A stretch of 64,000 nucleotides of DNA, from the NCBI GenBank assembly GCA_016185545.1, contig JACPNJ010000005.1:167754-231753 (forward strand), given 5' to 3'. The DNA comes from Candidatus Yanofskybacteria bacterium. Its GTDB lineage: Bacteria > Patescibacteriota > Minisyncoccia > 2-02-FULL-40-12 > IGHO2-01-FULL-4-A. Numbering within the stretch: position 1 is the stretch's first letter; every line of letters begins with the position of its first letter. Position numbers and translations under genes: made by a program. The notes below the pieces were generated by a model. It saw only the letters and a program-made list of their open reading frames with translations, was not told the origin of the DNA and ran no database searches. Of the stretch, positions 1-64,000 are shown one piece after another.

Positions 1-156
1 ATCAAGATTCATTCCCTCCATTATTGCTTTGGTTAAATCCCGACCGCTTAAGTCAGCAAATTCCAAGTTGAACTTACGCAAGTCTTGGCCGATAAAAGAG
101 TCGTACGGATATGATAAGAGCAATTCTCTTGTGTGGCGGTGCAGAATTTTTATCAT
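1..156 (-). CDS. pentapeptide-repeat protein (5' partial; runs off window start)
   Basis: minus-strand ORF MIKILHRHTRELLLSYPYDSFIGQDLRKFNLEFADLSGRDL... continues to position 1; A(D/N)LxG pentapeptide repeats; lies 12 nt after the TAG stop of the upstream pentapeptide gene, in the same frame. Confidence 0.45.
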   Translation of the reverse strand, partial: MIKILHRHTRELLLSYPYDSFIGQDLRKFNLEFADLSGRDLTKAIMEGMNLD

Positions 157-168
157 TCGTCCCCTTTT

Positions 169-525
169 CTAAAACTTTGTATTTTCATCCCAGCGCCAAT
201 AAGATGTTCTGGCGCCATTTTTTTGAGCGCCAGTCAGATCAGCCCCACATATATTTATTCTTTCCATGTCCGCTCCTTCAAGGTTGGTGCCGATAAACTT
301 TGCGCCTTGGCATTGGGCATAAACCAGGCAGGTTTTCTGGCCAGACATATCCGCGCCGGAAAAATCAGCTTCACGGCAATGGGCGCCTCCGAGATTAATA
401 TTTCTCATGTCCCGGCCGTGGAAATCAGCCCGGCCCAAGTGTTTATTACTCAAATCAGCCCCCACCAGAGAGTCACCCGGAAAAACAAAAATAACCTTTC
501 CGTCCAAGTTTTTTATTTCAACCAC
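169..525 (-). CDS. pentapeptide-repeat protein
   Basis: 118 aa with repeated A(D/N)LxGA(D/N) pentapeptides (GADLSNKHLGRADFHGRDMRNINLGGAHCREADFSGADMSG). Confidence 0.6.
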   Translation of the reverse strand: MVEIKNLDGKVIFVFPGDSLVGADLSNKHLGRADFHGRDMRNINLGGAHCREADFSGADMSGQKTCLVYAQCQGAKFIGTNLEGADMERINICGADLTGAQKNGARTSYWRWDENTKF

Positions 526-602
526 AGAAAATTCCTTTCTTTATTAAATAACTATCATCCAAACAAGATAAACCAATTACCAACAAAAGTCAAAAATATC
601 TA

Positions 603-634
603 TTTGAAAAATAAAACAACGATCGCTCGTTGTT
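603..634 (-). terminator. rho-independent terminator after the GT2 gene
   Basis: 8-bp stem aacaacga/tcgttgtt followed on the minus strand by ttttattttt, directly after the stop at 634. Confidence 0.7.
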
Positions 635-1398
635 TAAGATTGCGTATTTTTAACCAGACGTTTCGGCTGGAATCGAACCAGCCAAAATAATCTCAAAAGC
701 GTTTTACCAACTTCGATAAAGTTATGCGGCTTAAGAACGAAGCCGCTTGGTTTCCCACGACTTAAAATGACTGGAATCTCCTTATATGTTAGATCAGGAT
801 GTGATTTAACAGCAGATACAAAGGCCTCAACATTATAGGCCAAACCGTTATTCCTCAAATCCAGTGATCGCAGAAGCTCCCTTTTATAAATAGAAGTTCC
901 ATTATAATAAATCACCTTAAGACCAAAAAGAAAATTGCACAGTCGGGTAAAAATTCGTGAAAGTATTCGTCTGAATAGCGTGCGCCATTCCATATTTGCC
1001 GTATATGATAATATAACATCTGCCTCGCCGATATGTGAAAAAATGGACGTAACCACTCCTTCATTAATCTCGTCGTCACAAAGGATGCAAGTTATATATT
1101 CTTTTGTGGCCAGATCAACTCCTTGCCTGTACTTAAATCCAAGATTAACATATCTGGCGTTATGAATATCTTTTATATTAGAATATCTAACCGCCAGTGC
1201 TTTAGCCACAGCAGGCGTTGCGTCGCAAACACCAGTTTTGTCGGTATTTGTAATGATTAAAATCTCTAAATCTTCAAAACCTAACTTGTTCAGAACGCCA
1301 ATCACTATTTCGGTAAATGGCTCCAGAATCCCGGCCTTTTTATAAGCCGGGACAATCACGGTTAATGACGGCATATTTTTTACATGTGTGTTTTGCAT
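634..1398 (-). CDS. family 2 glycosyltransferase
   Basis: N-terminal LTVIVPAYKKAG... GT2 (GT-A) signature; 254 aa. Confidence 0.7.
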   Translation of the reverse strand: MQNTHVKNMPSLTVIVPAYKKAGILEPFTEIVIGVLNKLGFEDLEILIITNTDKTGVCDATPAVAKALAVRYSNIKDIHNARYVNLGFKYRQGVDLATKEYITCILCDDEINEGVVTSIFSHIGEADVILSYTANMEWRTLFRRILSRIFTRLCNFLFGLKVIYYNGTSIYKRELLRSLDLRNNGLAYNVEAFVSAVKSHPDLTYKEIPVILSRGKPSGFVLKPHNFIEVGKTLLRLFWLVRFQPKRLVKNTQS

Positions 1399-1399
1399 A

Positions 1400-2077
1400 T
1401 TAGACGGATATCCTTAACTTATTGGCAACTTCGTTAATCAGCCTAGAGGTCCAGAGGTCAAAAACAATCTCGCCACTTTTTCTCATCTCAATTATTTCAA
1501 CAAGCGGCCTAACCACCAAAAGAGTAAATTCATTCTCTTGAGGCTCGCCATAAATTCTATCTGGCGGTAGATCATTCTTATTTATTTCTACAACTCCACC
1601 CCAACCGAAAGCATTAATTAGAGAAGGGAGCAAATATTCTTTAAAAACCACCTGAATATCTTCAAGATTTACTTTAACTCCAACCTCTTCTTCAAGTTCC
1701 CTAGCCATTGATTTTAACACGCCTTCAGGTCCGATTATGCCGCCGGGCGCTTCCCATGTAACAATCTCAACCGCATTCCTAAACTGAGCCACCAGAACAA
1801 TATAACATTTGCCCTCGGATACAAAATACGGCAGGACATTCGCCCCGCTTGGCCCTTCAACCGCCGGTAAAATTACGGTTCTGCTGAATTTACCGCCAAT
1901 CGTAATACGGGCCTGTTTTTCTACAAAACAAACAAGATTCCATCGTAAAAGTTCTTTTATGTCAACTATCTCGCCCGTTATACTCAGCATTGTATCTCCT
2001 TTCAATGATATCTCTCCACCGTTGTTTAGGGATCTCATTCTGATTATTTCAGCAAACGGTTTGATTATCAATGGCAA
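1400..2077 (-). CDS. Nudix hydrolase
   Basis: Nudix box GGIIGPEGVLKSMARELEEEVGV. Confidence 0.65.
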   Translation of the reverse strand: MPLIIKPFAEIIRMRSLNNGGEISLKGDTMLSITGEIVDIKELLRWNLVCFVEKQARITIGGKFSRTVILPAVEGPSGANVLPYFVSEGKCYIVLVAQFRNAVEIVTWEAPGGIIGPEGVLKSMARELEEEVGVKVNLEDIQVVFKEYLLPSLINAFGWGGVVEINKNDLPPDRIYGEPQENEFTLLVVRPLVEIIEMRKSGEIVFDLWTSRLINEVANKLRISV

Positions 2078-2091
2078 ACAGATTGACGGTC

Positions 2092-3015
2092 CTAAGCGGA
2101 TAAATTATTTTCGGCCTGTATTACTTGATTTAATTCGTTGTCTGAAATGTGGTGGACATGTTTGTCGCTTGGAAATCTTTTTTCTTTTACGGCTTTGACA
2201 TACCATCGAAAAGCATCCAGGGTCGCTTCTCCGACGGTAATGCCCTGTCTCTCCGTAAGATATTTTTCAAAGTGGATCGGCGGATTACCCGGCCATTCAA
2301 AAAATCCAAGCAAATCCGAACTGATAACAAGCTGGCCGTCAAGTTTGCGGCCGGCGGCGATGCCAAATACTGGAATATTAACTTTTGATTTCAGCATTTC
2401 GGCCACCTCTTCAGTAACCGCTTCAATTAAAATCATGCAGGCACCCGCTTTTTCGGCTTCAACGATTACTTTGCTTAATTCCAAAAAACTTTCTCTTGTC
2501 TTACCTTGAGTTCTGTAACCCCCGAGCATTTCAGCTTTATTCGGATTTAAGCCGATATGGGCTACCACCAGGCAAGCATTGGCAACGGCTTCAATGCGAT
2601 CAATATAGTTAAGATTGATTTCTTCTTTTACCGCATTGCAACCCCCTTCCTTGATAAAGCGCAAGGCATTGCGTACCGCTTCTTCTTTTGAAACCTCATA
2701 CGAACCAAGCGGCATATCGCCGACAACGAACAATCTGTCCGTACCTCTTCTCACCGCTTGGGTAAACATAATCATCTCGTCCATTGTCTCCGGTAAAGTA
2801 TTGGCCCGACCCTGCAGGGTCATACTCACAGAATCACCGACAATAATCATATCCCCGCCAGCTCTATCAAATAAACGGGCATGTAGAGCATCATAAATGC
2901 TCAGGGCACAAATAATTTCGGGGTCCGGCCTCTTTTTTTTCATGTCATGCAAAGTCTTAATAGTCACCCGTTTGGTTTTTGACTGAAGGGGAATGGCGCT
3001 TTTTTCGTCAGACAT
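2092..3015 (-). CDS. panB: 3-methyl-2-oxobutanoate hydroxymethyltransferase (ketopantoate hydroxymethyltransferase)
   Basis: PanB motifs MIIVGDSVSMTLQG, VVGDMPLGSY, VVAHIGLNPN. Confidence 0.7.
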   Translation of the reverse strand: MSDEKSAIPLQSKTKRVTIKTLHDMKKKRPDPEIICALSIYDALHARLFDRAGGDMIIVGDSVSMTLQGRANTLPETMDEMIMFTQAVRRGTDRLFVVGDMPLGSYEVSKEEAVRNALRFIKEGGCNAVKEEINLNYIDRIEAVANACLVVAHIGLNPNKAEMLGGYRTQGKTRESFLELSKVIVEAEKAGACMILIEAVTEEVAEMLKSKVNIPVFGIAAGRKLDGQLVISSDLLGFFEWPGNPPIHFEKYLTERQGITVGEATLDAFRWYVKAVKEKRFPSDKHVHHISDNELNQVIQAENNLSA

Positions 3016-3106
3016 TATTCTTCTCCTTTATGTAAAAGAGCGTCAATTCACAAAACAAGTAAACCAAATGTGTGTTTAAAAGTCAAAAACCCCTAATGGG
3101 GTTTAT

Positions 3107-4768
3107 CTAATCAAGTATTTTAAAAGGTTCGTCTTTCTTTTGCGGCTTTGGCGGCGGGGGTATCAGCCCGCCTTGCGGCAAACCGCCTAGCATCGGCGTT
3201 GTCGCTTGAGACATTGTTCTCTTGGGCTCGTAAAGACGCTCGCCGGGAGCATGTTTCTTGTACTCCAACTCTATGCTTCTGCGGATATTTAGCAGAAGAC
3301 TTACAATTGAAAATTTCATCGGATATATTTTGAAAACATTCAGATAACCCTTAACGAAAAAATAAAAAATGAAATAAAGTTTTGCCAGAGGCAGTTTGAA
3401 CAGAAATTCGGCAAATTTCCTGGAATATAAGAACGGGAAAGCAAGAAATACCGTTCCCAGCAACGACATGTTGCTTTGCATTCTTTTTTCCAGTGGGGTA
3501 AAACAATTTAACGGACTCTCGTTTTGATAACTTGCGTTAAGATTACCGAAATCAGAATAATCAAACCAGCCGTTTTCTACCACATAGTCGGAAAGTTCAC
3601 AGCCCGGATAAGGATAAACGGGCGAGAATTCTCCGAAAGTAACTTTGGATTTTATATTCAACTCCAAAGAATCAAAATCGTAATCAATCGCCGTTTTTCC
3701 CTGCTCGGTCATTACTTCACTTTTTATCGGAATGGCCAAGATTGAATTGGCAAAAGTTTTGACGCCCATTTCATTGCAAAGCGCGAAGGCCTCTTCAATT
3801 TCAGGCCGGGTCATGTGGCGTTTTATGATTTTTTCTCTGATATAATCGTTGCCCGACTCAATGGACATTGTTAATGAATGAAGGCCGGCTTTCTTCAGGG
3901 CGGTAAGATTCTCTCTGGTCAAAACGTTGCATCGCGTTAAGCAGAAAAACGGCAGGCCGACTTCTTGAGGGTAAATTTCGGCAAATTCAGCAAGCCAAAA
4001 ATCAACGCTCCGGCTTAAAATAAACATATCGTCATAAAATTTAATGAACTGGGTAGGATACCTGTGTTTTAATTCTTTAAGTTCGGCGCATAATCGTCTA
4101 GGAGAATATCTTCTGTATATCGAACCCAAACCGCGCTGCTGGATGTTCGTTTTGGGTTCAAAACAATAAGTACATTCAAACGGACAGCCCCACGAACTCA
4201 TGAAACAGCGCATTGGAAATTTGCCTAAATGCGTTTTGCTGTAAACAATCTCTCTGTCATAAAAAGGTAGCCCATCCAGAGGGTGAGTTAATTTGTGTCT
4301 GAAACGATTCCGATTCGCTTCCGTTTCGTTTTTCCATTTGGAAAGCCAAGTCTCTCTGGTAAAAATATTAGGAATATTACCGGCATCTTCTCCGGCCTGT
4401 AAAGCTTTAAGCAGTTTTGGCCAAGCAACATCGCATTCGCCTACACCAATCGCGTTTAAATCGCTTTCTTCAATAATATCGGGATTGAAGGTCGGATGAG
4501 GCCCACCCATAATTGTAATAATATTTTTGGAATAATCCTTTACTTTGTCGTTAGCTTTCAGAAAAAATTGCTGTTCGCCAGTTTTTACACTGCAATGTGC
4601 GACTATATCCGGTTTGATACGCTTTAATTCTTCGCCCAAGTCGTCCTGACTCAAAACGGTTAAAAATGTCGCGAATCCTTCCCGTTTTGCCAAGGCTGAC
4701 ATCAGCATTACACCCATCGGGTCAATGTAATCAACGTTATTTACAACAAAAAGAATTTTGTCGGCCAC
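3107..4768 (-). CDS. B12-binding domain radical SAM enzyme (class B radical-SAM methyltransferase-like)
   Basis: N-terminal B12-binding-like fold, then a CxxxCxxC cluster (WGCPFECTYCFEP); 553 aa with a Pro-rich C-terminal tail. Confidence 0.75.
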   Translation of the reverse strand: MADKILFVVNNVDYIDPMGVMLMSALAKREGFATFLTVLSQDDLGEELKRIKPDIVAHCSVKTGEQQFFLKANDKVKDYSKNIITIMGGPHPTFNPDIIEESDLNAIGVGECDVAWPKLLKALQAGEDAGNIPNIFTRETWLSKWKNETEANRNRFRHKLTHPLDGLPFYDREIVYSKTHLGKFPMRCFMSSWGCPFECTYCFEPKTNIQQRGLGSIYRRYSPRRLCAELKELKHRYPTQFIKFYDDMFILSRSVDFWLAEFAEIYPQEVGLPFFCLTRCNVLTRENLTALKKAGLHSLTMSIESGNDYIREKIIKRHMTRPEIEEAFALCNEMGVKTFANSILAIPIKSEVMTEQGKTAIDYDFDSLELNIKSKVTFGEFSPVYPYPGCELSDYVVENGWFDYSDFGNLNASYQNESPLNCFTPLEKRMQSNMSLLGTVFLAFPFLYSRKFAEFLFKLPLAKLYFIFYFFVKGYLNVFKIYPMKFSIVSLLLNIRRSIELEYKKHAPGERLYEPKRTMSQATTPMLGGLPQGGLIPPPPKPQKKDEPFKILD

Positions 4769-5193
4769 ATTTCACCTTCTCTCCAGCCATAATTTAATTT
4801 TCAAAAAACTTGTTATTGAGAGTAACACGAACTATCATATTTATCAAATTCTTCAGGGGTCAAAAATTACAAACCAAGCTCACCCCCCTAATTTTTCTTC
4901 CTGTATCATGCCTTCATTACAAATTGCGGTCACTGGCTAAATTGTCGGACACAGACCAGTTCTCCGTTTGCCGCTTGCCCGCCTAAATTTTGCTTCGCAA
5001 AACTTGGGCGGGCTGACGCGTTTTCCGACTAGTCCTAGTGTTACCCGACAATTCTTAACGCCAGTTCCCTTATTTGTATAATCGGCAGATAATGTCAGAA
5101 AAATAAGGGGGTTCCGCTTAGGTTGGGTTTGTAATTTTTTAATTTTAGAGTAATTTTGGAGATTAATTTTGGAGATTCAATCTCCAAAGAGTG

Positions 5194-5354
5194 GGCTTGG
5201 TGGGCAATGCCTCATAGCACCGTCAAAAGAGTGGGTTGCACGGTTTGCGAGCAGTATAATAGTAAAACACTGCGAGCAAAATCCACGCTTTTGACGGAAT
5301 GCAGTCCGCTCGCTGGGCGGACAAATGGTGCTATGAGACATTGCCCACCAAGCC
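5194..5354. repeat. long imperfect inverted repeat / structured non-coding element
   Basis: 'gggcttggtgggcaatgcctcatagcaccgtcaaaag' pairs with 'cttttgacgg...ggtgctatgagacattgcccaccaagccc' (~29 + 10 bp arms); internal hairpins; tandem 'aattttggagatt' x2 just upstream; no ORF. Confidence 0.55.
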
Positions 5355-5391
5355 CCGTTTAGCATTTATTAAAATGTTGTATAATAAAAAT

Positions 5392-5778
5392 ATGGAAAAC
5401 GTAAATCTAACCACAATGTTTGCCTCTGCTATTATACTCTCGGGGATTTTTGTTCTTAATTTGATTGTAGGTATGTACTACGGTTTTGGCGTTCGGCATT
5501 ACTGGTTTTTCCAGACATTGCATTTTTTGGGCGGGTTTTTTGTGGCTATGTTTTTCTCAAGCCTTTTCAACTCCACCGTTTTGATTTTAATAGGTCTTGG
5601 CGTCATCAGCATTTTGTGGGAATCGGCGGAGTTTTTGATTGCGTCTATTCCGACGCTTTCAAAATACGTAAAAGAGCAGTTCCGGCTTAAAAATGTGGAC
5701 TACAAATGGGCGGACGCCTTATTTGATCTTGCTTTAAATTCCACCGGCGCGATTCTGTTTATCTATATTTTTAAATGA
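5392..5778 (+). CDS. small integral membrane protein (hypothetical)
   Basis: hydrophobic segments; start moved to Met MENVNLTT because the 5' part of the ORF overlaps the inverted-repeat structure. Confidence 0.45.
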   Translation: MENVNLTTMFASAIILSGIFVLNLIVGMYYGFGVRHYWFFQTLHFLGGFFVAMFFSSLFNSTVLILIGLGVISILWESAEFLIASIPTLSKYVKEQFRLKNVDYKWADALFDLALNSTGAILFIYIFK

Positions 5779-6299
5779 CCAAGTGTATTTTTCTTGACCG
5801 TGATGGCGTGCTTGTTAAGAGCGTTTTAAGGAACGGGCAATTGGACGCGCCGTTTAATTTGGCTGAATTCGAAATTGTAAAGGATGCGCCGGACGCAGTA
5901 ACAAATTTTAAAAAATTGGGTTATCTTTGTATCGTAATTTCTAATCAGCCGGGTATCTCTCTAGGCCAGATTAGCCAGACGGAAGTTGAACTAATGAATC
6001 AAAAACTTCTAGCCCAATTGCTATTGGACGATATCTACATTTGTCCCCACTCTCATCTTGAGAATTGCGAGTGTCAAAAACCAAAAATCGGCCTTTTTTT
6101 AAAAGCAATCCAGAGATGGGAGATTGATCCCAAAATCTCGTTTATGATCGGAGACCGAGATACAGATATTCAAGCGGCCAAAAAAGTTGGTTGTCGCAGT
6201 ATTTTAATAACTGGCGGAGACGATTCTGGATTAACCGAGCCCGATTTTTATGCGACCAGTTTGACTGAGGCGGTTTTGGTGGTAGCTCAAAATAGCTAA
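5775..6299 (+). CDS. gmhB: D-glycero-D-manno-heptose 1,7-bisphosphate phosphatase-like HAD-IIIA phosphatase
   Basis: FLDRDGVL HAD motif I and the CxH...CxC zinc motif (CPHSHLENCECQKPK) typical of GmhB/histidinol-phosphatase-like enzymes. Confidence 0.7.
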   Translation: MTKCIFLDRDGVLVKSVLRNGQLDAPFNLAEFEIVKDAPDAVTNFKKLGYLCIVISNQPGISLGQISQTEVELMNQKLLAQLLLDDIYICPHSHLENCECQKPKIGLFLKAIQRWEIDPKISFMIGDRDTDIQAAKKVGCRSILITGGDDSGLTEPDFYATSLTEAVLVVAQNS

Positions 6300-6325
6300 G
6301 AAAAAAACTGAGCTTTTAAGCTCAG
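6298..6325 (-). terminator. rho-independent terminator (minus strand)
   Basis: hairpin ctgagcttttaagctcag preceded on the plus strand by an A7 tract (a U tract on the minus strand). Confidence 0.55.
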
Positions 6326-6497
6326 TCTGTAAAAGAAAAAAGTGTATAAGCTATGCGGGTTTTGTGCGGGTTTGTGATTTTCAAGTGATGGATCGGCGGC
6401 TGTACGGTACTATCCACGAACATCATCAATTACAGGGTCGAATCTTAGACAGCTAACAAATTAAAACTCCATTTCTCGCGAGAAATAGTGTCGTTTA

Positions 6498-6833
6498 TTA
6501 TGGGTTACCAAGTGCGTTCCAAAATTTTGCACTCATCTCTTTAGCACTAATTTTAGGATAAACCCCAATCCTGCCGTAATGGAGTATCAAAAAAGTACGA
6601 TCATCACAAGGAATTACTTTTAAATTTTCTGGTCGAACATCATTTTCATCTAAAAACCTCATTAGTCTATTACTTTTAACCCCCGAGGAATTCAGATCAT
6701 TGACATCCAAGAAAAAACCGTGCCACTTTATTTTTTTTCTATTTTTCTCTGCGACTTTTCCATTACCCAAACTTTTTTCTTTCATAGTTTGTTTCACTGT
6801 TTGTTTCACTTTTTCCTCTTTATTCAATTGCAA
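6498..6833 (-). CDS. hypothetical protein (TTG start)
   Basis: 111-aa ORF lying directly downstream (on the minus strand) of promoter-like repeat R1. Confidence 0.4.
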   Translation of the reverse strand: MQLNKEEKVKQTVKQTMKEKSLGNGKVAEKNRKKIKWHGFFLDVNDLNSSGVKSNRLMRFLDENDVRPENLKVIPCDDRTFLILHYGRIGVYPKISAKEMSAKFWNALGNP

Positions 6834-6917
6834 AAGACCAATCTGCCGGGGCTTTTATGGCTCCCCAGCATCATAAGTAGGTTAGCATACGAGCCTATGG
6901 CGTGTCAAGAGTAAAAG
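6818..6917 (-). promoter_or_regulatory. repeat R1 copy 1 (promoter-like cassette)
   Basis: ~95-bp sequence duplicated at 8404-8500; the minus strand carries TTGACA-N18-TAACCT. Confidence 0.5.
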
Positions 6918-7924
6918 GTAATGTGCAAGCACATATGGCGGTTTTCTCCTAACATGGAGAAATGGCCATATCTATGTCAAAAACAATCAAAGAAGAACGT
7001 TTAAGATGGGTACAGCCCATAGTCAGAAAAGAGGTAAAGTTGGTTGATGCGGCAAGGGTTTGTCTCTACGGCAAGCGTACTCTTGAGAGATGGGTTGCCG
7101 CATACAAAAAGAATGGTGAAAGCGGTTTAGAACCCAGGTCTACAGCACGCAAGACCCAAAACAACGAGACACCGATTCGTATTAAAGAGCATGTAATTGC
7201 GCTCCGCAAACAAACCCATAAATGCGCTTTGAAATTGTACTGGCACATGAAGAAGGAGGGATTGATTGTTCCAGCAAGAACCATCGGTAAAATCCTTAAA
7301 CAAGAAGGGCTGGTGCGAAAGTATCGGGTTAAACGAGTAAAGTATAAATATCTCAAAGCCACGCTCAAACCAGGCGAACTTGTGGAAATAGATGTTAAAT
7401 ATGTTCCCGGAGCTGTTGCGGGACGCCAATACTTTCAATATACCGCTGCCGACAAGGCTTCGCGGTGGAGACATCTTGAAATTTATGACGAGCAGGTCAA
7501 TCATCACAGCGTTTTGTTCCTTTCAGAAATAATCAGAAGGGCGCCATTTCATATTTTAGCAATCAAAACGGACAACCATTCAACATTTACTAATTACTAC
7601 ACCGGTACCAACAAAAGAAGCGACCTCTTGGTAAAGTCGCTTCATGCACTGGATATTGCCTGCCGAGAATATGGCATCAGACATTATTTAATTGACCCGG
7701 GCAAGCCGGCACAGAATGGCACAGTAGAACGAAGCCATCGTGAAGACCAAGAAAAGCTTTATGATAAACATTCGTTCGTTTCTGAAAAAGAGTTGCGCTA
7801 CCGCGTCAGATTGTGGAATATGTACTACAACAACCTTGAACACTGCGGGTTGAACGGAAAAACGCCAAATGAGTTTATCGCAAATTATCAACTAACCCAT
7901 CCGCCAAATGTGCCTGCCTAGAAC
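6918..7924 (+). mobile_element. IS481-family insertion sequence
   Basis: ~1 kb; terminal inverted repeats 'aatgtgcaagcacatatggcgg' vs the reverse complement of 'ccgccaaatgtgcctgcctagaac'; single DDE integrase-type transposase; interrupts an R1-R2 cassette that is intact at 8404-8529; short A-rich target duplication. Confidence 0.75.
6962..7921 (+). CDS. IS481-family transposase (integrase catalytic core, DDE)
   Basis: N-terminal HTH followed by an rve core with D (VEIDVKYV), D (IKTDNHSTF) and E (NGTVERSH). Confidence 0.85.
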   Translation: MAISMSKTIKEERLRWVQPIVRKEVKLVDAARVCLYGKRTLERWVAAYKKNGESGLEPRSTARKTQNNETPIRIKEHVIALRKQTHKCALKLYWHMKKEGLIVPARTIGKILKQEGLVRKYRVKRVKYKYLKATLKPGELVEIDVKYVPGAVAGRQYFQYTAADKASRWRHLEIYDEQVNHHSVLFLSEIIRRAPFHILAIKTDNHSTFTNYYTGTNKRSDLLVKSLHALDIACREYGIRHYLIDPGKPAQNGTVERSHREDQEKLYDKHSFVSEKELRYRVRLWNMYYNNLEHCGLNGKTPNEFIANYQLTHPPNVPA

Positions 7925-7957
7925 AAAAAAACAAAACCGCCAAATGGCGGCAAATCA
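7925..7957 (-). terminator. repeat R2 copy 1 (rho-independent terminator)
   Basis: minus strand: ccgccatttggcgg hairpin followed by ttttgtttt. Confidence 0.6.
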
Positions 7958-8042
7958 GTTGGTTAGTAATTTTTGATAAAGTAGGCCCAAGCGAAGTCGT
8001 AAAGACACTCCATAATAAAAAACGAGGTGTTTCCTCGTTCAA

Positions 8043-8390
8043 TTAATTCAACCTGTTTACTATAAAAGTTTTATCTAGTTTTTCTCCTAACATGGGGGAA
8101 TATTTTTTTGTTTTCCAGAAACCAGGTTTTTCTTTAGAAACCTTCCACCTGCTACCATTAGATAAAGTGACTATCCAATAATCTATTTCCCTAGTTATTG
8201 CAAATTGAGGGACGGTTGTTTCTATAAAACTATATGACTCAATTTTTGTTATGCTGTATTTGGAGTTTTCTAGAAGTACTCTTTGTATTACTTGACCGTT
8301 TCTCACAAAATAATAAAATGCTGGAATAGCAAATATAAGAAAAAATATCAGCATTTTTGCCCAAGGATTAATACTATTAAGTTTTAACAC
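8043..8390 (-). CDS. hypothetical membrane-anchored protein (GTG start)
   Basis: 115 aa with an N-terminal hydrophobic helix; downstream of R1 copy 2. Confidence 0.4.
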   Translation of the reverse strand: MLKLNSINPWAKMLIFFLIFAIPAFYYFVRNGQVIQRVLLENSKYSITKIESYSFIETTVPQFAITREIDYWIVTLSNGSRWKVSKEKPGFWKTKKYSPMLGEKLDKTFIVNRLN

Positions 8391-8403
8391 AATATCCTCC
8401 TTT

Positions 8404-8500
8404 TTTATTCAATTGAAAAAGATCAACCTGCCGGGGCTTTTATGGCTCCCCAGCATCATAAGTAGGTTAGCATACGAGCCTATGGCGTGTCAAGAGTAAA
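8404..8500 (-). promoter_or_regulatory. repeat R1 copy 2 (promoter-like cassette)
   Basis: near-identical to 6818-6917. Confidence 0.5.
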
Positions 8501-8529
8501 AAACAAAACCGCCAAATGGCGGCAAATCA
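8501..8529 (-). terminator. repeat R2 copy 2 (terminator; contiguous with R1 here)
   Basis: identical to 7925-7957; follows the stop of 8549..8863 on the minus strand. Confidence 0.6.
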
Positions 8530-8548
8530 TTTTTCTTTTCAAGATGAT

Positions 8549-8863
8549 TTACACCAATCTTTTTCCAATAGCCTTGACGGTGCGCTCAAGAATCTTAATC
8601 CTATGCTGCAAATCTAAAATATCACCTTCTTCAAAGCGAGTTAAGACCTCATAGATATCATCAATTTTAGCTTCTATTTTACCCGTACGAGATTGAAATT
8701 CTTCCTTTGTCACCATTCTCTGTTCCACTGATTCAAAACCCCTGGCCACCATATTTGCCAGATCATCAAGGGTTACCCCTTTTTTATTCTTGTTTGGCAT
8801 ATATGTAAATATATCTAGTGGTCGCCAACTTGCAAGATTGACAAGTAAGTATATGTTTTGCAA
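8549..8863 (-). CDS. hypothetical protein
   Basis: 104-aa ORF; likely start at the internal Met MPNKNKKG; coiled-coil-like. Confidence 0.4.
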   Translation of the reverse strand: MQNIYLLVNLASWRPLDIFTYMPNKNKKGVTLDDLANMVARGFESVEQRMVTKEEFQSRTGKIEAKIDDIYEVLTRFEEGDILDLQHRIKILERTVKAIGKRLV

Positions 8864-9065
8864 ATTAAAAAGCGGCTGACTGCACCGCTTGTTTATTTAT
8901 CTCTTATTTGATAAGCCCTTCTCTACATTTCCCACCAATTGCGAGGTTACCGAAGTAACCTGATGAAAAGTAATGCGTTGTTTTGCCAAACCATAGGTGA
9001 ATAATATGGCAAAAAGCAAAAAATGTGCACCTATTAAATCCATAACATCTTTTGTAATTTTGAAA

Positions 9066-9096
9066 ATAAAAAAACCCGGCTCATTGGCTGGGTTTA
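9066..9096 (-). terminator. rho-independent terminator after the TPP enzyme gene
   Basis: minus strand: cccagccaatgagccggg hairpin followed by tttttttatttt. Confidence 0.6.
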
Positions 9097-10923
9097 AATT
9101 CCTTGCATCCCCTCTTCTTCATTATTTTTCAAAATATCAATTAACATGACTTCTCTTAATTCTTCCCGTGGCAAAAGCGGGTGCTGGTCTTCAAGCGGAT
9201 TACCGAATTCCAGCCGCGGAGCGATTTTCTGGTGTTCATCCAACATCACATCGCAAACAACCGGACCGTTATAATCCATGGCTTCTCTTATGCTTGATTC
9301 CATTTCGGCATGGTTATTAATTCTGAAAGCGGCAACATCATAAGCCCGGGCAACTTTTACAAAATCAGGACAACTATAACCATCGCGGGACGACACCGCC
9401 AAGTACCTTTTTTCAAGCTCTTCCACGCTGGCAATACCAAACCAAGACTCAATTGTCTGTTTAATGATTCCGTAACTGCGATTATTCAAAACAAAAACTT
9501 TAATCGGCAGTCCCAGCCGCTTAATCGTTTCCAATTCCTGTATGTGAACCTGGAATCCCCCGTCGCCGATTATGCAAACTACCGGTTTTTTATCATTGGC
9601 AAGACAGACGCCGATACTCGCGGCAAGCGAATAGCCCATTGAAGACAAGCCCATATTGGAAAAAACCCTTTGGCCTTCTTTTACCTCAAAGGCCTGCATT
9701 GTCCAAATAAGATTTCCGCCGCAATCGGTAATTACTGAAACGGAAGCATTCAGCATATTGGAAAGGATCTTTAAAAAAACATAAACATTGACCGAATCTT
9801 TTTGCTGATAATATTCAGGTAAAACTTCAGTGTATTTGACTTTATAATCCGTTGTTTGATTGCGCCACTCACCAATATTAAGCTTCGGGAGATATTTGTT
9901 TTGACCGAACAAAAGATCAAAGAAGTCGCGCAGGTCGCATTTGATAGGTAAATCAATTTTGACTCGCGCTCTTTCCAGCTCAAATTCATCAATATCAACC
10001 ATGATTTTTTTGGCGGCTCGCGCGAATGTATGCGGGCTCCCGCCGGTTTGCCTGACATTTAACCGCGCTCCAAGAGCAATAACCAAATCGGCGTTTTGAA
10101 TGGTAAAATTAGCCCGTCTGTTGCCATAACTGCCTATATTGCCCAGATAAAGCGGATGATTGTGCGGCATATTATCAAAAGCGGCCCAAGTAGCAACCGT
10201 GGGAATACTAAGTGATTCAACAAATTTTCGCGCTTGTCCAATTGTACCAGATAGTCTTAAACCGCCGCCAAGCAAAACAACAGGACGTTTGGCTTTTTTG
10301 ATTATGGTTAAGGCTTCAGCAACTTTACCGGCAAGTTTATCAAGCTCATTTTGCGGCGTATAACACGTGACCTGATAAATACCAATAAGTTTTTCCGGTT
10401 CAATATTGGCTTTCTGCACATCCAAAGGTATCTCAAGAAGCACCGGTCCCGGTCTGTCTTCGTTAGCAATAAGAACGGCTTTCTCCAGGTAATATCTTAT
10501 CTTCTCCGGGTCTTCGACATATTGGGCATACTTGGTAATAGAACCGGCGATAGTAACCATGTCTACAATCTCTCGGCCATGCGAAGCTACTTCTTTGTTG
10601 CGGTTCCATCTTTCTCTGACTACCTGCCCACAGATAAAGATACACGGAATGGAATCGTTCCAACACCCATCAATACCATTAAGCAAATTAAGGGCGCCGG
10701 GAGCATTGGTGGTTATTACCGCTCCAAGACCGCAATCCGCAAATCGCGAATATCCTTCTGCCGCCATAGCCGCCACTTGTTCATGATTAACGCATACGTG
10801 TTTTAACCGTGGTTCGTGGTGCAGTGAATCTATCAGATTTACCGCGTAACCGCCGGTAACCACAAAGACATGTTTTAGTCCCAAATCAGCCAAAAAATGA
10901 ATCACATAATCAGAAAGTTTCAT
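9094..10923 (-). CDS. thiamine-diphosphate-dependent acetolactate-synthase-like enzyme
   Basis: N-terminal TPP pyrimidine-binding domain (HVFVVTGGYAVNLIDSL), central domain and C-terminal TPP-binding domain (GDGGFQ); 609 aa with a C-terminal extension. Confidence 0.75.
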   Translation of the reverse strand: MKLSDYVIHFLADLGLKHVFVVTGGYAVNLIDSLHHEPRLKHVCVNHEQVAAMAAEGYSRFADCGLGAVITTNAPGALNLLNGIDGCWNDSIPCIFICGQVVRERWNRNKEVASHGREIVDMVTIAGSITKYAQYVEDPEKIRYYLEKAVLIANEDRPGPVLLEIPLDVQKANIEPEKLIGIYQVTCYTPQNELDKLAGKVAEALTIIKKAKRPVVLLGGGLRLSGTIGQARKFVESLSIPTVATWAAFDNMPHNHPLYLGNIGSYGNRRANFTIQNADLVIALGARLNVRQTGGSPHTFARAAKKIMVDIDEFELERARVKIDLPIKCDLRDFFDLLFGQNKYLPKLNIGEWRNQTTDYKVKYTEVLPEYYQQKDSVNVYVFLKILSNMLNASVSVITDCGGNLIWTMQAFEVKEGQRVFSNMGLSSMGYSLAASIGVCLANDKKPVVCIIGDGGFQVHIQELETIKRLGLPIKVFVLNNRSYGIIKQTIESWFGIASVEELEKRYLAVSSRDGYSCPDFVKVARAYDVAAFRINNHAEMESSIREAMDYNGPVVCDVMLDEHQKIAPRLEFGNPLEDQHPLLPREELREVMLIDILKNNEEEGMQGI

Positions 10924-10984
10924 GAGCCTTTCTCCTCAAATTGTTAAATAACATTTGGTGCTAATATAACACAAAAAATACGGA

Positions 10985-11012
10985 AGGCAATAAAACCACC
11001 GTTTGGTGGTTT
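10985..11012. terminator. bidirectional terminator-like hairpin
   Basis: aaccaccgtttggtggtt flanked by A-rich and T-rich runs. Confidence 0.5.
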
Positions 11013-11548
11013 TAATTAAAAACTTCGGCATATCTTTCTTCCAGCCATCTTGTGATATTTATTTCTGTTTGCGTCCAAAAGTGCCATGGTAAACTGCAAT
11101 AGCCTAACTTTTTCATCTCGCGCCATGCATCTTTGACATCCCAACCCATCACTCCAACTCTGTATACAAAGCATAGGCACCCGGTGCGATCTCTGCCGAG
11201 AACGCAATGAACCAAGACCGGTTGATTTGACTTGCGGGAAACAAATTCAATGAATTTGTTTATTTCATCATCGCTGGGAGCACGACCTGATATGGGAATT
11301 TGCAGAACGGCAAGCTTGTGAGCCGATGCCCAATCAAATTCCCAATCTTCGGCATGTTTTAATAAAATAATAATAGAATTTATGCCATATTTTTCCACAA
11401 AATAAGACAATGCCTCCGGCGTGGGTTGAGACGATCGATACAGCTTCCCCGCTTCCACCTCGTAAAATCTAAATCTTTTTTCATACGACAACCAAGGAAT
11501 AAAATGTTTCAAACGCGTAACCACTTCGCGAAACATTGATTTAAGCAT
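11012..11548 (-). CDS. dual-specificity / tyrosine protein phosphatase
   Basis: CX5R P-loop VHCVLGRDRTG. Confidence 0.7.
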   Translation of the reverse strand: MLKSMFREVVTRLKHFIPWLSYEKRFRFYEVEAGKLYRSSQPTPEALSYFVEKYGINSIIILLKHAEDWEFDWASAHKLAVLQIPISGRAPSDDEINKFIEFVSRKSNQPVLVHCVLGRDRTGCLCFVYRVGVMGWDVKDAWREMKKLGYCSLPWHFWTQTEINITRWLEERYAEVFN

Positions 11549-11550
11549 TT

Positions 11551-12291
11551 CTACCCGCCTCTCCGAGAAAAGTATATTTTTTTAATGAGTTTGAGCACCG
11601 TCTTGGCAACGCTTATAATATTATCAATTCTCGTAGCATTAGTCCGTCCGTATTTACGGAGACCACGGGTATAAAACGGCGCTTCCGCATAGGAAAGGCG
11701 GTATTTTTTCAAAAGCATCACCAAGATCTCGGCCATATAAGCAAAATCATTGGCATCGGGGTTAAGCTCACGAAGTATTTTGGTCGGGATAATCGTCGTA
11801 CCGTTGTAGTAGCGAAGGCACAAATCGAAAATTAAATTCATGAATACGGTAAATGTTTTGGATATCAGGCGGCGCTTGAACGGCCGACGACTCATATCGG
11901 CTTGATAACCGATAACGATATCGGCGCGCTCCAGGCAATCAAAAAGGTTTTTCAAAGAATCGCCATGCAGGGTGTTTTTACCGGGCACCATCATAAAGTA
12001 ATCAAACCGCGCCGTTGCTAATCCTTGCTTATATTTTAAACCCAGATTGATGAAAGCTTGATTGTGAATAACACGCACTTTCTGATTTTGGCTTGCTAAC
12101 TGATTGGCAAGCTCTGGCGTGCCATCACTTGAACCGTCCGGCTCAAACGAGTCCACAATTATAATTTCCCAATCCACAACTTTGCCCTCTTGGACAAAAG
12201 TCATCATGTTTTCGTTAACATACCTGACCGCACCCTCCAAATTACCCGCTTCTTTGTGAGCGGGCATCACCACGCTCACAGAAACGGCCAT
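11551..12291 (-). CDS. family 2 glycosyltransferase
   Basis: VSVVMPAHKEAGNL N-terminus; GT-A fold. Confidence 0.7.
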   Translation of the reverse strand: MAVSVSVVMPAHKEAGNLEGAVRYVNENMMTFVQEGKVVDWEIIIVDSFEPDGSSDGTPELANQLASQNQKVRVIHNQAFINLGLKYKQGLATARFDYFMMVPGKNTLHGDSLKNLFDCLERADIVIGYQADMSRRPFKRRLISKTFTVFMNLIFDLCLRYYNGTTIIPTKILRELNPDANDFAYMAEILVMLLKKYRLSYAEAPFYTRGLRKYGRTNATRIDNIISVAKTVLKLIKKIYFSRRGG

Positions 12292-12418
12292 AAGACTCTC
12301 CTGTTGAATTATTTGTCAACGAACTTGACACAATAAATATCACAAAAGTGGCATATTGCCAATACGTCAAAATTATTATAAACTCACAAAAGCTATTTCA
12401 CAAAAAACAGGAGATGAA

Positions 12419-13630
12419 ATGGAAACTAGGCAAATTGACACACAATTTGATAGTCAAAAAATTATATATCATCCGGCTTGGCTGAAACGGTGGCTAAACG
12501 ACCCCTTTTCAGCGCCGCCGATTTATATGGAAATATCGCCTATCGGTCTTTGTAACCATCGCTGCACCTTCTGCGCCAAAGAAGTGATGGGGTATCCCGA
12601 CAGAAGTATCCCAAAAGAGAGGCTACTTTGGTTTGTCCAAGAACTGGCATATTTAAGATCTCATGATCCTGATGGCTTAGGCGTGAAAAGCCTAATGCAT
12701 GCTGGTGAAGGAGAACCGACACTCTATAAAGACCTTGCTGAAGTTATCGTGGAAACTACCAAATGCGGTATAGAAAGCGCGCTCACTACCAATGCCACCG
12801 GTTTAACGGAAAAATTTCTTGACACCGCTCTCCCGCATTTAAGCTGGATTAAGGCCAGCGTTAATGCCGGCAAGAAGGAGACCTATACAAAAATACACAA
12901 AGCCAAACCGAACCATTGGGATACCGTCTGGCGTAATCTTGAACGAGCAATAGAGATACGAGTAAAATTCGGTTATTCGTGCGAAATCGGTTGTCAAACG
13001 GTGCTTCTGGTAAATGACACAACAGACTTAGATGGCACAGTAGTGCCCGCCAACTGGCAAGAAGCTACTGATTTAGCAAAGAAGGCAAAAGAAACGGGCC
13101 TTGACCATGTGGTGATTAAGCCCTATGGCCAAAATCCATATAGCTTGGGAACCATGCAAAGATACGGCAACATGAAATATAACGGATTCTTAAAAGAACT
13201 GGAAGAAATGGACAAAGAACTACAGAAATTAAATAACGAAAATTTTAAAGTTGTTTTCAGATGGAATACTATACTTAGCTATGAAAAACCAAAACGGGAA
13301 TACGAAAAATGTCTGGCGACACCCATGTCCTGGGCATATCTCCAATCAGACGGCATGCTCATCAGTTGTGCCGCCCATAATAGCAACCCGGACTTTGACC
13401 TCGGCAACATAAAAGACAAAACCTTTAAAGAAATCTGGTGGGGCGAGCGCCGCCGCCGACACATTGAATTTATGAAAAATTTTGACATCTCCGCCTGCCG
13501 TAAAAATTGTAGGATGAATTTTGTAAACGAAGCCCTCTGGAATTTAGAAACGAAACGCCAATCCGGATTGGTAAGTATACAAGAAACTTTTCCGCCCGAT
13601 TCCTTACCCAAAAATGTTAATTTTATCTGA
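12419..13630 (+). CDS. radical SAM / SPASM-domain enzyme
   Basis: CNHRCTFC (Cx3Cx2C) cluster plus a C-terminal Cys-rich SPASM region; the ORF is open from 12356 (TTG) but AGGAG precedes the ATG at 12419. Confidence 0.7.
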   Translation: METRQIDTQFDSQKIIYHPAWLKRWLNDPFSAPPIYMEISPIGLCNHRCTFCAKEVMGYPDRSIPKERLLWFVQELAYLRSHDPDGLGVKSLMHAGEGEPTLYKDLAEVIVETTKCGIESALTTNATGLTEKFLDTALPHLSWIKASVNAGKKETYTKIHKAKPNHWDTVWRNLERAIEIRVKFGYSCEIGCQTVLLVNDTTDLDGTVVPANWQEATDLAKKAKETGLDHVVIKPYGQNPYSLGTMQRYGNMKYNGFLKELEEMDKELQKLNNENFKVVFRWNTILSYEKPKREYEKCLATPMSWAYLQSDGMLISCAAHNSNPDFDLGNIKDKTFKEIWWGERRRRHIEFMKNFDISACRKNCRMNFVNEALWNLETKRQSGLVSIQETFPPDSLPKNVNFI

Positions 13631-13648
13631 TGAAAGGAGCGAACAATT

Positions 13649-14230
13649 ATGCAACCGGTGCTGATTGTTTTTCTTGGAGTCCAGCTTTCAGGTAAAACAA
13701 CTCTGGCCCAAACAGTATCCCAAGAAACCGGCATTCCTTTTATCAATCTGGACCAAGTGAGAAAAGAACTATTTGGACCAGTTCTATCGGGACCAAAAGA
13801 TTGGCAAAATGCAGAAAAAGAAACCATAGAGAATGCGAAAACTGCGCAGGGCTATGAACGTCTTTTTACAATCATGGGAAACAGTGCCAAGCAAGGCAAA
13901 TCATTGATAGTAGAAATGCCATCGCTTACAAAAAAATGGGGCCTTGGCACCAGAGAAGATCAGCTTAAACAAATTGTTGAATTATCTTCGGCAAAATTAA
14001 AAATAATATGGTGCTACATTGCCAACAATGAAGAATCAGAAGTTAAAAAGAGATCCGATGAAAGATTAGAGGACATCCAAGCGGCTCCGATACGACCGGA
14101 AGATTATTATATGTTTAAAGCAAGATACGCAAGATGCGGAGGAAGGCCCGCGCTTGAACATTTAGCCATAGACACTTCGCAACCACAAGAAGTCTGTCTG
14201 GCGCAAATACGAAAATATCTGGACGCGTAA
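13649..14230 (+). CDS. P-loop kinase (AAA_33 / zeta-toxin-like fold)
   Basis: Walker A GVQLSGKTT. Confidence 0.55.
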   Translation: MQPVLIVFLGVQLSGKTTLAQTVSQETGIPFINLDQVRKELFGPVLSGPKDWQNAEKETIENAKTAQGYERLFTIMGNSAKQGKSLIVEMPSLTKKWGLGTREDQLKQIVELSSAKLKIIWCYIANNEESEVKKRSDERLEDIQAAPIRPEDYYMFKARYARCGGRPALEHLAIDTSQPQEVCLAQIRKYLDA

Positions 14231-14244
14231 GTCCTCCAAAAAAA

Positions 14245-14280
14245 AGAACCCGTTTTATAAGCGGGTTTTTATATTTTTTA
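14245..14280 (+). terminator. rho-independent terminator
   Basis: aacccgttttataagcgggtt hairpin followed by tttatatttttt. Confidence 0.75.
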
Positions 14281-14291
14281 CAAACTACCGA

Positions 14292-14462
14292 TTACCAGTT
14301 ACTAATATACCCGTCAATCGTCTTCTTGAGTCCCTTTCTGAAATCGGTTTTTGCTTTAAAACCGAATTCTTTTTTTGCCCTGTTGACATCAAGCATTCGG
14401 CGCGGCTGGCCATCGGGCTTGGTTTTGTCCCAAACAATTTTTCCTTTATATTGCGTAACCAT
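14292..14462 (-). pseudogene. C-terminal remnant of a GDP-L-fucose-synthase (Fcl)-like gene
   Basis: minus-strand translation [56 protein letters not shown] aligns with the C-terminus of the fcl gene at 17329..18258 ([38 protein letters not shown]); only the last ~57 codons are present. Confidence 0.6.
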
Positions 14463-14558
14463 AGTAGTTTCCTCAACGTCATAATAAAATAATACAGCCG
14501 TTTAACTGTTATTGGACTGTTTTTATTTAATTTGATATATTAGCTTCACTCAATTAAA

Positions 14559-15272
14559 ATGATAGATACAGCAATAATCTTAGCGGGTGGAAGAGGGCTA
14601 CGACTAATGCCCCAAACGGCCGAACAGCCAAAAGCTATGGTTAAAGTTTTGGGTCGCCCGATGATTGAATGGATAATACTTTGGCTTAAAAAAAATAAAA
14701 TAACGAACATAATCGTAAGTGTAGATTACAAAAAGGTAAAGTTGATGAAATATCTGGGAAATGGTAAAAAGTTTGGAGTAAATATATGCTATAACGACCA
14801 CGCGGGAGCGTCAGAAACAGGAGATGCATTTCGCAGTGTCTTTTTAAATATAAAATCTTTGCCAGATGTTTTTGTAGCGATGAATGGGGATCAAATTACA
14901 AATCTTCCAATCAAAAAACTTGTTGCCCACCACAAGAAACATGACCCGATAGCAACCATAGTGACCTGCCCTATAAAAAGTCCATACGGAATAGTCACTC
15001 ACAACAACCTTAATCACTTGGTCAAAGATTTCAAAGAAAAGCCTATTCTGCCGAATATTTACATGAATACCGGTATTTACATTTTCAACAAAAAAATCAT
15101 TAAGTATCTGCCGCAAAAAGGGTCAGTAGAGAGAACGACTTTCAAAAAATTAATCAGAGAACAAAAACTCAAAGCTTATATTCATAGGGGACTATTCGTC
15201 ACGATAAACGACAACAAAGACCTGCAAGATACTGAAAGTATTTTAACCAAATCAAAAATTAATTTTTTATGA
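14559..15272 (+). CDS. sugar-1-phosphate nucleotidyltransferase (GDP-heptose/mannose-1-P guanylyltransferase-like)
   Basis: N-terminal AIILAGGRGLRLMP nucleotidyltransferase motif. Confidence 0.7.
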   Translation: MIDTAIILAGGRGLRLMPQTAEQPKAMVKVLGRPMIEWIILWLKKNKITNIIVSVDYKKVKLMKYLGNGKKFGVNICYNDHAGASETGDAFRSVFLNIKSLPDVFVAMNGDQITNLPIKKLVAHHKKHDPIATIVTCPIKSPYGIVTHNNLNHLVKDFKEKPILPNIYMNTGIYIFNKKIIKYLPQKGSVERTTFKKLIREQKLKAYIHRGLFVTINDNKDLQDTESILTKSKINFL

Positions 15273-15274
15273 AT

Positions 15275-15381
15275 CCCGTTAGAAATTAATCCTAACGGGA
15301 ATAAAAGGTATTTTATTAATATAAGATTGTGAGCTTGCCACCTGTTTAAAGTGGTGGACAGTCCGCAAAACTTCTAACGGG
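15275..15381 (+). repeat. family A palindromic junction element, copy A1
   Basis: terminal inverted repeats cccgttagaa.../...acttctaacggg; inner stem ccacctgtttaaagtggtgg; sits between the TGA of the upstream gene and an ATG. Confidence 0.8.
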
Positions 15382-15669
15382 ATGAATCCCGTACGAACCA
15401 AAACGTTCTATTATGCATATGTAATACAAAGCAATAAAGATGGGCGTTTTTATACAGGTTTTACGGTGGATTTACGGAAGCGCCTTAAGGAGCATAATGA
15501 AAGTAAGTATATTTCTTGGACAAAAGGAAGGGGACCGTTTGACCTAATTTATTATGAAGCCTGCAAAAACAAAGAAGATGCCAGGCAAAGAGAAAAATAT
15601 CTTAAAACAGGACGAGGCAAGCGCTTTATTAAAGAAAGATTAAGGCGCTTCCTGGTTCGTACGGGATGA
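15382..15669 (+). CDS. GIY-YIG nuclease superfamily protein (YhbQ/COG2827-like, 95 aa)
   Basis: YYAYVIQSNKDGRFYTGFTVDLRKRLKEHN = GIY-YIG motif block; the ORF runs exactly between the 12-bp inverted repeats. Confidence 0.8.
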   Translation: MNPVRTKTFYYAYVIQSNKDGRFYTGFTVDLRKRLKEHNESKYISWTKGRGPFDLIYYEACKNKEDARQREKYLKTGRGKRFIKERLRRFLVRTG

Positions 15670-15671
15670 AA
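15382..15671 (+). mobile_element. inverted-repeat-bounded GIY-YIG unit flanked by ATGAA direct repeats
   Basis: ATGAAT-CCCGTACGAACC...GGTTCGTACGGG-ATGAAA; perfect 12-bp inverted repeat; 5-bp direct repeat. Confidence 0.65.
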
Positions 15672-16619
15672 GTATTAATAACCGGCATAACCGGATTTAT
15701 CGGAAGCGAACTTGCGCGCAAACTCTTAAAAGACGGGGACTTTGAAATCGCCGGTCTTTTGCGTACTTCTTCAAATCAGAAAAGAGTTGATGCTATAGAC
15801 GACATAATTAATAATATCAGGGTTTTTTATGCTAACTTCAATGACCACCATGCCATACGCAATGTAATAAAAACTTTCCGCCCTAATTATATACTTCACA
15901 TTGGCGCTCAAACTGCCGTGCGAGATTCTTTTGAAATGCCCCATGAGTTCAATGAAACAAACTATCTTGGCACCATCAATCTGATTCATGCGGCTCTTGA
16001 AGTGGCTGATTTTAAAAAATTTATATTCGCTTCCACGATGGAAGTCTACGGATTTCAGAAAGCTCGGAAGCCGTTTAGAGAAGATCTGCCGTTAAACCCG
16101 GGTAGTCCCTATGCTGCATCCAAGGCCGCCTGCGAACATTATCTGCGAATGGCTAATCAGGCTTTCGGCCTCCCCTATCTCATATCACGCGCCTGTAATA
16201 CGTATGGCAGAAAACATAACTCCGGATACATAGTTGAACATATCATTACATCCATGCTAGACCGAAAAAAGGTATACATAGGCACACCCAAAGCAGTACG
16301 CGATTTGATGCATGTAGATGACCATGTAAATGCCTACGTGACCCTGTTGAAATCTAATGTTGTTAATGAAACCTTTAACTTCGGCACCGGATCGGGCCTG
16401 ACCATGTTGGAGCTAGCCAACATTATCAAAAAAAGACTGGGTTACAAAGACAAAATAATCGCAAGATTTCCTTCGTGGTATCTTTTTCGTCCTTTGGCCG
16501 AGGAATATTTATCAATAGACAGTTTGAAAGCCAAAAAAATTCTTGGATGGGAACCGAGAATTTCTCTTGATAAGGGTCTGATTTCAACAATTGCATATTG
16601 GAAAAAGGTTAAAAAATAA
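15666..16619 (+). CDS. NAD-dependent sugar epimerase/dehydratase (extended SDR)
   Basis: ITGITGFIGSEL Rossmann motif; YAASK catalytic motif. Confidence 0.75.
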   Translation: MKVLITGITGFIGSELARKLLKDGDFEIAGLLRTSSNQKRVDAIDDIINNIRVFYANFNDHHAIRNVIKTFRPNYILHIGAQTAVRDSFEMPHEFNETNYLGTINLIHAALEVADFKKFIFASTMEVYGFQKARKPFREDLPLNPGSPYAASKAACEHYLRMANQAFGLPYLISRACNTYGRKHNSGYIVEHIITSMLDRKKVYIGTPKAVRDLMHVDDHVNAYVTLLKSNVVNETFNFGTGSGLTMLELANIIKKRLGYKDKIIARFPSWYLFRPLAEEYLSIDSLKAKKILGWEPRISLDKGLISTIAYWKKVKK

Positions 16620-16624
16620 AAAAG

Positions 16625-16650
16625 CGCTTTTGTAAGCGCAATGGCAACCA
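16625..16650 (-). terminator. rho-independent terminator (minus strand)
   Basis: gcgcttacaaaagcgc hairpin followed by ttttttatttttt on the minus strand, directly after the stop at 16673. Confidence 0.6.
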
Positions 16651-16672
16651 TTGACAATATCACATCATGCGG

Positions 16673-17260
16673 TTAGTACAATTTTGGTTGGATTGAATTC
16701 CAATATTTTATTTGACACGAAATAAGCTCTTTGGGACAACTATTGAACCATTTTCCACAAGTAGGCTTGGCATTTATAATTTCGCAAAGCATAAAATATG
16801 CTGAATCGTGCGACCTGTGATTATCTGGATTATTAAAGCAATCTATCTTCCTGACAACCCTTACTTTAATACCCAGCTCTGCGTCAGCGATTCTTTGTGC
16901 AGCCTCATCCAAGCTCTCTCCGGGACCCAAACATCCGCCAGGAAAATGCCATCCCTTGAAATACTTATCGTCTCGCCACGTGAGAAGAATGCGGCCTTCA
17001 TTTATGATAGCTAGATCAACATTTGTCCTTACGAGAAGCCGCGTCAATGGGACAAAGACGGGACCCCATATGCCCTTGTGAATCGGCGGTAAGTGCTGTA
17101 ATAACTCCGCCAATACCATCTTGCCCAGATCATTAAGCTCGTTGCTATTGCCTATCAAGTTTTTGCAAATGTTGTTTATATTTTCTTGCGTCGCCATCTC
17201 ACAGCCTCCAATTTTTAAATTACATATCCCAAATTTAACATTTATTATTTTAAAAGTCAA
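16673..17260 (-). CDS. Nudix hydrolase (GDP-mannose mannosyl hydrolase-like; adjacent to fcl)
   Basis: Nudix box GGCLGPGESLDEAAQRIADAELGI; its position next to fcl mirrors gmm-fcl. Confidence 0.6.
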   Translation of the reverse strand: MTFKIINVKFGICNLKIGGCEMATQENINNICKNLIGNSNELNDLGKMVLAELLQHLPPIHKGIWGPVFVPLTRLLVRTNVDLAIINEGRILLTWRDDKYFKGWHFPGGCLGPGESLDEAAQRIADAELGIKVRVVRKIDCFNNPDNHRSHDSAYFMLCEIINAKPTCGKWFNSCPKELISCQIKYWNSIQPKLY

Positions 17261-17319
17261 ACCTACGCATGCATCATGTAATAAAAATGTGCCAGATTGG
17301 TTTAAATAGTCATTATTAA

Positions 17320-18258
<939 letters not shown>

Positions 18259-18260
18259 AT

Positions 18261-18381
18261 CCCGTACGAGACACAATGAGTAAACACACAAAAATGGCCG
18301 GTGGCCGGAGTGTCTTTACTGGATAAAATGATAAACTAACTAGGCACGGTTGCGACAGAGTCGCAACCTGTCTCGTACGGG
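18261..18381 (+). repeat. family B palindromic junction element, copy B1
   Basis: terminal inverted repeats cccgtacgagaca.../...tgtctcgtacggg; internal ggttgcgacagagtcgcaacc hairpin; TGA-element-ATG placement. Confidence 0.8.
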
Positions 18382-19431
18382 ATGAAAATATGTTATCTAA
18401 ATATAACCAGGGAAATCCCCCAGCGGGATGTAGTTTATATAAACGGGTTAAAGGAAAATGGTGTTGAAGTAATAGAAATTTTAGATAATTCGCCAAAGTT
18501 AAAAAAATTCTGGCATATTTTTAAAAAACATCGCGCCTTAAACAACAACTACGACATTTTGTGGGTCGGATATTCTGCCCACATACTTGCGCCCTTCGCC
18601 CGTTTAATTTCCAGAAAAAAAATAGTTTTCAACGCACTCTGCTCATTGTACGAGGGACTGATTATATCGCGCAAACAAGCGCCACGGTTTTCACCAAAAG
18701 CTTTTTTGGTTTGGTTACAGGATTTTTTGTCATTTCATTGTTCCTCGTTAATACTTGTGGAAAGCGAGGAACAAAAAAAATTCCTTATCAAAAAGTTTTT
18801 TCTGAAAGAAAAAAAACTGCAAAAAGCTTGGACGGGAGTTAATGACAGGGACTTTTTTTATAATCCGGCAATCAAAAAATCGCCTGTCTTTTCTATAATT
18901 TTTCGCGGCGGATTTCTTCCCGAATCAGGAATTGAACACGTTGCTGAAGCCGCCTCACTTCTTCAAGATGAGAACATACGATTCAGAATTATAGGCACCG
19001 GTGTTATGGAAGATGCCCTAATCAACAAGCTCGCTACTTTTAATTCTAAAAATGTTGAATTTATTTCCGAAAAAATCAAAAGAGTCAGCCGCCCCGAACT
19101 TAACATTAAAATGCAGGAATGCCACATATCGTTAGGCCAGTTATCTGACCACGACCGCCTGAATAGAACCATTCCTCATAAGGCATTCGAGAGTATGGTT
19201 ATGAAAATTCCATATTTGACCGCGCGCAATAAAGCCGTACTGGAATTATTCGCCGAAAACGAAACTTGCTTTTGCTGTAACCCGGCTGACTCTCGTGATT
19301 TGGCCGATAAAATTATTTGGATAAAAAATAATTATGAAACGGCTCAAAAAATCGCCGAAAACGCTTATCAATTATACTCACGCGAACTAACCCCGAAAAT
19401 ACTTGCGAAAAAGGTATTAGAATTGTTTTGA
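18382..19431 (+). CDS. family 1 (GT4-like) glycosyltransferase
   Basis: GT-B C-terminal domain FISEKI...; 349 aa. Confidence 0.6.
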   Translation: MKICYLNITREIPQRDVVYINGLKENGVEVIEILDNSPKLKKFWHIFKKHRALNNNYDILWVGYSAHILAPFARLISRKKIVFNALCSLYEGLIISRKQAPRFSPKAFLVWLQDFLSFHCSSLILVESEEQKKFLIKKFFLKEKKLQKAWTGVNDRDFFYNPAIKKSPVFSIIFRGGFLPESGIEHVAEAASLLQDENIRFRIIGTGVMEDALINKLATFNSKNVEFISEKIKRVSRPELNIKMQECHISLGQLSDHDRLNRTIPHKAFESMVMKIPYLTARNKAVLELFAENETCFCCNPADSRDLADKIIWIKNNYETAQKIAENAYQLYSRELTPKILAKKVLELF

Positions 19432-19444
19432 TATTTGATAATTT

Positions 19445-20746
19445 TTGGATACACTACCAAATATAATCATGCCAAATAAAAACAAAATCGCAGAAAGGAA
19501 AACCTGTCGAATCTCCGGCGAAAAACTACGGTCGCTTTTTTCTTTGGGCAAAACCTATATTTCTGACTTTGTGTCACCTGACAAAAAACCGCATTTACCG
19601 CCGATCGATCTTAAACTTTGCCTTGCTCACAAATCAGGATTAGTTCAATTGGCCCATACAGCCCCAAGCGATGAAATGTATAGACACTATTGGTATAGAT
19701 CGGGCACTAATGCCACTATGACCAAAGAACTTGAAGAGATCGCACGCTCAATACAGAACCTTATCAAAACCAAACCGGGTGATGTTTTTATTGATATCGG
19801 CTGTAATGACGGCACTCTTTTGAGTTTTTTGGATAAAGGACTCATTCGAATCGGCTTTGACCCGGCTCAAAACGGTTTTAAGGAGCTTTCGAGCGAACAT
19901 GCTAATTTAATAATTGATGACTACTTTAGTTATAACGCTCTAAAAAAAAGCAAATACGGCAACAATAAAGCCATGGCAATAACATCTATTGCGATGTTCT
20001 ATGACCTGGAAGACCCAAATAAATTTGTGCGAGGCATTGCTCAAACCTTGCACAAAGACGGCTTGTGGGTACTGCAAATGAGCTACCTGCCGTTAATGCT
20101 CGAACAACTTGCTTTCGATAATTTGTGTCATGAGCATTTAGAATATTACAGCCTTGAATCCTTAAAATATTTATTGGATAAACATGGCCTAAAAATAGTA
20201 GACTGCCAGTTCAATGATGTTAATGGGGGAAGTTTTCGGGTGTATATCAGAAAAAACAATGCCGACGAATCAAGATTTTCCACTGCCCCATATCGATCAG
20301 TGGCTTCTTATCGAGTACTGTCGACTCTAAGCCACGAAAGATCTTTGAATCTCAAAAGCAAGAAAACCTACTTTGATTTCTACAAAAAATCTCTTGATTT
20401 AAAAAGGCAAACTGTGAGTTTTATAAAAAAGGAGAAAGCCAGGGGTAAAACCATTTGGGGCTACGGCGCCTCAACCAAGGGTAACACACTCTTACAGTGG
20501 TTTGGTTTGGATGGCTCGCTCATAGATGCCATCGCCGAAAGATCACCGGCCAAATTCGGCCTCAAAACCGTAGGCACCAACATTCCCATCACATCCGAAG
20601 AAGAGATGAGAAAAGCCCAACCCGACTATCTTTTAATCATGCCGTGGCATTTTATAAAAGAATTTAAGCAAAGAGAGGCAGAGTATTTAAAAAAAGGCGG
20701 CAAGTTCATCGTCCCATGCCCCAAGTTTGAAATAATTAGTATATGA
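19445..20746 (+). CDS. SAM-dependent sugar C-methyltransferase (TylCIII/NovU-like)
   Basis: N-terminal CRISGEKL...LGKTYISDF block; methyltransferase motif VFIDIGCNDGTLL; C-terminal C-methyltransferase-type domain. Confidence 0.6.
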   Translation: MDTLPNIIMPNKNKIAERKTCRISGEKLRSLFSLGKTYISDFVSPDKKPHLPPIDLKLCLAHKSGLVQLAHTAPSDEMYRHYWYRSGTNATMTKELEEIARSIQNLIKTKPGDVFIDIGCNDGTLLSFLDKGLIRIGFDPAQNGFKELSSEHANLIIDDYFSYNALKKSKYGNNKAMAITSIAMFYDLEDPNKFVRGIAQTLHKDGLWVLQMSYLPLMLEQLAFDNLCHEHLEYYSLESLKYLLDKHGLKIVDCQFNDVNGGSFRVYIRKNNADESRFSTAPYRSVASYRVLSTLSHERSLNLKSKKTYFDFYKKSLDLKRQTVSFIKKEKARGKTIWGYGASTKGNTLLQWFGLDGSLIDAIAERSPAKFGLKTVGTNIPITSEEEMRKAQPDYLLIMPWHFIKEFKQREAEYLKKGGKFIVPCPKFEIISI

Positions 20747-20917
20747 CTTACGCGCTTGAGCCACGAAGCCCAAGAAATGTAGGGCTTGGCGTGGCTCAAG
20801 CCACAAGGGTTTACCCAATTTCTTCGTTAAAAGGCTCCGGTTTGGCTCACCATACCTCTAGTATGGCTCGCCCAATCCTCGCCTTTTGCCTCGAACTTGG
20901 CTAAACGCATAAGTCCT

Positions 20918-20945
20918 ATAGCAATGTCCAGTTCAACTGGACATT
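20918..20945 (+). terminator. rho-independent terminator-like hairpin
   Basis: atgtccagttcaactggacat followed by tttattaat. Confidence 0.5.
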
Positions 20946-20948
20946 TTA

Positions 20949-21344
20949 TTAATACTTCTCATACGATTTTTCCTGAACAATATCGGACTTTAATAGCAGA
21001 TTAATTTCTCTCCAAACCGCCGCTCTTTCATCATTATTTTTAAAAGCGGCGCGGGCTGCTTCTATGAATTCCGGCCCAAAATCGCCATTGCGTTCGCAGA
21101 ACCGCTTTTTATCTTCAATATCCCAGCCCTTGGCGCTTAACTGGCGCAGTTTATCAAAAAGCCGTTTGAGTTCACCTGATGGCTGAATGCGTTTATTAAA
21201 AACTGCCAGATGTGTTTTGAGTTCGTGTTTGACGTTTTTTAGTTTTTCTTGATCCTTGATTCTTTCTGATTTCACTTCCAAAATCGCGATTTTATCCATC
21301 AATTCAGCCGGAGAAATAGGTATTAAGATTTTATTTTGTGTCAT
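20949..21344 (-). CDS. hypothetical protein
   Basis: 131-aa ORF; no motif recognised. Confidence 0.45.
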   Translation of the reverse strand: MTQNKILIPISPAELMDKIAILEVKSERIKDQEKLKNVKHELKTHLAVFNKRIQPSGELKRLFDKLRQLSAKGWDIEDKKRFCERNGDFGPEFIEAARAAFKNNDERAAVWREINLLLKSDIVQEKSYEKY

Positions 21345-21348
21345 GGTT

Positions 21349-22440
21349 TTACCCTTTTTTATTTAGATTACTTAATATAACATCAATTTCTTTTTTAGCC
21401 ATGTCAAGTGTTATATTTTTCACATCGCCATCGGTACCCTTGAGAACGCGATTAAGTGATCCTGGCGGGCGGTGATACTCTCGCTCATCGGTGGGCCCAA
21501 CTAAGACAAGGTTAGCCACATCAAAGGCATCAGCCGTTACCATTGGGCCGGAATCATTGCCTATGACAAGATCACACTTTGAAATCGCGGCCTTAAATTC
21601 ATCTAGGTTTTGATTAAGCAGGTTAACCGCCGGAACGCCGTCTAAAACCGCGAGCATTGCTGTTATCGGCCCCTCATCTTTACCGGCACCAACAAGCAAA
21701 ATCTTAGCGTTTTGTTCTTCGTAAAAAAATTTAGCTAATTCAGCAAATCTTTCCGCCGGCCACCAGCGCTCGGGCACCGCGCCACCCGGCGCAAAAGCAA
21801 CAATAAAATCGTCCACCGACATATTATTTTGAGTGAAAACATTGTTGATTTTATTTTCAGCTTCTTTGGAAAAATATAACCGGAAATGAGCATCGCCGGT
21901 ATTGGCATTAATTGGCTCCAGCAACTTAAGATATTGTGGCGGGACATATTGACCGGTATAAAACGGCGATGTGATTGCAAATGTTTTTAGAATTGAATAA
22001 GAAACCGAAGTATCTCCTTTGCCGCTCTCGAGTGAAAAAGTAGAAATGGTTTTAATGCCGGCAAGGTATAGCAGAGCAAAACCCATTGTACTGCCAAGAT
22101 TGGCCAAACAAGCAAAATCAATTTTTTCTTTTTTTAATAGTTTAACGACGGTCCAAAAGTTATTTTCGTAATTTATATATTTATCTATATCCGGGTTGTG
22201 TCTGATCACTTCTTCTACCCGACCAGCACCAATAACATATAGTCTGCTATCTGGATACCTGGTCTTAATGGCCCTGAACATGGGCGTGATATAAACAACA
22301 TCGCCCATGTGCGGTTTCCAGCGCAAGATAAGAATCCTTTTGGGGTTTGAGGTAATTTTTTTTGCTCTGCCGCGGAATAAATAATATAAAAGACACAATA
22401 ATAAACTGCCAAGATTTGTAAATTTACTGGATAATTTCAT
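21349..22440 (-). CDS. family 9 glycosyltransferase (ADP-heptose:acceptor heptosyltransferase-like)
   Basis: ILILRWKPHMGDVV and LVIGNDSGPMV GT9 motifs. Confidence 0.75.
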   Translation of the reverse strand: MKLSSKFTNLGSLLLCLLYYLFRGRAKKITSNPKRILILRWKPHMGDVVYITPMFRAIKTRYPDSRLYVIGAGRVEEVIRHNPDIDKYINYENNFWTVVKLLKKEKIDFACLANLGSTMGFALLYLAGIKTISTFSLESGKGDTSVSYSILKTFAITSPFYTGQYVPPQYLKLLEPINANTGDAHFRLYFSKEAENKINNVFTQNNMSVDDFIVAFAPGGAVPERWWPAERFAELAKFFYEEQNAKILLVGAGKDEGPITAMLAVLDGVPAVNLLNQNLDEFKAAISKCDLVIGNDSGPMVTADAFDVANLVLVGPTDEREYHRPPGSLNRVLKGTDGDVKNITLDMAKKEIDVILSNLNKKG

Positions 22441-22547
22441 CCCGTTAGAAGTTTTGCAAACCGGCCACCACTTTGAACAGGTGGCAAACTCACAAATTTT
22501 ATATCAATAAATGCCCTTTATTCCCGTTAGGATTAACTTCTAACGGG
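22441..22547 (-). repeat. family A element, copy A2
   Basis: near-identical reverse complement of A1. Confidence 0.8.
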
Positions 22548-22549
22548 AT

Positions 22550-23407
22550 TCATTTCCTTAAAGTTACGCAAGCCACTGCTCTGGCGGCGGCCACCCCGTC
22601 ATCGTTAATTTTTTTGCCGGTACGGATGTTAAAATATTCCAAACCATCGCATTGCTCCTGTTCACTTATCTGCCAACCATCTTTTGAGTACTTATAGAAA
22701 ACAGTATTAAATTCGGCGGCGCCGAAAGCATCGGCAACTTTTTGCACCATTTGTGAATTAAACTGCTGAAAAAAACCATGGTTTTCGTATCGGCCGAACG
22801 GTACGGTAATAAAAAGTGTTCCGCCCGGCTTCAACATTCTTTTCATTTCAAGAACCGCCGGCAGATAATCGCCGCTGTTTTCCTTGAACCGGTTTTCACC
22901 GGTATATATTTGCGTGTTATCCATTCCTATATGCTCAAGAGTGGAGACACAGGAAATTATATCAAAATTATCGCTTTTGAATGGTGCTTTTCTTATATCG
23001 CTATAAACATACGATACTCCTTTATTCCAAAAACAATTTGATTCCGGATTGAGATTCATTATAAAAAGATTCTTGGGGACAATATTTTTATGTTCAATAA
23101 TTTCCTTAAAATTAAGGGCCGAACCGGCATCCAACATTTCCACACGGTCACCACCGATTTGGGAAATAACCCATGGAATTTCAATGATTCTTTCATCAAT
23201 TCCAATGCCATATTTTTCGGGCAACTTCCCATTATTTTTAAACAGTCTCGATAGTTCATTATTTTTAAGAACTGCGCCAATTTCACGCCATTTATATTCA
23301 AAATAACCCCTGCTCCAAGGCTTGCGGCCGTGCAATTCGTAGGATAATAAATTTCTTCTAGCAATTAAACTTTTTGCAAAATATCTTAATTTTTTGTTAA
23401 ACCCCAT
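22550..23407 (-). CDS. SAM-dependent methyltransferase
   Basis: class I methyltransferase fold (LDAGSALNF...KPGGTLFITVP). Confidence 0.6.
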   Translation of the reverse strand: MGFNKKLRYFAKSLIARRNLLSYELHGRKPWSRGYFEYKWREIGAVLKNNELSRLFKNNGKLPEKYGIGIDERIIEIPWVISQIGGDRVEMLDAGSALNFKEIIEHKNIVPKNLFIMNLNPESNCFWNKGVSYVYSDIRKAPFKSDNFDIISCVSTLEHIGMDNTQIYTGENRFKENSGDYLPAVLEMKRMLKPGGTLFITVPFGRYENHGFFQQFNSQMVQKVADAFGAAEFNTVFYKYSKDGWQISEQEQCDGLEYFNIRTGKKINDDGVAAARAVACVTLRK

Positions 23408-23512
23408 CCCGTTAGAAGTTTTGCAGACCGTCCACCACTTTAAACAGGTGGCAAGTTCACAAGCCTTATATCAATAAATACTTTTTCCCCGTTAGGCTTA
23501 ACTTCTAACGGG
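23408..23512 (-). repeat. family A element, copy A3
   Basis: same termini and interior as A2. Confidence 0.8.
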
Positions 23513-23513
23513 A

Positions 23514-24725
23514 TTAAGCAATACAAATGAAAACTTTACTAAAAATCTCGTTAATCGGCTTCTGATATTTTATCACGAAAAGTTCGCCGTTGTCGTAAAT
23601 TTGGAACACGGTTTTATTGAGGCCCAAGAGCGGTTCCCAAATTTTATTATAAAACCAGCTTGCTTTGGTAAACCGGAAATCGTCATTGTTTGAATAAATC
23701 TGGTTTTCGGAATTGTAGTGGTAGTTGAAGTCCCTTTCGGTTATAAACCCGAGCTGCCTGTTACGCCGATGATATGACAGAAAACAATTTTCAAGAAAAT
23801 CCACTTGGGAAAAAGATATTATCATATCATCCGGATTGACATTCATTTTTTTAACGGCCAAAGCGATTTTGAAATTATTAAATAATTTGCGCGGTTCCAA
23901 TGAATAAAAGATTCTTGGAAAAAATTTAATCTCATCAAAGTACTCCCTTATATCGTCTGGTTTTACAAAATCCCAGCGAGGATGGCGGGAAACGACCAAG
24001 TTTATCTTGGTACTAGGCAAAAAAGACCTTATAAAACGCGCCAGGGATACCGCACTAACCACAAACTCCGTATGCGAAAGGACAAACCAAACTTTACCGT
24101 GAAAATCGGAAAATAGTTCGCGTATATTACGCTCAAAAAGTTCATCTTTTGCGGTGGCTATTCTATTTTCAACAAGCTCTTGTTTGAGGTCGGTTATAAA
24201 AAGTGAGCTTGGCACTTTTGCAAAATATGTTTCGGTAGTCTCAAAGTACTTGTCATTATAGACATTTTTAAAAAGCCGATAAAATAGGTAAGCATTCAGA
24301 CCGAAGCTATAGGCGGAAACCGCCGATGTTGAGTTCACGGCAAAAACACATTTAATTTTTGGAAGATTTTGCCACAAAAACAGTTCAGCCGTTGTTTTGT
24401 CTTGGATTAAATTAAAACCATTTAAGTTTAAAAATAATTGTTTTTTTTCATCAGATGGATGCGGTTTATAATAAAGATCGTACCCACCAAAATTCCGGCG
24501 AATATAATCAAGGCACTCGTTGCATTTAGCAACATAAAACTCCTTGTCTGCAAAACCTGAAGCCAGAATGCCTTTCATATCACTGCCCATAAAAACAACC
24601 ATTTTCGCGCTAAAACCGCTTTTAGAATCCGGTTCTTTTTTGTTTAAACTCAACAAATGAGGCAGTGAAATCCTGACGACATTATTTATTTTTTTATTTA
24701 TACCGACAAATTTTCTTATATCCAT
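23514..24725 (-). CDS. hypothetical GT-B-like transferase with a KPHP motif (paralog of 36483..37706)
   Basis: shares CLDYIR...YDLYYKPHP..FLNL with 36483..37706; HP motif as in CMP-sugar/CDP-alditol transferases. Confidence 0.45.
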   Translation of the reverse strand: MDIRKFVGINKKINNVVRISLPHLLSLNKKEPDSKSGFSAKMVVFMGSDMKGILASGFADKEFYVAKCNECLDYIRRNFGGYDLYYKPHPSDEKKQLFLNLNGFNLIQDKTTAELFLWQNLPKIKCVFAVNSTSAVSAYSFGLNAYLFYRLFKNVYNDKYFETTETYFAKVPSSLFITDLKQELVENRIATAKDELFERNIRELFSDFHGKVWFVLSHTEFVVSAVSLARFIRSFLPSTKINLVVSRHPRWDFVKPDDIREYFDEIKFFPRIFYSLEPRKLFNNFKIALAVKKMNVNPDDMIISFSQVDFLENCFLSYHRRNRQLGFITERDFNYHYNSENQIYSNNDDFRFTKASWFYNKIWEPLLGLNKTVFQIYDNGELFVIKYQKPINEIFSKVFICIA

Positions 24726-24845
24726 CCCGTATGAGACAGGCTGTGATTCTGTCGCAACCGTACCTAGTTAGTTTATCATTGTATCCCGTAAAGACACTTC
24801 GGCCACCAGACCTTCTTGTGTGTTTACCCTTCGTGTCTCGTACGG
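24726..24845 (-). repeat. family B element, copy B2
   Basis: cccgtatgagaca...tgtctcgtacgg; the interior matches the reverse complement of B1. Confidence 0.8.
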
Positions 24846-24871
24846 AATCCATGAGTAAATCTCCGAAAGCC

Positions 24872-26107
24872 CTATTTAGTTTTATAAGCAATGAAGTCTA
24901 CGTGACGAACACCGCATGCACCCTTGAAGAGGTGTTTACATGAATCAATATATGCCTTGACTTCATGTAGGTCTGAATTTTTAACCAAATATACAAATTG
25001 CTTCGCTTCTTTAATAAATTCTGATAACCGAGTTTGCAATGGCTCTAAAACCGATACTTCCTCAAAAGACATATCAACCGCATCAGCTAAATTATTAAAT
25101 TTATCCGCATTAAGTTGAGACTTGGAATTGAAATTTGCAACATAACTGGTCAAGTCTGATAATTCCTTTGAATATTTAAGATAGCCCCCGCCTAGCGCTT
25201 TAACATTTTCCAAATCACCATCTTTTTGTAACAGCCATACGGTTTCTGCAAGAGCAGGCATTCCCGGTATTTCGGCAACATCAAACTTTAACTTATGATG
25301 CACGGAATCTCCAATTACTGGCATTAAAAATGGCGGATAACTTGAATAAAGTTTCAAATTATTTTCTTTTAGCCATTTTAATGTCTCCGCTACGGAAGGA
25401 TCGTCTTGGCTTTGAATTACCCAACGGTCAAATATTATTGCTCTTCGGGTCCGTTTGATAGCCACCTGACTTCGGTCAATATCTTCCTTAAAAAGTTTTT
25501 CACATACATCCACCATATCATCCGGCGATTTGGCATAGTGATACACAGCAAAACGCTGAAGCATGTTTTGAAAACCACCTGCTTTATTAGGATCCCCAAA
25601 AATTAGAAAACCGCCCGGTTTAAGAAATTTGGCAATTTTCTTGAACGCTCCCCGGTTATCTGCAGTATGACTCAAAACTCCTCTACAATGGACGATATCG
25701 TACTTTACAGATGAATCATAATCAAAAATAGATGATTTGATAAACTTGTGCGTACCGCCATTAGAATAGCGCTTAAAAACTTTTTTTGCTATGGCAAGCG
25801 CTTGATCGTTCATCTCTACAAGCGTGCATTTGGCGCCCCATCGCGCTAAAGAAATCGTATTCTCTCCGGTACCAGCACCGAAGTCAATAAGATTGGCATT
25901 AGCAAACATTTTCGGCGGAAATTTAAACAAATCTCTATACATGTATAGCACATTAGCCGTATACTGACGGAATTCTTTTTCTGATTTATCAGAAAAATAA
26001 ATTGAGGGGATTTCCTCCTGAAATGTGCCGAGGGTAGCTTGTTCGACCCGCTTGATTTTAGCAAGTCTTATAGTTTTACTCTTGTGTTTAGTTGATATTT
26101 TTTTCAT
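24872..26107 (-). CDS. SAM-dependent methyltransferase
   Basis: LIDFGAGTGENTISLA motif I; 411 aa. Confidence 0.6.
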   Translation of the reverse strand: MKKISTKHKSKTIRLAKIKRVEQATLGTFQEEIPSIYFSDKSEKEFRQYTANVLYMYRDLFKFPPKMFANANLIDFGAGTGENTISLARWGAKCTLVEMNDQALAIAKKVFKRYSNGGTHKFIKSSIFDYDSSVKYDIVHCRGVLSHTADNRGAFKKIAKFLKPGGFLIFGDPNKAGGFQNMLQRFAVYHYAKSPDDMVDVCEKLFKEDIDRSQVAIKRTRRAIIFDRWVIQSQDDPSVAETLKWLKENNLKLYSSYPPFLMPVIGDSVHHKLKFDVAEIPGMPALAETVWLLQKDGDLENVKALGGGYLKYSKELSDLTSYVANFNSKSQLNADKFNNLADAVDMSFEEVSVLEPLQTRLSEFIKEAKQFVYLVKNSDLHEVKAYIDSCKHLFKGACGVRHVDFIAYKTK

Positions 26108-26213
26108 CCCGTTAGAAGTAGCAACAGCGACAAAAGTTTTAATTACGGCCGCAGTGTCTACTTGAAAAAAAATAACTTTAATTCGTGAACCCGCTAGGTC
26201 TACTTCTAACGGG
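26108..26213 (-). repeat. family A variant element, copy A4
   Basis: same 12-14-bp termini cccgttagaagtag/ctacttctaacggg; different interior. Confidence 0.7.
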
Positions 26214-26226
26214 ATACATTATTAAA

Positions 26227-27360
26227 TTAATCGCAGTAGCTTTCAAGCTTACTATCCCGAACCGTATCAAGAGTACTGCAATGAATACCACCCATAAAAT
26301 AAGAATGCCTGAATGATATCGGGATAGGAGTAATTCCGTGTTTCTCAAGTATTTTCATAAGAGGAATCTGAATTTTATCTACAATGACATGCCCGGGATC
26401 AATGGATAAAAAATTCATTCCAATCCAAGGAGAACTGATGGAGCCAAGGCCGGATTTAACTCCCAGCTTTTCAAGTTCCAGATGAGCCGGTTTTCTGACC
26501 TTTTCGTGAATATCCAAGGTCCTCTGTGGCGTCGGAACAATATCGGAAAAATATATCTTGTCCCATTTTTCAAAAACCGGCGGACAGGTCTCGGGACTGA
26601 CCCGTGTAGCATTCAGCATAACCAGACCCGGACGCAATGCCATGGCTGTTGAATCTATGTGGCTTGAGCGATAGATCTCGCTCGTAGTATGGACCCTATA
26701 TTCATCACCCAAAACACTCTGGAGCCATTTGGCGCCGATATTATTACCGGACCGAGAAACAAGATATAAAAGATCCTTGCCCATTCTTAAAGTATTAGCG
26801 GCTTCAAATAATATCTCATCTTCAGTCAGTCGTGTGTATTTTTGTCCGTCATCATATTGGGATTTACCCTCAACGGTATAAACTTCCATGTGGTCGCCTG
26901 GCACGCGCGGCTTAGGACCGGCTACCCACCTAAAACCGCCTTCTTTAAAATACTCGTACAAAACCGGATATAAACCCATGGCTTCAAAATACCTGTGCTG
27001 TTCCTGCGACGGTGATTCAATGACATTACCGCCGACCACTAAATGCAGATCCCTCATATTATAGACATGGTCACCGACTGCGGAGAAAAATGGTGTCGTA
27101 AATAATTTATTGTTATGGGAAATATCGGGACGAAACACTTTCACGCCAAACGATTTTAAAACATTACAAAGCCCCTCTAAATCTTCGTTAATTTCATCAG
27201 TAAGCCACTGGGGATAAGCCTGGCGGGCTAATTTAACTGATTTTTCTAAAAGATCTTCTGAAACTAAGCCATGTTTAAATACCAAGGGAGCATGGCCATC
27301 TCCCCGGCCAACAATTATTTCTCTCAATTTATCCCACTCATTGTGGCTGTTTATTTTCAT
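26227..27360 (-). CDS. amidinotransferase-family protein
   Basis: N-terminal INSHNEWDKLREIIVG (amidinotransferase signature) and C-terminal GGIHCST catalytic-Cys motif. Confidence 0.65.
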   Translation of the reverse strand: MKINSHNEWDKLREIIVGRGDGHAPLVFKHGLVSEDLLEKSVKLARQAYPQWLTDEINEDLEGLCNVLKSFGVKVFRPDISHNNKLFTTPFFSAVGDHVYNMRDLHLVVGGNVIESPSQEQHRYFEAMGLYPVLYEYFKEGGFRWVAGPKPRVPGDHMEVYTVEGKSQYDDGQKYTRLTEDEILFEAANTLRMGKDLLYLVSRSGNNIGAKWLQSVLGDEYRVHTTSEIYRSSHIDSTAMALRPGLVMLNATRVSPETCPPVFEKWDKIYFSDIVPTPQRTLDIHEKVRKPAHLELEKLGVKSGLGSISSPWIGMNFLSIDPGHVIVDKIQIPLMKILEKHGITPIPISFRHSYFMGGIHCSTLDTVRDSKLESYCD

Positions 27361-27483
27361 CCCGTTAGAGGCAGGTTACGCTCTTTGAGCGTAACCGTAC
27401 CCAAATAGTTTAAATGATAATTCCCGTTTGTATGTTTCTTGCACCGCTATTCTTGATTAATTGCCTGTTGTGCCTCTAACGGG
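27361..27483 (-). repeat. family A variant element, copy A5
   Basis: termini cccgttagaggc/gcctctaacggg; internal ggttacgctctttgagcgtaacc hairpin. Confidence 0.7.
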
Positions 27484-28584
27484 ACGAGTCATCATTCTCA
27501 TTATATTAGCATGGTCTTCTCTGGCAATCTCGTATTTGCTTTTATTCAACTGGCTTGGATCATCCCGTACGAGACAGGTTGCGACCCTGTCGCAACCGTG
27601 CCTAGTTAGTTTATCATTATCTCCAACAGGGACACTCCGACCACCGGCCTTTTTTGTGTGTTTATTCGTCGTGTCTCGTACGGGATCATCCCTAGGAAAC
27701 ATATTGGATTTAAAACCGCATTCAACGCCCAATTGACTTAAAATCTTAAGAGTACTGTCATTGTAAGAATTGGCAGGATGGGCCATGTCCACGGGCGGCC
27801 TGCCGCAAACTCTTTGTATGTGTTCATAATTTTTTTGATACTCTTCTTGCTGTCGTTCAAAAGGAAGTTCGGCAAGCATCATGGGGTGTGAATATGAATG
27901 CAGTCCGATTACATGGCCTTGCCTATTTAAGTAAGCAAGGTTTTCATTTGACATCCATATGTTTTTAGAAAGATCGGCCAAATTCAACCCTTGGTCTTGA
28001 ATAATCGCATCCATAATTATTTCAAATTCCTCACGGCTTAACACGCGATCCCTAATCAAACGAAAGCGCATGTCATTGGTTGAGTAAAACGGGAAAGTCT
28101 TGGAATACCTTACCATATCGGTCTCTTCTAAAACTTTCCTGGCATTATTTCCAAATTTTGATTGAAAAATTTTATCAAAAAAAATATTGTAAAAGTCATC
28201 AATATCTTTAAAAAACTTAGAGCGAAAAACCCGATAAATTTCAAATTTGCCAAGGCCGCCCTCAAATACACTGGAATAGACGAACCAAAATGCTTTTAGG
28301 TTGTACTTGTCCAAAACCGGCAAGACAACATCAAATTGACATAATAGCCCATCATCCAGGGTTATGCAAACATCCCGATTGGTTAATTGGTTCGCCCCCA
28401 ATCGCTTAAGCCATTCTTTAGGATCAAGTATCCGATCTAATCCTACAAACATAAGAATGGCTTCAAAATCCGACATTGATATCGAACCTTGCCCTTTGTA
28501 ATGTTTCCGTTCGTCATGAAAATGATGGAACATTATCCCGTGAGCAACCGAACTGAGATATTTTTTTTTAGATAATTCGCTCAA
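27457..28584 (-). CDS. polysaccharide deacetylase (NodB-homology domain); the 3' ~230 nt of the ORF reads through elements B3 and A5
   Basis: ITLDDG NodB motif and HSYSHP His motif; the frame stays open through the repeat elements, so the true C-terminus is uncertain. Confidence 0.6.
   Translation of the reverse strand: MSELSKKKYLSSVAHGIMFHHFHDERKHYKGQGSISMSDFEAILMFVGLDRILDPKEWLKRLGANQLTNRDVCITLDDGLLCQFDVVLPVLDKYNLKAFWFVYSSVFEGGLGKFEIYRVFRSKFFKDIDDFYNIFFDKIFQSKFGNNARKVLEETDMVRYSKTFPFYSTNDMRFRLIRDRVLSREEFEIIMDAIIQDQGLNLADLSKNIWMSNENLAYLNRQGHVIGLHSYSHPMMLAELPFERQQEEYQKNYEHIQRVCGRPPVDMAHPANSYNDSTLKILSQLGVECGFKSNMFPRDDPVRDTTNKHTKKAGGRSVPVGDNDKLTRHGCDRVATCLVRDDPSQLNKSKYEIAREDHANIMRMMTRPVRGTTGN
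27564..27684 (-). repeat. family B element, copy B3
   Basis: cccgtacgagaca...tgtctcgtacggg; in tandem with A5. Confidence 0.8.
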
Positions 28585-29725
28585 TTTTTTTAATATCTAA
28601 ATAATCCTCGGAAGAAAAACTTAAACCCGAGGTAATTTTTTGAAAGCCCTCGTAAAAACGCGGCTCACTGACAAGGTTATGAATATTGGCAGTTGGTACA
28701 AGAATCAACATTTCATTATTAACCCATGCTTCTTTATTGGAGTCGTTGGAACCCATAAGAGCTTCGTGCAGTTTGTCGCCGACACGATCTCCAATGTATT
28801 TTATTTTTATCACAGCCCCAGAAGACCGCTGCTTCAGTCGTGGATGATTGGGTCTTCTGGGGCTGGATTCCGCCCCACGGTCAAGCCGCCAAGCTTGACT
28901 GTGGGTGATGGTACCACGGGCTTGGCCGTGGGGCTCCATTTTTTTTCCAGAGTAATATTTTTTTATAAATATACTGGCTAGATCTCCCAAGCGGATTGAC
29001 GGCATTTTCAAAATAAAAATTTCACCGCCCGAACAAAGCTGGGCCGCTTTCAGAGTCAAACTAACGGCTTGTTTTATGGACATGAGAAAGCGGGTCGCGT
29101 CTTTGTTGGTAACATTAATCGCGCCGCTGGCTTCTACTTGTTTTACCCACATCGGCAGTACTGAACCATCGGCCCAGGCAACATTGCCGAATCTTACACA
29201 GGCAAGCTTCATTTTATCTCCCAGAAAAAAACTGGAATTTATAAAAAGCTTCTCCATCATAAGCTTGGAAGCGCCAAGCACATTTAAGGGGTTGGCAACT
29301 TTATCCGTGGAAATGGCAATAATTTTTTCAACACCGGCGTGCAAAGCCGCGTCAATAATATTATGTGAACCGACAATGTTAGTTTTCATCGCTTCTGACG
29401 GATTATACTCGCAAAACGGAACATGTTTTAAGGCGGCGGCGTGAAAAACTATGTCTACATTTTTAAAAGCAAGATGTAAACGCTCTTGGTCTCTTATGTC
29501 TCCAATCAACATCCTTAAGTTTTTTGGGTAACGAAGCGCCTCCAATAGGTGGTATTGGCGTGTTTCATTTCTGGATAAAACCCTGATCTGCTTCGGCTTG
29601 GACTTTAAAAGCTGGCGAACCAGTTCTGCGCCAATACTACCAGTGCCTCCAGTTACCAAAATGGTTTTATTTTGAAACTCGTTAATCATAGAAAACAACT
29701 TAAAAATGCAAACCTCAAATCTCAA
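28568..29725 (-). CDS. UDP-GlcNAc 4,6-dehydratase (PseB/FlaA1/CapD-like), with an in-frame 43-aa insertion
   Basis: ILVTGGTGSIG...VLSRNE...HAAALKHVP...YIGDRVGDKLHEAL; 385 aa versus ~335 for homologs. Confidence 0.75.
   Translation of the reverse strand: MRFEVCIFKLFSMINEFQNKTILVTGGTGSIGAELVRQLLKSKPKQIRVLSRNETRQYHLLEALRYPKNLRMLIGDIRDQERLHLAFKNVDIVFHAAALKHVPFCEYNPSEAMKTNIVGSHNIIDAALHAGVEKIIAISTDKVANPLNVLGASKLMMEKLFINSSFFLGDKMKLACVRFGNVAWADGSVLPMWVKQVEASGAINVTNKDATRFLMSIKQAVSLTLKAAQLCSGGEIFILKMPSIRLGDLASIFIKKYYSGKKMEPHGQARGTITHSQAWRLDRGAESSPRRPNHPRLKQRSSGAVIKIKYIGDRVGDKLHEALMGSNDSNKEAWVNNEMLILVPTANIHNLVSEPRFYEGFQKITSGLSFSSEDYLDIKKIERII
28811..28939 (-). repeat. GC-rich triple-hairpin element inserted in-frame in a coding sequence
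   Basis: 129 nt at ~62% GC versus ~40% background; stems gccccagaagacc/ggtcttctggggc, cccacggtcaagc/gcttgactgtggg, ccacgg/ccgtgg. Confidence 0.6.
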
Positions 29726-30150
29726 AATGTAATTTAAAATTCCAAACTATTTTCTGCCTTTCATGGTTAGTACGCCAGCGCCAATAATTTTAGAAATTTC
29801 TTCGGCTTCTTTAAGCAATGGGTTAATTTGATTTCTTAAATTAGGCGTACTTTCAATGAGCAAAATCAACCAATATTTTGTCTCATTAGAACTCTTAAGA
29901 GCAATCTGAAAAAATTTTAAATAATCCAATTTTGAGCTAGCGGCTCGAGCTTCGAAAACGTTGGCTCCAACTGAAGTTGCAGATCGAATCAGTTGATCGG
30001 CTATCGCCCACAAATTCCTACTTTTTCTTACTTCTCCACAAAGTTTAATTATTGCTAAAGAAAAATCAATAAGCCGTTTATTAAATTGCATTTTAAAATT
30101 TACATTTTCATTTTGCATTTTGAGATTTGAATTTTGAATTGGGTAATTTT
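29703..30150. mobile_element. inverted-repeat-bounded module carrying a four-helix-bundle (23S rRNA IVS-type) protein gene
   Basis: AT-rich inverted-repeat arms with core caaatctcaaaatg (29703-29746; 30092-30150, reverse complement) flank the ORF. Confidence 0.55.
29747..30118 (-). CDS. four-helix-bundle protein (23S rRNA intervening-sequence protein family)
   Basis: WAIADQLIRSATSVGANVFEA...YLKFFQIALKSSNETKYWL is characteristic; the first 9 codons lie in the inverted-repeat arm, so the probable start is MQFNK (~30091). Confidence 0.7.
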   Translation of the reverse strand: MQNENVNFKMQFNKRLIDFSLAIIKLCGEVRKSRNLWAIADQLIRSATSVGANVFEARAASSKLDYLKFFQIALKSSNETKYWLILLIESTPNLRNQINPLLKEAEEISKIIGAGVLTMKGRK

Positions 30151-31270
30151 AACTATACTTTTTCAGGACATTAGCAAGGGTATGTGAAATATACTTAATA
30201 TCTTTCTCTTTCAATCCTATATAAAAAGGCAGGGCCAGCGACGACTGACTGACCGCTTCCGAAACAGGAAAGTCCCCTTCTTTGAAACCAAATTTGTCTT
30301 TATAAAAACTGAACAGGTGAATAGACGGCAAATATGGCTTAGTGCTTATTCCTATTTTTTGTAAATCTTCTATAACTCGGTTTCTATCGGTTTTCTTATT
30401 TTTTATCTTTATCACATACACAAACCAGGTAGGATTATTACCTTCGGCTATCTTTGGGGCCTCTACAAGACCAGAAAACGTCTCTAAATGCTTGCTATAC
30501 CAGCCAGCGAGCGCTTGTCTATGTTTTATCATAAAATCGAGCTTCTGCAATTGGGCAGTACCCAAAGCCGCACTCATTTCGTCCATTCTATAATTATATC
30601 CAAGATACTGATGGTCTAACCATTGCATATTCTCGGCTCGACCCTGATTGCGCAAGCTCGCACAAAGCTCATATATTTTCCTGTTGTTTGTTACGACCAT
30701 CCCGCCTTCAGCTGTGGTTATTTGCTTATTGGGGTAGAAAGCAAAAACAGCCGATTCGCCAAAAGTGCCGACCTTTTTCCCCTTATATTCAGCACAAATG
30801 CTTTCGCAGGCATCTTCAATTATTTTAAGTTTATGTTTTTTGGCAATTTTAATTATCGGGTCCATGTCCACCGCCTGGCCGAAAATATGGACTACCAAAA
30901 TGGCTTTTGTTCTTTTAGTAAGACGTTTCTCAATTTCGGCCGGTTCCATGTTATAAGTAACAGGGTCTATATCAACAAAAACCGGCTTCGCGCCGACATA
31001 CAAAATACAATTTGCTGACGCAATAAAAGAAAATGGGGTAGTTATCACTTCGTCGCCTGGACCGATACCAGCAGCGATCATTGCTAGATGCAGACCGGCC
31101 GTACCGCTTGATACGGCACAGGCGTATTTTGTGCCGATTTTTCTGGCAAACAACATTTCAAATTCTTTATACTTGGGGCCTAAGCTTAAATTTCCAGAAC
31201 GCAAAACTTCGAGAACTGTTCGTTCTTCTGATTTCGTTATGTAAGGTTTTGCCAGTTGATATTTAGACAT
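30149..31270 (-). CDS. DegT/DnrJ/EryC1/StrS-family PLP-dependent sugar aminotransferase
   Basis: AFYPNKQITTAEGGMVVTN (Lys/PLP motif); 373 aa. Confidence 0.8.
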   Translation of the reverse strand: MSKYQLAKPYITKSEERTVLEVLRSGNLSLGPKYKEFEMLFARKIGTKYACAVSSGTAGLHLAMIAAGIGPGDEVITTPFSFIASANCILYVGAKPVFVDIDPVTYNMEPAEIEKRLTKRTKAILVVHIFGQAVDMDPIIKIAKKHKLKIIEDACESICAEYKGKKVGTFGESAVFAFYPNKQITTAEGGMVVTNNRKIYELCASLRNQGRAENMQWLDHQYLGYNYRMDEMSAALGTAQLQKLDFMIKHRQALAGWYSKHLETFSGLVEAPKIAEGNNPTWFVYVIKIKNKKTDRNRVIEDLQKIGISTKPYLPSIHLFSFYKDKFGFKEGDFPVSEAVSQSSLALPFYIGLKEKDIKYISHTLANVLKKYS

Positions 31271-31303
31271 TTTGATATTTAAAAACCCAACTAAAAAGTC
31301 GGG

Positions 31304-31705
31304 TTATTTTAATTTACTCACTATCTTGGCCGGACATCCGAAAGCAATAACGTTTGGGGGTAAATTCTTGGTAACTAAACTGCATGCCCCAACGGTCGTA
31401 TTTCTTCCAACCCTTACTCCGGGCAATACGACACTATGGGCCCCGATTCTGCAACCTTCTTCCAACACGACTCTTCCCCTTTTCCCGTCTATTGTTGACA
31501 CTGAATATATATGGCAACCGCCACCGATCTCAACCCGATCTCCTATCTCAACCCCAGCCTGAGCGTTGATATAGGTAAAAGCCCCGATGTCAGTCTCTTT
31601 GCCCAATTTTAAGCCGGAAAGACCCTGAACCATCCAATTCCATTTAGTTAACTTGCCTTCTTTAATTATCGGTTTTTTCCAATTTTTAAATCTTTGTTTT
31701 GCCAT
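31304..31705 (-). CDS. left-handed beta-helix (hexapeptide) N-acetyltransferase (PglD/NeuD/LegH-like)
   Basis: hexapeptide repeats IGDRVEIGGGCHI...IGAHSVVLPGVRVG. Confidence 0.7.
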   Translation of the reverse strand: MAKQRFKNWKKPIIKEGKLTKWNWMVQGLSGLKLGKETDIGAFTYINAQAGVEIGDRVEIGGGCHIYSVSTIDGKRGRVVLEEGCRIGAHSVVLPGVRVGRNTTVGACSLVTKNLPPNVIAFGCPAKIVSKLK

Positions 31706-31716
31706 ATACCGTCCTC

Positions 31717-32874
31717 TTAGTATGTTATTTGCTTTGTTAATAATCTGGAGTTGATATTAATATTTTCCAGTATTTTTGCAACTCTCGGACCGGTCTTGCC
31801 ATCCCCCCAAGGATTTTTAATTTTCTTGAGCCGCTTTAAATATGCTTGATCATTAATAGATTTATAAACGGCTTTTTCTATTTCTTTCTTGTTATAGCCA
31901 ACGTCAATAACATTGGCACCGCGTTGCCGTCCCGTCTGACGAGTACCGACATTCACCACCGGGGTTTGGAAAGAAGACGACTCTATTATAGCGCCGCTTG
32001 AATTCCCCACCCAAACCGCGGTTTCCCGTTCCAGAGCAAGAAATTGCTTGTATTCCAAACTTGGAAATATATGAAAAAGCGGATTGTTTTTTTCTTTTTC
32101 TATGACACTTATAATTTTTCTGCCGCCGGCATCAGCGTGGGGATAAGTTATCACAACAGGCAAATTGAATTTTTTTACTGCCGCCAAGGTTTCTTCCATC
32201 TGCAGACCGGCGTTTTCTACTTCTTCGCTGACGGGGTGCTGAGTCACCAAAATAACATTCTTGCTTGGATCAAGATTCAATTTTTTAAAAAATTCCTTTT
32301 TTGTCGGCAGTTTCTCATTTAATATTACGTCCAATGCCGGCGCGCCCACAATATGGATTCTCCATTTTTCCTCGCCCATTTTTTGAATACGGTCAGCCGA
32401 TTCTTGAATCGCCGGAAAATGAATATGTGATAATTTCGTAATGGCGTGGCGGGCCAGCTCATCAACGGTGGAAGTTTTGTCGCCTCCATGAACATGGCCG
32501 GTGGGAATTCCAAGGTATAAGCAAGCCATGGCCGTGCAAAGCATCTCCGGCCTATCACCAAGAGTCAAAACAAAATCAGGCCTATTTTTGCTAAAAGCCC
32601 CTACCAATCTACTTAAAAAAACGCCTGTAAATTTCGTCATGCCCGGTCTGTCACCTGTTTCAAATCTTGCTTCTATATTTATTGCATTGGGAAATTCTTT
32701 TCTGACATACTGCACTGTTTCTCCAAATTCCGGCATCAGATGAGTCCCCGCGGCATAAACTTGTAAATCAAGCTGCTTGCTTCGGCTAATGGCCTTGAGT
32801 ATTGGGGTCATCAATCCAAAATCAGCGCGAGTACCGGATATATATGCAATTTTTTTCTTATTTTTTAAAATCAT
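31717..32874 (-). CDS. neuC: UDP-N-acetylglucosamine 2-epimerase (hydrolysing), NeuC/LegG-like
   Basis: YISGTRADFG...HVHGGD signature. Confidence 0.8.
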   Translation of the reverse strand: MILKNKKKIAYISGTRADFGLMTPILKAISRSKQLDLQVYAAGTHLMPEFGETVQYVRKEFPNAINIEARFETGDRPGMTKFTGVFLSRLVGAFSKNRPDFVLTLGDRPEMLCTAMACLYLGIPTGHVHGGDKTSTVDELARHAITKLSHIHFPAIQESADRIQKMGEEKWRIHIVGAPALDVILNEKLPTKKEFFKKLNLDPSKNVILVTQHPVSEEVENAGLQMEETLAAVKKFNLPVVITYPHADAGGRKIISVIEKEKNNPLFHIFPSLEYKQFLALERETAVWVGNSSGAIIESSSFQTPVVNVGTRQTGRQRGANVIDVGYNKKEIEKAVYKSINDQAYLKRLKKIKNPWGDGKTGPRVAKILENININSRLLTKQITY

Positions 32875-33913
32875 TTTTTGATATTAAAACATCGGCTTTT
32901 ATATCTTTTACTGCTTTACTGCCTAAAACTTTAAAATAATATTTTGGCTCAAGTCCGGTTCCAGGACGTTTTATGCCTATATTATTGGCAGTAAATAACT
33001 CCCCTCTTTTTGTATCCTTTATAGAAACAATGCTTTTTCTGGCTATGTTCCTTAATGAAAGTTCCTCTGGGGTTGGTTTTTTAACCCGAGATCCCAGTAT
33101 AGCTCCGGTATTTTTAATAGCCGAGATCATTTGACGCAGTTCTTCCGATTCAACAGAGGCATTGTGGTCGGGACCTGGCATATTTTTATCCAAGGTCATA
33201 TGCTTTTCTATTAAAACAGCACCTAGGGTAGCAGCCATAATCGGTACATTAATTCCCAAAGTGTGGTCGGAGTATCCAACTAGAACGCCGAATTTTTCTT
33301 TTAACGCGGCCATTGCCCGAAGATTTACATTTTCAGGCGGACAGGGATATTCAGTGGTGCAATGGAGGAGGATTATTTTATTGTTGCCAGTTTTTTTAAT
33401 ATGGCTTACGGCTCTTTTCACTTCTTCCGTGGTTGCCATTCCAGTGCTTATAATCATCGGCTTGCCTATTTTTGCGGCATATTCCAATACAGGAAGATTC
33501 GTCAAATCACCAGAGCCAAACTTAAAAGCCGGGACTCCTAAGTCATTAAGAAAACCAACGGATTCAAATCCTCCATGGGGAGTAGATAAAAAAATGATGC
33601 CAATTTTTTTACAATGGGCCATAATAGGTTGGTAAAATTTTTCGTTTAGTTCCAGTTTTTTGAGCATTGCCACCTGGCTTTCAATTTTTCCGATGTTTTT
33701 TATTTGGTAAGCAGCCATGGGAACGCTAGCCAGAGCTACTTGTTCGGCTTTGAAAGTTTCAAATTTTACCGCATCCGCGCCCGAATTTTTTGCGACATCA
33801 ATCAATTTAAGAGCCAGCTCAATAGAGCCATTATGATTAACCCCGGCTTCAGCAATAACAAAAACCGGTTTATTAAAACCGACTTCTTTATTTCCGATTT
33901 TTATCGTCTCCAT
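32858..33913 (-). CDS. neuB: N-acetylneuraminate-synthase-family nonulosonic acid synthase (NeuB/LegI/PseI) with a C-terminal SAF domain
   Basis: VFVIAEAGVNHNGS...DAVKFE. Confidence 0.85.
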   Translation of the reverse strand: METIKIGNKEVGFNKPVFVIAEAGVNHNGSIELALKLIDVAKNSGADAVKFETFKAEQVALASVPMAAYQIKNIGKIESQVAMLKKLELNEKFYQPIMAHCKKIGIIFLSTPHGGFESVGFLNDLGVPAFKFGSGDLTNLPVLEYAAKIGKPMIISTGMATTEEVKRAVSHIKKTGNNKIILLHCTTEYPCPPENVNLRAMAALKEKFGVLVGYSDHTLGINVPIMAATLGAVLIEKHMTLDKNMPGPDHNASVESEELRQMISAIKNTGAILGSRVKKPTPEELSLRNIARKSIVSIKDTKRGELFTANNIGIKRPGTGLEPKYYFKVLGSKAVKDIKADVLISKNDFKK

Positions 33914-33955
33914 AATTACCGATTACCAATTACTGATTACTAATTACCGGTTCCC
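33914..33955. repeat. array of five (N)ATTAC(C/T) heptamer direct repeats in the SDR-neuB intergenic spacer
   Basis: attacc-g-attacc-a-attact-g-attact-a-attacc. Confidence 0.5.
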
Positions 33956-34738
33956 CTATATCGTCCACCCGCCGTCAACGACAATATTCTGGCCGGTAAT
34001 ATAAGCGGAAGCATCGGATAACAAAAACAGCAGCGCTCCGGCAACATCTTCCTGTTTGGCCATGCGGCGCGGCGCCAATTTGACTTTCCCAACATATCTT
34101 TTTACAAACGATTCCGGCTGATTATCAAACACCCCCCCGGGAGATATGGCGTTAACCCGGATGCCGTGCGGCCCCAAGTAAGACGCAAGATATCTAGCCA
34201 GGTTGACGATGCCGCCCTTTATTGCCGCGTATTCCACCGGCATGGTCATATGCGTCCCTTCGTAAATTTCAAATTTAGGAGCGGCTATTCCATAGATTGA
34301 GCCCATCAATACGATACTGCCTCCCTTTTGTTCTTTCATTGTCCGCGACACTTCCTTGGTCATCAGGAAATATCCCCCCAAATGAGTTGACAGGTTGTCG
34401 CAAAAATCCTCATAAGTCACATCTTCAAACTTTCTCCCATAATTTTTGTTTCTGGGATAAGCGCAATTTACCAGAGCATCAATTCTTCTAAATTTTTTGA
34501 GAATATTTTTAATGGCTCTTTTAACGCTCGCCGGTTTGGTAATGTCGCATTGCTGAAATAAAATATTTTTATTTTTGGTATCACGGACAAGGCGGCCAGC
34601 GAGATTTTTGCCCGTTTTAGGATTGGTATCAATGATAACCACCTTGGCCCCGTTTTCGGCGCAAGCTCTGCAAAAAGCCGAGCCAATTAGACCGGCCCCG
34701 CCGGTAATAACACAAACTTTCCTCGCGATATTAAACAT
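33956..34738 (-). CDS. short-chain dehydrogenase/reductase
   Basis: VITGGAGLIGSA Rossmann motif. Confidence 0.7.
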   Translation of the reverse strand: MFNIARKVCVITGGAGLIGSAFCRACAENGAKVVIIDTNPKTGKNLAGRLVRDTKNKNILFQQCDITKPASVKRAIKNILKKFRRIDALVNCAYPRNKNYGRKFEDVTYEDFCDNLSTHLGGYFLMTKEVSRTMKEQKGGSIVLMGSIYGIAAPKFEIYEGTHMTMPVEYAAIKGGIVNLARYLASYLGPHGIRVNAISPGGVFDNQPESFVKRYVGKVKLAPRRMAKQEDVAGALLFLLSDASAYITGQNIVVDGGWTI

Positions 34739-35678
34739 TGTTTTGTTTTAACGCTAGGGCATTTTTCAAATCCCCTAGCGCCTCGTTAAAATTACTATGC
34801 TTCACGCGTTTTAAAACTTTTTTAATAAAAAACGATAGCTCGTTAAGATACATTTTATTTCCGTCAACTTTAACATTTATAAACGATTCTCTTTTCGGCA
34901 ATCTTACGGCTATTTCGTTTTTTAAACTGTCCCAAGTGGCTGTTCCCTTGTCTCCGATTATTTCGCAGTATCTCCGACCCGGATATCGAAGGTAATCTTG
35001 GTGAATTGAAACCACGGTTCCTGTTTTTGACTCAAATACTCCTTCGGCTATATCCTCCGATTTTATATTAAACATTCCCGCTCTTTTTACCAGTCCGGCT
35101 TTAAATTTTATATTTTCATCAATCAGCCAAGCCGGATAATTTATTTCGTGAATCAGGTCCAGCACTACGCCTCCGCCCCTTTGGGCATCATACGAATATA
35201 TTTTTTTATAATCTCTTTTTCGCCAAGTCCTTAAATCTTGGCCGACTGAAGCTCTTATAAAAACCGGCCGGCCGATTATTTTCTTTTTTATTATCTTTTT
35301 TAATTCAATAATCGGTTTATGAAACTGGAGGCAATAGCCGACAAAAAATACCGGCGTCCTGCTTAGAAGTTTTTTTATTTCATTTGCTTTTTTCAAATTA
35401 TGAAATAGCGGTTTCTCAACAAATATTCCTTTTGGCTTTTGCTTTAGGCATTTAATTATCGCGTCAGCGTGTTTGTATGTTTCATTGGTTATGAAAAATA
35501 CATCGGCCGTATTTTTGAAAAATTCATTTTCTGATTTAAAAATTTCGTCCTTTAAAAATAAATCAGTCCTTTTGGTTAGAATTTTAACCTTGACCCTTGG
35601 ATAGAGTTTTTTAATATTCCGGTAATGCCTTCCACCGATTGAACCGAATCCAATTATGCCAATAGTTTTTATCATCAT
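34731..35678 (-). CDS. Gfo/Idh/MocA-family oxidoreductase
   Basis: N-terminal IGIIGFGSIGGRH NAD-binding motif. Confidence 0.7.
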   Translation of the reverse strand: MMIKTIGIIGFGSIGGRHYRNIKKLYPRVKVKILTKRTDLFLKDEIFKSENEFFKNTADVFFITNETYKHADAIIKCLKQKPKGIFVEKPLFHNLKKANEIKKLLSRTPVFFVGYCLQFHKPIIELKKIIKKKIIGRPVFIRASVGQDLRTWRKRDYKKIYSYDAQRGGGVVLDLIHEINYPAWLIDENIKFKAGLVKRAGMFNIKSEDIAEGVFESKTGTVVSIHQDYLRYPGRRYCEIIGDKGTATWDSLKNEIAVRLPKRESFINVKVDGNKMYLNELSFFIKKVLKRVKHSNFNEALGDLKNALALKQNNV

Positions 35679-35680
35679 CT

Positions 35681-35768
35681 AAATTCAAAAAGCAAATCTC
35701 AAATCTCAAAATCTAATTTATAATTAAAAACTTTCATTTTGGATTTTGAGATTGAAATTTTGAATTTT
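35681..35768. repeat. 'caaatctcaaaat' AT-rich palindromic hairpin (empty copy of the 4HB-module inverted repeat)
   Basis: gcaaatctcaaatctcaaaatc ... gattttgagattg. Confidence 0.65.
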
Positions 35769-36476
35769 TTTCTCTATTTTCTTTTTGTGGGCAAATATAG
35801 TTTCCGCCAAAATCCAATCTTCTATGCCGTCCAAATCAATTGAGCGCCATTTCGGACAGACAACGCCGCGGGTATCGGCATTAATAAATTTTCTGGTTTT
35901 TATAAATTCATTGATTCTTATCATATAGACCATACAGCCATTGAGCAAATAACCGGCGGGCCAAACCTGCCTATTGGTGCTTTCTTTTTCAATTTTATTT
36001 GCCAAAATTAATTTGCCTTGGTCATCTAAATGATAAAGACGCGGATGCGTGTCACATATTGTACAGACGGATCTGACCTTGGAATCTAGCATCCGTTTCC
36101 AGCATTTTTTGATATCGGATATTTCTCTCAATGGCGAAGTTGTTTGTAAAAGAGTTATTATATCCGGCTCATAACCATCCTCTTCTTTTAGTCTTTTAAG
36201 TAGAAGTAAAACGGCGTCAACGACAGGCGATTTATCACCAGCCAACTCCTTGGGCCTTAAAAACGGCACCTCGGCGCCGTATTTTCTGGCCACTGCGGCG
36301 ATTTTCTCATCTTCTGTATCTACAACAATCCTATCAAACAAGCCGGTTTCCCTGGCTTGCTCTATGGCATGTGCAATTAGCGGTTTACCATGAAAAATTT
36401 TGATATTCTTGCCGGGTATGCCTTTAGACCCGCCTCTGGCCGGAATAATGGCTAAATTTTTTATTGATTTTTGCAT
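35724..36476 (-). CDS. neuA: acylneuraminate cytidylyltransferase (CMP-nonulosonic acid synthetase, NeuA/LegF/PseF-like)
   Basis: AIIPARGGSKGIPGKNI...TSPLR; the last ~14 codons are encoded by the palindromic repeat. Confidence 0.8.
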   Translation of the reverse strand: MQKSIKNLAIIPARGGSKGIPGKNIKIFHGKPLIAHAIEQARETGLFDRIVVDTEDEKIAAVARKYGAEVPFLRPKELAGDKSPVVDAVLLLLKRLKEEDGYEPDIITLLQTTSPLREISDIKKCWKRMLDSKVRSVCTICDTHPRLYHLDDQGKLILANKIEKESTNRQVWPAGYLLNGCMVYMIRINEFIKTRKFINADTRGVVCPKWRSIDLDGIEDWILAETIFAHKKKIEKKIQNFNLKIQNESF

Positions 36477-36482
36477 AGCTAA

Positions 36483-37706
36483 TTATTTGACTTGAAATTT
36501 TCCGTTTTCAAATAGATAAACCTTGTCATACACATCATTAAGCGGTTTCTCATAACGGCTGATATTTAAAACGGTTCCGTCTCCGTATTTCAAATACAGT
36601 GTCCTATTCAGTCCCAATAACGGCTCCAGAATTCTGTTATAAAAAATATTTGATTTAATCTGATAAAATTTGTCATCACTCAAAACTTCCGATCTTTTAA
36701 CGCTATACATCCATTCCGGATTGAGTTTATTCTGACAAGATATTTTCATGGCCTTCTTATTGTAAGAAATCAGGCAATTTTCCAAAAAACCGGAATGGGT
36801 AAAACCGAAAATAATGTCTTCACTGCCAATCGGTAATCTTTTGGCCGAAAAAGCGATCTTAACGGCATCAAAAATCTTTCGCGGCCTAAAAGAATAAAAG
36901 GTTCTTTTAAATGTATGGACCGCATCAAAATACGGCCCAACCTCCTCAATATTCATCTTACCCCACCTATTATGACGATAAATAATTAAGTTGGTGTTAC
37001 GGTTGGAACTAATGCTTTTTATCAAACTGGTCATAGCAATTATAGTGGGCAGGAATCCGGGGTCGGCAATAATAAACCAAATAGCGCCCTTTTTTGAAGA
37101 AATCGCGTTTCTAATCTCTTTTTCCAATAATTCATTTTTTGCGGGAATGATTTTATTCTGGGTCAACTTTTCATCAAAATTGTTTATAAAAAATTGAGGC
37201 GGCATTTCTTTGAAATAATCCTCATAAAAACCGGCTCGCGCTTCACCCATGGCCGTTTTAAATAATCGGGAAAAAACATAAGAATTTAATCCCATGGCAT
37301 AAGCCGGTACGGAAATCCAGGAAAACGGAGAAAAGACGCACTGAATCTTATCAAGATTTTTCATAAGAAAAAATTCGCTGATTGAAGTATCCTCAATGAA
37401 TTTAAAAGACGCTAGGTTAAGGAAATCTCGTTCATCTTTCTCCGCCGGATGCGGCTTATAATAAAAGTCATAACCCGCGCATTCTTTTCTAATGTAATCG
37501 AGGCATTTGTTTTCAATGTCTATGTAATTTTTTTGGTCTAATTCGGGAAAAAGACGAAAATCAAGGCCCATAAAAATGACCATTTTCTTTTCGTCTTTTC
37601 CTTGGCCTAAATTGTTAAAAACAGGATAGGGCGTTTTAAAAACGGCAATATTATTTTTTGCTGTGTTCAGTTTTTTCAATTTTCTGATGTCTTTGGCTAA
37701 AAACAT
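36483..37706 (-). CDS. hypothetical GT-B-like transferase with a KPHP motif (paralog of 23514..24725)
   Basis: CLDYIRKECAGYDFYYKPHPAEKDERDFLNL. Confidence 0.45.
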   Translation of the reverse strand: MFLAKDIRKLKKLNTAKNNIAVFKTPYPVFNNLGQGKDEKKMVIFMGLDFRLFPELDQKNYIDIENKCLDYIRKECAGYDFYYKPHPAEKDERDFLNLASFKFIEDTSISEFFLMKNLDKIQCVFSPFSWISVPAYAMGLNSYVFSRLFKTAMGEARAGFYEDYFKEMPPQFFINNFDEKLTQNKIIPAKNELLEKEIRNAISSKKGAIWFIIADPGFLPTIIAMTSLIKSISSNRNTNLIIYRHNRWGKMNIEEVGPYFDAVHTFKRTFYSFRPRKIFDAVKIAFSAKRLPIGSEDIIFGFTHSGFLENCLISYNKKAMKISCQNKLNPEWMYSVKRSEVLSDDKFYQIKSNIFYNRILEPLLGLNRTLYLKYGDGTVLNISRYEKPLNDVYDKVYLFENGKFQVK

Positions 37707-37715
37707 GAGTAGAAT

Positions 37716-37800
37716 AATTTAAACCTCAAATCTCAAAACTCAAAATTTAAATTTTGAATTTTAAATTACATTTTGAGATTTGAGATTTGCATTTTGAATT
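37716..37800. repeat. 'caaatctcaaaat' AT-rich palindromic hairpin (second empty copy)
   Basis: aacctcaaatctcaaaactcaaaattt ... cattttgagatttgagatttgcatttt. Confidence 0.65.
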
Positions 37801-37876
37801 CATTAAAAATACGGCTCTTTTAATGCCGTATTAATTTACCATAAAAACAAGGGTATGGCTAGATCAAAATATACTC

Positions 37877-38839
37877 TTACTCCAGGGTATTTTTTCTCCT
37901 TAATTTGGCCTCAATGGGTTTTTCTGAATCCAATAAAACTTTTGCGGGTTGGCCCAAATAAATAGGTAAATCCCTAAGCTGTACCGTCAATCTGCCCAAA
38001 CCGTATAATTCAAGACTGGCCGCTTGGTCTGTCCCCCACATAGCCCTATCCAGCGTAATGTGCCGCTCAATGACGCAGGCGCCTAATGAGGCGGCGACCA
38101 ATGAAGAATATACCCCGACCTCATGACCGGAGTAGCCGATATGAACCTTGGGGTATTTTTTAATCAGCCGGGGAATATTGGCTAAATGCAATTCATTGTC
38201 TTTACCGGGGTAAGTGGAGGTGCAATGCAAAATTACAAGATTTTCTTTCCCTAAAAATTTAACGATTTTTTCAATTCTCTCATCGTCGGTCATACCAACC
38301 GAGACTATAATAGGCTTACCCTTGGCTTTGATATGGGCCATCAGATTCCTGTCCAGGTTACATGCAGAAGCGATTTTGTAACAGGGCAGGTCAAACTGTT
38401 CAAGAAAGTCAACGCTTCCTTCATCCCATGGTGAAGCAAACCATAAAATTCCTTTCTGCCGGCAATATCGGTCAATTTCCCGATATTCTTTTTGCGTCAG
38501 CTCCAAAGCCCATTTAAGATCCCCGTTCGTAGAATTTTCAAAATCGGAATTGGTCAGTCGCTTGACGGCTTCATCGGAAAGGACTCCTCGTCTAACGGCA
38601 TTTCTCAACACGCCTTCGTTAACTTGGCGCGGCTTTGCCAATTCTTCAGCGGTATAGACAACCGGCACGGTTCTTTTTTGAAATTTAACCGCGTCACATC
38701 TCTGCGCAACTGCCCCGTCAATAAGCTTTTTAGCAATCTCAATATCGCCGTTATGGTTTATTCCAATCTCCGCAACTATAAAAACCGGCTGGTTGTATCC
38801 AATCTCTTTGCTTCCTATTTTCAACATCTCGGCTCCCAA
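37877..38839 (-). CDS. NeuB-family (sialic-acid-synthase-like) enzyme without a SAF domain
   Basis: VFIVAEIGINHNGD...DAVKFQKR. Confidence 0.7.
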   Translation of the reverse strand: MGAEMLKIGSKEIGYNQPVFIVAEIGINHNGDIEIAKKLIDGAVAQRCDAVKFQKRTVPVVYTAEELAKPRQVNEGVLRNAVRRGVLSDEAVKRLTNSDFENSTNGDLKWALELTQKEYREIDRYCRQKGILWFASPWDEGSVDFLEQFDLPCYKIASACNLDRNLMAHIKAKGKPIIVSVGMTDDERIEKIVKFLGKENLVILHCTSTYPGKDNELHLANIPRLIKKYPKVHIGYSGHEVGVYSSLVAASLGACVIERHITLDRAMWGTDQAASLELYGLGRLTVQLRDLPIYLGQPAKVLLDSEKPIEAKLRRKNTLE

Positions 38840-38975
38840 TTTTTTGTCAAAGAAACAATAAAGTCATCAAAGCAACCTAGAAATTTAAGTCAATCTTGAC
38901 TAAAAAAATTATTCTGTTTTTGCTTCTCGTTCGGTAAAATAAAACCGCGCAAATGCGTGGTTTATTAGTAAAAAC

Positions 38976-39554
38976 TTATAGTTCACTTTCTACCAAAGAA
39001 CAGAGCAGATGTATAATCATCTGGTGAACCTCTTGGATTAAGGCGGTATTGGTTGCTGGCACGATAATTGCAACATCAACCAGCGATAATAGATTTTTAG
39101 TTTTTTGACTGAATAATCCGATTGATTTGGCACCATGATTTTTAGCGGCCAGGAAAGCATTATAAATATTTAAAGAATGACTGCTACCGGCAGTTACATC
39201 ACTCGTGGTTAATCCTATTACCAAATCACCTGGACAACATAGCGCTTCAATCTGTCTTGAAAAAACCAACTCAAATCCATCATCATTGCTTTGGGCCGTC
39301 AAAATTGAGGAATTGGTAGTTATGGCAATAGCGGGAATAGCTCGCCGGTTTTTTTCAAACTTGCAAACCAACTCAGCTGCAAAATGTTGGGCTTGAGCTG
39401 CCGAACCGCCGTTGCCTAAAATTAAAACCTTTTTACCTGAATTGATAGTCTTTTTAATAAGTTCATGGGCATTTAAAATCTGCTGCTTAAATTCTAACGA
39501 TTCGCTTATTTTCTGATATAAAAGTTTCCTTTGAACCAAAAGCTCATCCAACAT
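38976..39554 (-). CDS. gmhA: SIS-domain sedoheptulose-7-phosphate isomerase-like
   Basis: VLILGNGGSAAQAQHFAAEL... Confidence 0.7.
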   Translation of the reverse strand: MLDELLVQRKLLYQKISESLEFKQQILNAHELIKKTINSGKKVLILGNGGSAAQAQHFAAELVCKFEKNRRAIPAIAITTNSSILTAQSNDDGFELVFSRQIEALCCPGDLVIGLTTSDVTAGSSHSLNIYNAFLAAKNHGAKSIGLFSQKTKNLLSLVDVAIIVPATNTALIQEVHQMIIHLLCSLVESEL

Positions 39555-39704
39555 GATTAAACTCCTTTTTTAAAAGTGCTGTTCTTCTGCTGATTGCATT
39601 ATTTTTACACGACAAACCGATTACTAGCAATATCTTGACTTGTTTCAACAAAATGGTAGATTATTTAGAATGCGGAATTGGTCTTTTAAAAACAGGAGAA
39701 AATT

Positions 39705-40934
39705 ATGGGTTGGAGATTTAAGGGCAATGAGCTCAAATACTTAAAAGAAGTTCTGGATTCCGATTTCAAACTTACCGGTGGAAGCATGGTTAAAAGATTT
39801 GAAGACAAGTTCAAGCAAGTATTCGGCATGCCGTACGCGATAGCTACCACATCAGGGACGGCCGCGCTTCATCAAGCTCTTCTTGCCTGCGGCATTCGTC
39901 CTGGCGACGAGGTGATCGTACCGCCTCTGACGCCGCTTATGTGCACTTTGGCGGTAATTTATTGTCGAGCCAAACCGGTTTTCGCCGATGTCAGGCCTGA
40001 TACATTTTTACTTGATCCAGAGGATGTCAAAAGAAAAATAACACCCAAAACTAAAGTCATCATGCCCGTCCATCTGTGCGGTCATATATGCGATATGGAC
40101 GAAATCATGTCCGTAGCAAGAGGGGCTGATCTTCGGGTAATTGAAGATTGTGCTCAATGTTGTTTTGGGCTAGATCATAAAGATCGCGTAGCGGGAACAA
40201 TCGGCGACATCGGTATTTTCAGTTTTGGCGAATATAAAATGCTTTCAAGCGGCGAAGGAGGCGCACTTATAACAAAAAATGTTGGTCTTGCCGAGAAGAT
40301 TCGCAAAGTAGGACATTTGGGTTTTAAAAATGTTTCCGCTGAAAGCGCTGGATCAGTAGGCAAAAACCCGTTGAGAATTCAGGACCCAAGCTTTTTGAGA
40401 CACGACTCCATAGGTTTAAATTATATAATGTCAGAATTTACGGGAGCCGTGGCCATGGCTCAATTGGAAAGAATCCATTGGTTCCTAAATAAAAGAATTG
40501 CCATGGCGGCTTGGTATGATCAAGCCATAAGGAATTGTGAATGGCTAATAAAACCGCAATCTGCACCACCTGGTTCTAAGCCGACATTTTGGACTTACGC
40601 AGTTTTGTTTGAAGGCCAGAAAAAACTTGGAATCAGTTGGTATGAATTCAGAGATAAGTTTATTCATTTCGGCGGAGATAAAATCAGGGCGGCTCTGGCC
40701 TTGGTTTATAATGATCCGGCAATTTTTAATCTTAGCCGGACCGGATGTTTATTTCATGACCAGTACGAGCAAGGAAAGGACCTGAAAGATTTTCTAAAAG
40801 ATAATCAATACTGCCCTAACGCCGAATATCTTCAGCCACGATTAATGTATTTCACGACCAATCAAAAAAATCAAAGGGGGATGCAAAAGCAAGCTGAAGC
40901 ACTACGCAAAACAATAGAATATTTTGGAATTTAA
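39705..40934 (+). CDS. DegT/DnrJ/EryC1/StrS-family aminotransferase
   Basis: ATTSGTAALHQAL...GDEVIVPPLT...SFGEYKMLSSGEGG. Confidence 0.75.
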   Translation: MGWRFKGNELKYLKEVLDSDFKLTGGSMVKRFEDKFKQVFGMPYAIATTSGTAALHQALLACGIRPGDEVIVPPLTPLMCTLAVIYCRAKPVFADVRPDTFLLDPEDVKRKITPKTKVIMPVHLCGHICDMDEIMSVARGADLRVIEDCAQCCFGLDHKDRVAGTIGDIGIFSFGEYKMLSSGEGGALITKNVGLAEKIRKVGHLGFKNVSAESAGSVGKNPLRIQDPSFLRHDSIGLNYIMSEFTGAVAMAQLERIHWFLNKRIAMAAWYDQAIRNCEWLIKPQSAPPGSKPTFWTYAVLFEGQKKLGISWYEFRDKFIHFGGDKIRAALALVYNDPAIFNLSRTGCLFHDQYEQGKDLKDFLKDNQYCPNAEYLQPRLMYFTTNQKNQRGMQKQAEALRKTIEYFGI

Positions 40935-40955
40935 AACCGGCATAAAACCGGTTTT

Positions 40956-42005
40956 TTAAATACAGTATTTTTTAAATTCCGACATCGCAACAATTCTTTT
41001 TTGCTGTGAGCTTTGCCAACAGGCCTCAATCACCGCAAGCGCATTTAATGCTTCCTGATAGCCGGTTTCAACATTTTTTTTCTTGCCTTCAATAACATCA
41101 AAAAACTCATTGATTTCTTCGGCTATCGTGTCAATTGGATTTAAATCAATTTCTAATTCAGGTGATGACACCTTGTTTATATCCCTTCCATTTCGTAGCC
41201 ACATCTGATCACCGAGAATATTTATAATGCCATCCGTTCCATAGATATTAAATACGTCCACCGACGGCATATTATAATTGGCCTCAATGAACGCGGTCGC
41301 GTCTTTTTCCAAACAAAGCATAGTAGCATTAGAATCGGGTACGGCTGATAGTCTGGATATGTTTTTAAGCACTGACGAAACAGAATCAACTCTTCCTGCC
41401 AGGTAATGAATGGCTTCAATTAAATGAATGCCGACCGTAATCAAGGGCCCTTCTCGGTGGCGAGTTTTCTGGAAACGCCAGTTAGATTGGTCCATTTGAT
41501 AGGCAATCCCCTTTGAATCGTTGGCATAGATGCTTACAACTTCACCAATAACCCCGTCGGATATTAACTCCTTGGCTTTTCTTATTGGTGCTTCACGCCG
41601 CTTATTGTGTCCCACCATGAATACTTTGTCTTTTTGCAAAAGCGCTTTTAACGGCAATGCTTCGTGATAATAGCCGGCGATGGGTTTTTCAACAAAAACG
41701 TGTTTTTTTGCTCGCAGGCAATGCTCCAAATAAAAAGCGTGGCTGTCATTGGGCGTTGTAATAAATACAATATCAGTGTCAGGATCAGCTAACGCTTCGC
41801 TTAAATCCCAGCTTGCCTCTGAACCGAAATGTTTTATTGCCTCCACTTTATCTGGATAAAAAAATGATATTTCCACTTTTTCCGACCAATCTATTACAAT
41901 ACGGCCAATCTTTTGGGCAAAGTTGCCATATCCTATCCATAGTATTTTGTGTTTCATGTCCTGTTTCATGTGCCTCCCTTCTAAAACCCGCAACAGCGGT
42001 TGCAA
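40956..42005 (-). CDS. Gfo/Idh/MocA-family oxidoreductase
   Basis: ILWIGYGNFAQK NAD-binding N-terminus. Confidence 0.65.
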   Translation of the reverse strand: MQPLLRVLEGRHMKQDMKHKILWIGYGNFAQKIGRIVIDWSEKVEISFFYPDKVEAIKHFGSEASWDLSEALADPDTDIVFITTPNDSHAFYLEHCLRAKKHVFVEKPIAGYYHEALPLKALLQKDKVFMVGHNKRREAPIRKAKELISDGVIGEVVSIYANDSKGIAYQMDQSNWRFQKTRHREGPLITVGIHLIEAIHYLAGRVDSVSSVLKNISRLSAVPDSNATMLCLEKDATAFIEANYNMPSVDVFNIYGTDGIINILGDQMWLRNGRDINKVSSPELEIDLNPIDTIAEEINEFFDVIEGKKKNVETGYQEALNALAVIEACWQSSQQKRIVAMSEFKKYCI

Positions 42006-43237
42006 GGCGAGTAATTATTCTTCAATTTTGCCAAGTGGTCAGTCCTCATTTTTTGGAGTTTTTCACCAAGCCAAATAGATCTAACCGCATGGTCTTGATC
42101 TAGCTTTCCCAAACAAAGCATTGATTTGTAGTCCTCGTCGCATGGATTAATCCTGCCATCCCACAGAATATAGAGTCTTTCCCACAAAAAAGAACATGGG
42201 GAGTTTTCGGTAGGACGCAGGGGGCTTTCATAAATTCCCAAACGTTCAGTTGCTCTTTCGCTTGCGAATTCATCCGCTAACCCGTTCCAGAAAACCTTTG
42301 CTTGCTCAATATCCTGACTTTTTTTAAAAACAACCATTGACACTCTGGATAAAGTCGGGGAATTTGGAAACACATTTTTCTTCAATTCCGTAAATCGCTT
42401 GAGATTTTTAGTCACCTCTTCAAATTTAGCTCCTCGGCGGATTTCTTCATAACTCTCTTTCGTATGCGCGTCAATTGAAAAAACTATGAGCGCCGGACCT
42501 GCTTCAAGCAGTTCCCTCGCCATTTTGTCCGTTAGTTTGGTCGCATTAGTGTTAATCTTTACGTCAATGATGCCTTTTTGAGTGGCATAAGCGACCATCT
42601 TGGAAAAATCAGGATGAAGGGTCGGTTCGCCCCTTCCGGCAAAAACCATAGAACATAAGCCGGCTTCTGACGCCTCATCTACAACAGCTTTAAATAAACC
42701 AAAGTCCATCCAGCCCATATGCGATCTTTCCGAAGTAAAACTCTTGTCTGACCACCAACACATCTCACACCTTAAGTTACAAATACTGGTTGGCTCTATC
42801 ACCAAAACAATCGGAAAATGATCAAGTATCTTCTGCGCCGGGTATTGGCAAAATTTATACCGATAAGCCAGATATTTTATCCTAGTAGAAGCATCATGAT
42901 ACGAAAGCGAGCGCGCCAATTCAGATGTAGCAAAAGAGTTTTTCTTAAAATTATCGGATCTGCCGGCAAATTCATGGAAACTGTGGTTTTCTAGAAAACT
43001 GATAATGCCCTCAAGCACTGTCTTTGGGTAAGACGAGGCGGAAGCATTAATTTCAGCCCGCACGATGCTAATTAGCTCTCGAATAGACGACTCGGTTAAT
43101 GGAGTATTGGCAGTGGAGCAATGAAATCGAAGCTCGTCTTCAGAATATAAGCTGTTGCTTGAATCTGACATCACGCCTTCCTTTCCTGTTGTCAAAATAT
43201 CTTGGTTAATTATAATATATTTTGCCCAAAATGGCAA
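41981..43237 (-). CDS. radical SAM / SPASM-domain enzyme
   Basis: CNLRCEMC (Cx3Cx2C) plus a C-terminal Cys-rich SPASM region. Confidence 0.7.
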   Translation of the reverse strand: MPFWAKYIIINQDILTTGKEGVMSDSSNSLYSEDELRFHCSTANTPLTESSIRELISIVRAEINASASSYPKTVLEGIISFLENHSFHEFAGRSDNFKKNSFATSELARSLSYHDASTRIKYLAYRYKFCQYPAQKILDHFPIVLVIEPTSICNLRCEMCWWSDKSFTSERSHMGWMDFGLFKAVVDEASEAGLCSMVFAGRGEPTLHPDFSKMVAYATQKGIIDVKINTNATKLTDKMARELLEAGPALIVFSIDAHTKESYEEIRRGAKFEEVTKNLKRFTELKKNVFPNSPTLSRVSMVVFKKSQDIEQAKVFWNGLADEFASERATERLGIYESPLRPTENSPCSFLWERLYILWDGRINPCDEDYKSMLCLGKLDQDHAVRSIWLGEKLQKMRTDHLAKLKNNYSPCNRCCGF

Positions 43238-43264
43238 CTTTACGTTATTTTTGCAGAAAATAAA

Positions 43265-43291
43265 AAAGAGTAGGGAAATCCTACTCTGGAA
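43265..43291 (-). terminator. rho-independent terminator (minus strand)
   Basis: agagtaggatttccctactct followed by tttttatttt on the minus strand. Confidence 0.65.
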
Positions 43292-43873
43292 CTATTGAGG
43301 GGAAAGCGTAAACGGATCTACTCCCCGACACTCAAGTATGAAATTTGCAAAATCTCGAATGGCCCCATTACCACCGGGACGTTCAGAAATAAAATGGGCA
43401 ATGTCTTTAACAATCTTCTCGGCAGATATTGGCGCTGCCCTTAAAGCCACGCGCCGTAGCAATGGAACGTCAACCAGATCATCTCCCATAAAGGCGGCAT
43501 CATCAAAAGATAGTCCAACCTCGGCTAAATATTCCTCAGCAGCAATGATTTTTTTGGTCCCCCCCATGCCAGTATACAATTTTACGTGATGCCAACCTCC
43601 ATCACCAGGATTTTTTTCCGAAGATGGTAGTTTATTAAGTTTTGCCACTACATCAGAAATGGCTTTAGCAGACTCGTCTTTCTCGTTAGTAATGAAACAA
43701 ACTCTAATACCTATGGCTCTAAGCAAAGAGGTCCCCTGTCCATCATAATAGCTACGCCATTTTCCTTTGTGTGTGGCGCCTTCCAAAACTTGATTGTTGG
43801 TAAAAACACCATCCACATCCGAAAAAAATATTTTGACTCTCTCAACTAGCTTTTTATCTGCATTAAAAACCAT
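43292..43873 (-). CDS. KdsC-family HAD phosphatase (sugar-acid phosphate phosphatase)
   Basis: FFSDVDGVFT HAD motif I; YrbI/KdsC-like layout. Confidence 0.65.
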   Translation of the reverse strand: MVFNADKKLVERVKIFFSDVDGVFTNNQVLEGATHKGKWRSYYDGQGTSLLRAIGIRVCFITNEKDESAKAISDVVAKLNKLPSSEKNPGDGGWHHVKLYTGMGGTKKIIAAEEYLAEVGLSFDDAAFMGDDLVDVPLLRRVALRAAPISAEKIVKDIAHFISERPGGNGAIRDFANFILECRGVDPFTLSPQ

Positions 43874-44069
43874 GGGTATTTTTACCTCCTTTTTTAAAAA
43901 ACAATCTTCTATAACTTAGCAAATACCCAAAAACTTGTCAAATCATGGGTCGCTACAGTCGTCTTGCCTTTATGAAAACTTAAAGGTATACTTAAAAAGT
44001 CTACGCAGTTCGGCTGACCAAAGGGTCTTTTAAAATATGTACTGCTTAAAACCAAGAAAGGGGAAATCT

Positions 44070-45161
44070 ATGGATAATATTTATGTTTTTAAACCAAATA
44101 ATCACAGCAAGTGGCAGATTAGCTGGAACCCGGTTTCAAGTGCTGTGGTAGAAGAGATTAAAAAGGTTCTACTTGAAGGATACGGCCTTTTTGACACAGT
44201 AGAGGTTTGCCAGGTTGATGAGTGGGAAAAGATGAGCAATAACTTTAAAATTATACTCGCCACAGAAAACGGTTTTAAAAAATTCCTGCTTAGAAAAAAT
44301 ATAGTTATTAAATCTGAACATAATCTTGATATGATGGAAAAACTGTCTTCTTTCTTGCGACAAGATGGAGAAATCCCAACTCCACGAATTATCAAAACCA
44401 GCAATGAAAGTTTCTTCTTTCATTATCAAGGATTTTTCTACCAGCTTTTTGAATTCATTGGGGGTGATCATTTCCGAGGAACAAAAGAAGAGCTGGCTGA
44501 TTTTGCAGAAAATCTTGCTCATGTTCACACAGCTTTATCCCATTTTCCCTTTGCTGAAGAAATGAAAATCTTGAAGTCAGCAATCCTTATGCCGTGGAAT
44601 GCGGCTGGCTGGAAAGAAATATTTTCTTGTTGCCAGAGAAAAAGTACAGAAATTGATTTAGCTGTTGTGTCTGCTCAAGATTTAATCCTCAAAGCATCTG
44701 CCTGTGCAAAGATAGACTCCTCAAAAAATACCAGAAAACAGGTTATAAAGGGCGACCAACATCCGCTTAATACTTTATATGAGAATAATAAGCTTACGGC
44801 GTTACTTGATTTTGCTGATGCTGAATTCGGCGAGCTGGTCAAAGATATTGGCAATGCCTGCCATAGATTCGTGCGCCAATTTGTAGTTTTTCGGGAAGGC
44901 GATTGGCAAAAAACACTCCCACTCGGACTTGAGGTTTTTTTCAATCATTATCAATCAATTAACCCGCTAACGGAAGAGGAAAAGCTATCAGTTCCTTCGG
45001 CTATATTAGATGGCCTTCTTCAAAAAATTTATACACGATTATATTTTTACTATATGACTACTGAATCAGAAAAATATGATGACATAGCGGAAGTTAGAAA
45101 GTTATTAGGATTGCTTAAAGAAGCTTGCATAATAAATGAATATATAGCAAAGAAAATATAA
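44070..45161 (+). CDS. APH/choline-kinase-fold phosphotransferase
   Basis: Brenner-like KGDQHPLN and DFADAEFG motifs; AAGGGG SD before the ATG at 44070. Confidence 0.6.
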   Translation: MDNIYVFKPNNHSKWQISWNPVSSAVVEEIKKVLLEGYGLFDTVEVCQVDEWEKMSNNFKIILATENGFKKFLLRKNIVIKSEHNLDMMEKLSSFLRQDGEIPTPRIIKTSNESFFFHYQGFFYQLFEFIGGDHFRGTKEELADFAENLAHVHTALSHFPFAEEMKILKSAILMPWNAAGWKEIFSCCQRKSTEIDLAVVSAQDLILKASACAKIDSSKNTRKQVIKGDQHPLNTLYENNKLTALLDFADAEFGELVKDIGNACHRFVRQFVVFREGDWQKTLPLGLEVFFNHYQSINPLTEEEKLSVPSAILDGLLQKIYTRLYFYYMTTESEKYDDIAEVRKLLGLLKEACIINEYIAKKI

Positions 45162-45190
45162 AATCGGCATTATGCCGATTTTTGTTTATT
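45162..45190 (+). terminator. rho-independent terminator
   Basis: aatcggcattatgccgatt followed by tttgtttatt. Confidence 0.8.
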
Positions 45191-45201
45191 AAAAATTAAT
45201 A

Positions 45202-46035
45202 CTACCAAGAAGTAAACCCACCATCTAAAACCAAAGTAGTTCCGGTCATATATGAAGCCGCCCCGGAAGCCAGGAAAAGTATTGCTCCGTTATATTCATC
45301 TACATTGGCCATTCTACCAAGAGGTACGCGCTGACTGTAACTTTCTATGAATTCTTTATCGCTGGCCGGATTGAGAACTCCACCGAACGCGACTGCCACC
45401 ACTCTTATCCCGCGAGGAGCCCATTGTATGGCTAAATCTCGGGTCATTGCCACAAGAGCGGCCTTAGAGGCACCATAAGAAGCGTCTTTAACGAATTTAT
45501 TTTTACCAATTTTTTGCCTATAATCGTAAATCCTTTGATCGGGAGCAACCAGGGCATATTGTGATACAATATTTATAATTACTCCGTTTTTTTCTGCCTC
45601 AATAATTCTTTTGCCAATTATCTTTGCGCAAATCGCCGCGCCGGTCACATTCACTTTAAAAACTCGCTCCCACAAATCAATGGGATATTCCTCAAAAGCT
45701 TCTCCCGCGCCCTGTGGATTATTGGGCGATGCTTTCCAGCCGGCATTATTAATTAGTATAGTGGGAATGCCCCACTGTTTTTCTATGGCTATTAAACCCT
45801 TTTTTACGCTATTCTCGCTGGTGATATCTACTTTTAAAAAAAGAAGCGGATACTCTCGGGCTAATTCTTCCAATTCTTGGTTTGGTTTTTCAGTTATATC
45901 AAATGTTGCCACCTTTGCGTTCGCCTGAACCAAGGTTTTGGCAAATTGACTACCCAGTTTGCCAAGACCGCCGGTTATAATAACAACTTGCCCGTTCAAA
46001 TCAAACAGATTGAAAGGATATGCCAACTCTCTCAT
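45202..46035 (-). CDS. short-chain dehydrogenase/reductase
   Basis: VIITGGLGKLGSQ Rossmann motif. Confidence 0.7.
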   Translation of the reverse strand: MRELAYPFNLFDLNGQVVIITGGLGKLGSQFAKTLVQANAKVATFDITEKPNQELEELAREYPLLFLKVDITSENSVKKGLIAIEKQWGIPTILINNAGWKASPNNPQGAGEAFEEYPIDLWERVFKVNVTGAAICAKIIGKRIIEAEKNGVIINIVSQYALVAPDQRIYDYRQKIGKNKFVKDASYGASKAALVAMTRDLAIQWAPRGIRVVAVAFGGVLNPASDKEFIESYSQRVPLGRMANVDEYNGAILFLASGAASYMTGTTLVLDGGFTSW

Positions 46036-46616
46036 AATAAGCCCTCCTTCGTTGATGATTTAAAAGCAAAGCTAGAAGCGTACCATTCTACATATTTACA
46101 CCAAGTTCCCTGTGCTGTCATTAAAATCTCAATTGCTTCAGACACAGCTCCGCATCCGCCTTTAGATTTTGTGATTATATGGGCAATTTTTTTATTTTCA
46201 TTTGAACCGTCTTCTGGCGTCATGGCGACACCGACCTGTTTCATGACGTGCAAATCGCACCAATCATCACCAATATACATTATGTTTTCTGGACTTGCGT
46301 CATATTCTTTTTTCATAAACTCAAAAAAATCTATTTTTTGTTCGATGAGTTCCGCTTTAAATACAAGGCGCACGCCGGTAACTTCTTTGCTACGCCTGAT
46401 AACCGCAGCGCATTTGCGTCCGGTAAACCAAGCAATTTTTAAACCGCTTCTCATGGCTACCATCATCCTTGGTTTGTCTTTTGCCCAAAAAGCTTTGGTT
46501 TCTTCAGGATGGTCACTCAGATAAATCTTACCGTCCGTGAGCACCCCATCTACATCTGTAACAATTACCCTGATTTTCTTTAATTTATTCTTAAGATTTT
46601 GGGCGTTAAGTTCCAC
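46032..46616 (-). CDS. KdsC-family HAD phosphatase
   Basis: VIVTDVDGVLTDGKIY...IGDDWCDL. Confidence 0.7.
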   Translation of the reverse strand: MELNAQNLKNKLKKIRVIVTDVDGVLTDGKIYLSDHPEETKAFWAKDKPRMMVAMRSGLKIAWFTGRKCAAVIRRSKEVTGVRLVFKAELIEQKIDFFEFMKKEYDASPENIMYIGDDWCDLHVMKQVGVAMTPEDGSNENKKIAHIITKSKGGCGAVSEAIEILMTAQGTWCKYVEWYASSFAFKSSTKEGLL

Positions 46617-46793
46617 GGTTGCCTCCCAGGATTTAAGTTATTAAAGTTCTCTCTTTAATTTTAAAGATACGGCCTGACATTAAATTTGTCAAGATTTTTA
46701 TTTTACAAAACATACAGTATATGTTATTCTAAAGATAACTGTTCTTTCACAAATACACACCGCACATTAGAAAAAACAAGGGGTGGAGAGAAT

Positions 46794-47855
46794 ATGGGGA
46801 TTTTTAGGTTTTGGTCGTCTGTCGGCTGGCTGATAGTTCTTGGAACAGTAGCCATAGCGTTCATTAACATTATAAACAGGGCGATTATGAAAAAGAAGTG
46901 CGCTTCACCATTGCAATTTCTTGTGCTTTGGTACGCTACTACTACAGTTCTTTTTGGCACTATCTACATATTGTTTTGGGGATTAAACGCCCCGGATTTG
47001 TTACCAGGGTTTTGGATAGCACTTGGGGCTGGCGTTCTGGTTGGTCTCGGAATCCATTTTTGCGAAGCCAGAGCCGCAACTATTGATGCGGGGGAAACAT
47101 CACTCACCGCTCCTTTTCAAGCAATGACACCCGGCCTTATTGCAATTGTTGCGCTGACTTTGGGAGAATTTCCGAGCAAACTTGGCATCTTGGGAATCTT
47201 TTTTATGGCATCCGGCTCCTGGATTTTATTGGTCCAAAAAAAATCCTCCGGCGTTTACGAATATTTGGGGCCATTAAGGCAACTGCGATTTTTATTGCCC
47301 CCAGCAATTAAAAGGAAAATAAATGCCGGACCATTGCCACTGGAACTGAAAAATAAGGCTTTGGCCGTGCGGCTATCTATCATTTCTGCATGCATGGGTA
47401 CATTCGGATTATTAATGGATGGTCTTTATACGCGGCGAGCCGTTACTCTACAAGGATTAGCTCTCGCTTGCATGGTGTATATGGCCAGCTCCGCGGTTTT
47501 GTTTTTGTTTTGGTATTTAATTAAAAACGATGCCACGCCAGAGCAGAAAAGAGGAGCTTTATCTTTTTTTATCAAATATCCCGGACTTCTGCTTTTACTC
47601 GGCATAAGCACAGCCTGGATAGCACACGTCTTTTTAATTTTACCGGCATTTTCCAGCACTTATGTGGCATATGTTGGAACGCTTAAACGATTGAGCATCA
47701 TTATTTCTGTCATTCTCGGACGCATTCTTCTTGGTGAGGGCCAATTTAGAAAACGCTTCTTGGCGGCCTGCCTTGTTTTATTTGGAGCAATACTTATATC
47801 AACTGATGACTTACCGACGCTTCTTTCGGTAAAGATAGAAGGGTTTGGATTTTAA
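46794..47855 (+). CDS. polytopic membrane protein (possible DMT/EamA-like permease)
   Basis: ~10 hydrophobic segments; GGAG SD 5 nt before the ATG at 46794; the upstream in-frame ORF portion lies in the promoter region. Confidence 0.55.
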   Translation: MGIFRFWSSVGWLIVLGTVAIAFINIINRAIMKKKCASPLQFLVLWYATTTVLFGTIYILFWGLNAPDLLPGFWIALGAGVLVGLGIHFCEARAATIDAGETSLTAPFQAMTPGLIAIVALTLGEFPSKLGILGIFFMASGSWILLVQKKSSGVYEYLGPLRQLRFLLPPAIKRKINAGPLPLELKNKALAVRLSIISACMGTFGLLMDGLYTRRAVTLQGLALACMVYMASSAVLFLFWYLIKNDATPEQKRGALSFFIKYPGLLLLLGISTAWIAHVFLILPAFSSTYVAYVGTLKRLSIIISVILGRILLGEGQFRKRFLAACLVLFGAILISTDDLPTLLSVKIEGFGF

Positions 47856-47861
47856 AACTAG

Positions 47862-47895
47862 TGACCTGCGATAAGCGGGTCTTTTAATCAGAAAA
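47862..47895 (+). terminator. rho-independent terminator
   Basis: gacctgcgataagcgggtc followed by ttttaat. Confidence 0.6.
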
Positions 47896-47918
47896 GTTTC
47901 CTAGGCAAAAATCTTATA

Positions 47919-48635
47919 TTATTTCCAATAGGTTACATCGTAACTACAGAGAATGAGTTTACCAAGATCTGGCTTATATTTGTATTCCGTAACACCGCAA
48001 TTTGCCGGGTCGGTTTTAGAAATCAGCCCAGTCTTCTCAAACGATAATTCTTCGTTTACCATGCGAAAAGCATCAGTTGTCCTTGCATGGCTTACAACTA
48101 ATACTTTTTTATCTGGATAATCTAATCGCAGTTTAACTAAAAACACGTTAATCCGCGTACACACATCCGCAACGCTTTCGCCACCAGGCGGCACCGCAAA
48201 CATGGGATGGCTATTATCCCAATAATTCTTTCTCCAAGGAAAATGTTTTCGTACTTCTTCTGCCAGCATATTCCGCGTATAGCCGCCCGCGCGTTCGCGA
48301 AGCAATATATCAGAATGTGCCCGTGATTCAATTTTGACACGATCTCTTCCATAACCTTCTAAAATATACTTGACCGTTTCCTCGGCACGAACATATCCCG
48401 AATGAAATACGACATCAAACAGACCATATGCCTTTCGTAATGCTACCCCTGTCTGACGCGCTTGTTCAATACCACGCTCAGTAAGCGAAATGTTTTCATC
48501 AGAAAGTTCGCCTGCGACAATTTTTTCGGCTTGATCTTTAAAGAAAACTCCCTTCTTTTTAGTATTACGGGCAGATTCGGCATGCCGCACTAAAACTAAT
48601 AATTTTGGGAAATTAATTTTTTTCATTTTTTCCAC
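47919..48635 (-). CDS. histidine-phosphatase (phosphoglycerate-mutase-like) family protein
   Basis: LVLVRHAESARN RHG motif. Confidence 0.65.
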   Translation of the reverse strand: MEKMKKINFPKLLVLVRHAESARNTKKKGVFFKDQAEKIVAGELSDENISLTERGIEQARQTGVALRKAYGLFDVVFHSGYVRAEETVKYILEGYGRDRVKIESRAHSDILLRERAGGYTRNMLAEEVRKHFPWRKNYWDNSHPMFAVPPGGESVADVCTRINVFLVKLRLDYPDKKVLVVSHARTTDAFRMVNEELSFEKTGLISKTDPANCGVTEYKYKPDLGKLILCSYDVTYWK

Positions 48636-49429
48636 AGACCTCGCGTTTTAATATTTTCTACTGCCAAATCGGCCTTGTTTTTTTGATTGCCAAGGAAATC
48701 TTTTTGTCTAAAAAAATTAATATCTGCCAATTCCGGCTTTTTTTCTATTAGTTCAATGATTTCTTTTGTGGGAGTAAGGTTTCGATCTGTTCCAAGTTCA
48801 TTAAAAATCGTTTTAAAAAAATCTAGATCCTCCGGATAATCCAGAGTCATCCTGATATTTTTGTTGTAATAAATCGAATTTTCCACGAATAAATCCCTAA
48901 TGTCAAATAGACCGGTCTCTGTAAAATACTTGGACATTTGATCGCCGGTATGCATGCCCTTAATCTCACAAGCCTTTTTAATGGCCGAACGTGAAATGCC
49001 CTTGGTGAAAGAACCGCAAACTAAACCCTCTGGGGCTTTTATATAATCACAGGGGTTGCTAATGATTTGTTCTACGGCAAGATCTATGAGTTCGGGATCG
49101 CAAAAAAGATCGTCGCCATCAAAATTAATCAAATAATCTATTTTGAATTTTTCTGCTGCGCCAAGCCATCTGACAAACTTGTCTTGTAAAGGACCCCTGT
49201 AACTTTCTATTTTTTCTTTTCTCGCGATTTCTTCCAGAATATTGTCTTCCGAACAATCGCTAGTGCACAAAACTATTAAATCTATTTTTTTTGCCAGCTT
49301 AGCTCTATCAATATCATGCTCAATCACTTTTCTACCTTGGATCGGCAAAAGCATCTTCTGCGGCAATCTGGTTGAACTCGTCCTGGCTGTAATAAAAAGT
49401 CCGAATTTTAGTTTTTTGTTTTTAGACAT
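48623..49429 (-). CDS. cytidylyltransferase (CTP_transf_3/SpsF-like)
   Basis: FITARTSSTRLPQKML. Confidence 0.6.
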   Translation of the reverse strand: MSKNKKLKFGLFITARTSSTRLPQKMLLPIQGRKVIEHDIDRAKLAKKIDLIVLCTSDCSEDNILEEIARKEKIESYRGPLQDKFVRWLGAAEKFKIDYLINFDGDDLFCDPELIDLAVEQIISNPCDYIKAPEGLVCGSFTKGISRSAIKKACEIKGMHTGDQMSKYFTETGLFDIRDLFVENSIYYNKNIRMTLDYPEDLDFFKTIFNELGTDRNLTPTKEIIELIEKKPELADINFFRQKDFLGNQKNKADLAVENIKTRGLWKK

Positions 49430-50753
49430 GGCTGTTTGTTATTTGGTTCACTAATTTTTCCAGTTCCAAGGGATAATTGGGAGTATCCGGCGATATAAAA
49501 TCAAAAATATTGGCATATTTAACACCATCGGCCTCTGATATTTGCGAAAATGATTCCGTGAAAATTTTTTCCAAATCATCGGTGTTTTCAATCAGATAAA
49601 TATTTTTAAATTTATTAATATCTTTGAAGTGCGTATGGCGGGCAAGCAGATTTTTGGGATTGGTAAAGTGAACGCCGTCATCATAAACCGGCACAAAAAC
49701 TTTTTTTCCAAACAGCAATCCTTCAATCATCATCGTGGAAAGCGGGCAAATCATAAACTCCATATTGGCCAAGAGTTTCGGATAATACTTCAGGTCTGGC
49801 ATAAAAACATCATTGAACTCGTCCATTTCATCGCGTTTATAATAAAGTTTGGCTTGCTCATCTATCACAATGTGCTTGAAGTCATACTCAAAAAAAGTAT
49901 CGGCACATTTGCGATGCTTTCTCCAGGGGTGAGGACGATAGATAATTTTGATGCCAATCCCTTTTCGGTCAATTATTTCTTCCAGCTTCTTCAGCGTAGA
50001 AAGCTCATCAAACGGCGCGGCAATTCCGGCAAAAAGAATATATTTAAAATTATATGGCGAGGGTAGGTCGCGTCCATCACGATTCATATATTCCATAAAA
50101 CGTGGAGTGCCCAATGGAAAAACATGGCTTCTTTCCATATTGTGAATGCGAACGGCATCCTCAACCGCTTGCTTTCCCCAAACTACTAGATAATCGGGTC
50201 TCCTGGTAAGAACAGTTTTGCTTGTTAAATTATCCCAATTGTCAATAAGTAAGCAGGTCGGAATTTTTTTCTTTTTTGCTATTCTGATAATTTCAAAGGA
50301 TAGGCCGTCATAGCCGCCAGACGGTAAAAGTATGGCTTGCGGGTTTATCACTGAAAGAATCCCCTCCAGATTTTTGTCCCGAGTAATTTTAAAAACAAAA
50401 AATTTAACTAAGTTATATATAACGGGTAAAGAGGCCAGCTTATAATAAAATTTGCGGCGTCGACTGGATAATTGCTCAAATCGGAAAGCAAAGGAACTGC
50501 TTTTATGCCTGTATCTCCACGCATCTACGTAGAAAAAATGGCGATACCAAGATTTGTATCTCTCCGGATAAAGATACGGCACCAATTGTTCTCTTTTTAT
50601 ACCGAGAAAGTCTTTAACCATTAACTTTTCATGGACAATAAAAACACACCTATCTTTGATCTTATACAACGCGGGAGAGGAAATAAAGTTACGATAATAT
50701 TCGGGTGTAGAAATGACAACAAGTATTGTTGAATTTTTATGCGGATTGACCAA
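49422..50753 (-). CDS. hypothetical transferase-like protein with an RPHP motif
   Basis: 443 aa; IIYRPHPW HP motif as in the two KPHP paralogs. Confidence 0.4.
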   Translation of the reverse strand: MVNPHKNSTILVVISTPEYYRNFISSPALYKIKDRCVFIVHEKLMVKDFLGIKREQLVPYLYPERYKSWYRHFFYVDAWRYRHKSSSFAFRFEQLSSRRRKFYYKLASLPVIYNLVKFFVFKITRDKNLEGILSVINPQAILLPSGGYDGLSFEIIRIAKKKKIPTCLLIDNWDNLTSKTVLTRRPDYLVVWGKQAVEDAVRIHNMERSHVFPLGTPRFMEYMNRDGRDLPSPYNFKYILFAGIAAPFDELSTLKKLEEIIDRKGIGIKIIYRPHPWRKHRKCADTFFEYDFKHIVIDEQAKLYYKRDEMDEFNDVFMPDLKYYPKLLANMEFMICPLSTMMIEGLLFGKKVFVPVYDDGVHFTNPKNLLARHTHFKDINKFKNIYLIENTDDLEKIFTESFSQISEADGVKYANIFDFISPDTPNYPLELEKLVNQITNSHV

Positions 50754-50760
50754 TGTTATA

Positions 50761-51513
50761 TTAGACGCTTACCTTCGGCAAAAGGTTATGATTTTGTTCA
50801 ACCAAATGCTCGGCAACTATCCAATCTTCGGGCCTATTTATATCAAAACCTTCATGGCCTTCGGTAAAAAACGGGATAATCTCATCGCCGGCAATTGCAC
50901 CTTTTTCTAAAACCGTCCTGCACCAAGCTATTTCAATACTGGCGTTTTGGGCGTAAACCTCCGGCAATGACTGATATTGCATACTGTGCCAAGGCACCTC
51001 GTGCTTGGCCGGATTAACCAGCACTGGCTTCATCCGATTCGCGGCTAAATCAACATGCCACATCTTAGCCGGATGCTGTTTGCACTTTTCCACGGCTCTC
51101 AATGAATCAGCCCGATTATCTGATAAAAATTGCCGCCAAGCCCGATGGATAGTTTCCGACTGACGGAAGGGACTTGTCGGACGCAATATAGAAAAACAAT
51201 CGGCTACATTGCCTTTTTTGAAAAGTTTGCCCAATAGGTGCTTGACCCAATCTATATCCGGCGAATGGTCACCGGCAAATTTAGCGGGACGCAGAAAAGG
51301 AATTTCCGCTCCGTATTTTTGGGCAATATCGGCAATCTCACGGCTATCGGTGGAAACAATAACTTTTGCGAATATCCCCGAATCAATCGCTGCCCGAATC
51401 GTATAAGCCAAAAGCGGATGCCCGCCAAGCAACTTGATGTTTTTATTAGGTATTCTTTTTGAACCTGCCCGGGCCGGAATTAACGCCCAGCAAGTTGGAG
51501 TTTTTGAAGACAT
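50761..51513 (-). CDS. acylneuraminate cytidylyltransferase-family (CMP-sugar synthetase)
   Basis: ALIPARAGSKRIPNKNI...RPTSPFR. Confidence 0.8.
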   Translation of the reverse strand: MSSKTPTCWALIPARAGSKRIPNKNIKLLGGHPLLAYTIRAAIDSGIFAKVIVSTDSREIADIAQKYGAEIPFLRPAKFAGDHSPDIDWVKHLLGKLFKKGNVADCFSILRPTSPFRQSETIHRAWRQFLSDNRADSLRAVEKCKQHPAKMWHVDLAANRMKPVLVNPAKHEVPWHSMQYQSLPEVYAQNASIEIAWCRTVLEKGAIAGDEIIPFFTEGHEGFDINRPEDWIVAEHLVEQNHNLLPKVSV

Positions 51514-51697
51514 TGTCTTTGTAAATTAATCACAAATTAGGATATTTTTCAATATCGGGCGTAACCTTAAACTTGACCCCGTAAGAGGCAGAGGCACGCT
51601 GCGTGCCCTCGCGGCCTTGTTCGGGGTTGACCTAACGTCCAATATCATGTAAACATAGCTCATCTTTAACAACTAAATAAATTGAGGTAGAGTAGAA

Positions 51698-52510
51698 ATG
51701 GAAGAAAGAAGCAACATCAGTCAAAAATTTGACCTTACCGGCCGGATCGCTATAGTTACCGGCGGCTTAGGAATGTTGGGAAACCAGTTTGCGGATACTC
51801 TGACTACAGCTGGCGCAACCGTGGCACTGGTAGACATCAAACAGCAAAATAAATCAGCAGATTCGCGCAAATTTTCTCACCAAGCGGATATTACCAAATT
51901 TGATGAAGTCAAAACTGCTTTGAGTCAGATTAGAAAAGATCTTGGCGTTCCTTCAATACTAATCAATAGTGCTGGACTTGATTCTCCTCCCGACGCGCCC
52001 ATCAATGTAAACGGCCCCTTCGAAGATTATACTGAAGAAACTTGGGATGCCGTTATTGATTCGCATCTTAAGGGAGCCTTCCTGGTTTCTCGGGAATTCC
52101 TTCGCCATTTCAGGTCAGCCGGATTAAATAAGGGCAGTATAATCAATATTTCTTCGGATCTGGGATTGGTTGCCCCAAATCAAAAAATATACGAATATCG
52201 CCGCAAAAAAGGTGAAAACTTTTATAAGCCCGTCGCTTACTCTGTGGCAAAGGCCGGCATGATTGGATTTACGAAGTGGTTGGCCGGATACTCTGCTCCA
52301 CTTGGAATCAGGGTAAATGCCCTTGCACCGGGAGGAGTTTATAATCAACAAGATCCGGAATTCGTCCAAGCGTACAATCAAAGAACAATGCTAGATAGAA
52401 TGGCAAACATTGATGACTATAACGGAGCAATACTTTTTCTTGCATCTGACGCTTCCGAGTATATGACTGGGACCATTCTTTCCGTTGATGGCGGTTCAAC
52501 TGCCCTTTAG
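51698..52510 (+). CDS. short-chain dehydrogenase/reductase
   Basis: AIVTGGLGMLGNQ. Confidence 0.7.
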   Translation: MEERSNISQKFDLTGRIAIVTGGLGMLGNQFADTLTTAGATVALVDIKQQNKSADSRKFSHQADITKFDEVKTALSQIRKDLGVPSILINSAGLDSPPDAPINVNGPFEDYTEETWDAVIDSHLKGAFLVSREFLRHFRSAGLNKGSIINISSDLGLVAPNQKIYEYRRKKGENFYKPVAYSVAKAGMIGFTKWLAGYSAPLGIRVNALAPGGVYNQQDPEFVQAYNQRTMLDRMANIDDYNGAILFLASDASEYMTGTILSVDGGSTAL

Positions 52511-52523
52511 AAAGGAACTGGCA

Positions 52524-54434
52524 ATGACTGAAAAAAACAAGCTCTATTTCCTACCGCTTGAAGAAATGCGCAGAATCAGGCAAATTGCAACCGACCGTTT
52601 CACTCTTTGCAAGATTTTATCCCAAGCACTTAGAATCAACATACTCTATATGATAAAGTATGCCGGCTCAGGCCACATCGGCACAAGTTTCAGTTCAATT
52701 GATATTATGCTTTGGTTGTGGTTTATGGAAATGAGAAATGCCAACCAGCCGTGGCTATCATATTCCGACACGTTTTTTTCTTCCAAAGGCCATGACGCTC
52801 CGGCGCTTTATTCAATTCTGACCGCTTTGGAAAAAATAGATTTTGACTACATCCACAAATTTCGCAGGTTAGGCGGTCTCCCCGGCCATCCTGATATCCA
52901 TACGCCATTTATCGCGACCAATACCGGTTCTCTAGGTATGGGCATATCTAAAGCCAGAGGAATGGCAATTGCTAACAGATTAAATGGAAAACGGGGCGGG
53001 TTTTTTGTCTTAACGGGTGATGGCGAATTGCAAGAAGGCCAGATTTGGGAATCTCTGCAACCAACGGCAAATGGCCGTTTTGACAAAATAACCGTAATTG
53101 TTGATTTTAACCGCATCCAGTCGGATACGGCAGTCAAAAACACAAGCTGTCTTGGAAATATTGTTCAAAAATTTAAGGCCTTTGGCTGGCAAGTCGAAAC
53201 CTGTAATGGTCATAATTTTATTAACCTCGCCGCAGCTTTCAATAGAACCAGAAATAATGCGGGAATCCCCCATATAATTATTGCCAACACCTATAAGGGT
53301 AGCGGTGTTTCTTTTATGGAACGGCTTGGTGATGACGGCTTGTACCACTATCACGGTGGGGCGCCAACAGATGAAGATTATGTAGCGGCATTAAATGAGT
53401 TGCTAGCAAACGCAAATCAAAAACTTCAAGAAATAGGCGAGCCCCCGCTGTCATTGCAAGCAGCTGAAAAACCGACTGCTGTTGCTACAATAACAAATCT
53501 GGATAACTTGATAGCAGCTTATGGCGACGAACTATGCAAACTCGGGTCCGAGAAAAACAACATTGTTGTTTTGGATGCCGATTTGGCAAAGGATTGCGGT
53601 TTATTGAAATTCAAGAAACAATTCCCAGACAAGTTTATTGAGTGTGGCATCGCCGAACAAGACATGGTTTCAGTTGCCGGCGGTTTGGCTTTACGCGATA
53701 AATTACCGATTGTCCATTCATTCGCCTGTTTTCTCTCAACGAGACCCAACGAGCAAATTTACAACAATGCCACCGAGGGCAATAAAATCATTTATGTCGG
53801 CTCTCTAGCCGGATTGTTACCGGCAGGACCTGGACACTCTCACCAGTCCGTCCGCGATATTTCATGTTTGGGTGCAATTCCTGGCCTGACCCTGATAGAA
53901 CCGTGCAATGAACAAGAAACACGCGTAGCTTTGCGTTGGGCAGTCGAAGAAAACGAAGAAAGCACCTACATACGCCTAGTCAGTATTCCAAGAAAATTAA
54001 CTTATAACTTGCCATGCAATTATAGAATGAAAAAGGGTTGCGGCGTGAGATTGCGCGATGGATCGCAAGTTGCGTTGATTGCTTACGGACCGGTTATGCT
54101 GGAAAAAGCGGTAGGTGCCGCCAGGCTACTTGATAATGGGTACATGAGTATCGCTGTATATAATTTCCCGTGGCTTAATTTTATAGATACCGAATGGCTG
54201 GTTAAAGAACTATATACTTTCAAAACTTTGGTTACAATAGACGACCATTATGTAAATTCTGGATTAGGCGCACTGATTACGGCCGAAATAGCGCGAACAT
54301 TTGTTAGGGTACCAAAGATTATAAATCTCGGCTTAAATGAAATTCCCGCTTGCGGACAAAATGATGAAGTATTGCAATATCATCAACTGGATGGATTATC
54401 AATTGCAGAAAAAATTACAAAAGCATTAAAATAA
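52524..54434 (+). CDS. transketolase (fused N- and C-terminal halves)
   Basis: TPP-binding GHIGTSFS, GDGELQEG; pyrimidine-binding and C-terminal domains; the ORF is open from 52485 but AGGAA precedes the ATG at 52524. Confidence 0.7.
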   Translation: MTEKNKLYFLPLEEMRRIRQIATDRFTLCKILSQALRINILYMIKYAGSGHIGTSFSSIDIMLWLWFMEMRNANQPWLSYSDTFFSSKGHDAPALYSILTALEKIDFDYIHKFRRLGGLPGHPDIHTPFIATNTGSLGMGISKARGMAIANRLNGKRGGFFVLTGDGELQEGQIWESLQPTANGRFDKITVIVDFNRIQSDTAVKNTSCLGNIVQKFKAFGWQVETCNGHNFINLAAAFNRTRNNAGIPHIIIANTYKGSGVSFMERLGDDGLYHYHGGAPTDEDYVAALNELLANANQKLQEIGEPPLSLQAAEKPTAVATITNLDNLIAAYGDELCKLGSEKNNIVVLDADLAKDCGLLKFKKQFPDKFIECGIAEQDMVSVAGGLALRDKLPIVHSFACFLSTRPNEQIYNNATEGNKIIYVGSLAGLLPAGPGHSHQSVRDISCLGAIPGLTLIEPCNEQETRVALRWAVEENEESTYIRLVSIPRKLTYNLPCNYRMKKGCGVRLRDGSQVALIAYGPVMLEKAVGAARLLDNGYMSIAVYNFPWLNFIDTEWLVKELYTFKTLVTIDDHYVNSGLGALITAEIARTFVRVPKIINLGLNEIPACGQNDEVLQYHQLDGLSIAEKITKALK

Positions 54435-54436
54435 GC

Positions 54437-54515
54437 TCCCTACCGGGGGCTTTTGTTTGTATTTATCCCCACACTCTCATGTAAATGTGGGGGTTTACTT
54501 TTTTTAAAAATTAAT
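54437..54515 (+). terminator. tandem rho-independent terminators
   Basis: gctccctaccgggggc followed by ttttgtttgtattt, then ccccacac...tgtggggg followed by tttactttttttaaa. Confidence 0.7.
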
Positions 54516-54557
54516 GTACGGTTTAGCAAAAGTTCATTTAAAAAATGAGGGAAATCA

Positions 54558-56015
54558 GTGAAATATCCTGAAAAAATTCACCACTGGATAGCCGACAATG
54601 ATGTTATTCTGTCGGGCACAGAAACATATTTGCCCAAATACAATCCGTCAAACGGGTCTCAACTAGGTTTGGTCGCCGAGGGTAAAGAACATCAAATAAT
54701 TTTTATGACCGCAGTGGTGGCTTTTGAAAATTGGTCACATACACCTGTTGTTAAAAGGGGCGAAATTTTAAGAACGGCAACCCAGCTTATGGAATCACGC
54801 AAACAAGAAATAGTTGGAATTGTCGCTCTTGAAACAGGGAAATCGCCCAAAGATGCCGCAGGTGAAACACGAGCTGCCATTGAGCTGGGTTATTTTATAG
54901 CCGGTGAGGGTAGACGATTTTACGGCCAGACAACGACAAGCGCAGTCCCCAACAGATTCGCCTACACAACGCGCCAACCGGTGGGAGTCTGCGCTTTAAT
55001 TACTTCCTTTAATACTCCTATCGCCAATGCGGCTTGGAAAGCGTTTCCGGCATTATTGTGTGGAAATACAGTAATTATGAAGCCATCGGAATATACACCA
55101 TATACTGCCATATGGTTTGCTAAAATATTAAAAGAAGCAGGATTGCCAATAGGAGTTTTTTCAGTAATTCAGGGCGGCACTCAAACAGGCGGATTTTTGG
55201 TCAGCAATAAGGATGTTAATCTTGTCAGTTTTACGGGTTCAGTAGCAACAGGCAAGGAAATTGCCGAAATAGCCAGCAAAAGACTTGCCAGGGTTTGTCT
55301 GGAACTCGGTGGTAAAAATCCTCTCGTTGTTTGTGATGACGCCGATATTGATTGGGCGGTTGAATGCGCCGTTTTGTCGGCATTCAGCAATGCCGGCCAA
55401 CGATGCGCCTCGGCGAGCAGAATTATTGTTTTTGACTCAATTTACGAAAAATTCAAACAAAAAATGTGCGACAAAACATTGGCACTTAAAATCGGGCCTA
55501 CCGATGAAGATGATTTTGGACCGGTTATCAGTTTGACCCAACTCAAAAAAGTTTTAAACGCTGTTAATGAAGCAACGAGCGGGAAGGAAATTTTACTTAC
55601 CGGCGGTAGCCGTTTCTTTCACTGCGATTATCCGAACGGTTACTATATTCAACCGACTATTCTAGAAAATATTCCAGCAAATGATCCGATATCGCAAGAA
55701 GAATTATTCGGACCGATAACATGCTTGTATAGAGTAAAAGATCTAGCGGAAGCAATAGTGCTTGCCAACAACTCTAAATTCGGCCTAACTGGCGCCATTC
55801 ACACTAGCAGCATCCACCGTAAGGAATATTTCAAAAACCACTATCGTGCCGGTGTGGTTTCAATTAACGGCCAGACTTACGGAAGCGAGCCGCATTTACC
55901 GTTCGGCGGATTGCGCGATTCAGGCAATGGCTGGCGCGAACCCGGCGCTCAAGCGCTTGACGCTTATTCAGAATGGCAAACTGTTTACGAAAAATACGAC
56001 CCGAACCTTGTTTAA
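54558..56015 (+). CDS. aldehyde dehydrogenase-family protein (GTG start)
   Basis: ELGGKNP and GQRCASASR catalytic Glu/Cys motifs; GAGGG SD upstream. Confidence 0.8.
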   Translation: MKYPEKIHHWIADNDVILSGTETYLPKYNPSNGSQLGLVAEGKEHQIIFMTAVVAFENWSHTPVVKRGEILRTATQLMESRKQEIVGIVALETGKSPKDAAGETRAAIELGYFIAGEGRRFYGQTTTSAVPNRFAYTTRQPVGVCALITSFNTPIANAAWKAFPALLCGNTVIMKPSEYTPYTAIWFAKILKEAGLPIGVFSVIQGGTQTGGFLVSNKDVNLVSFTGSVATGKEIAEIASKRLARVCLELGGKNPLVVCDDADIDWAVECAVLSAFSNAGQRCASASRIIVFDSIYEKFKQKMCDKTLALKIGPTDEDDFGPVISLTQLKKVLNAVNEATSGKEILLTGGSRFFHCDYPNGYYIQPTILENIPANDPISQEELFGPITCLYRVKDLAEAIVLANNSKFGLTGAIHTSSIHRKEYFKNHYRAGVVSINGQTYGSEPHLPFGGLRDSGNGWREPGAQALDAYSEWQTVYEKYDPNLV

Positions 56016-56040
56016 AAAACCCCAATCGGGGTTTTTAAAT
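56013..56040. terminator. bidirectional rho-independent terminator
   Basis: aaaccccaatcggggttt flanked by A and T runs between convergent genes. Confidence 0.8.
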
Positions 56041-57078
56041 ATGTTCAAAACTTATAGCTTCATCTTTTATGAGCGCAACTTTTAGAACCTTATCATAAAA
56101 ATATTCAGCACAATACGGTTCCAGGCCGTCACCCGGCGATTTAAACGCCAAGTCGCCTTCGCTCAAAATATGACCGGCCGATAAGTCACGGGCGGCAACA
56201 ATTTTCTTGCCCATTTTCAAACGGGCCGGTTTTTCTTCAGGATAAAAATTCTTGGTGCCATCACCAAGCGCGGCATGCGTCCGTCTCAAATCACGAACCA
56301 ATCTGCGCATACCCACCGGTTCAATGGAAAAGGCATGGTCAGTGCCTTTAGTGGTATGATTTAGTGTAAAATGTTTTTCTAAAATTCTGGCCCCCAAAAC
56401 ATAAGCGGCAATCGGAAGAGCGATACCATTATAATGGTCGGATAGTCCAATAATGGCTTGCGGAAATTTTTTTAAATATGTACCAATTACATTCAAATCA
56501 AGTTTTTCAGGTTCGGTAGGATAAATAGCCGTGCATTGAAGCAGGGCAATCTGATTGTTGATTGGTAGAACGGCCTTGAATGCCCTTTCCACGTCCACCA
56601 TCTGCGCGGCGCCGGTGCTAATTATCATCGGTTTACCGAAACTGGCAATATGCTTAAGCAGTGGGGTATTGGTCAAATCACCGGAGGCAATTTTAAAACA
56701 TGGAATATCTAATTCACGCAAAAAATCAGCACTGGTAAAATCAAATGCCGTCGCGAAGAAAACCAAACCCAGTTCTTCAGCATATCGCTTGAGTTCTCGA
56801 TACTCCGCATCGCCCAATTCTAGGGCTTCGCGATGGAGCCCATAAGTGGGACCAAAAGCATTTTCTGAATTATACGGGAGATTGTAAAATTCTTCGGTAT
56901 AAAGCTCGCGGTTACACCGTTTTTGTAATTTTACGGCGTCAACTCCGCAATCTTTTGCCGCTTTAAACATTCGCTTGCAAATTTCTAAACTGCCCTGATG
57001 GTTATGCCCGATTTCCGCGATTATAAAACAGGGAGAACGGTTATTGATTATTCTATTTCCTATGAGAAGTTCCGTCAC
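56035..57078 (-). CDS. NeuB-family nonulosonic acid synthase (third copy, with SAF domain)
   Basis: CFIIAEIGHNHQGS...DAVKLQKR. Confidence 0.8.
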   Translation of the reverse strand: MTELLIGNRIINNRSPCFIIAEIGHNHQGSLEICKRMFKAAKDCGVDAVKLQKRCNRELYTEEFYNLPYNSENAFGPTYGLHREALELGDAEYRELKRYAEELGLVFFATAFDFTSADFLRELDIPCFKIASGDLTNTPLLKHIASFGKPMIISTGAAQMVDVERAFKAVLPINNQIALLQCTAIYPTEPEKLDLNVIGTYLKKFPQAIIGLSDHYNGIALPIAAYVLGARILEKHFTLNHTTKGTDHAFSIEPVGMRRLVRDLRRTHAALGDGTKNFYPEEKPARLKMGKKIVAARDLSAGHILSEGDLAFKSPGDGLEPYCAEYFYDKVLKVALIKDEAISFEHI

Positions 57079-57188
57079 TTGAACTCCGTTTTTAAATAAC
57101 TACTAAATCACTATTAGAACGTAAAACGAACTCGGAATTGAGTAAAGATTGACGATTTTTAAAAATAGTTTATGGTAAAAATCTGATT

Positions 57189-58451
57189 TTAATCATGAAT
57201 GGCCTTCGTTGTCCAAGCCAACTTGGGCCTGATTATCCCATTATAAGACGAGGTATAAAATGGCGTAACCGATGGCACTGGACCTTCATATACTTTAAAC
57301 GTCAGCAGATTGTCTTCTTTAATATGCCTAATCTTAGCCACGGTTTTGGTCCAAACAAAAAATCCAACGCGATAAATGCCGGCAATCAATAAGTTTTTGG
57401 GGACAACGATCTTTTTTTCATATTCGCCTTTTAAGTACTTCCGATTTAATTCGTCCGTGGTTGAAAACAACACTTCTCCGGATTCGTTGTACAAGTACAA
57501 GAACGGCGTCAACGGTGTAGTTTCATCCGTTACTGAAATTTTAACTTTTATTATTATATCGTCTTGTAATTCAAAACTGTCTTTTTGTTCTCCCTCTACC
57601 CCCTCCAAACCGATAGAAAGCAAACGAACAGATTCGTCACCTGGTGCAGTTAGAGGGTTATCCCAATTCCTGCTACCAACAGTCCTGTGGTCCGACCTCA
57701 AATATCGGTCTATCGCCGTATGGGCATCGGCGTCAATCACAATCTTGCCTTCCTTAAGCACGATAACCCTTTTACAAAGCCGTGAAATTGATTCCATGTT
57801 GTGGCTTACGAATAAAATAGTCCTATCTTCCTGCTGTGTTACTTCCTCCATCTTGCTTAAAGATTTTTTTTGAAATTCAGCATCGCCAACCGCCAGAACT
57901 TCGTCAACAACCAAAATATCAGGGTCCATGTGAGCCGCCACGGAAAAAGCCAGCCTTACGCTCATGCCGGATGAGTAACGTTTAACCGGTATGTCAATGA
58001 ATTTTTCCACACCGGCAAAAGAAACAATTTCATCAAATTTTTCTTCTATTTCCTTTTTTTTCATACCCAAAATTGAACCGCTAAAAAAGACATTTTCCCT
58101 GCCCGTTAACTCCGGATGAAAACCGGTTCCCACTTCAAGCAGAGAAGCCAGTTTGCCTCCGATTCTTATTTCGCCTTTGGTTGGTGGTGTGATCCGGCTT
58201 AAAATTTTAAGAAGGGTTGACTTACCGGCGCCGTTGGGACCGATTATTCCCACTATTTCACCCTTATTAATTGAAATATTTATGTCTTTCAGAGCCCAGA
58301 ATTCTCCTTTCTTAAAGTCTTCTTCGCCGCCAAAAATCCTGAAAGGATTTTGGAAAAAAGATGCAATTACATCGCGCAACGCAAGATACCTGCGCTGACG
58401 ATGCGCGATGTTATATTTTTTAGAAACATTGTTGATTTCAATAATCGGCAT
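57189..58451 (-). CDS. ABC transporter ATP-binding protein, Wzt/TagH-type, with a C-terminal substrate-binding extension
   Basis: Walker A GPNGAGKST, LSGGQ-like, Walker B ILVVDE; an extra ~170-aa C-terminal domain. Confidence 0.8.
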   Translation of the reverse strand: MPIIEINNVSKKYNIAHRQRRYLALRDVIASFFQNPFRIFGGEEDFKKGEFWALKDINISINKGEIVGIIGPNGAGKSTLLKILSRITPPTKGEIRIGGKLASLLEVGTGFHPELTGRENVFFSGSILGMKKKEIEEKFDEIVSFAGVEKFIDIPVKRYSSGMSVRLAFSVAAHMDPDILVVDEVLAVGDAEFQKKSLSKMEEVTQQEDRTILFVSHNMESISRLCKRVIVLKEGKIVIDADAHTAIDRYLRSDHRTVGSRNWDNPLTAPGDESVRLLSIGLEGVEGEQKDSFELQDDIIIKVKISVTDETTPLTPFLYLYNESGEVLFSTTDELNRKYLKGEYEKKIVVPKNLLIAGIYRVGFFVWTKTVAKIRHIKEDNLLTFKVYEGPVPSVTPFYTSSYNGIIRPKLAWTTKAIHD

Positions 58452-58475
58452 GAATTAAAAGATGGAAGCTCGGGA

Positions 58476-59291
58476 TTAGACAATGTCGGCAAAATATTTT
58501 TCGGTGTTTCTGAAAACCACAATTCCAACCATGAAAATAGCCATGCCAACCGCTCCCGATATGGCGAGTAGTGTCCAATTGACGGGCGAGCCGCCCAAAA
58601 TGGCCGACCGGGCCGCTTTTATCACTCCGGTCATGGGATTAGCCGCAAGTATCCAGGAATATTTGTGCAAAATACTGGAAGGATAAATAACCGGAGTTAC
58701 AAAAAGCAATGTTTGAATAAAAAATGGAAGGGCATACCGCACATCTCTATATTTGACGTTAATCGCCGCAAGTATCATGCCTCCGCCGACTGAAATTAAG
58801 AAAGTGATTAACAACAGCAGGGGCAAAATTAAAAGGCCGGCTAAATTTGGCAGATATCCGTAATATATCATCAGGATTACGAGCATCCCCGAAGCAATAA
58901 AAAAATCCACAAACTGGGTAACCGTAGATGATATGGGCATGAGCAAGCGTGGAAAATAAACTTTGGTGATGATACCCTGATTGCCGACTAAACTGTTGCT
59001 TGCGCCGGATAAAGACGCGGAAAAAAACTGCCACAAAAGAAGTCCGACGAAAACAAATATGGGATAAGGAATGCCGTCCGATGGCATTTTGGCAAAATTA
59101 CCAAAAAAAATGCTAAAAATAACCATTGTGATAAAAGGCTGGAAAAGCGCCCACAAAATACCGATGGCCGTTTGTTTGTAACGAATCTTGATATCACGCC
59201 ATGTAAAAAAATAGAGAAGCTCGCGATAATCCCAAATCTCAGCGATCTCGCGCCAAGAAAATTTCTTTTTTGGTTTTATGATTATTTCCAT
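58476..59291 (-). CDS. ABC-2 type polysaccharide export permease (Wzm/TagG-like)
   Basis: 6 transmembrane segments; ABC-2 family; adjacent to the Wzt gene. Confidence 0.75.
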   Translation of the reverse strand: MEIIIKPKKKFSWREIAEIWDYRELLYFFTWRDIKIRYKQTAIGILWALFQPFITMVIFSIFFGNFAKMPSDGIPYPIFVFVGLLLWQFFSASLSGASNSLVGNQGIITKVYFPRLLMPISSTVTQFVDFFIASGMLVILMIYYGYLPNLAGLLILPLLLLITFLISVGGGMILAAINVKYRDVRYALPFFIQTLLFVTPVIYPSSILHKYSWILAANPMTGVIKAARSAILGGSPVNWTLLAISGAVGMAIFMVGIVVFRNTEKYFADIV

Positions 59292-59296
59292 AGCCT

Positions 59297-59330
59297 AATT
59301 CAAAATGCAAACCTCAAATCTCAAAATTAC
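59297..59330. repeat. single arm of the 'caaatctcaaaat' repeat family
   Basis: caaaatgcaaacctcaaatctcaaaattacag. Confidence 0.5.
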
Positions 59331-60997
59331 AGACTTGCAGTTTTTCTGCAATCATAGATCCGAGCCGGAATTTTACCAGAATATTCCTCATAAACCTTTC
59401 TACATGACGAAAAATATTTTACATAAGGGCTGTCGGAATGCAAGCGAGGAATTTCAATTATTAAATAATGGCCTTTGAAATTTTTAAGAATATCGGTATA
59501 ACTTGACTCAAATTTCGGCGCGGCATAAAGTCGTCTTTGATATTTGTCTATTTTTAACAATTCGCGGTAGCCGATGTTGTTATAAGTGATTACTTTTTCT
59601 ATATCCGGATCGTTTTTTATAAAGTCAACGGCATTTTTTAATACTACAGTGGGGCTACCGTTGATCTTGCCAAATAGGTACTCTTCAACAAAAATACCGT
59701 TATAGAAAAATCCAAGAATTAGAATTATCGCTAAAAATGACTTTTGCCATTTTGTCTTTATAAACGACAAAATTACCAGAATTAACGCTATTAGCCAAGC
59801 CAATGCCATAAACAACCAGGAAACATAAAAACCCATCGGCCCCGAACCGCCGATGAACGGAAACAGGAAATTCCATTTTAAACTCAAAATTCGGTTAAAC
59901 CATTCTGTTTTGGGATATAGTGCTGGTACAAAATGAGGCAAAAACTGCAGGAAAAACAAAGCCAATCCGATAGCACAACCAAACACTATGACCCTCCACT
60001 TGTTATAGACGCTCTGCCCTTCAAAAATGTTGCTCACAACAACACCTGAAATAACAGACAAAGGCACAATCATGAATTGAAAATAACGATCCAGCGCGCC
60101 AGATGAAAAATCAAAAAGTACCAAATAAAAAATCAGGCCGAGGATAAGAAAAATTATAAAAAGACGCAATTTTCTCGCCAAATCTTTTGTTAAAAATAAA
60201 AGAGGCAATAAGAGAAGCGGCGAACTGTAAAGCAGGGCTTTGAAAAACTGAATTGAAATCTGGAGATAATTTCTGTCAGAAAAAACGACAAAATGCTTCC
60301 AATAAGAAAGTGGCCTTGAAATGTCGGCATTAGGCAAAATATGCATAATACCCAAAATCAATAAAAATAATGAGGCAAGTATGCCAATACCAATTGAGGC
60401 AAACTTAAACAATTTCCGACGGGATAACAGGTGTTTTTGCGAATACAAAAAATCCAAGGCAATGGCGCCAAGCGCTATAACAAAGCTAACTTTTGTTAAG
60501 GAACCGAGAAAAATAAAAACCGCCAAAACGCTCCCCAAAATCAGTTTTTTCTTTAAATTTATGCTTTCTCTCCATTTATAATAAAAAAGGGCTGAAAGTA
60601 AAAAAAAGAAGGGCAAAACCTGCCCATCGGTATCAATCATCAAAGAAGCCAAAACGCTAAAAAAACCGGCGCTAAAAAATAAAACGCTCCAAAGAGCGGC
60701 TTTTGTGGAAAACCTGCGTTTTACCAGAACAAAAAGAAGCCAAAAATTAGCAATGCCGAACAAAAACGGCAAATGGCGCAAATTATCTTCACCAAACGCC
60801 TTTACCGCCACAAAAAAAATTAAGGGGGTAAGCGGCGGATGAACAAACCCGCCTAAACCCCCTAATCCCGCACTGCCAAAGCCAGGCCAAACCCGTTCAT
60901 CCTGATGATATGGTAAGTCCAAACCTGGAATTCTTAAAATCAAAAACAAAATAAAAATTATAACCAGTATTGCACGCGTATTCATCTTTTGAAGCAT
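59327..60997 (-). CDS. GT-C fold membrane glycosyltransferase (ArnT/PMT, GT39/GT83-like)
   Basis: ~12 transmembrane segments; DE motif in the first loop (HQDERVWPG). Confidence 0.6.
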   Translation of the reverse strand: MLQKMNTRAILVIIFILFLILRIPGLDLPYHQDERVWPGFGSAGLGGLGGFVHPPLTPLIFFVAVKAFGEDNLRHLPFLFGIANFWLLFVLVKRRFSTKAALWSVLFFSAGFFSVLASLMIDTDGQVLPFFFLLSALFYYKWRESINLKKKLILGSVLAVFIFLGSLTKVSFVIALGAIALDFLYSQKHLLSRRKLFKFASIGIGILASLFLLILGIMHILPNADISRPLSYWKHFVVFSDRNYLQISIQFFKALLYSSPLLLLPLLFLTKDLARKLRLFIIFLILGLIFYLVLFDFSSGALDRYFQFMIVPLSVISGVVVSNIFEGQSVYNKWRVIVFGCAIGLALFFLQFLPHFVPALYPKTEWFNRILSLKWNFLFPFIGGSGPMGFYVSWLFMALAWLIALILVILSFIKTKWQKSFLAIILILGFFYNGIFVEEYLFGKINGSPTVVLKNAVDFIKNDPDIEKVITYNNIGYRELLKIDKYQRRLYAAPKFESSYTDILKNFKGHYLIIEIPRLHSDSPYVKYFSSCRKVYEEYSGKIPARIYDCRKTASL

Positions 60998-61050
60998 ACT
61001 TGAAGTATAAAATACTGGCGATTTTAGTCAATCTATGTTTTAATTGGCTA

Positions 61051-61791
61051 ATGTGGCAAAACAAAACCATCTCGGTTATAATCTCAACTTACAGGGAAAA
61101 AAATTCCGTTAGAAAGGTCGCGGATGATTTTTTTAATACAGGATGTGTTGATGAGGTAATAGTGGTTAATAATAATGCGGAACCAGGAACAGATGATGAA
61201 ATCCGCAAAACCAGGTCACGACTTATACATGAACCCAAACAGGGTTACGGCTACGGTTACCGGCGGGGTATCAAGGAAGCCACTAGCGATTATGTCGTTT
61301 TGTGTGAAGCCGATAATACCTACGCCGCGGAAGACCTGGAACGGTTTTTAGTCTTTGCCAAGGATTTTCCGATTGTAGTCGGATCACGTACCAATCGCAG
61401 TACGATTTTTGATACCAAAACCATGAATCTCTTAAGAAGACTGAGCAATGTAATCTATGCCAAAGTTATAGAGATTATCTACTCCACCACGACCTTAACT
61501 GACGTCGGCTGCACCTATAAACTTTTTCATAAAGAGGCTTTGCGGAAACTTGAACCGCAATTCCAAACCACCAATTCGCTTTTCGCGACCGAACTTGTTC
61601 TTCTTGCGGCCGTAAATCGCATTCCATTCGTGGAAATACCGGTTACATTCCGTGAGCGGATTGGGATTTCAGGAACAATTCCCCATTTTGGCAAACTCAT
61701 TGAATGGGCAATCCGTATTTGGATTTTCATCTGGACCTACTGGTGGAAATGGCAGTGGAAAAAACTTTTCCTACGCAACTCAAATTTCTAA
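61051..61791 (+). CDS. family 2 glycosyltransferase
   Basis: ISVIISTYREKN...; start set at Met 61051 to avoid overlap with the convergent upstream gene (the ORF is open from 60970). Confidence 0.65.
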   Translation: MWQNKTISVIISTYREKNSVRKVADDFFNTGCVDEVIVVNNNAEPGTDDEIRKTRSRLIHEPKQGYGYGYRRGIKEATSDYVVLCEADNTYAAEDLERFLVFAKDFPIVVGSRTNRSTIFDTKTMNLLRRLSNVIYAKVIEIIYSTTTLTDVGCTYKLFHKEALRKLEPQFQTTNSLFATELVLLAAVNRIPFVEIPVTFRERIGISGTIPHFGKLIEWAIRIWIFIWTYWWKWQWKKLFLRNSNF

Positions 61792-62913
61792 AATGTTGCG
61801 GTGAGAATTTATCACCTTATCCCAGGTTTGGTTTAACGCCATTTCATCTACAACCGTTTTGGCTCTCTTATAAAATTCTGCGTTAAAAAACTGGCTCATT
61901 TTTAATTGAAACTCCTGTTCGTTTTGCGGGTCAAACAAAAATTCGTCTGGTAATTTGACCGACAAACCGTTCTCGCGGCTTAAAAGCACCGGCTTTCCCA
62001 AAGACAAACATTCTAAAATAAAATTGGGATTAAACTCGGTAAGAGCCGGCCCAATACCCACCCACGAAGAACAGATATATTCAAACAATTTATCCTGATT
62101 TATTTTGGGAATAATTTCTATATGACCCGCGGAGGGCAAGCTAGTTATAATCTTTTCCAGTTTTTCTTTGTCCGGACCCGCGCCTATTAAAATCAATCTG
62201 CCCTTATTCAATTTGACTCTCACTCGGTCAAAAACCATGATTACCAACTCCAGATTTTTATATGCCACAAAGCGTCCGGCAAATAAAACAGTCGGCTCAT
62301 TGCCTAACTCAACATTTAGTGGCTGTCGCCTAAAAACCGGATTCGGTATAATTGTAATTTTGCCGGCTGGAATTTTATAAAATTTCTGATAGATATCCGA
62401 TAGAAATGGGGTATAAAAAACAATTTTATCAAATTTCGGCAGGACGAATTTAATGATCCTAAAAAGCCACGGACGGTCAGCTAGATAAAGTCCTTGTTTA
62501 TAATAATCCGCGAAAGAAACCAAGCGCTGGCCTCTCTCAACAATTCTTTCCCAAATCGGATCGCCGGGAACGCGTATCAGTATCTTTTTGACTAGCATTT
62601 TACCAACAATAAAAACTGGGAGGCCAGCCGTAGCCAAATTGAAGGCGTAGAGCGTTCTCGCGCTAATGGCTTCTTTGAAAATAGTCAGAAGATATTTCGT
62701 GCGCCTCAAAAATGGATTTAACTTATTTGAAATTCTTATTACCCTAAATGGAAACTGCTCTTGTCCGTCGTAATCGCCATAGGAAACAACGACGACCCGC
62801 CAGCCGTCTTGATGTAAAGCTTCAGCGATTTTGCGGACATGTATTGCCGGTCCACCAACGTCAGGAAAAAAAATTCCGGTCGCCAATACAATTTTACTTG
62901 ATTTTTCAGGCAT
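61780..62913 (-). CDS. family 1 (GT4-like) glycosyltransferase
   Basis: GT-B C-terminal domain with the EFNPNFILECLSLGKPVL motif. Confidence 0.65.
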   Translation of the reverse strand: MPEKSSKIVLATGIFFPDVGGPAIHVRKIAEALHQDGWRVVVVSYGDYDGQEQFPFRVIRISNKLNPFLRRTKYLLTIFKEAISARTLYAFNLATAGLPVFIVGKMLVKKILIRVPGDPIWERIVERGQRLVSFADYYKQGLYLADRPWLFRIIKFVLPKFDKIVFYTPFLSDIYQKFYKIPAGKITIIPNPVFRRQPLNVELGNEPTVLFAGRFVAYKNLELVIMVFDRVRVKLNKGRLILIGAGPDKEKLEKIITSLPSAGHIEIIPKINQDKLFEYICSSWVGIGPALTEFNPNFILECLSLGKPVLLSRENGLSVKLPDEFLFDPQNEQEFQLKMSQFFNAEFYKRAKTVVDEMALNQTWDKVINSHRNILEI

Positions 62914-62914
62914 T

Positions 62915-64000
62915 TTATTGCATTTTAAATACTAAGTTCACAGTGGCCAACACTTCATCGGCCGCTTCGACGCAATTACCGATTTTGCCGGAGAATATAG
63001 AAACAGTTTTATCGTCAATCTTGGAAACCACAGTCGGTCTCTCATCGGTTTTTTCTTTATGAGGCAGGACCGTCCGAAAAGTGAACATTGAACCGACATG
63101 TGTTGCTTTAACCAAGCCTGGGATAAATTCCGAACCGGATTCAATGAATTTTTTAAAATTAGTAACCGATGGGTTGCTTACTATTCCCCTATTCAGTAGG
63201 GGTTTGAATTTTTTATCAAATTCCGGTTTTTTACCAATGTTAGTTTGATGAATCGCATGCACCACATTTCCCAACAAAAACATGCCAGTCTTACCAAGAG
63301 GGTCAACGCACATGAACGGTCCGTCCATTACGACAAGACATTTGCGATTGAACTCGCGAGGCAGACGAACAACCGGTTTTTCGCAAAGTTCAAACTGATA
63401 ATTTTTGCGTTGTGTTTGCGGAAGCAGTTCATTAATCGACGCGTAAGTCGCAATAACCGCAAAATTGTATTTTTTTAATTTATTCTGATTTGCAATCTCG
63501 CCCAATCTCACATTAACTTTTGCTTTCTTCAATTTCTGCCAGCAAATTTTTCGTAGAGCTGTCGGATCAATTCTTTTTTCTTCACCCCTAGCGGATAATT
63601 CAAGTTTGTCGTGATTAACAAGGTTCGGCTTGGCCATAACATATTCTAAACCTATTTTTCGGCAGACATTTTTGTATTCGTTCGCCGAAACCAAACTGCC
63701 TTGCTTGGCAATACAATAATAATGTTCTTCGTTGTCGATTGTTGCTCCGCCATATTCTTTCAAAAAACTCCTTTCAGCTCTCAGGCAATCACGCATTGTT
63801 TCCGCACTGCGCGGATAATGGTAACCGCGATGCAGACGAAACTGGTTAATTCCCGATGCTGCCTGTAAAATGTCTTTTTCTTTTTCAAAAAGGTCAACAT
63901 TAAAACCCGCTCTCGCCATATGCACTGCTGCCGTTACGCCAAAAATACCGCCTCCCACAACGGCAATTTTAGCTTTTTTTTTTGTGGCTTGACTCTTTTC
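62915..64000 (-). CDS. FAD-dependent oxidoreductase (5' end beyond the window)
   Basis: KIAVVGGGIFGVTAA dinucleotide-binding motif is encoded at 63950-64000 with no start codon in the window. Confidence 0.55.
   Translation of the reverse strand, partial: EKSQATKKKAKIAVVGGGIFGVTAAVHMARAGFNVDLFEKEKDILQAASGINQFRLHRGYHYPRSAETMRDCLRAERSFLKEYGGATIDNEEHYYCIAKQGSLVSANEYKNVCRKIGLEYVMAKPNLVNHDKLELSARGEEKRIDPTALRKICWQKLKKAKVNVRLGEIANQNKLKKYNFAVIATYASINELLPQTQRKNYQFELCEKPVVRLPREFNRKCLVVMDGPFMCVDPLGKTGMFLLGNVVHAIHQTNIGKKPEFDKKFKPLLNRGIVSNPSVTNFKKFIESGSEFIPGLVKATHVGSMFTFRTVLPHKEKTDERPTVVSKIDDKTVSIFSGKIGNCVEAADEVLATVNLVFKMQ

Follow-up and report, generated by a model that had tools for sequence, protein, structure and literature searches.

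Palindromic repeats at gene junctions of a Yanofskybacteria genome are probably mobile, gene-less copies of a tiny GIY-YIG nuclease cassette

Three palindromic repeats of about 123 bases in a Yanofskybacteria MAG (CPR/Patescibacteria) are real and, judging from sequence comparison, mobile; they lack a gene and would be copies of a minute nuclease-gene cassette that occurs widely among candidate-phyla-radiation bacteria. The window analysed here, i.e., the whole stretch of DNA, comprises 64,000 nt. We consider it fairly probable that the three repeats (B1 to B3) are non-autonomous, MITE-like copies (~123 nt) of a CPR/Patescibacteria fold-back superfamily whose coding member is a GIY-YIG cassette (280 nt, with a 95-aa ORF). 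A full-text literature search returned no description of these CPR elements. The elements of the window are the following.

18260-18382, plus strand: B1; ends TCCCGT...ACGGGA; arms at 18259-18273 (left) and 18369-18383 (right), inner hairpin at 18348-18368; TGAA present as a direct repeat at 18256-18259 and 18383-18386; an epimerase gene (17329-18258) terminates with the left TGA, and a glycosyltransferase gene (18382-19431) starts with the right ATG (18382).
24725-24847, minus strand: B2; right arm 24724-24738, inner hairpin 24739-24759, left arm 24834-24848; TGGA at each side; ATG at 24725-24723 is the start of gene 23514-24725.
27563-27685, minus strand: B3; right arm 27562-27576, inner hairpin 27577-27597, left arm 27672-27686; flanks ATGA / ATGAT.
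15387-15666, plus strand: GIY-YIG cassette, putative autonomous partner; ORF 15382-15669, 95 aa, single domain; arms ATCCCGTACGAACCA (15386-15400) and TGGTTCGTACGGGAT (15653-15667) within the first and last codons of the ORF; 13-bp inner stem in which GGAAGCGCCTTAA (15476-15488) pairs with TTAAGGCGCTTCC (15640-15652).
27360-27484, minus strand: D1, diverged B-like element; CTAACG arm variant; inner hairpin GGTTACGCTC-AAA-GAGCGTAACC with compensatory changes.
15274-15382, plus strand: A1, sister family A of the superfamily; arms CCCGTTAGAA...; in tandem with the GIY-YIG cassette.
22440-22548, minus strand: A2, sister family A; placed where genes 22550-23407 and 21349-22440 adjoin, an ATGA stop/start junction.
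23407-23513, minus strand: A3, sister family A; gene 23514-24725 ends (TAA) on one side of it and gene 22550-23407 begins (ATG) on the other; left ATGAA absent.
26107-26214, minus strand: C1, another family of the superfamily; right ATG is the start of gene 24872-26107.

All three B copies were found where the initial annotation had placed them. Over an alignment of ~125 nt, their mean column identity was 89% (82-91% pairwise), and B2, with two arm mismatches, was the most decayed copy. The B unit is 121-123 nt long and bounded by a 15-nt inverted repeat (ATCCCGTACGAGACA / TGTCTCGTACGGGAT), as is usual for MITEs, which are short non-coding units with terminal inverted repeats. With at most 2 mismatches allowed, the arm motif CCCGTACGAGACA occurred 10 times in the window against 0.40 expected, and 0/100 shuffles reached 10, bearing out the terminal repeats originally described. 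Six of these occurrences were B arms, two were arms of the GIY-YIG ORF, and two (8682 and 51578) lay outside the B copies. The match at 8682 was rejected as an element, being a solo match within coding-like sequence, and that at 51578 was rejected as a B copy, being part of another small palindromic element; a small relative with similar arms lies at 51573-51640. The internal hairpin (GGTTGCGAC-AGA-GTCGCAACC, adjoining the right arm) and the core AATGATAAACTAACTAGG (tagttagtttatcat on the opposite strand), both reported earlier, were present in 3/3 B copies. Together with D1, B1-B3 occupy four separate gene junctions in the 64-kb window, as expected of a multi-copy MITE. The right ATG of D1 is the start of gene 26227-27360, and its left ATGAA is absent; a promoter-like site was seen just upstream.

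Placement between a TGA stop and an ATG start, which had been proposed for the family, held fully for B1 only. At B2 the left side reads TGG instead of TGA, the stop of the upstream gene lying 16 nt earlier. B3 lies away from any gene start, with no gene following, and is read through in frame by the 3' end of the polysaccharide deacetylase ORF 27457-28584. Orientation along the gene strand, also claimed, extended beyond the B family: nine related elements (including B1-B3) lie within 12.5 kb of a polysaccharide gene cluster, 9/9 of them in the sense direction of their neighbouring genes, and the remaining 51 kb of the window contained no element of the ATG-flanked class. The look-alike small ORFs (SRTRQVATLSQPCLVSLS) do exist; they lie on the opposite strand to the local genes, continue into flanks that are unrelated, and follow trivially from the repeat similarity, having no bearing on the interpretation. 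A whole-window Rfam scan at the gathering threshold returned no family, ARAGORN reported no tRNA or tmRNA in the window, and searches inside B gave no convincing promoter (region counts 35 vs 34 in shuffles) or terminator (region counts only slightly above shuffles). Logan contigs of the same population break within B1.

The Pfam GIY-YIG domain (8.8e-17) covers residues 10-77 of the 95-residue protein. By its sequence, the protein has the make-up of the Ssn family (cd10448), i.e., a single domain of ~90-100 aa with the catalytic residues Tyr, Tyr and Glu; in an 88-aa homologue from the same MAG (P0021), Y6, Y17 and E64 carry the residue numbers of SsnA. A total of 1499 GIY homologues were found. 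Homologues start with MNPVR and end with RFLx(L/R)TG before the stop, and the arms therefore lie inside the ORF ends. Moreover, the C-terminal L or R of the homologues covaries with TTAG or TACG in the left arm. The gene is bracketed by its hairpin-forming repeat as in Ssn-type loci, in a modified form in which the flanks pair with each other across the ORF; such pairing was seen in the window and in L124, L132, L133 and L136-138, and the arms were partly decayed in L098, L112 and L079. Among solved structures, the best matches of the protein were 1zg2 (3.9e-14), 1ywl (1.5e-6) and Slx1 (1e-4), and those among annotated plasmid genes included YazA. The protein thus appears closest to UPF0213 and Slx1, and in size and architecture it is like the Ssn single-stranded-DNA nucleases, which have been characterised experimentally. 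A search for GIY relatives in viral contigs found none. Identical GIY proteins were rejected as a sign of recent mobility, P0081 occurring on 24 contigs with the same context in all.

B and the GIY-YIG cassette were initially said to have their first 9 nt in common; the match proved even longer, 15 nt on the left (ATGAATCCCGTACGA) and 14 nt on the right (TCGTACGGGATGAA). In addition, they have in common the flanking ATGAA, an unpaired C/T beside the right arm, and an inner stem abutting the right arm. The CGTACG arm variant is rare (9/124 metagenome elements among the matches listed), and it is common to B and the resident GIY cassette; likewise, a MITE and the adjacent GIY cassette have it in common in the independent locus L132. 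The joint occurrence of arm variant and nuclease variant in two independent loci has a p of about 0.005. Furthermore, the GIY-YIG nuclease is the sole protein ever found between these arms, filling the cassette from the first to the last base in ten loci. The common arms, flanks, inner-stem layout and CGTACG variant support the earlier view of B as non-autonomous derivatives or partners of the GIY-YIG unit at junctions. Alignment of the B interior with the GIY ORF revealed no residual similarity (score below shuffles, z about -1), and B is therefore not a recent simple deletion derivative of that ORF.

Elements of the superfamily have the ends TCCCGT(TA/AC)GA (left) and TC(TA/GT)ACGGG (right), each flanked on the outside by ATGAA, and 13-15 bp are paired between their arms. 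Next to the right arm, and only there, lies a second stem, set off by the conserved unpaired C/T, which gives the element polarity; among the matches listed, a hairpin abutted the right arm in 30/122 elements vs 4/122 on the mirrored side. The F-L codons at the GIY 3' end correspond to the unpaired CT found at the right end. Free arm positions were Watson-Crick paired in 360/372 cells for the metagenome elements among the matches listed. In eight cassettes, the inner stem embedded in the ORF was paired in 86% of cells vs 32-48% when slid (0/500 shuffles equal), and double changes in 13/30 pairs indicated covariation. In the B family, pairing reached 98.9% in the outer stem and 96.3% in the inner hairpin, with compensatory changes in both. 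The predicted RNA fold of B1 is very stable (z = -7.8), with the two strands folding equally well, and the right AUG is half buried in the stem. Element interiors were otherwise unconserved across families.

A metagenome scan for the superfamily yielded at least 120 loci, and a contig search with the B core gave two further loci (L002 and L003), the source genome not being among its matches; additional copies predicted by the initial annotation thus exist elsewhere. Among the matches listed, the right end abutted the ATG of an ORF of at least 60 codons in 108/116 scorable elements, against 0 and 11 in two control frames, and only 26/121 elements were also at a stop. The common denominator is therefore the start codon of the downstream gene and not a stop/start overlap. 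ATGAA flanks the metagenome elements on both sides, and the unspecified fifth base after the right ATG was A in 119/119 elements among the matches listed. Unoccupied ATGAA sites were divided 162 : 180 between gene starts and intergenic positions, compared with 108 : 8 for elements among the matches listed (p = 4e-26). This start-codon bias exceeds what tolerance alone predicts, and our model misses a targeting step or a function. Elements lay at very diverse genes in the at least 120 metagenome loci, and housekeeping genes such as pgk are also among their sites. A short ORF from the left ATG stopped within 10 nt of the right ATG in 48/121 elements among the matches listed, using either the TAA within TCTAACGGG or the TGA within ATGA, and a -10 box placed as for a leaderless transcript was present in 27% of the left flanks among these matches. 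The notion of a 'three-frame stop module' was rejected, all three sense frames being stopped in 54/122 elements vs 100/122 for antisense among the matches listed, with no enrichment.

Presence/absence variation among relatives, which had been put forward as a check on the repeats, was found at two junctions in other Yanofskybacteria, as is typical of MITEs. The tpiA-pgk junction is filled in L003 and empty in L128 and L129, and the glycosyltransferase start beside B1 is empty in L141 and occupied by a different 72-nt element in L142. Among the fetched loci, L120 (sole BLAST match) was rejected as an empty site and proved to contain a decayed upstream copy. TGAA/ATGAA flanks occur in most elements and could be element-borne, so they are uninformative on target-site duplication. 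Informative flanking repeats were TGGA/TGGA at B2 and TTGA, TATG and TTTA in a sister class without ATG; the expected direct repeat was absent at 3/10 informative left junctions (A3, D1 and L142).

The hairpin elements are probably mobilised by the GIY-YIG nuclease, as the common ends and architecture suggest. The protein would recognise the folded single-stranded element through its outer stem, inner stem and flanking ATGAA and would cut at the stem base, after which the element, by copying or by transfer, would enter a further (A)TGAA site and 4-5 bp would be duplicated. The element end ...GGGA and the duplicated TG(AA) would then form an intact ATG for the downstream gene, and the left repeat copy would retain the TGA stop of the upstream gene or the original initiation signals. 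With the ATG rebuilt and the left signals kept, we propose that insertions at start codons would be nearly harmless and would hence persist. The downstream gene lies behind a strong stem, and its translation may be coupled to the short MNPVR... ORF from the left ATG. The reaction of GIY-YIG enzymes on DNA is hydrolysis, and we know of no strand transfer by them; hydrolysis leaves the joining step of the proposed transposition unaccounted for, which counts against the model. Only tentatively do we suggest that the 95-aa GIY-YIG ORF, with the terminal stem in its own first and last codons, might be a complete autonomous transposon, the smallest known, that mobilises both itself and its derivatives lacking the ORF in the form of folded single-stranded DNA and inserts specifically at start codons, rebuilding them. 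If true, prokaryotic transposition would gain a new enzymatic class that relies on a GIY-YIG hydrolase, and nucleases of the Ssn/UPF0213 type would have a primary biological role; possibly there would also be a dedicated route by which ribosomes, through coupling, processing or hopping from the left AUG, arrive at the rebuilt one.

Terminal inverted repeats with flanking direct repeats of 4-5 bp are the classic DDE signature, and the repeats could be MITEs of the usual kind, moved in trans by a standard transposase (DDE or HUH/Y1) whose gene lies elsewhere in the genome, with the GIY-YIG ORF as a passenger. We regard this as unlikely. It gains from the missing precedent for GIY-YIG strand transfer, from a Y1_Tnp gene 4 kb from the GIY cassette in L133, and from an rve-type transposase in the window (6962-7921). 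However, the B arms bear no relation to the ends of that rve insertion sequence (GCACATATGGCGG / CCGCCAAATGTGC), and its transposase was rejected as the mobiliser. A passenger ORF also sits poorly with the nuclease being the only protein between the arms and with the tracking of arm and nuclease variants in two loci, while strict polarity to an asymmetric target and a structure kept by covariation rather than sequence are not expected of a symmetric TIR/DDE system. Another quite unlikely reading is that the repeats mainly serve the host as sites of a domesticated single-stranded-DNA nuclease, comparable to NTS/SsnA, which would modulate recombination of incoming or replicating single-stranded DNA around surface-polysaccharide genes, any mobility being historical. 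The crowding of nine elements in the polysaccharide cluster is consistent with such a role, as are the GIY cassettes again found beside sugar-nucleotide genes in the independent loci L132 and L136-138 and the Neisseria repeats described below. Conversely, elements also occur at pgk and very diverse genes, within-genome copies are similar over the whole unit, beyond a binding site, with interiors otherwise free to vary, and a restriction-like role gives no account of the precise start-codon placement. This host-serving reading is partly compatible with the best explanation.

The sense orientation and the element end exactly at the ATG would also suit an element acting as RNA, i.e., a structured 5' leader or intercistronic module controlling translation or processing of the downstream gene, and so would the very stable folds, the half-buried AUG, the short ORFs ending close to it and the leaderless-type -10 boxes. 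We nevertheless judge this reading improbable. RNA-only selection was rejected, outer-stem mismatches showing no G-U excess over A-C (4 vs 3) and no strand asymmetry, and Ssn enzymes leave RNA untouched (PMC11893778). Moreover, both strands fold equally, no Rfam family was matched, interiors are unconserved across families, and a protein gene is found between arms of this very kind; that the downstream genes are unrelated and orthologous sites empty favours insertion over regulation. A further reading takes the elements for attC recombination sites of the integron type, by which gene cassettes are marked. Points of likeness are an imperfect palindrome of 60-130 nt, a place at gene junctions, a single orientation, and the motifs GTTAGA and TCTAAC, which recall the attC core sites GTTRRRY and RYYYAAC, yet this identification seems to us extremely improbable. 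Sites of the attC type have RYYYAAC at the start and GTTRRRY at the end, lie at the cassette 3' end, and have an integrase nearby. Here the order is reversed (GTTAGA 5' and TCTAAC 3'), which already contradicts the reading, the CGTACG variant does not fit the core sites, and the elements are at gene starts, not gene ends. Pfam/NCBIfam searches of 41 window ORFs, covering about half of the window's ORFs of at least 150 aa, gave no Y1_Tnp, tyrosine-recombinase or integrase match.

Taken as non-autonomous partners of a GIY-YIG cassette, the B copies have several implications. Insertion exactly at ATG(AA) with the start codon regenerated, in the very compact CPR genomes, is an apparently undescribed selfish-DNA strategy, and with its 95-aa protein, 123-nt substrate and 5-nt target the system should be clean to study experimentally. 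The repeats break metagenome assemblies and give false N-terminal (L142) and C-terminal (ORF 27457-28584) extensions in annotations. Additionally, nuclease/hairpin pairs could widen the toolbox of programmable single-stranded-DNA cutters.

Among known systems, free-standing homing-endonuclease cassettes and inserts bypassed in translation (T4 mobA/gene 60 and mitochondrial 'byps') likewise place a nuclease gene between undisrupted host genes, and have identical short sequences on either side of a hairpin-forming insert. By analogy, one might speculate on translational bypass from the left to the right AUG in the present elements. Homing, however, depends on long stretches of flanking homology and a single cognate site; the present elements use hundreds of sites that are unrelated. 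Bacterial MITEs and palindromic elements (Correia/NEMIS, ERIC and Rickettsia RPE) are similar in being 100-150 nt long, multi-copy, bounded by terminal inverted repeats, co-transcribed with genes, and sometimes read through in frame, as are B3 and the L142 element. We know of no start-codon targeting with ATG regeneration, single gene-relative orientation, or ends common with a nuclease-only cassette in Correia/NEMIS, ERIC or RPE. IS200/IS605 and REP/RAYT systems are also small elements, recognised as folded single-stranded hairpins, in which ORF-less palindromic derivatives far outnumber the gene and insertion is strictly oriented beside a short specific target (TTAC or TTGAT). Unlike the elements described here, they use an HUH/Y1 transposase (PF01797) with covalent intermediates and no target duplication; the present cassette encodes a GIY-YIG domain only, a hydrolytic nuclease appears to be the sole associated enzyme, and flanking direct repeats are present. 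UPF0213 (YhbQ/YazA/BH0048) and Slx1 GIY-YIG (URI) nucleases provide the best sequence matches of the cassette protein. Slx1 is a structure-specific nuclease, and to our knowledge no flanking inverted repeats of their own, multi-copy state or mobility are known for UPF0213/Slx1 proteins.

The closest known system appears to be Ssn/NTS. Ssn nucleases (Chenal et al., Nat Commun 2025; PMC11893778) consist of a single GIY-YIG domain in 94 aa; they bind their hairpin repeats only when these are single-stranded DNA, and cleave immediately upstream. A stem formed from two separate strands is accepted, and the genes are flanked by repeats (PMC11893778). In Neisseria, NTS repeats cluster around surface/virulence genes, and SsnA lowers transformation by NTS-flanked DNA (PMC11893778). 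The present elements are similar in having a ~94-aa single-domain GIY-YIG protein, a gene bracketed by inverted repeats and many ORF-less copies, in being directional via non-palindromic flanks with a stem that may come from separated halves, and in clustering near surface-structure genes. Even the gene-proximal end, read on the bottom strand (TTCAT then CCCG...), resembles the NTS 5' half (GTCAT then TCCCG...). There are also differences. The SRM pattern HGTCWYN(0-2)YYVSBRHN(0-5)WNVSBRGN(0-2)RNCYNB had 0 matches on either strand of the window (random expectation 0.25), and unlike NTS/SRM, which are local hairpins of 20-50 nt, the arms here lie 100-260 nt apart, around a whole ORF or a ~100-nt non-coding body. 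Furthermore, the nuclease has its first and last codons as the arms, its ORF contains a second stem, whole units appear to be copied like MITEs with start-codon insertion rebuilding the ATG, and CPR bacteria are the hosts. It was only in 2025 that small GIY-YIG nucleases linked to hairpin repeats were characterised, and Chenal et al. themselves remarked on the IS-like NTS-ssnA-NTS layout, leaving the mobility of 'repeat-nuclease-repeat' units as a hypothesis (PMC11893778). To that hypothesis, this locus and its relatives add empty orthologous sites, independent insertions at one start codon, putative flanking duplications, and ORF-less copies that keep the two-stem architecture of the cassette.

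A scan with the shared termini found nine elements within 15.27-27.69 kb of the window (A1, the GIY-YIG cassette, B1, A2, A3, B2, C1, D1 and B3), and no element of this class in the other 51 kb. The 12-35 kb region is a polysaccharide/LPS-type cluster encoding epimerases, glycosyltransferases, methyltransferases and a deacetylase. The elements discussed individually are as follows.

15274-15382 (+), palindromic element A1
15382-15669 (+), GIY-YIG cassette, a 95-aa single-domain nuclease ORF between arms shared with family B
18260-18382 (+), B1, palindromic element of family B
24725-24847 (-), B2, family B
27360-27484 (-), D1, element of the same superfamily
27563-27685 (-), B3, family B

All nine elements are sense to the local genes, with a right end of ...ACGGG followed directly by ATG; the left end is ATGAA|TCCCGT in most of them. 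The three B copies of the initial annotation were all confirmed in place. Aligned in gene sense, they span approximately 125 nt with a mean column identity of 89% and pairwise identities of 82-91%. With up to two mismatches allowed, the arm CCCGTACGAGACA has 10 occurrences in the window against 0.40 expected, a count reached in 0 of 100 shuffles. The full B inverted repeat is 15 nt long (ATCCCGTACGAGACA / TGTCTCGTACGGGAT), the inner hairpin GGTTGCGAC-AGA-GTCGCAACC adjoins the right arm, and the invariant core is AATGATAAACTAACTAGG. Compared with shuffles, the predicted folds of B1 gave z values of -7.8 and -8.5 for the two strands as RNA, and -7.7 and -8.9 as DNA. Among B1-B3, D1 and two loci from other CPR bacteria (L002 and L003), 98.9% of the outer stem and 96.3% of the inner hairpin were paired, with three compensatory-change pairs in each, and the 5' branch of the fold showed no conservation. 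D1 is a diverged B element with a CTAACG arm variant, in which compensatory changes keep the inner hairpin paired. No Rfam family matched. The look-alike small ORFs previously noticed in the B copies proved spurious, being antisense to the local genes and running on into unrelated flanks.

Removal of D1 from the sequence regains a CG-ATGA stop/start overlap between the deacetylase ORF 27457-28584 (-) and the gene at 26227-27360. This ORF runs in frame through B3 into the 5' part of D1, the readthrough adding approximately 76 residues behind the polysaccharide deacetylase domain. Additionally, the 75-nt B3-D1 spacer contains the best sigma-70-like site of 15-28 kb (27500-27527 (-), TTGCCA-16-TATAAT, 11/12), with its -10 box approximately 7 nt ahead of the ATG at the left edge of D1, a leaderless-transcript spacing.

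The 95-aa GIY-YIG protein is 100% identical to one encoded in a 'Candidatus Yanofskybacteria' MAG, which places the host in the CPR/Patescibacteria. The ORF of the GIY-YIG cassette spans one ATGA to the next, and the arms form its first codons (ATG AAT CCC GTA CGA ACC) and, across codon boundaries, its end (GGT TCG TAC GGG ATG A). The ends of 27 GIY-YIG homologues, MNPVR at the N-terminus in most and RFLx(L/R)TG at the C-terminus in all but three, show that the arms belong to the ORF across the family. The C-terminal L or R (CTA ACG versus CGT ACG) accompanies GTT AGA versus GTA CGA at the N-terminus. Moreover, the two variable arm positions were TA/TA in 111 and AC/GT in 9 of the 124 metagenome elements listed, and are thus nearly always complementary. 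A second, inner stem lies within the ORF: in the window cassette it is formed by GGAAGCGCCTTAA (codons LRKRL) and, 150 nt downstream, TTAAGGCGCTTCC (codons RLRRF), and the corresponding pairs in other cassettes are GGAAACGCCTTAAAC/GTTTAAGGCGTTTCC, GGAAACGCTTCAA/TTGAAGCGTTTCC, GGAAGCGTTTTAAT/ATTAAAACGCTTCC and AATTTTAACC/GGTTAAAATT. In an alignment of only eight cassettes, from which the structure itself was read, 86% of the cells of both stems were paired versus 32-48% with the partner slid by 1-3 columns, and 13 of 30 pairs were altered on both sides, a covariation reached by 0 of 500 shuffles. Both stems also form in the window cassette as predicted single-stranded DNA (z = -5.1).

The B inner hairpin is the cassette inner stem with a shorter loop. 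Perfect local hairpins of 6 bp or longer were present at the right arm of 30/122 elements versus 4/122 at the mirrored left position (p = 6e-6). The stems of these hairpins comprise many differing sequences, typically with ACGG before and CC-T after, and this ACGG equals the L-R codons TTA CGG of the cassette. Likewise, the unpaired C/T on the inner side of the right arm (conservation of 76% and 73%) matches the TTC CTN codons at the cassette 3' end. No residual similarity was detected between the B interior and the GIY-YIG ORF. The earlier interpretation of the B elements as non-autonomous derivatives of the GIY-YIG unit is supported and sharpened; B has its architecture in common with the nuclease-only cassette.

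Two species-representative genomes carry the B core, one from another Yanofskybacteria and one a 'Saccharibacteria' MAG; in both, the copy is flanked by ATGA on each side and has the CTAACG variant of the arm. The termini-only pattern retrieved at least 120 metagenome loci, mostly from groundwater and sediment, and the interiors of those listed were extremely diverse. Among the elements listed, the right ATG opens an ORF of 60 codons or more in 108 of 116 scorable cases (control frames, 0 and 11), whereas an upstream ORF stops at the left TGA in only 26 of 121. The rule of placement is thus 'at the start codon', and stop/start overlaps are a subset of it. The position following the right ATGA, left free in the search pattern, held A in 119/119 elements listed.

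ATGAA sites without an element in these loci coincided with gene starts in 7%, were intergenic-like in 8% and intragenic in 85% of cases. Selective purging of intragenic insertions would therefore leave approximately 47% of elements at starts, against 93% observed (p = 4e-26); more than simple tolerance is at work. A -10-like box lies 4-10 nt ahead of the left ATG in 27% of elements, compared with 14% for gene starts in general and 3% for random positions (p = 4e-4), which suggests that many target genes are leaderless. Across approximately 140 fetched CPR loci, Shine-Dalgarno-like motifs upstream of gene starts were near background (12% vs 7%) and a -10-like box stood 4-10 nt (commonest, 6) before the ATG at 14% of starts, suggesting that leaderless genes are widespread in these bacteria.

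Comparison with relatives revealed occupied and empty versions of the same junctions. In Yanofskybacteria locus L003, a B-like element separates ...AELQ* of TIM from MKTILD of PGK, whereas in L128, also Yanofskybacteria, tpiA and pgk overlap in a single ATGA(A) without it; in L129/L130 the PGK start is a bare ATGAAA. At the glycosyltransferase start that B1 precedes in the window, L141 has a bare ATGAGG, and L142 has another member of the superfamily, 72 nt long, in frame and distinct from B1. This element (L142 2501-2578, Yanofskybacteria GCA_016181175.1) lengthens the annotated glycosyltransferase by 24 residues (MVNPVRGLARDIVASPKDLGGATSNG + MRFCY...), an extension that is an annotation artefact from the element family. 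B2 is flanked by TGGA on both sides; the left direct repeat is absent at A3, D1 and L142. A sister class of small palindromes away from start codons has similar arms with terminal C...G instead of T...A.

Window 51573-51640, sister-class element, 4-bp direct repeats TTGA
L072 404-467, sister-class element, 4-bp direct repeats TTTA
L082 705-771, sister-class element, 4-bp direct repeats TTGA
L136 4716-4843 (class in L136-138), sister-class element, 4-bp direct repeats TATG

Tandem arrays (A1 with the GIY-YIG cassette, L098, L012 and L132) fit with each insertion recreating the target on both sides. Logan contigs from the same population break inside B1. The B elements are real, and their mobile nature is well supported.

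Several further observations concern the neighborhood of the cassettes and other repeats. In independent CPR genomes (L132 10001-10357, L136-L138 10001-10285), GIY-YIG cassettes again lie between sugar-nucleotide genes (epimerase / NTP transferase), like the one in the window. The nuclease ORF of L132 (118 aa) has a 66-nt element fused to it in frame. In L133, a Y1_Tnp (IS200/IS605-type) gene (14273-14812) lies 4 kb from a cassette located between PEP-utilizer paralogues. A 23S_rRNA_IVP-family ORF at 29747-30118 (-) lies between inverted AT-rich repeats (AATTCAAAATGCAAATCTCAAATCTCAAAAT...; unit 29698-30140), with ORF-less palindromic copies at three other gene junctions (35682-35769, 37713-37800 and 59297-59343). 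Together they make up a second system in the cluster that pairs a small ORF cassette with ORF-less copies, and L136 also has a 23S_rRNA_IVP gene near its GIY-YIG cassette. An rve/DDE insertion sequence (approximately 6917-7925) is nested in one of two copies of a 129-nt repeat (region 6819-8532), the other, intact copy being 97% identical (8404-8532). A 29-nt inverted repeat (5193-5221 / 5327-5355; 97% complementary, arms 105 nt apart) overlaps the start of ORF 5299-5778.

Taken as a class, the elements are polar two-stem fold-back units inserted at (A)TGAA, usually that of a start codon, sense-oriented and with the ATG rebuilt. At the free arm positions pairing rather than sequence is kept (360/372 cells), the inner stem likewise conserves pairing and not sequence, and the stem pairs show no G-U bias; all three agree with a structure acting at the DNA level, rather than as RNA or as a double-stranded protein-binding site. 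The only transposase found among the window ORFs scanned, rve (6962-7921), was rejected as mobiliser on account of insertion-sequence ends unrelated to the B arms, and attC sites were ruled out by motif order and position. That the 95-aa GIY-YIG nuclease may drive transposition is a directly testable claim. GIY-YIG enzymes are hydrolases, which does not account for the joining step of the proposed transposition. Following the Ssn family precedent, the nuclease would recognise the folded single strand of the element and cut the stem base beside ATGAA (PMC11893778).

At the level of translation, a short MNPVR... ORF from the left ATG (median, 23 codons) reaches its stop no more than 10 nt from the right ATG in 48/121 elements listed, because TCTAACGGGATGA supplies a TAA in one frame and a TGA in another, the remaining frame being that of the gene; in B1, however, it stops approximately 55 nt earlier. 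The downstream gene may be translated by coupling, after RNase III processing or by a hop from one AUG to the other.

The literature searched contained no account of these CPR elements, and the published SRM pattern is absent from the window. The nearest solved or annotated relatives of the GIY-YIG protein are UPF0213 and Slx1. The system probably working most like these elements is Ssn/NTS, with IS200/IS605 and REP/RAYT more distant. The Ssn nucleases, 94-aa proteins with a GIY-YIG domain alone, bind their hairpin repeat only as single-stranded DNA, require its non-palindromic 5' flank, cut a few nucleotides upstream even when the stem is built from two separate strands, and leave double-stranded DNA and RNA untouched; 42% of ssn homologues have the repeat on both sides (PMC11893778). 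In the CPR elements, unlike this precedent, the arms belong to the ORF that they enclose, a further stem is embedded in that ORF, and start codons are targeted with regeneration of the ATG. These elements belong with a recently recognised kind of system, a GIY-YIG nuclease with hairpin repeats, to which they add these unusual properties.

What the first reader, a model, noticed from the sequence alone, without database searches (positions are those of the whole stretch)
23514..24725. Paralogous KPHP-motif proteins (23514..24725 and 36483..37706) plus an RPHP protein (49422..50753): candidate novel CMP-nonulosonate/CDP-activated transferases
The two ~405-aa paralogs share CLDYIR…YYKPHP…FLNL and sit next to CMP-sugar synthetase and NeuB genes. 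The HP dipeptide after a basic residue is the hallmark of sialyl-, Kdo- and TagF-type transferases that use CMP/CDP-activated donors. No established GT family is otherwise recognisable from the sequence.
Basis: inference. Interest (0 to 1): 0.55.

Follow-up and report, generated by a model that had tools for sequence, protein, structure and literature searches.

The report
Sialyltransferase-like enzymes with swapped domain order
Two paralogous genes in this Candidatus Yanofskybacteria genome most likely encode enzymes that attach sialic-acid-like nine-carbon sugars to a cell-surface glycan, and their two halves sit in the opposite order to every characterised relative.

Summary
ORF A (23514..24725, 403 aa) and ORF B (36483..37706, 407 aa) are full-length paralogs (36% identity, E 1e-95). 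Both carry CLDYIR…YYKPHP…FLNL. ORF C (49422..50753) carries RPHP.

The interpretation, candidate new CMP-sugar transferases, is supported.
- The predicted structure of A (pLDDT 90) best matches a GT38 polysialyltransferase, then GT80 sialyltransferases and GT107/GT140 Kdo transferases.
- The motif positions matching the polysialyltransferase's CMP contacts are conserved (K87, H89, P90, E114, S132).
- Some family members touch Pfam GT38 or GT52.
- NeuB and CMP-sugar synthetase genes travel with the family in other Patescibacteria.

The HP (donor) domain comes first and the acceptor domain second. Their closest relatives (Verrucomicrobiota, one Chloroflexota) and all known HP-motif families have the opposite order. 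All 13 family proteins found in Patescibacteria genomes are permuted. One tree branch separates 88 permuted from 49 canonical proteins.

C is a different family with normal domain order; only its donor domain is related (hhalign 91%).

No activity is shown. Donor, acceptor and stereochemistry are inferred. I rate this a new variant of a known kind, interest about 0.6.

The parts
23514..24725 (-). ORF A, 403 aa: circularly permuted HP-motif GT-B-like putative CMP-nonulosonate transferase (HYX20_03045 in a Candidatus Yanofskybacteria MAG)
24168..24692 (-). A, residues about 12-186: donor (CMP-binding, HP) Rossmann-like domain, placed first in the chain
   Evidence: Aligns to residues 222-393 of canonical relative P0202, E 8e-22. 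Pfam GT38 C-terminal region matches residues 64-141. Split-HMM analysis.
24456..24467 (-). A: K87-P88-H89-P90 motif
   Evidence: H89 and P90 invariant
23526..24116 (-). A, residues about 204-400: acceptor-side Rossmann-like domain, placed second; holds conserved D300, the candidate catalytic base
   Evidence: Aligns to residues 6-204 of P0202, E 1e-18. D300 is 92% conserved in permuted and 98% in canonical proteins.
36483..37706 (-). ORF B, 407 aa: paralog of A with the same permuted order (HYX20_03110)
37446..37457 (-). B: K84-P85-H86-P87 motif
49422..50753 (-). ORF C, 443 aa: separate family, canonical-order GT-B with RPHP at residues 273-276 (49926..49937)
35724..36476 (-). CMP-sugar cytidylyltransferase (CTP_transf_3, PseF/NeuA-like), 6 nt downstream of B
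37877..38839 (-). NeuB-family synthase without SAF domain, immediately upstream of B; the same pairing is seen in L003 and L008
28568..33913 (-). Legionaminic-acid-type nonulosonic acid gene set: PseB/LegB-like dehydratase, PseC/LegC-like aminotransferase, hexapeptide-repeat acetyltransferase-like ORF (31304..31705), NeuC-type hydrolysing 2-epimerase, NeuB synthase
   Evidence: NeuC and NeuB score above NCBIfam cut-offs. The pathway assignment is inferred from gene content.
48623..49429 (-). CTP_transf_3 cytidylyltransferase, overlapping the downstream (3') end of C
50761..51513 (-). CMP-sugar cytidylyltransferase (PseF-like) upstream of C
57189..59291 (-). Wzt (ABC ATPase with Wzt_C domain) and Wzm (ABC-2 permease): candidate export route for the glycan that A and B would decorate
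   Evidence: The link to A and B is inferred.

Best explanation
A and B are soluble cytoplasmic glycosyltransferases of an unannotated family. In the genome scan the family's permuted form occurred only in Patescibacteria. The family belongs to the HP-motif clade of GT-B enzymes that use CMP-activated ulosonic acids (GT38, GT52 and GT80 sialyltransferases; GT99, GT107 and GT140 Kdo transferases).

Shown:
- The chain is a circular permutation of the usual architecture. The CMP-binding Rossmann-like domain comes first (residues about 12-186 in A). The acceptor-side domain comes second (about 204-400).
- The closest relatives, in Verrucomicrobiota and one Chloroflexota MAG, have the usual acceptor-then-donor order, as do all characterised HP-motif families.

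Inferred mechanism:
- K87, P88, H89 and P90 with E114 and S132 bind the cytosine, ribose and phosphate of a CMP-sugar, as K289, H291, P292, E323 and S339 do in the Mannheimia polysialyltransferase.
- H89 stabilises the departing CMP phosphate.
- D300 in the other domain deprotonates the acceptor hydroxyl, giving an inverting, metal-independent, single-displacement transfer.

Inferred substrates:
- The donor is a CMP-nonulosonic acid made by the co-transcribed genes: a legionaminic-type pathway at 28568..36476, plus the second NeuB.
- The acceptor is most likely a lipid-linked glycan assembled in the cytoplasm by the island's GT2, GT4 and GT9 enzymes and exported by Wzm/Wzt.

Inferred origin: the permutation probably arose once, for example by fusion of tandem gene copies followed by loss of both ends.
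For: Permutation:
- A 12-186 aligns to P0202 222-393 (E 8e-22) and A 204-400 aligns to P0202 6-204 (E 1e-18).
- In the profile search of 1.84 billion representatives, about 35 full-length hits are co-linear. Dozens of roughly 400-aa proteins match in two stretches in swapped order.
- With split HMMs, 80 proteins are HP-first and 62 acceptor-first.
- All 13 proteins in 11 Patescibacteria genome loci are HP-first. All 9 in Verrucomicrobiota loci are acceptor-first.
- An NJ tree on re-ordered domains separates 88 permuted from 49 canonical proteins on a single branch.

Clade membership:
- Pfam GT38 or GT52 hits occur in 12 of 41 permuted members. GT38 hits occur in 5 of 57 canonical members, one at 36 bits, above threshold.
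- The HP-domain profile's best PDB sequence match is KrkA (E 0.012).

Active site: G47, [KR]87, P88, H89, P90, E114 and S132 are conserved at 84-100% in both groups, and D300 at 92% and 98%. The roles of the equivalent residues are taken from PMC5517516 and PMC2169525.

Context:
- NeuB lies within 10 kb in 8 of 11 Patescibacteria loci, and directly upstream (1-9 nt gap) in L002, L003, L008 and L009.
- In the window, B sits between NeuB and a CMP synthetase.
- Wzm, Wzt and many other GTs are in the island.
Against: - There is no biochemical evidence for any family member.
- A and B do not reach any Pfam or NCBIfam threshold, and no PDB sequence match is significant.
- I could not access model coordinates. 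So I did not verify that the two domains form a GT-B-like cleft, nor that K87, H89, E114 and S132 superpose on the CMP site. The residue mapping rests on motif order and spacing.
- The D/E-D/E-G motif of sialyltransferases is only partly present (D299-D300-M in A, no Gly).
- The canonical-order relatives in Verrucomicrobiota have no nonulosonic acid genes within 10 kb, so donor specificity may differ across the superfamily.
- A itself is flanked by methyltransferases, not by NeuB or a CMP synthetase.
- The conservation analysis and the tree used HMMs built from the permuted family, and the tree is unrooted.
Confidence: 0.65

Rival explanations
1. A and B are retaining ulosonic-acid transferases of the beta-Kdo or Pse type (like WbbB GT99, KpsC/KpsS GT107, KrkA GT140). 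These work by double displacement through a covalent Asp-sugar adduct.
Against: The nucleophile motif G-Q-x-x-x-D is absent. In KrkA it is GQTLND with D193, and in KpsC it is GQVESD. In A's family, no Gln is among the three commonest residues after G47. The G+5 position is variable (N 26%, G 24%, D 14% in permuted proteins). D49 at G+2 is only 65% conserved in permuted proteins and is mostly Pro in canonical ones. The adjacent synthases are NeuB-type, not KdsA. The top structural match is the inverting GT38 enzyme.
Confidence: 0.15
2. A and B are TagF/TarL-like phosphotransferases that transfer an alditol phosphate or sugar phosphate from a CDP-activated donor.
Confidence: 0.07
3. The proteins are not transferases. 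They would be a CMP-sugar-binding hydrolase, epimerase or modifying enzyme, or a non-catalytic scaffold that kept the nucleotide-binding domain after the rearrangement.
Against: Both domains are under strong conservation, including the acceptor-side D300, W251 and N313, which are shared with canonical relatives. Two paralog lineages are kept in Yanofskybacteria and Saccharibacteria. A dedicated NeuC is already present. Besides A, B and C, the genes scanned here (most ORFs of 150 aa or more in the window) show no family known to transfer nonulosonic acids.
Confidence: 0.08
4. The reversed domain order is an artefact of assembly, gene calling or alignment, and the proteins are ordinary GT38/GT52-like enzymes.
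For: All sequences come from metagenome-assembled genomes.
Against: A and B are single uninterrupted ORFs bounded by stop codons, with other genes on both sides. The same order is seen in about 80 distinct proteins from many independent assemblies and sources. The two BLAST segments are unambiguous.
Confidence: 0.01

Closest known systems
GT38 bacterial polysialyltransferases (Mannheimia haemolytica PST, PDB 5WC6; Neisseria meningitidis B polyST; Pfam PF07388)
   Different: Domain order is reversed. Only one domain (159 residues) aligns. The D/E-D/E-G motif is reduced to [DEG]-D-[IVL]. No N-terminal membrane anchor. The adjacent genes point to a legionaminic-type sugar rather than Neu5Ac. Polymerase activity is unknown.
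GT52 (Neisseria Lst / NST type, Pfam PF07922) and GT80 (Pasteurella PmST1, Photobacterium sialyltransferases)
   Different: A and B themselves do not hit PF07922. Domain order is reversed. There is no detectable similarity in the acceptor domain.
Retaining beta-Kdo transferases: KrkA (GT140), KpsC/KpsS (GT107), WbbB (GT99)
   Different: The Q-x-x-x-D nucleophile motif is missing. The neighbouring synthases are NeuB type, not Kdo type. Domain order is reversed.
Tannerella forsythia pseudaminic/legionaminic acid transferases (Tanf_01245, TFUB4_00887; NCBIfam BFO_1060 family)
   Same: Among the few genetically implicated bacterial Pse/Leg transferases. They are reported to carry D/E-D/E-G and HP motifs in a C-terminal region (PMC5420450).
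   Different: No significant similarity. Only protein C gives a faint hit (E 0.0088, 15 bits against a cut-off of 200). Those enzymes have the motifs in the C-terminal part.
TagF/TarL CDP-alditol phosphotransferases and TagF-like capsule polymerases

Membership tests
GT38 polysialyltransferase (Pfam PF07388) | Score at or above the Pfam gathering threshold (23.3 bits) | tested here: not met
   A scores 20.4 bits, E 4e-4, and B has no hit. 7 of 41 family members give weak hits.
GT38 / GT52 / GT80 sialyltransferases | HP motif in the CMP-binding domain | tested here: met
   H89 and P90 are invariant in 41 members and 98-100% conserved in 137 relatives. The motif is defined in PMC2169525.
GT38 / GT52 / GT80 sialyltransferases | D/E-D/E-G motif in the acceptor-side domain | tested here: inconclusive
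   A has D299-D300-M and B has E-D-I. D300 is 92-98% conserved, the preceding residue is D, E or G, and no Gly follows. Equivalence to the motif could not be checked in 3D.
GT38 / GT52 / GT80 sialyltransferases | Remaining CMP contacts (basic residue two before His, ribose-binding Glu, phosphate-binding Ser/Thr) | tested here: met
   [KR]87, E114 (84-95%) and S132 (98-100%) occur in the same order and with similar spacing as K289, E323 and S339/T340 of MhPST. The mapping is by sequence pattern only.
Canonical GT-B fold | N-terminal acceptor domain followed by C-terminal nucleotide-sugar domain | tested here: not met
   The order is reversed in A, B and about 80 homologs.
Canonical GT-B fold | Two Rossmann-like alpha/beta domains | tested here: met
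Canonical GT-B fold | Active-site cleft formed between the two domains | not testable with these tools
GT52 (Pfam PF07922) | Pfam match | tested here: not met
   No hit for A or B. 5 of 41 relatives hit, best E 2.3e-7.
Retaining beta-Kdo/Pse transferases (GT99, GT107, GT140) | Conserved Asp nucleophile in a G-Q-x-x-x-D element after the first strand of the donor domain | tested here: not met
   No Gln is among the three commonest residues at G47+1, and G47+5 is variable. The motif position comes from the KrkA and KpsC alignments and PMC12887879.
TagF-like CDP-glycerol/ribitol phosphotransferases (Pfam PF04464) | Pfam match or top structural similarity | tested here: not met
Any glycosyltransferase | Demonstrated transfer activity | not testable with these tools
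   Needs expression and assay with CMP-nonulosonate donors.
Protein C: canonical GT-B, HP-motif clade | Two-domain GT-B in normal order with the HP motif in the C-terminal domain | tested here: met

The most novel reading that the evidence does not exclude
This would be a natural, evolutionarily fixed circular permutation of the GT-B glycosyltransferase fold, with the donor domain first and the acceptor domain second. In the genomes scanned, it defines a clade of nonulosonic-acid transferases found only in Patescibacteria, with two conserved paralog lineages. I found no earlier description of a permuted GT-B glycosyltransferase, or of nonulosonic acid transferases in this phylum, in the searchable literature.
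Probability: 0.5. Interest if true: 0.7.

Novelty: new variant of a known kind. Interest (0 to 1): 0.6.

Why it matters
Transferases for legionaminic, pseudaminic and related nonulosonic acids are poorly known compared with the enzymes that make these sugars. An unannotated family tied to NeuB and CMP-synthetase genes adds candidates, and does so in a phylum of uncultivated, host-dependent bacteria whose surface glycans are essentially uncharted.

If the proteins are active, the reversed domain order would show that the two-domain GT-B architecture tolerates rewiring of its connectivity in nature. That is useful for enzyme engineering, where circular permutants of sialyltransferases are made artificially. 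It is also a warning for annotation pipelines: order-dependent profile models miss these proteins, and every named member seen here is labelled 'hypothetical protein', with no Pfam domain recorded for 46 of the 47 homologs. The permuted and canonical pair offers a clean natural experiment on how interdomain linkers affect GT-B domain closure.

Tried and rejected
- Family profiles against PDB sequences gave nothing significant. The full-length A-family profile returned only chance Utp24 hits. The canonical-relative profile returned chance L22 and weak KpsC hits. The C-family profile returned nothing.
- Foldseek of model A against PDB gave only low-TM full-length matches. These are uninformative about the family, although consistent with a non-superposable chain order.
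- The first genome scan with the 41-sequence alignment failed for lack of a conserved stretch. A 12-sequence alignment worked.
- I looked for tandem-duplication intermediates (acceptor-donor-acceptor-donor) among the 311 fetched proteins and the locus ORFs and found none. The origin of the permutation therefore stays inferential.
- I considered that short 'HP-only' and 'acceptor-only' hits could be split genes. Most come from short contigs and were not pursued.
- I rejected treating A, B and C as one family. A and C share only a motif-level match, although the profiles link their donor domains.
- I rejected GT38 or GT52 membership for A and B (threshold and domain order not met).
- I rejected the retaining Kdo-transferase mechanism as the leading model (nucleophile motif absent).
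- Cluster look-ups of canonical relatives yielded almost no names: one Chloroflexota MAG.
- Rfam and tRNA scans of the window were empty.

Full report
**1. The observation**

The window matches a 339-kb contig of a Candidatus Yanofskybacteria (Patescibacteria/CPR) metagenome-assembled genome. Protein A is 100% identical to HYX20_03045, B to HYX20_03110 and C to HYX20_03175.

- A, 23514..24725, 403 aa
- B, 36483..37706, 407 aa
- C, 49422..50753, 443 aa

A and B align over their whole length (36% identity, E 1e-95). They share CLDYIR, YYKPHP and FLNL. I verified the motif codons by translation. A and C share only an 82-residue local match around the motif (E 0.005).

Against Pfam, A gives a sub-threshold hit to the GT38 polysialyltransferase model (20.4 bits against a 23.3 cut-off). 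B and C hit nothing. NCBIfam gives no match for A or B and only two far-sub-threshold hits for C.

One detail stood out. Residues 64-141 of A match positions 226-306 of a 316-position model. The HP region is therefore near the N-terminus of A but near the C-terminus of the known family.

**2. The family and its fold**

A word-indexed search of 5.8 billion proteins found 47 homologs of A. Those that carry names are all from Yanofskybacteria, Paceibacterota or 'Patescibacteria group', and all are labelled hypothetical. Only one has a precomputed Pfam domain, GT52.

In a 41-sequence alignment the invariant positions are G47, C71, L72, R76, H89, P90, L101, F104, F128, S132, S317 and P365. Scanned one by one, 7 members weakly hit GT38 and 5 hit GT52, best E 2.3e-7.

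AlphaFold2 with this alignment gives a confident model (pLDDT 90.2, pTM 0.88). It has two alpha/beta halves, at residues about 42-170 and 210-400.

- two more GT80 enzymes

**3. The domain order is reversed**

The exhaustive profile search of 1.84 billion representatives found 337 relatives. About 35 are co-linear with A. Dozens of other proteins of roughly 400 aa match in two pieces in swapped order: profile positions about 7-200 fall in their C-terminal halves, and positions about 200-398 fall in their N-terminal halves.

A direct BLASTP shows this cleanly. A 12-186 aligns to P0202 222-393 (E 8e-22). A 204-400 aligns to P0202 6-204 (E 1e-18). The termini of A therefore correspond to the interdomain linker of P0202. 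The middle linker of A (about 187-203) joins what are the C- and N-termini of P0202. That is a classical circular permutation.

Further support:
- With separate HMMs for the two halves, 80 of the fetched proteins are HP-first and 62 are acceptor-first.
- In one genome per species (GTDB), all 13 proteins from 11 Patescibacteria loci (Yanofskybacteria, Saccharibacteria, Paceibacterota) are HP-first. All 9 from Verrucomicrobiota (Chthoniobacterales, Spartobacteria) are acceptor-first. One canonical relative is from Chloroflexota.
- A neighbour-joining tree on the re-ordered, concatenated domains has one branch that separates all 88 permuted from all 49 canonical proteins. This is consistent with a single event. 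The tree is unrooted and the HMMs came from the permuted group.
- Every characterised HP-motif family has the acceptor-then-donor order, so the canonical order is most parsimoniously ancestral (inference).
- No tandem-duplicate intermediates turned up.

**4. Active-site inventory**

Positions conserved in both permuted and canonical relatives are listed below.

| Position (A numbering) | Conservation |
|---|---|
| G47 | 94-100% |
| [KR]87, P88, H89, P90 | H89 98-100%, P90 100% |
| E114 | 84-95% |
| S132 | 98-100%; followed by Thr in 82% of canonical proteins |
| G142 | 90-99% |
| D300 (second domain) | 92% permuted, 98% canonical |
| W251, F263, N313 (second domain) | 84-98% |
| S317 (second domain) | 100% permuted, 80% canonical |

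In the Mannheimia enzyme, CDP is held by K289, H291, P292, E323 and S339/T340 of the C-terminal domain (PMC5517516). In the Neisseria enzyme, HP-motif mutants raise the Km for CMP-Neu5Ac (PMC2169525). The same series, in the same order and with similar spacing, is present in A and B. I could not superpose coordinates, so this mapping is by pattern.

The sialyltransferase D/E-D/E-G motif is represented only by [D/E/G]-D300-[I/V/L].

The retaining Kdo transferases use an Asp nucleophile in a G-Q-x-x-x-D element: KrkA D193 and KpsC GQVESD. That element is absent here. I therefore favour an inverting mechanism, with D300 as base and H89 stabilising the CMP leaving group. This is inference.

**5. 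Genomic context**

Almost every gene called from 20949 to 39554 is on the minus strand. Next to B are:
- a NeuB-family synthase upstream
- a CMP-sugar cytidylyltransferase 6 nt downstream
- a set typical of legionaminic-acid synthesis: a PseB/LegB-like dehydratase, a PseC/LegC-like aminotransferase, a hexapeptide acetyltransferase-like ORF, a NeuC-type hydrolysing 2-epimerase and a NeuB synthase. The last two score above NCBIfam cut-offs.

The window holds three NeuB and three CTP_transf_3 genes. It also holds GT2, GT4, GT9 and GT-C genes and a Wzm/Wzt ABC exporter with a Wzt_C domain.

In other Patescibacteria, a NeuB homolog lies within 10 kb of the permuted gene in 8 of 11 loci. It ends 1-9 nt before the permuted gene in four of them. 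Two paralog lineages recur. The B type follows NeuB (as in L003 and L008). The A type sits with a C-methyltransferase, DUF6165, GT9 and a methyltransferase (L003, L005), as in the window.

The Verrucomicrobiota relatives have unrelated neighbours.

From this I infer that the donor is a CMP-nonulosonic acid. The most likely acceptor is a lipid-linked glycan exported by Wzm/Wzt. A protein O-glycan acceptor is not excluded.

**6. Protein C**

C belongs to a larger family of at least 304 clusters. It includes Curtissbacteria and a gammaproteobacterium, and all members are unannotated.

R273 and P274 are invariant. H275 and P276 are 88% conserved. Profile-profile comparison links residues 209-351 of C to the HP domain of A's family (91.4% probability, E 9e-7).

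C is flanked by two cytidylyltransferases. It is plausibly another CMP- or CDP-dependent transferase. These data do not separate glycosyl transfer from phosphotransfer.

**7. Comparison with what is known, and novelty**

A and B work like GT38, GT52 and GT80 sialyltransferases, but they are not members of those families. The Pfam thresholds are not met and the defining domain order is violated.

They share the donor-domain pattern with GT99, GT107 and GT140 enzymes but lack their nucleophile.

Full-text searches found no report of a circularly permuted GT-B glycosyltransferase. They also found none of nonulosonic acid transferases in Patescibacteria/CPR. The library is incomplete, so this is absence of evidence only.

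**Verdict**

The added result, a natural circular permutation seen here only in Patescibacteria genomes, makes it a new variant of a known kind.

| Claim | Confidence |
|---|---|
| Circular permutation relative to canonical relatives | about 0.95 |
| CMP-ulosonate transferase function | about 0.7 |
| Nonulosonic (legionaminic-type) donor | about 0.55 |

Overall interest is 0.6.

Noticed in passing
window 27357-27487 and 27557-27691 (partial arm copy at 18369-18388): Two tandem GC-rich palindromic elements of about 135 nt. Each has a 17-20 bp closing stem and an inner hairpin (GGTTGCGAC/GTCGCAACC). They lie at the junction of the polysaccharide-deacetylase ORF's 3' end and the start of ORF 26227..27360. 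Folding 27345-27700(-) gives -118.7 kcal/mol, z = -7.9. There is no Rfam match. They could be a MITE- or REP-like repeat or a structured RNA.
   Followed up: partly
window 28813-28934, inside ORF 28568..29725: Two perfect or near-perfect GC-rich hairpins coincide with an odd insertion of about 40 aa (..HGQARGTITHSQAWRLDRGAESSPRRPNHPRLKQRSSG..) in the PseB/LegB-like dehydratase. The Pfam match to this protein stops at residue 258. This may be an in-frame insertion of a small mobile element or a disrupted gene.
   Followed up: no
window 26227-27360 (-): A 377-aa ORF with no Pfam or NCBIfam hit. It ends in ..FMGGIHCSTLD.., a pattern that from memory resembles the amidinotransferase / arginine deiminase superfamily. 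It might add an acetamidino-type modification to the nonulosonic acid.
   Followed up: no
window 39705-47855 and 51698-56015: An unusual sugar-modifying set lies around the second and third NeuB genes. It includes a radical SAM/SPASM enzyme, two KdsC-like HAD phosphatases, an APH-type kinase, a GFO/IDH/MocA oxidoreductase, SDRs, an EamA transporter, a histidine phosphatase, a fused transketolase-like protein and an aldehyde dehydrogenase. The transketolase, SDR and CTP_transf_3 trio recurs in L002, L003 and L008. This suggests a further, uncharacterised CMP-activated sugar.
   Followed up: partly
L002 1112-3022 and L009 7199-9997: The NeuB homologs directly upstream of the permuted transferase genes are unusually long ORFs (about 636 and 932 aa). 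This suggests NeuB fusion proteins in other Patescibacteria.
   Followed up: no
protein P0195 (643 aa, ENA metagenome): A permuted-order family member fused at its C-terminus to a Methyltransf_24 / CmcI-like O-methyltransferase domain. This echoes the methyltransferases that flank A in the window.
   Followed up: no
window 6962-7921 (+) and 29747-30118 (-): An rve-type integrase (IS element) ORF lies upstream of the glycan island. A small ORF that from its sequence may be a four-helix-bundle protein of the 23S rRNA intervening-sequence type (not scanned against any family library) is wedged between the dehydratase and aminotransferase genes.
   Followed up: no
window 20949-21344 (-) with 21349-22440 (-): A DUF6165 protein is paired with a GT9 heptosyltransferase-like gene. 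The pair, together with a C-methyltransferase and the A-type permuted transferase, is conserved in Saccharibacteria loci L003 and L005.
   Followed up: partly

Follow-up and report, generated by a model that had tools for sequence, protein, structure and literature searches.

A predicted guanidino-nonulosonic acid cassette centered on a StrB1/AGAT-type amidinotransferase in legionaminic acid-type operons

Candidatus Yanofskybacteria carries, within a legionaminic acid (Leg)-type nonulosonic acid (NulO) operon, a gene for an amidinotransferase of the StrB1/AGAT family that is set between a CE4 de-N-acetylase gene and a SAM methyltransferase gene. We give somewhat better than an even chance to the interpretation that this protein is an L-arginine-dependent amidinotransferase and the middle enzyme of a three-gene cassette making a guanidino-NulO. 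The window referred to throughout is the whole stretch of DNA that was analyzed, 64,000 nucleotides of contig JACPNJ010000005.1 (GenBank assembly GCA_016185545.1, positions 167,754 to 231,753 of the forward strand).

The amidinotransferase gene occupies positions 26227 to 27360 on the minus strand, begins with an ATG, and encodes 377 aa. A preliminary description of this DNA gave the same interval without a strand, and both motifs that it named are present, SHNEWDKLREIIVG at residues 5-18 and GGIHCST, which includes Cys361, at residues 357-363. On sequence evidence this is a real gene and no chance open reading frame, since phmmer matches to the PDB run near full length and a database search recovers 1019 homologs at E<=1e-10. 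The nearest homologs share 89% identity. A Candidatus Yanofskybacteria MAG is the genome that comes closest, at 89% amino-acid identity, and an identical protein was found on short Logan contigs only. StrB1 is the best PDB match (8.6e-69, query residues 3-275 and 309-375), ahead of SxtG (4e-49, query 3-375), AGAT (1e-45), and HsvA (1.8e-40). These same four structures are retrieved when the AF2 model (pLDDT 73, pTM 0.78, with low confidence in loops 105-118 and 144-174) is submitted to Foldseek, with E values of 1e-28 to 1e-23 and TM scores of 0.62-0.72; for StrB1 the values are 2.5e-28 and 0.67-0.72, at 35% identity. The hydrolases DDAH and ADI, at 12-15% identity, and also ArgZ, appear only at ~1e-9, and the amidinotransferases lead DDAH and ADI by ~15-19 orders of magnitude. 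The closer match to the ADI/DDAH branch that would have undone the earlier assignment was thus not seen, and judged by phmmer and the predicted fold the protein is a genuine member of the StrB1/AGAT-type amidinotransferase family, as had been proposed.

Profile models are of less help. The PF02274 search recommended in the preliminary description does return a match to this Pfam ADI model, but one that covers only the C-terminal 55 residues and, at E 0.017 and 14.6 bits, stays below the 22.8-bit cut-off. An NCBIfam scan of the amidinotransferase gave no match. As a consequence of these sub-threshold and null results, public records label the proteins of this clade, which is recognizable by its Glu-variant motif EILFEAAN, as hypothetical. 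For the EILFEAAN clade family models are uninformative, and comparison with solved structures is decisive. Standard annotation misses the clade, and the motif in combination with an adjacent CE4 gene provides a usable marker for it.

The catalytic residues of the family can be located by alignment. Cys361 (codon at 26278-26280, minus strand) corresponds to the catalytic nucleophile, C407 in AGAT and C332 in StrB1; its motif GGIHCST aligns to GGFHC, and the position is Cys in 120 of 121 sequences, with a gap in the remaining one. His234 (26659-26661, minus strand), the equivalent of AGAT H303 and StrB1 H227, lies in SSHIDST, aligned to STHVDST, and is invariant in all 121 sequences, as are D104 and, two codons downstream of His234, Asp236 (AGAT D305). 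In an 18-sequence alignment of the clade, R253 and S310 likewise do not vary. In the alignment with AGAT, residues D104, H234, D236, C361, R253, and S310 pair with D170, H303, D305, C407, R322, and S355, which from the AGAT structures we take to be arginine-binding and catalytic residues. Of the Cys/His/Asp triad anticipated in the preliminary description, Cys and His are conserved, but the Asp is replaced by Glu186 (26803-26805, minus strand; AGAT D254, StrB1 D179), which preserves a carboxylate, so that the putative triad becomes Cys-His-Glu. The segment FEAAN within EILFEAAN aligns without gaps to FDAAN or FDAAD. Glu occupies this position in 121/121 close homologs and in every readable context-linked copy except that of locus L022, while of the 120 sequences aligned from the wider family 99 have Asp here and 18 have Glu.

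The hydrolases ADI and DDAH have Glu at the equivalent triad position. With Glu186 invariant in the clade in place of the Asp of AGAT and StrB1, this raises the reading that the protein is a hydrolase (an amidino- or guanidino-hydrolase, or a deiminase) with a Cys-His-Glu triad, which might for example trim or convert a sugar amidine. Such a role appears very improbable to us, as sequence and fold lie firmly among the transferases and Glu is sporadic throughout the transferase family; for these reasons the change from Asp to Glu is not our principal sign of lost or hydrolase-type activity, though it keeps a hydrolase among the less probable alternatives. Nor is an enzyme that would install an amidine seen in the window, where no homolog of the AsnB-type amidotransferase of locus L092 was found, or in the Pfam scans, which detected no PP-loop amidotransferase. 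Two Acidobacteriota loci have an ornithine carbamoyltransferase gene following the amidinotransferase gene (scanned in one, L027, to which L028 is related), and its product would recycle the ornithine by-product. This adjacency fits ornithine release by a transferase, although an ornithine-releasing arginine hydrolase fits it too. The protein also contains a 36-residue insertion relative to StrB1-like enzymes (about residues 275-310; 26431-26538, minus strand), visible as the gap between the two StrB1 alignment segments. Across representatives the corresponding length is 12-17 residues, and the insertion, together with the motif EILFEAAN, distinguishes the clade, although Asp-type sister sequences (P0123, P0125, P0127-P0129) have the insertion too. 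A long helix is predicted here at residues 279-298, in a block with an AF2 pLDDT of 77-92.

The glycan-island setting claimed earlier is borne out by a same-strand run of sugar-pathway genes extending from 38839 down to 21349. The features that follow are all on the minus strand. The first pathway step is assigned to a PseB/LegB-like NDP-GlcNAc 4,6-dehydratase (28568-29725; Pfam Polysacc_synt_2 6e-89; NCBIfam PseB 6.9e-86, below cut-off). Further genes encode a DegT-family, LegC/PseC-like aminotransferase (30149-31270; Pfam 3.9e-122, with NCBIfam PseC and LegC family matches), a small LegH/NeuD-like hexapeptide-repeat acetyltransferase (31304-31705; NCBIfam NeuD/PglB/VioB family 2.3e-18, below cut-off), a hydrolyzing NDP-sugar 2-epimerase of the NeuC/LegG type (31717-32874; NCBIfam NeuC_NnaA 392.6 bits, above the 235.9 cut-off), a nonulosonic acid synthase of the NeuB/LegI type (32858-33913; NCBIfam NeuB_NnaB 438.6 bits, above the 399.65 cut-off; Pfam NeuB and SAF), and a CMP-NulO cytidylyltransferase of the LegF/PseF type (35724-36476; Pfam CTP_transf_3 2.2e-25; NCBIfam PseF 2.7e-47, below cut-off). 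A PtmA-like SDR and GFO/IDH/MocA oxidoreductases accompany the cluster (33956-35678) and recur in related loci. PseG was not found among the window genes scanned. Taken with this negative result, the six pathway enzymes from the dehydratase to the cytidylyltransferase indicate a Leg-type NulO operon. The aminocyclitol-like substituent suggested in the preliminary description gives way to a Leg-type NulO on the NCBIfam matches of the cluster genes.

The two neighbors of the amidinotransferase gene complete the cassette. Directly upstream lies the CE4 (Polysacc_deac_1) de-N-acetylase gene (27457-28584, minus strand; Pfam 6.5e-18), whose product keeps the TLDDG and HSYSHP motifs and shows no signal peptide when judged by eye. 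Directly downstream is a gene for a class-I SAM methyltransferase of 411 aa (24872-26107, minus strand; Pfam Methyltransf_23 5.5e-18), a candidate methylase of the proposed guanidino group. This methyltransferase was also considered as a GAMT-like guanidino N-methylase, but its similarity to known methyltransferases proved to be only generic class-I, and it may methylate N or O.

Both the CE4 and the dehydratase genes of the window contain in-frame insertions, of ~45 codons in the former (by alignment) and 43 codons in the latter, that are absent from homologs and coincide with palindromic or hairpin elements. An Rfam scan of the window gave no match, so that these elements belong to no known RNA family. 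The insertions could impair both enzymes. Since neither has a counterpart in any homolog, they speak for a reading in which the cassette is decaying in this genome, the palindromic insertions having inactivated the pathway and left an intact amidinotransferase with no substrate. We regard decay as improbable. Both insertions preserve the frame and introduce no stop codon, which is unlikely for two independent neutral insertions, and both sit at gaps or length-variable sites of the homologs. Conserved residues E352, R355, D357, and H358 in the C-terminal part of the CE4 protein are intact after the insertion, and the amidinotransferase is full length with all key residues present.

Conservation of the cassette was followed across 41 loci, one pair of which (L007 and L018) is redundant, gathered by means of clade-specific motifs. 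They span CPR, DPANN, SAR11, Prochlorococcus, Acidobacteriota, Planctomycetota, Leptospiraceae, and others. A CE4 gene of the window subfamily is located within 300 nt of the amidinotransferase gene in 32/41 loci and anywhere in the locus in 37/41, and in most loci the two abut or overlap on the same strand. The reciprocal scan, starting from CE4, recovered homologs at least 44% identical and placed an amidinotransferase gene adjacent in 10 of 11 loci. Some SAM methyltransferase is encoded within 1.5 kb of the amidinotransferase in 30/41 loci; homologs of the 411-aa enzyme itself occur in 21/41, mostly abutting. A NeuB gene was found in 28 loci, and 29 encode a CMP-transferase. The lineages that carry the cassette, including SAR11, Prochlorococcus, CPR bacteria, and DPANN archaea, are mostly uncultured.

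The position beside CE4 may be filled by other enzymes. Among more distant CE4 relatives, in metagenomes, the overlapping downstream gene encodes an N-formyltransferase (Pfam above cut-off in 4/4 scanned), and in locus L092 an AsnB-type amidotransferase takes the slot. Formyltransferase and AsnB-type amidotransferase are alternative free-amine-requiring enzymes in the amidinotransferase slot. This interchange bears upon the nature of the acceptor, which might instead be a small amine (an amino acid or polyamine), with the resulting guanidino acid either ligated to the freed sugar amine or unrelated to the glycan. AGAT acts on glycine and HsvA on polyamines, an ATP-grasp ligase gene adjoins the CE4-amidinotransferase pair in the DPANN locus L040, and NulOs N-acylated with amino acid-derived groups are known (PMC8157484). 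Against this, in most loci neither a ligase nor an acyltransferase was noted beside the pair; StrB1, the nearest relative of solved structure, uses a cyclitol amine and no amino acid; and the formyltransferase that also holds the CE4-coupled slot requires the sugar amine itself. A small-amine acceptor is accordingly unlikely, if slightly less so than decay of the cassette.

Both the sugar-amine acceptor that we favor and the scheme that follows are inferred, including the nitrogen modified, the sequence of reactions, and the part played by the methyltransferase. The apparently cytoplasmic CE4 enzyme would strip an N-acetyl group from the NulO or from a nucleotide-sugar precursor to give a free amine. 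The amidino group of arginine would then pass to Cys361 as a thiouronium intermediate, with departure of ornithine, and from there to the sugar amine, yielding a guanidino group as a charged isostere of the acetamidino group already known. Methylation by the SAM methyltransferase encoded downstream may come last. In the window the amine freed would most likely be N5, whose acetyl derives from GlcNAc, since a LegH-like acetyltransferase in the cluster would serve N7. The predicted product is CMP-activated 5-guanidino-7-acetamido-3,5,7,9-tetradeoxynonulosonic acid, which would then be transferred to a surface glycan.

The N5 assignment is weak outside the window, as a hexapeptide acetyltransferase was detected in only 13/41 loci. 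With an acetyltransferase of the LegH type in under half of the loci, the amidinotransferase might act on the other nitrogen, the 4-amino group of an NDP-4-amino-4,6-dideoxy-hexosamine that becomes N7, with CE4 separately baring N5, either as a free amine or for some other substituent. Kuenenia CMP-NulOs that bear a free and a formylated amine together are consistent with such a division, as is the SAR11 locus L046, which lacks CE4 and in which the amidinotransferase gene is flanked by nucleotidyltransferase, dehydratase, and DegT aminotransferase genes, so that the sugar amine could be supplied directly; this locus equally suits the favored view that the acceptor is a sugar amine. Modification at N7 is nonetheless unlikely in our estimation, though it is the foremost of the alternatives. 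A LegH/PglD-type acetyltransferase is retained within the clusters of both the window and L005, 5-N-formyl-Leg provides a natural example of replacement at N5 (PMC6137143), and the abutting or overlapping same-strand arrangement of CE4 and amidinotransferase seen in most loci fits consecutive steps.

An amidino- or guanidino-modified sugar had been put forward in the preliminary description. That part of the claim gains weight from the conservation of a CE4-amidinotransferase-methyltransferase module across NulO clusters, and the modified sugar itself is a prediction. The predicted NulO would be C12H22N4O7, 334.149 Da, and its N-methyl form C13H24N4O7, 348.165 Da. Di-N-acetyl-legionaminic acid, at 334.138 Da, differs from the former by 0.011 Da, a gap small enough that a guanidino-NulO could have escaped low-resolution analyses. 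Searches of the literature found no work that connects amidinotransferases to nonulosonic, legionaminic, or pseudaminic acids, nor any that deals with natural guanidino-NulOs. Nothing relevant was found in the text of a 2020 NulO mass-spectrometry survey, and the SugarBase main text contains no species at 334.149 or 348.165 Da.

On many microbial surfaces NulOs are the sugars that lie outermost and determine recognition, with charge and antigenicity governed by their N-substituents (acetyl, acetamidino, formyl, and others). The wider proposal, that guanidino- and possibly N-methylguanidino-bearing Leg-type NulOs form a new class of surface sugars spread among distant lineages by a mobile three-gene cassette, is more tentative, and we place it slightly short of an even chance. 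If true, it would add to the known NulO modifications and would reveal a new logic, in which a sugar is deacetylated and then re-derivatized by interchangeable partners, and it would extend to a role of a new kind a family familiar from creatine, streptomycin, and toxin pathways. The cell surface would then display a zwitterion in place of an anionic sugar, which would affect recognition by phages, grazers, and hosts. Carriers of the cassette include marine bacteria that rank among the most abundant, as well as CPR and DPANN organisms with essentially uncharacterized surfaces, and the cassette therefore offers a concrete and testable handle on their glycobiology.

Several known systems resemble the proposed pathway in part. 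The ATP-dependent amidotransferase PtmG works on the acetamido group in place, exchanging its oxygen for an imine, so that acetamidino arises and no acetyl group is removed. In Campylobacter, which makes Leg5Am7Ac and Leg5AmNMe7Ac, enzymes of the PtmG/PseA type together with PtmH reach an analogous outcome, in that an N-acetyl group of a Leg/Pse sugar is converted into an amidine-type, cationic group and N-methylation follows. The PtmG and PtmH genes are also located between leg genes (SugarBase preprint). Their enzyme family and chemistry are unrelated to those of the amidinotransferase cassette, and the likeness is one of function only.

A closer parallel in gene architecture is found in Ca. 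Kuenenia stuttgartiensis, which has free-amine and formylated CMP-NulOs and encodes a deacetylase and a formyltransferase in a Leg-type cluster, modification taking place at the nucleotide-sugar level before glycan assembly (bioRxiv 10.64898/2026.04.20.719630). As in the window, a deacetylase adjoins an amine-derivatizing enzyme; the comparison is one of architecture. The Kuenenia product carries an N-formyl group or a free amine, whereas a guanidino group is proposed for the window. Deacetylase and formyltransferase apparently act on different nitrogens in Kuenenia, and deacetylation followed by derivatization of the same nitrogen is thus not guaranteed. Natural 5-N-formyl-Leg is known from Halorubrum sp. 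PV6, in which the predicted formyltransferase is cluster-encoded (PMC6137143); the paper mentions no deacetylase. HrrPV6_1052 was considered as the Halorubrum deacetylase and set aside, the same paper containing no description of it.

Within the amidinotransferase family, AGAT (GATM) shares the fold and the covalent Cys mechanism, and in creatine synthesis it is succeeded by the SAM methyltransferase GAMT, an order of reactions that recalls the pairing of amidinotransferase and methyltransferase genes in the loci described above. AGAT differs in its glycine acceptor and in Asp254, and GAMT has no specific similarity to the 411-aa methyltransferase. HsvA, the polyamine amidinotransferase of Erwinia amylovora, and SxtG of the saxitoxin pathway belong to the same family, have solved structures, and are strong matches; they act on small-molecule acceptors in virulence and toxin pathways, and SxtG has FDAAD at the triad position. 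The nearest relative in chemistry is StrB1, the L-arginine:inosamine-phosphate amidinotransferase of streptomycin synthesis (PDB 1bwd), which shares the catalytic Cys and His and the aligned Asp and Arg residues. It has Asp179 where Glu186 is found here, and it is without the 36-residue insertion. The amine of its substrate is supplied by a transaminase, and we know of no CE4 deacetylase coupled to it. StrB1 amidinates an aminocyclitol amine to a guanidino group, the same chemistry as proposed here, but it does so in an antibiotic pathway, whereas the enzyme of the window is encoded in a surface-glycan NulO operon.

The amidinotransferase gene occupies exactly 26227..27360 on the minus strand, begins with ATG and encodes 377 amino acids. 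The preliminary description had located this open reading frame without giving a strand, and the protein contains both motifs it named, SHNEWDKLREIIVG (residues 5-18) and GGIHCST (residues 357-363). Its family assignment holds for sequence as well as predicted fold. The best matches among PDB sequences (phmmer) are StrB1 (8.6e-69), SxtG (4e-49), AGAT (~1e-45), and HsvA (1.8e-40), and Foldseek with an AlphaFold2 model (pLDDT 73, pTM 0.78) returns the same four enzymes at E-values of 1e-28 to 1e-23. The suggested Pfam check proved uninformative, as PF02274 (ADI) was not detected, scoring 14.6 bits (E 0.017) against a cut-off of 22.8 and over the last 55 residues only; an NCBIfam scan of the protein likewise gave no match. 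A closer relationship to the arginine deiminase/DDAH branch is not found, because DDAH, ADI, and ArgZ are far weaker fold matches (just ~1e-9, 12-15% identity). The protein is almost certainly a member of the amidinotransferase branch. Its homologs at E<=1e-10 number 1019, mostly unnamed or annotated as 'hypothetical', with the closest found in CPR metagenome-assembled genomes such as those of Yanofskybacteria and Giovannonibacteria.

Cys361 aligns without gaps with AGAT C407 and StrB1 C332, as does His234 with AGAT H303 and StrB1 H227. AGAT D170 and D305 have their counterparts in Asp104 and Asp236, and R322 and S355 in Arg253 and Ser310; together these positions are catalytic and arginine-binding in AGAT. 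Across the query and its 120 closest homologs, D104, H234, and D236 are unchanged in 121 of 121 sequences and Cys361 is kept in 120, the remaining one being gapped there; R253 and S310 are unchanged throughout an 18-sequence alignment of the clade. The expected Cys/His/Asp triad therefore stands for its first two members but not for the third, the sole departure being Glu186 (EILFEAAN) in place of AGAT D254 and StrB1 D179 (FDAAD/FDAAN). Glutamate occupies this position in all 121 close homologs and, except at locus L022, in the readable context-linked copies, 11 of them recovered independently via the partner gene. A wider alignment of 120 sequences, made up of 115 representatives of 50% clusters together with the query and four of its close homologs, has Asp here 99 times and Glu 18 times. 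Since these Glu cases are scattered, the alignments argue that Glu recurs, is tolerated, and is fixed in the clade, and they give no evidence of inactivation. A hydrolase role, to which a Cys-His-Glu triad could point, is highly improbable, and the fold matches lie with the transferases. A 36-residue insertion (approximately residues 275-310), with a long helix in the predicted structure, is common to the clade and its closest Asp-type sisters.

The gene lies in a glycan island, as claimed, with sugar-pathway genes following one another uninterrupted on its own strand from ~38.8 to 21.3 kb. Its immediate upstream neighbor (27457-28584) is a CE4 de-N-acetylase (Polysacc_deac_1) with intact TLDDG and HSYSHP motifs, and immediately downstream is a 411-aa SAM methyltransferase (24872-26107) with generic methyltransferase similarity only. 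Beyond CE4 are a PseB/LegB-like dehydratase (28568-29725), a DegT aminotransferase (30149-31270), a small hexapeptide acetyltransferase (31304-31705), a NeuC-type hydrolysing 2-epimerase (31717-32874), and a NeuB-type synthase (32858-33913), the last two exceeding their NCBIfam equivalog cut-offs, followed by SDR and GFO oxidoreductases and a CMP-cytidylyltransferase (35724-36476). PseG is absent among the window genes scanned. These upstream genes constitute a pathway for a nonulosonic acid (NulO) of the legionaminic acid (Leg) type. No signal peptide is visible by eye on the CE4 protein or the amidinotransferase, which fits both acting in the cytoplasm on soluble intermediates.

Several other genes accompany this set. 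Between dehydratase and aminotransferase is a gene for a 123-aa 'four helix bundle protein' (29747-30118, minus strand; TIGR02436, 88.6 bits, cut-off 24), whose flanking inverted repeats (29705-29746 and 30099-30140; 42 nt, 76% complementary) give it the look of an insertion cassette. A second ulosonic-acid-like gene set (36483-45161) comprises a NeuB-family synthase below equivalog cut-offs (37877-38839), a SIS-domain protein, a DegT aminotransferase, a GFO oxidoreductase, a HAD hydrolase, an APH-family kinase, and a radical SAM/SPASM enzyme (41981-43237); a further radical SAM/SPASM gene is found at 12356-13630. Proteins of 403 and 407 aa (23514-24725 and 36483-37706, both minus strand) have no NCBIfam match and appear to be paralogs, since both match one and the same ORF in L015, the closest relative. 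They are candidate NulO transferases, one of them having a weak, sub-threshold Pfam likeness to alpha-2,8-polysialyltransferase.

The island also contains at least nine copies of a palindromic, MITE-like element of ~110-135 nt between ~15 and 28 kb, bounded by ~17-nt terminal inverted repeats of the form ATCCCGTWMGAG...CTCKWACGGGAT. Approximate positions are 15273-15383, 15386-15667, 18259-18383, 22439-22549, 23406-23514, 24724-24848, 26106-26215, 27359-27485, and 27562-27686. There are 19 half-sites where chance would give 0.5. At least two subtypes can be told apart by their interiors, and one copy has a far more stable fold than shuffled sequence (z = -8). No Rfam family matches the elements, and they are essentially absent from L015. 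All copies but the one in CE4 occupy the intergenic spacers almost exactly, overlapping start codons that include the amidinotransferase ATG. The CE4 copy is an in-frame, stop-free insertion of ~45 codons (27557-27691), and the dehydratase carries a comparable one of ~43 codons (~28805-28935) formed by a GC-rich double hairpin with arms at 28813-28865 and 28872-28934. Both are missing from all homologs. In-frame palindromic elements are described in Rickettsia genes, and these insertions resemble them. The two insertions could signify local decay of the pathway in the window, a reading that is compatible with the others and that we consider quite unlikely.

Comparison was extended to 41 loci carrying the clade (one pair redundant), from CPR, Saccharibacteria, a DPANN archaeon, Binatia, Rokubacteria, Pirellulales, Dehalococcoidia/SAR202, Acidobacteriota, Leptospiraceae, Magnetovibrio, six SAR11 genomes, a Prochlorococcus single-cell genome, and others. 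They were fetched with clade-specific peptide patterns and therefore describe the clade rather than the whole family. In profile searches, 37 loci have a CE4 of the same subfamily, which in 32 of them is no more than 300 nt from the amidinotransferase; only 38 such CE4 genes occur in the 762 kb searched. CE4 and amidinotransferase mostly share a strand, and the two genes overlap in the loci inspected gene by gene. A SAM methyltransferase is present within 1.5 kb in 30 of the 41, and CE4 and methyltransferase are both near in 25. NeuB was detected in 28 loci, the CMP-transferase in 29, and the 2-epimerase in 24, many contigs being incomplete.

Some loci depart from this arrangement. In an Acidobacteriota locus (L027, 9968-12254) with neither CE4 nor NulO cluster, an ornithine carbamoyltransferase follows a Glu-type amidinotransferase ~55-57% identical to the query, and Ig-like repeat proteins precede it; the related L028 also lacks CE4. 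The carbamoyltransferase fits recycling of the ornithine by-product of arginine-dependent amidino transfer to a different acceptor. Transfer to a small molecule, the case for AGAT and HsvA, is unlikely for the window enzyme. In a SAR11 locus without CE4 the gene is flanked by those for a nucleotidyltransferase, a dehydratase, and a DegT aminotransferase, an arrangement that could supply a sugar amine directly. In a DPANN archaeon (AR10; L040, 8599-12022) an ATP-grasp ligase adjoins the amidinotransferase, and a divergent CE4 is on the opposite strand. An Actinomycetota locus (L048, 9977-11171) has the homolog as two overlapping ORFs (9977-10744 and 10716-11171), probably through frameshift, pseudogene formation, or assembly error.

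The reciprocal search used a CE4 alignment against metagenome contigs. Of 11 loci with homologs at least 44% identical to the window CE4, 10 have an adjacent amidinotransferase, and the remaining contig is too short to decide. Remoter relatives (34-47% identical, mostly marine) have none in 26 loci with room on both sides, and in about a third of these a NeuB, epimerase, or CMP-transferase gene is still found no more than 6 kb away. In seven amidinotransferase-free loci, CE4 is followed, with a few bases of overlap, by a gene of ~261-265 aa. All four products scanned exceed the Pfam cut-off for Formyl_trans_N (L069 5974-7729, L082 5971-7727, L095 5983-7751, L105 3234-4987); L075, L076, and L098 are grouped with them by gene size and position. 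NulO genes (NeuB, epimerase, or CMP-transferase) frequently accompany these pairs. In L092 (5983-8878) a 639-aa AsnB-type glutamine amidotransferase directly follows CE4. The position after CE4 is therefore filled by interchangeable enzymes, all of which require a free amine.

The proposal of a guanidino-modified sugar is thus supported, with the triad corrected to Cys-His-Glu. What the analysis establishes is the family, the key residues, the gene setting, and the conservation of the module; we infer the acceptor, modified nitrogen, step order, and methylation target as follows. CE4 would strip an N-acetyl group from a NulO or nucleotide-sugar precursor; in the window the N5 acetyl (GlcNAc-derived) is the most likely target because an N7 acetyltransferase is present, although the acetyltransferase behind this argument was detected in just 13 of the 41 loci. 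The amidinotransferase would load the amidino group of L-arginine on Cys361, release ornithine, and pass the group to the freed amine. The resulting guanidino group would be an isostere of the known acetamidino group and, like it, would render the sugar zwitterionic. The methyltransferase may methylate this guanidino group, in analogy to PtmH. The predicted NulO moiety is C12H22N4O7 (334.1488 Da; methylated, 348.1645 Da), a computed difference of only 0.011 Da from Leg5Ac7Ac (334.1376 Da). This full sequence of deacetylation, arginine-dependent amidination, and possible methylation is somewhat favored.

The amidinotransferase family and its chemistry are already known. New are a well-defined, unannotated clade marked by the EILFEAAN motif, the insertion, and CE4 coupling; NulO biosynthesis as its pathway context; and a predicted sugar modification by a 'deacetylate, then re-derivatise' cassette whose partner enzymes are interchangeable. 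A literature search found no paper tying amidinotransferases or guanidino groups to NulO-type sugars. The CMP-NulOs of Ca. Kuenenia stuttgartiensis are reported to have one amine free and one formylated, and its Leg-type cluster to contain a deacetylase and a formyltransferase (2026 preprint, bioRxiv 10.64898/2026.04.20.719630). By analogy, CE4 may act separately while amidination takes place at N7, on a 4-amino NDP-sugar, which we regard as doubtful next to amidination of the amine freed by CE4. The CE4 and formyltransferase pair of the mostly marine contigs is likely an N-acetyl to N-formyl exchange cassette for NulOs. 5-N-formyl-legionaminic acid occurs naturally, and Halorubrum sp. PV6 has a predicted formyltransferase within its leg cluster (PMC6137143).
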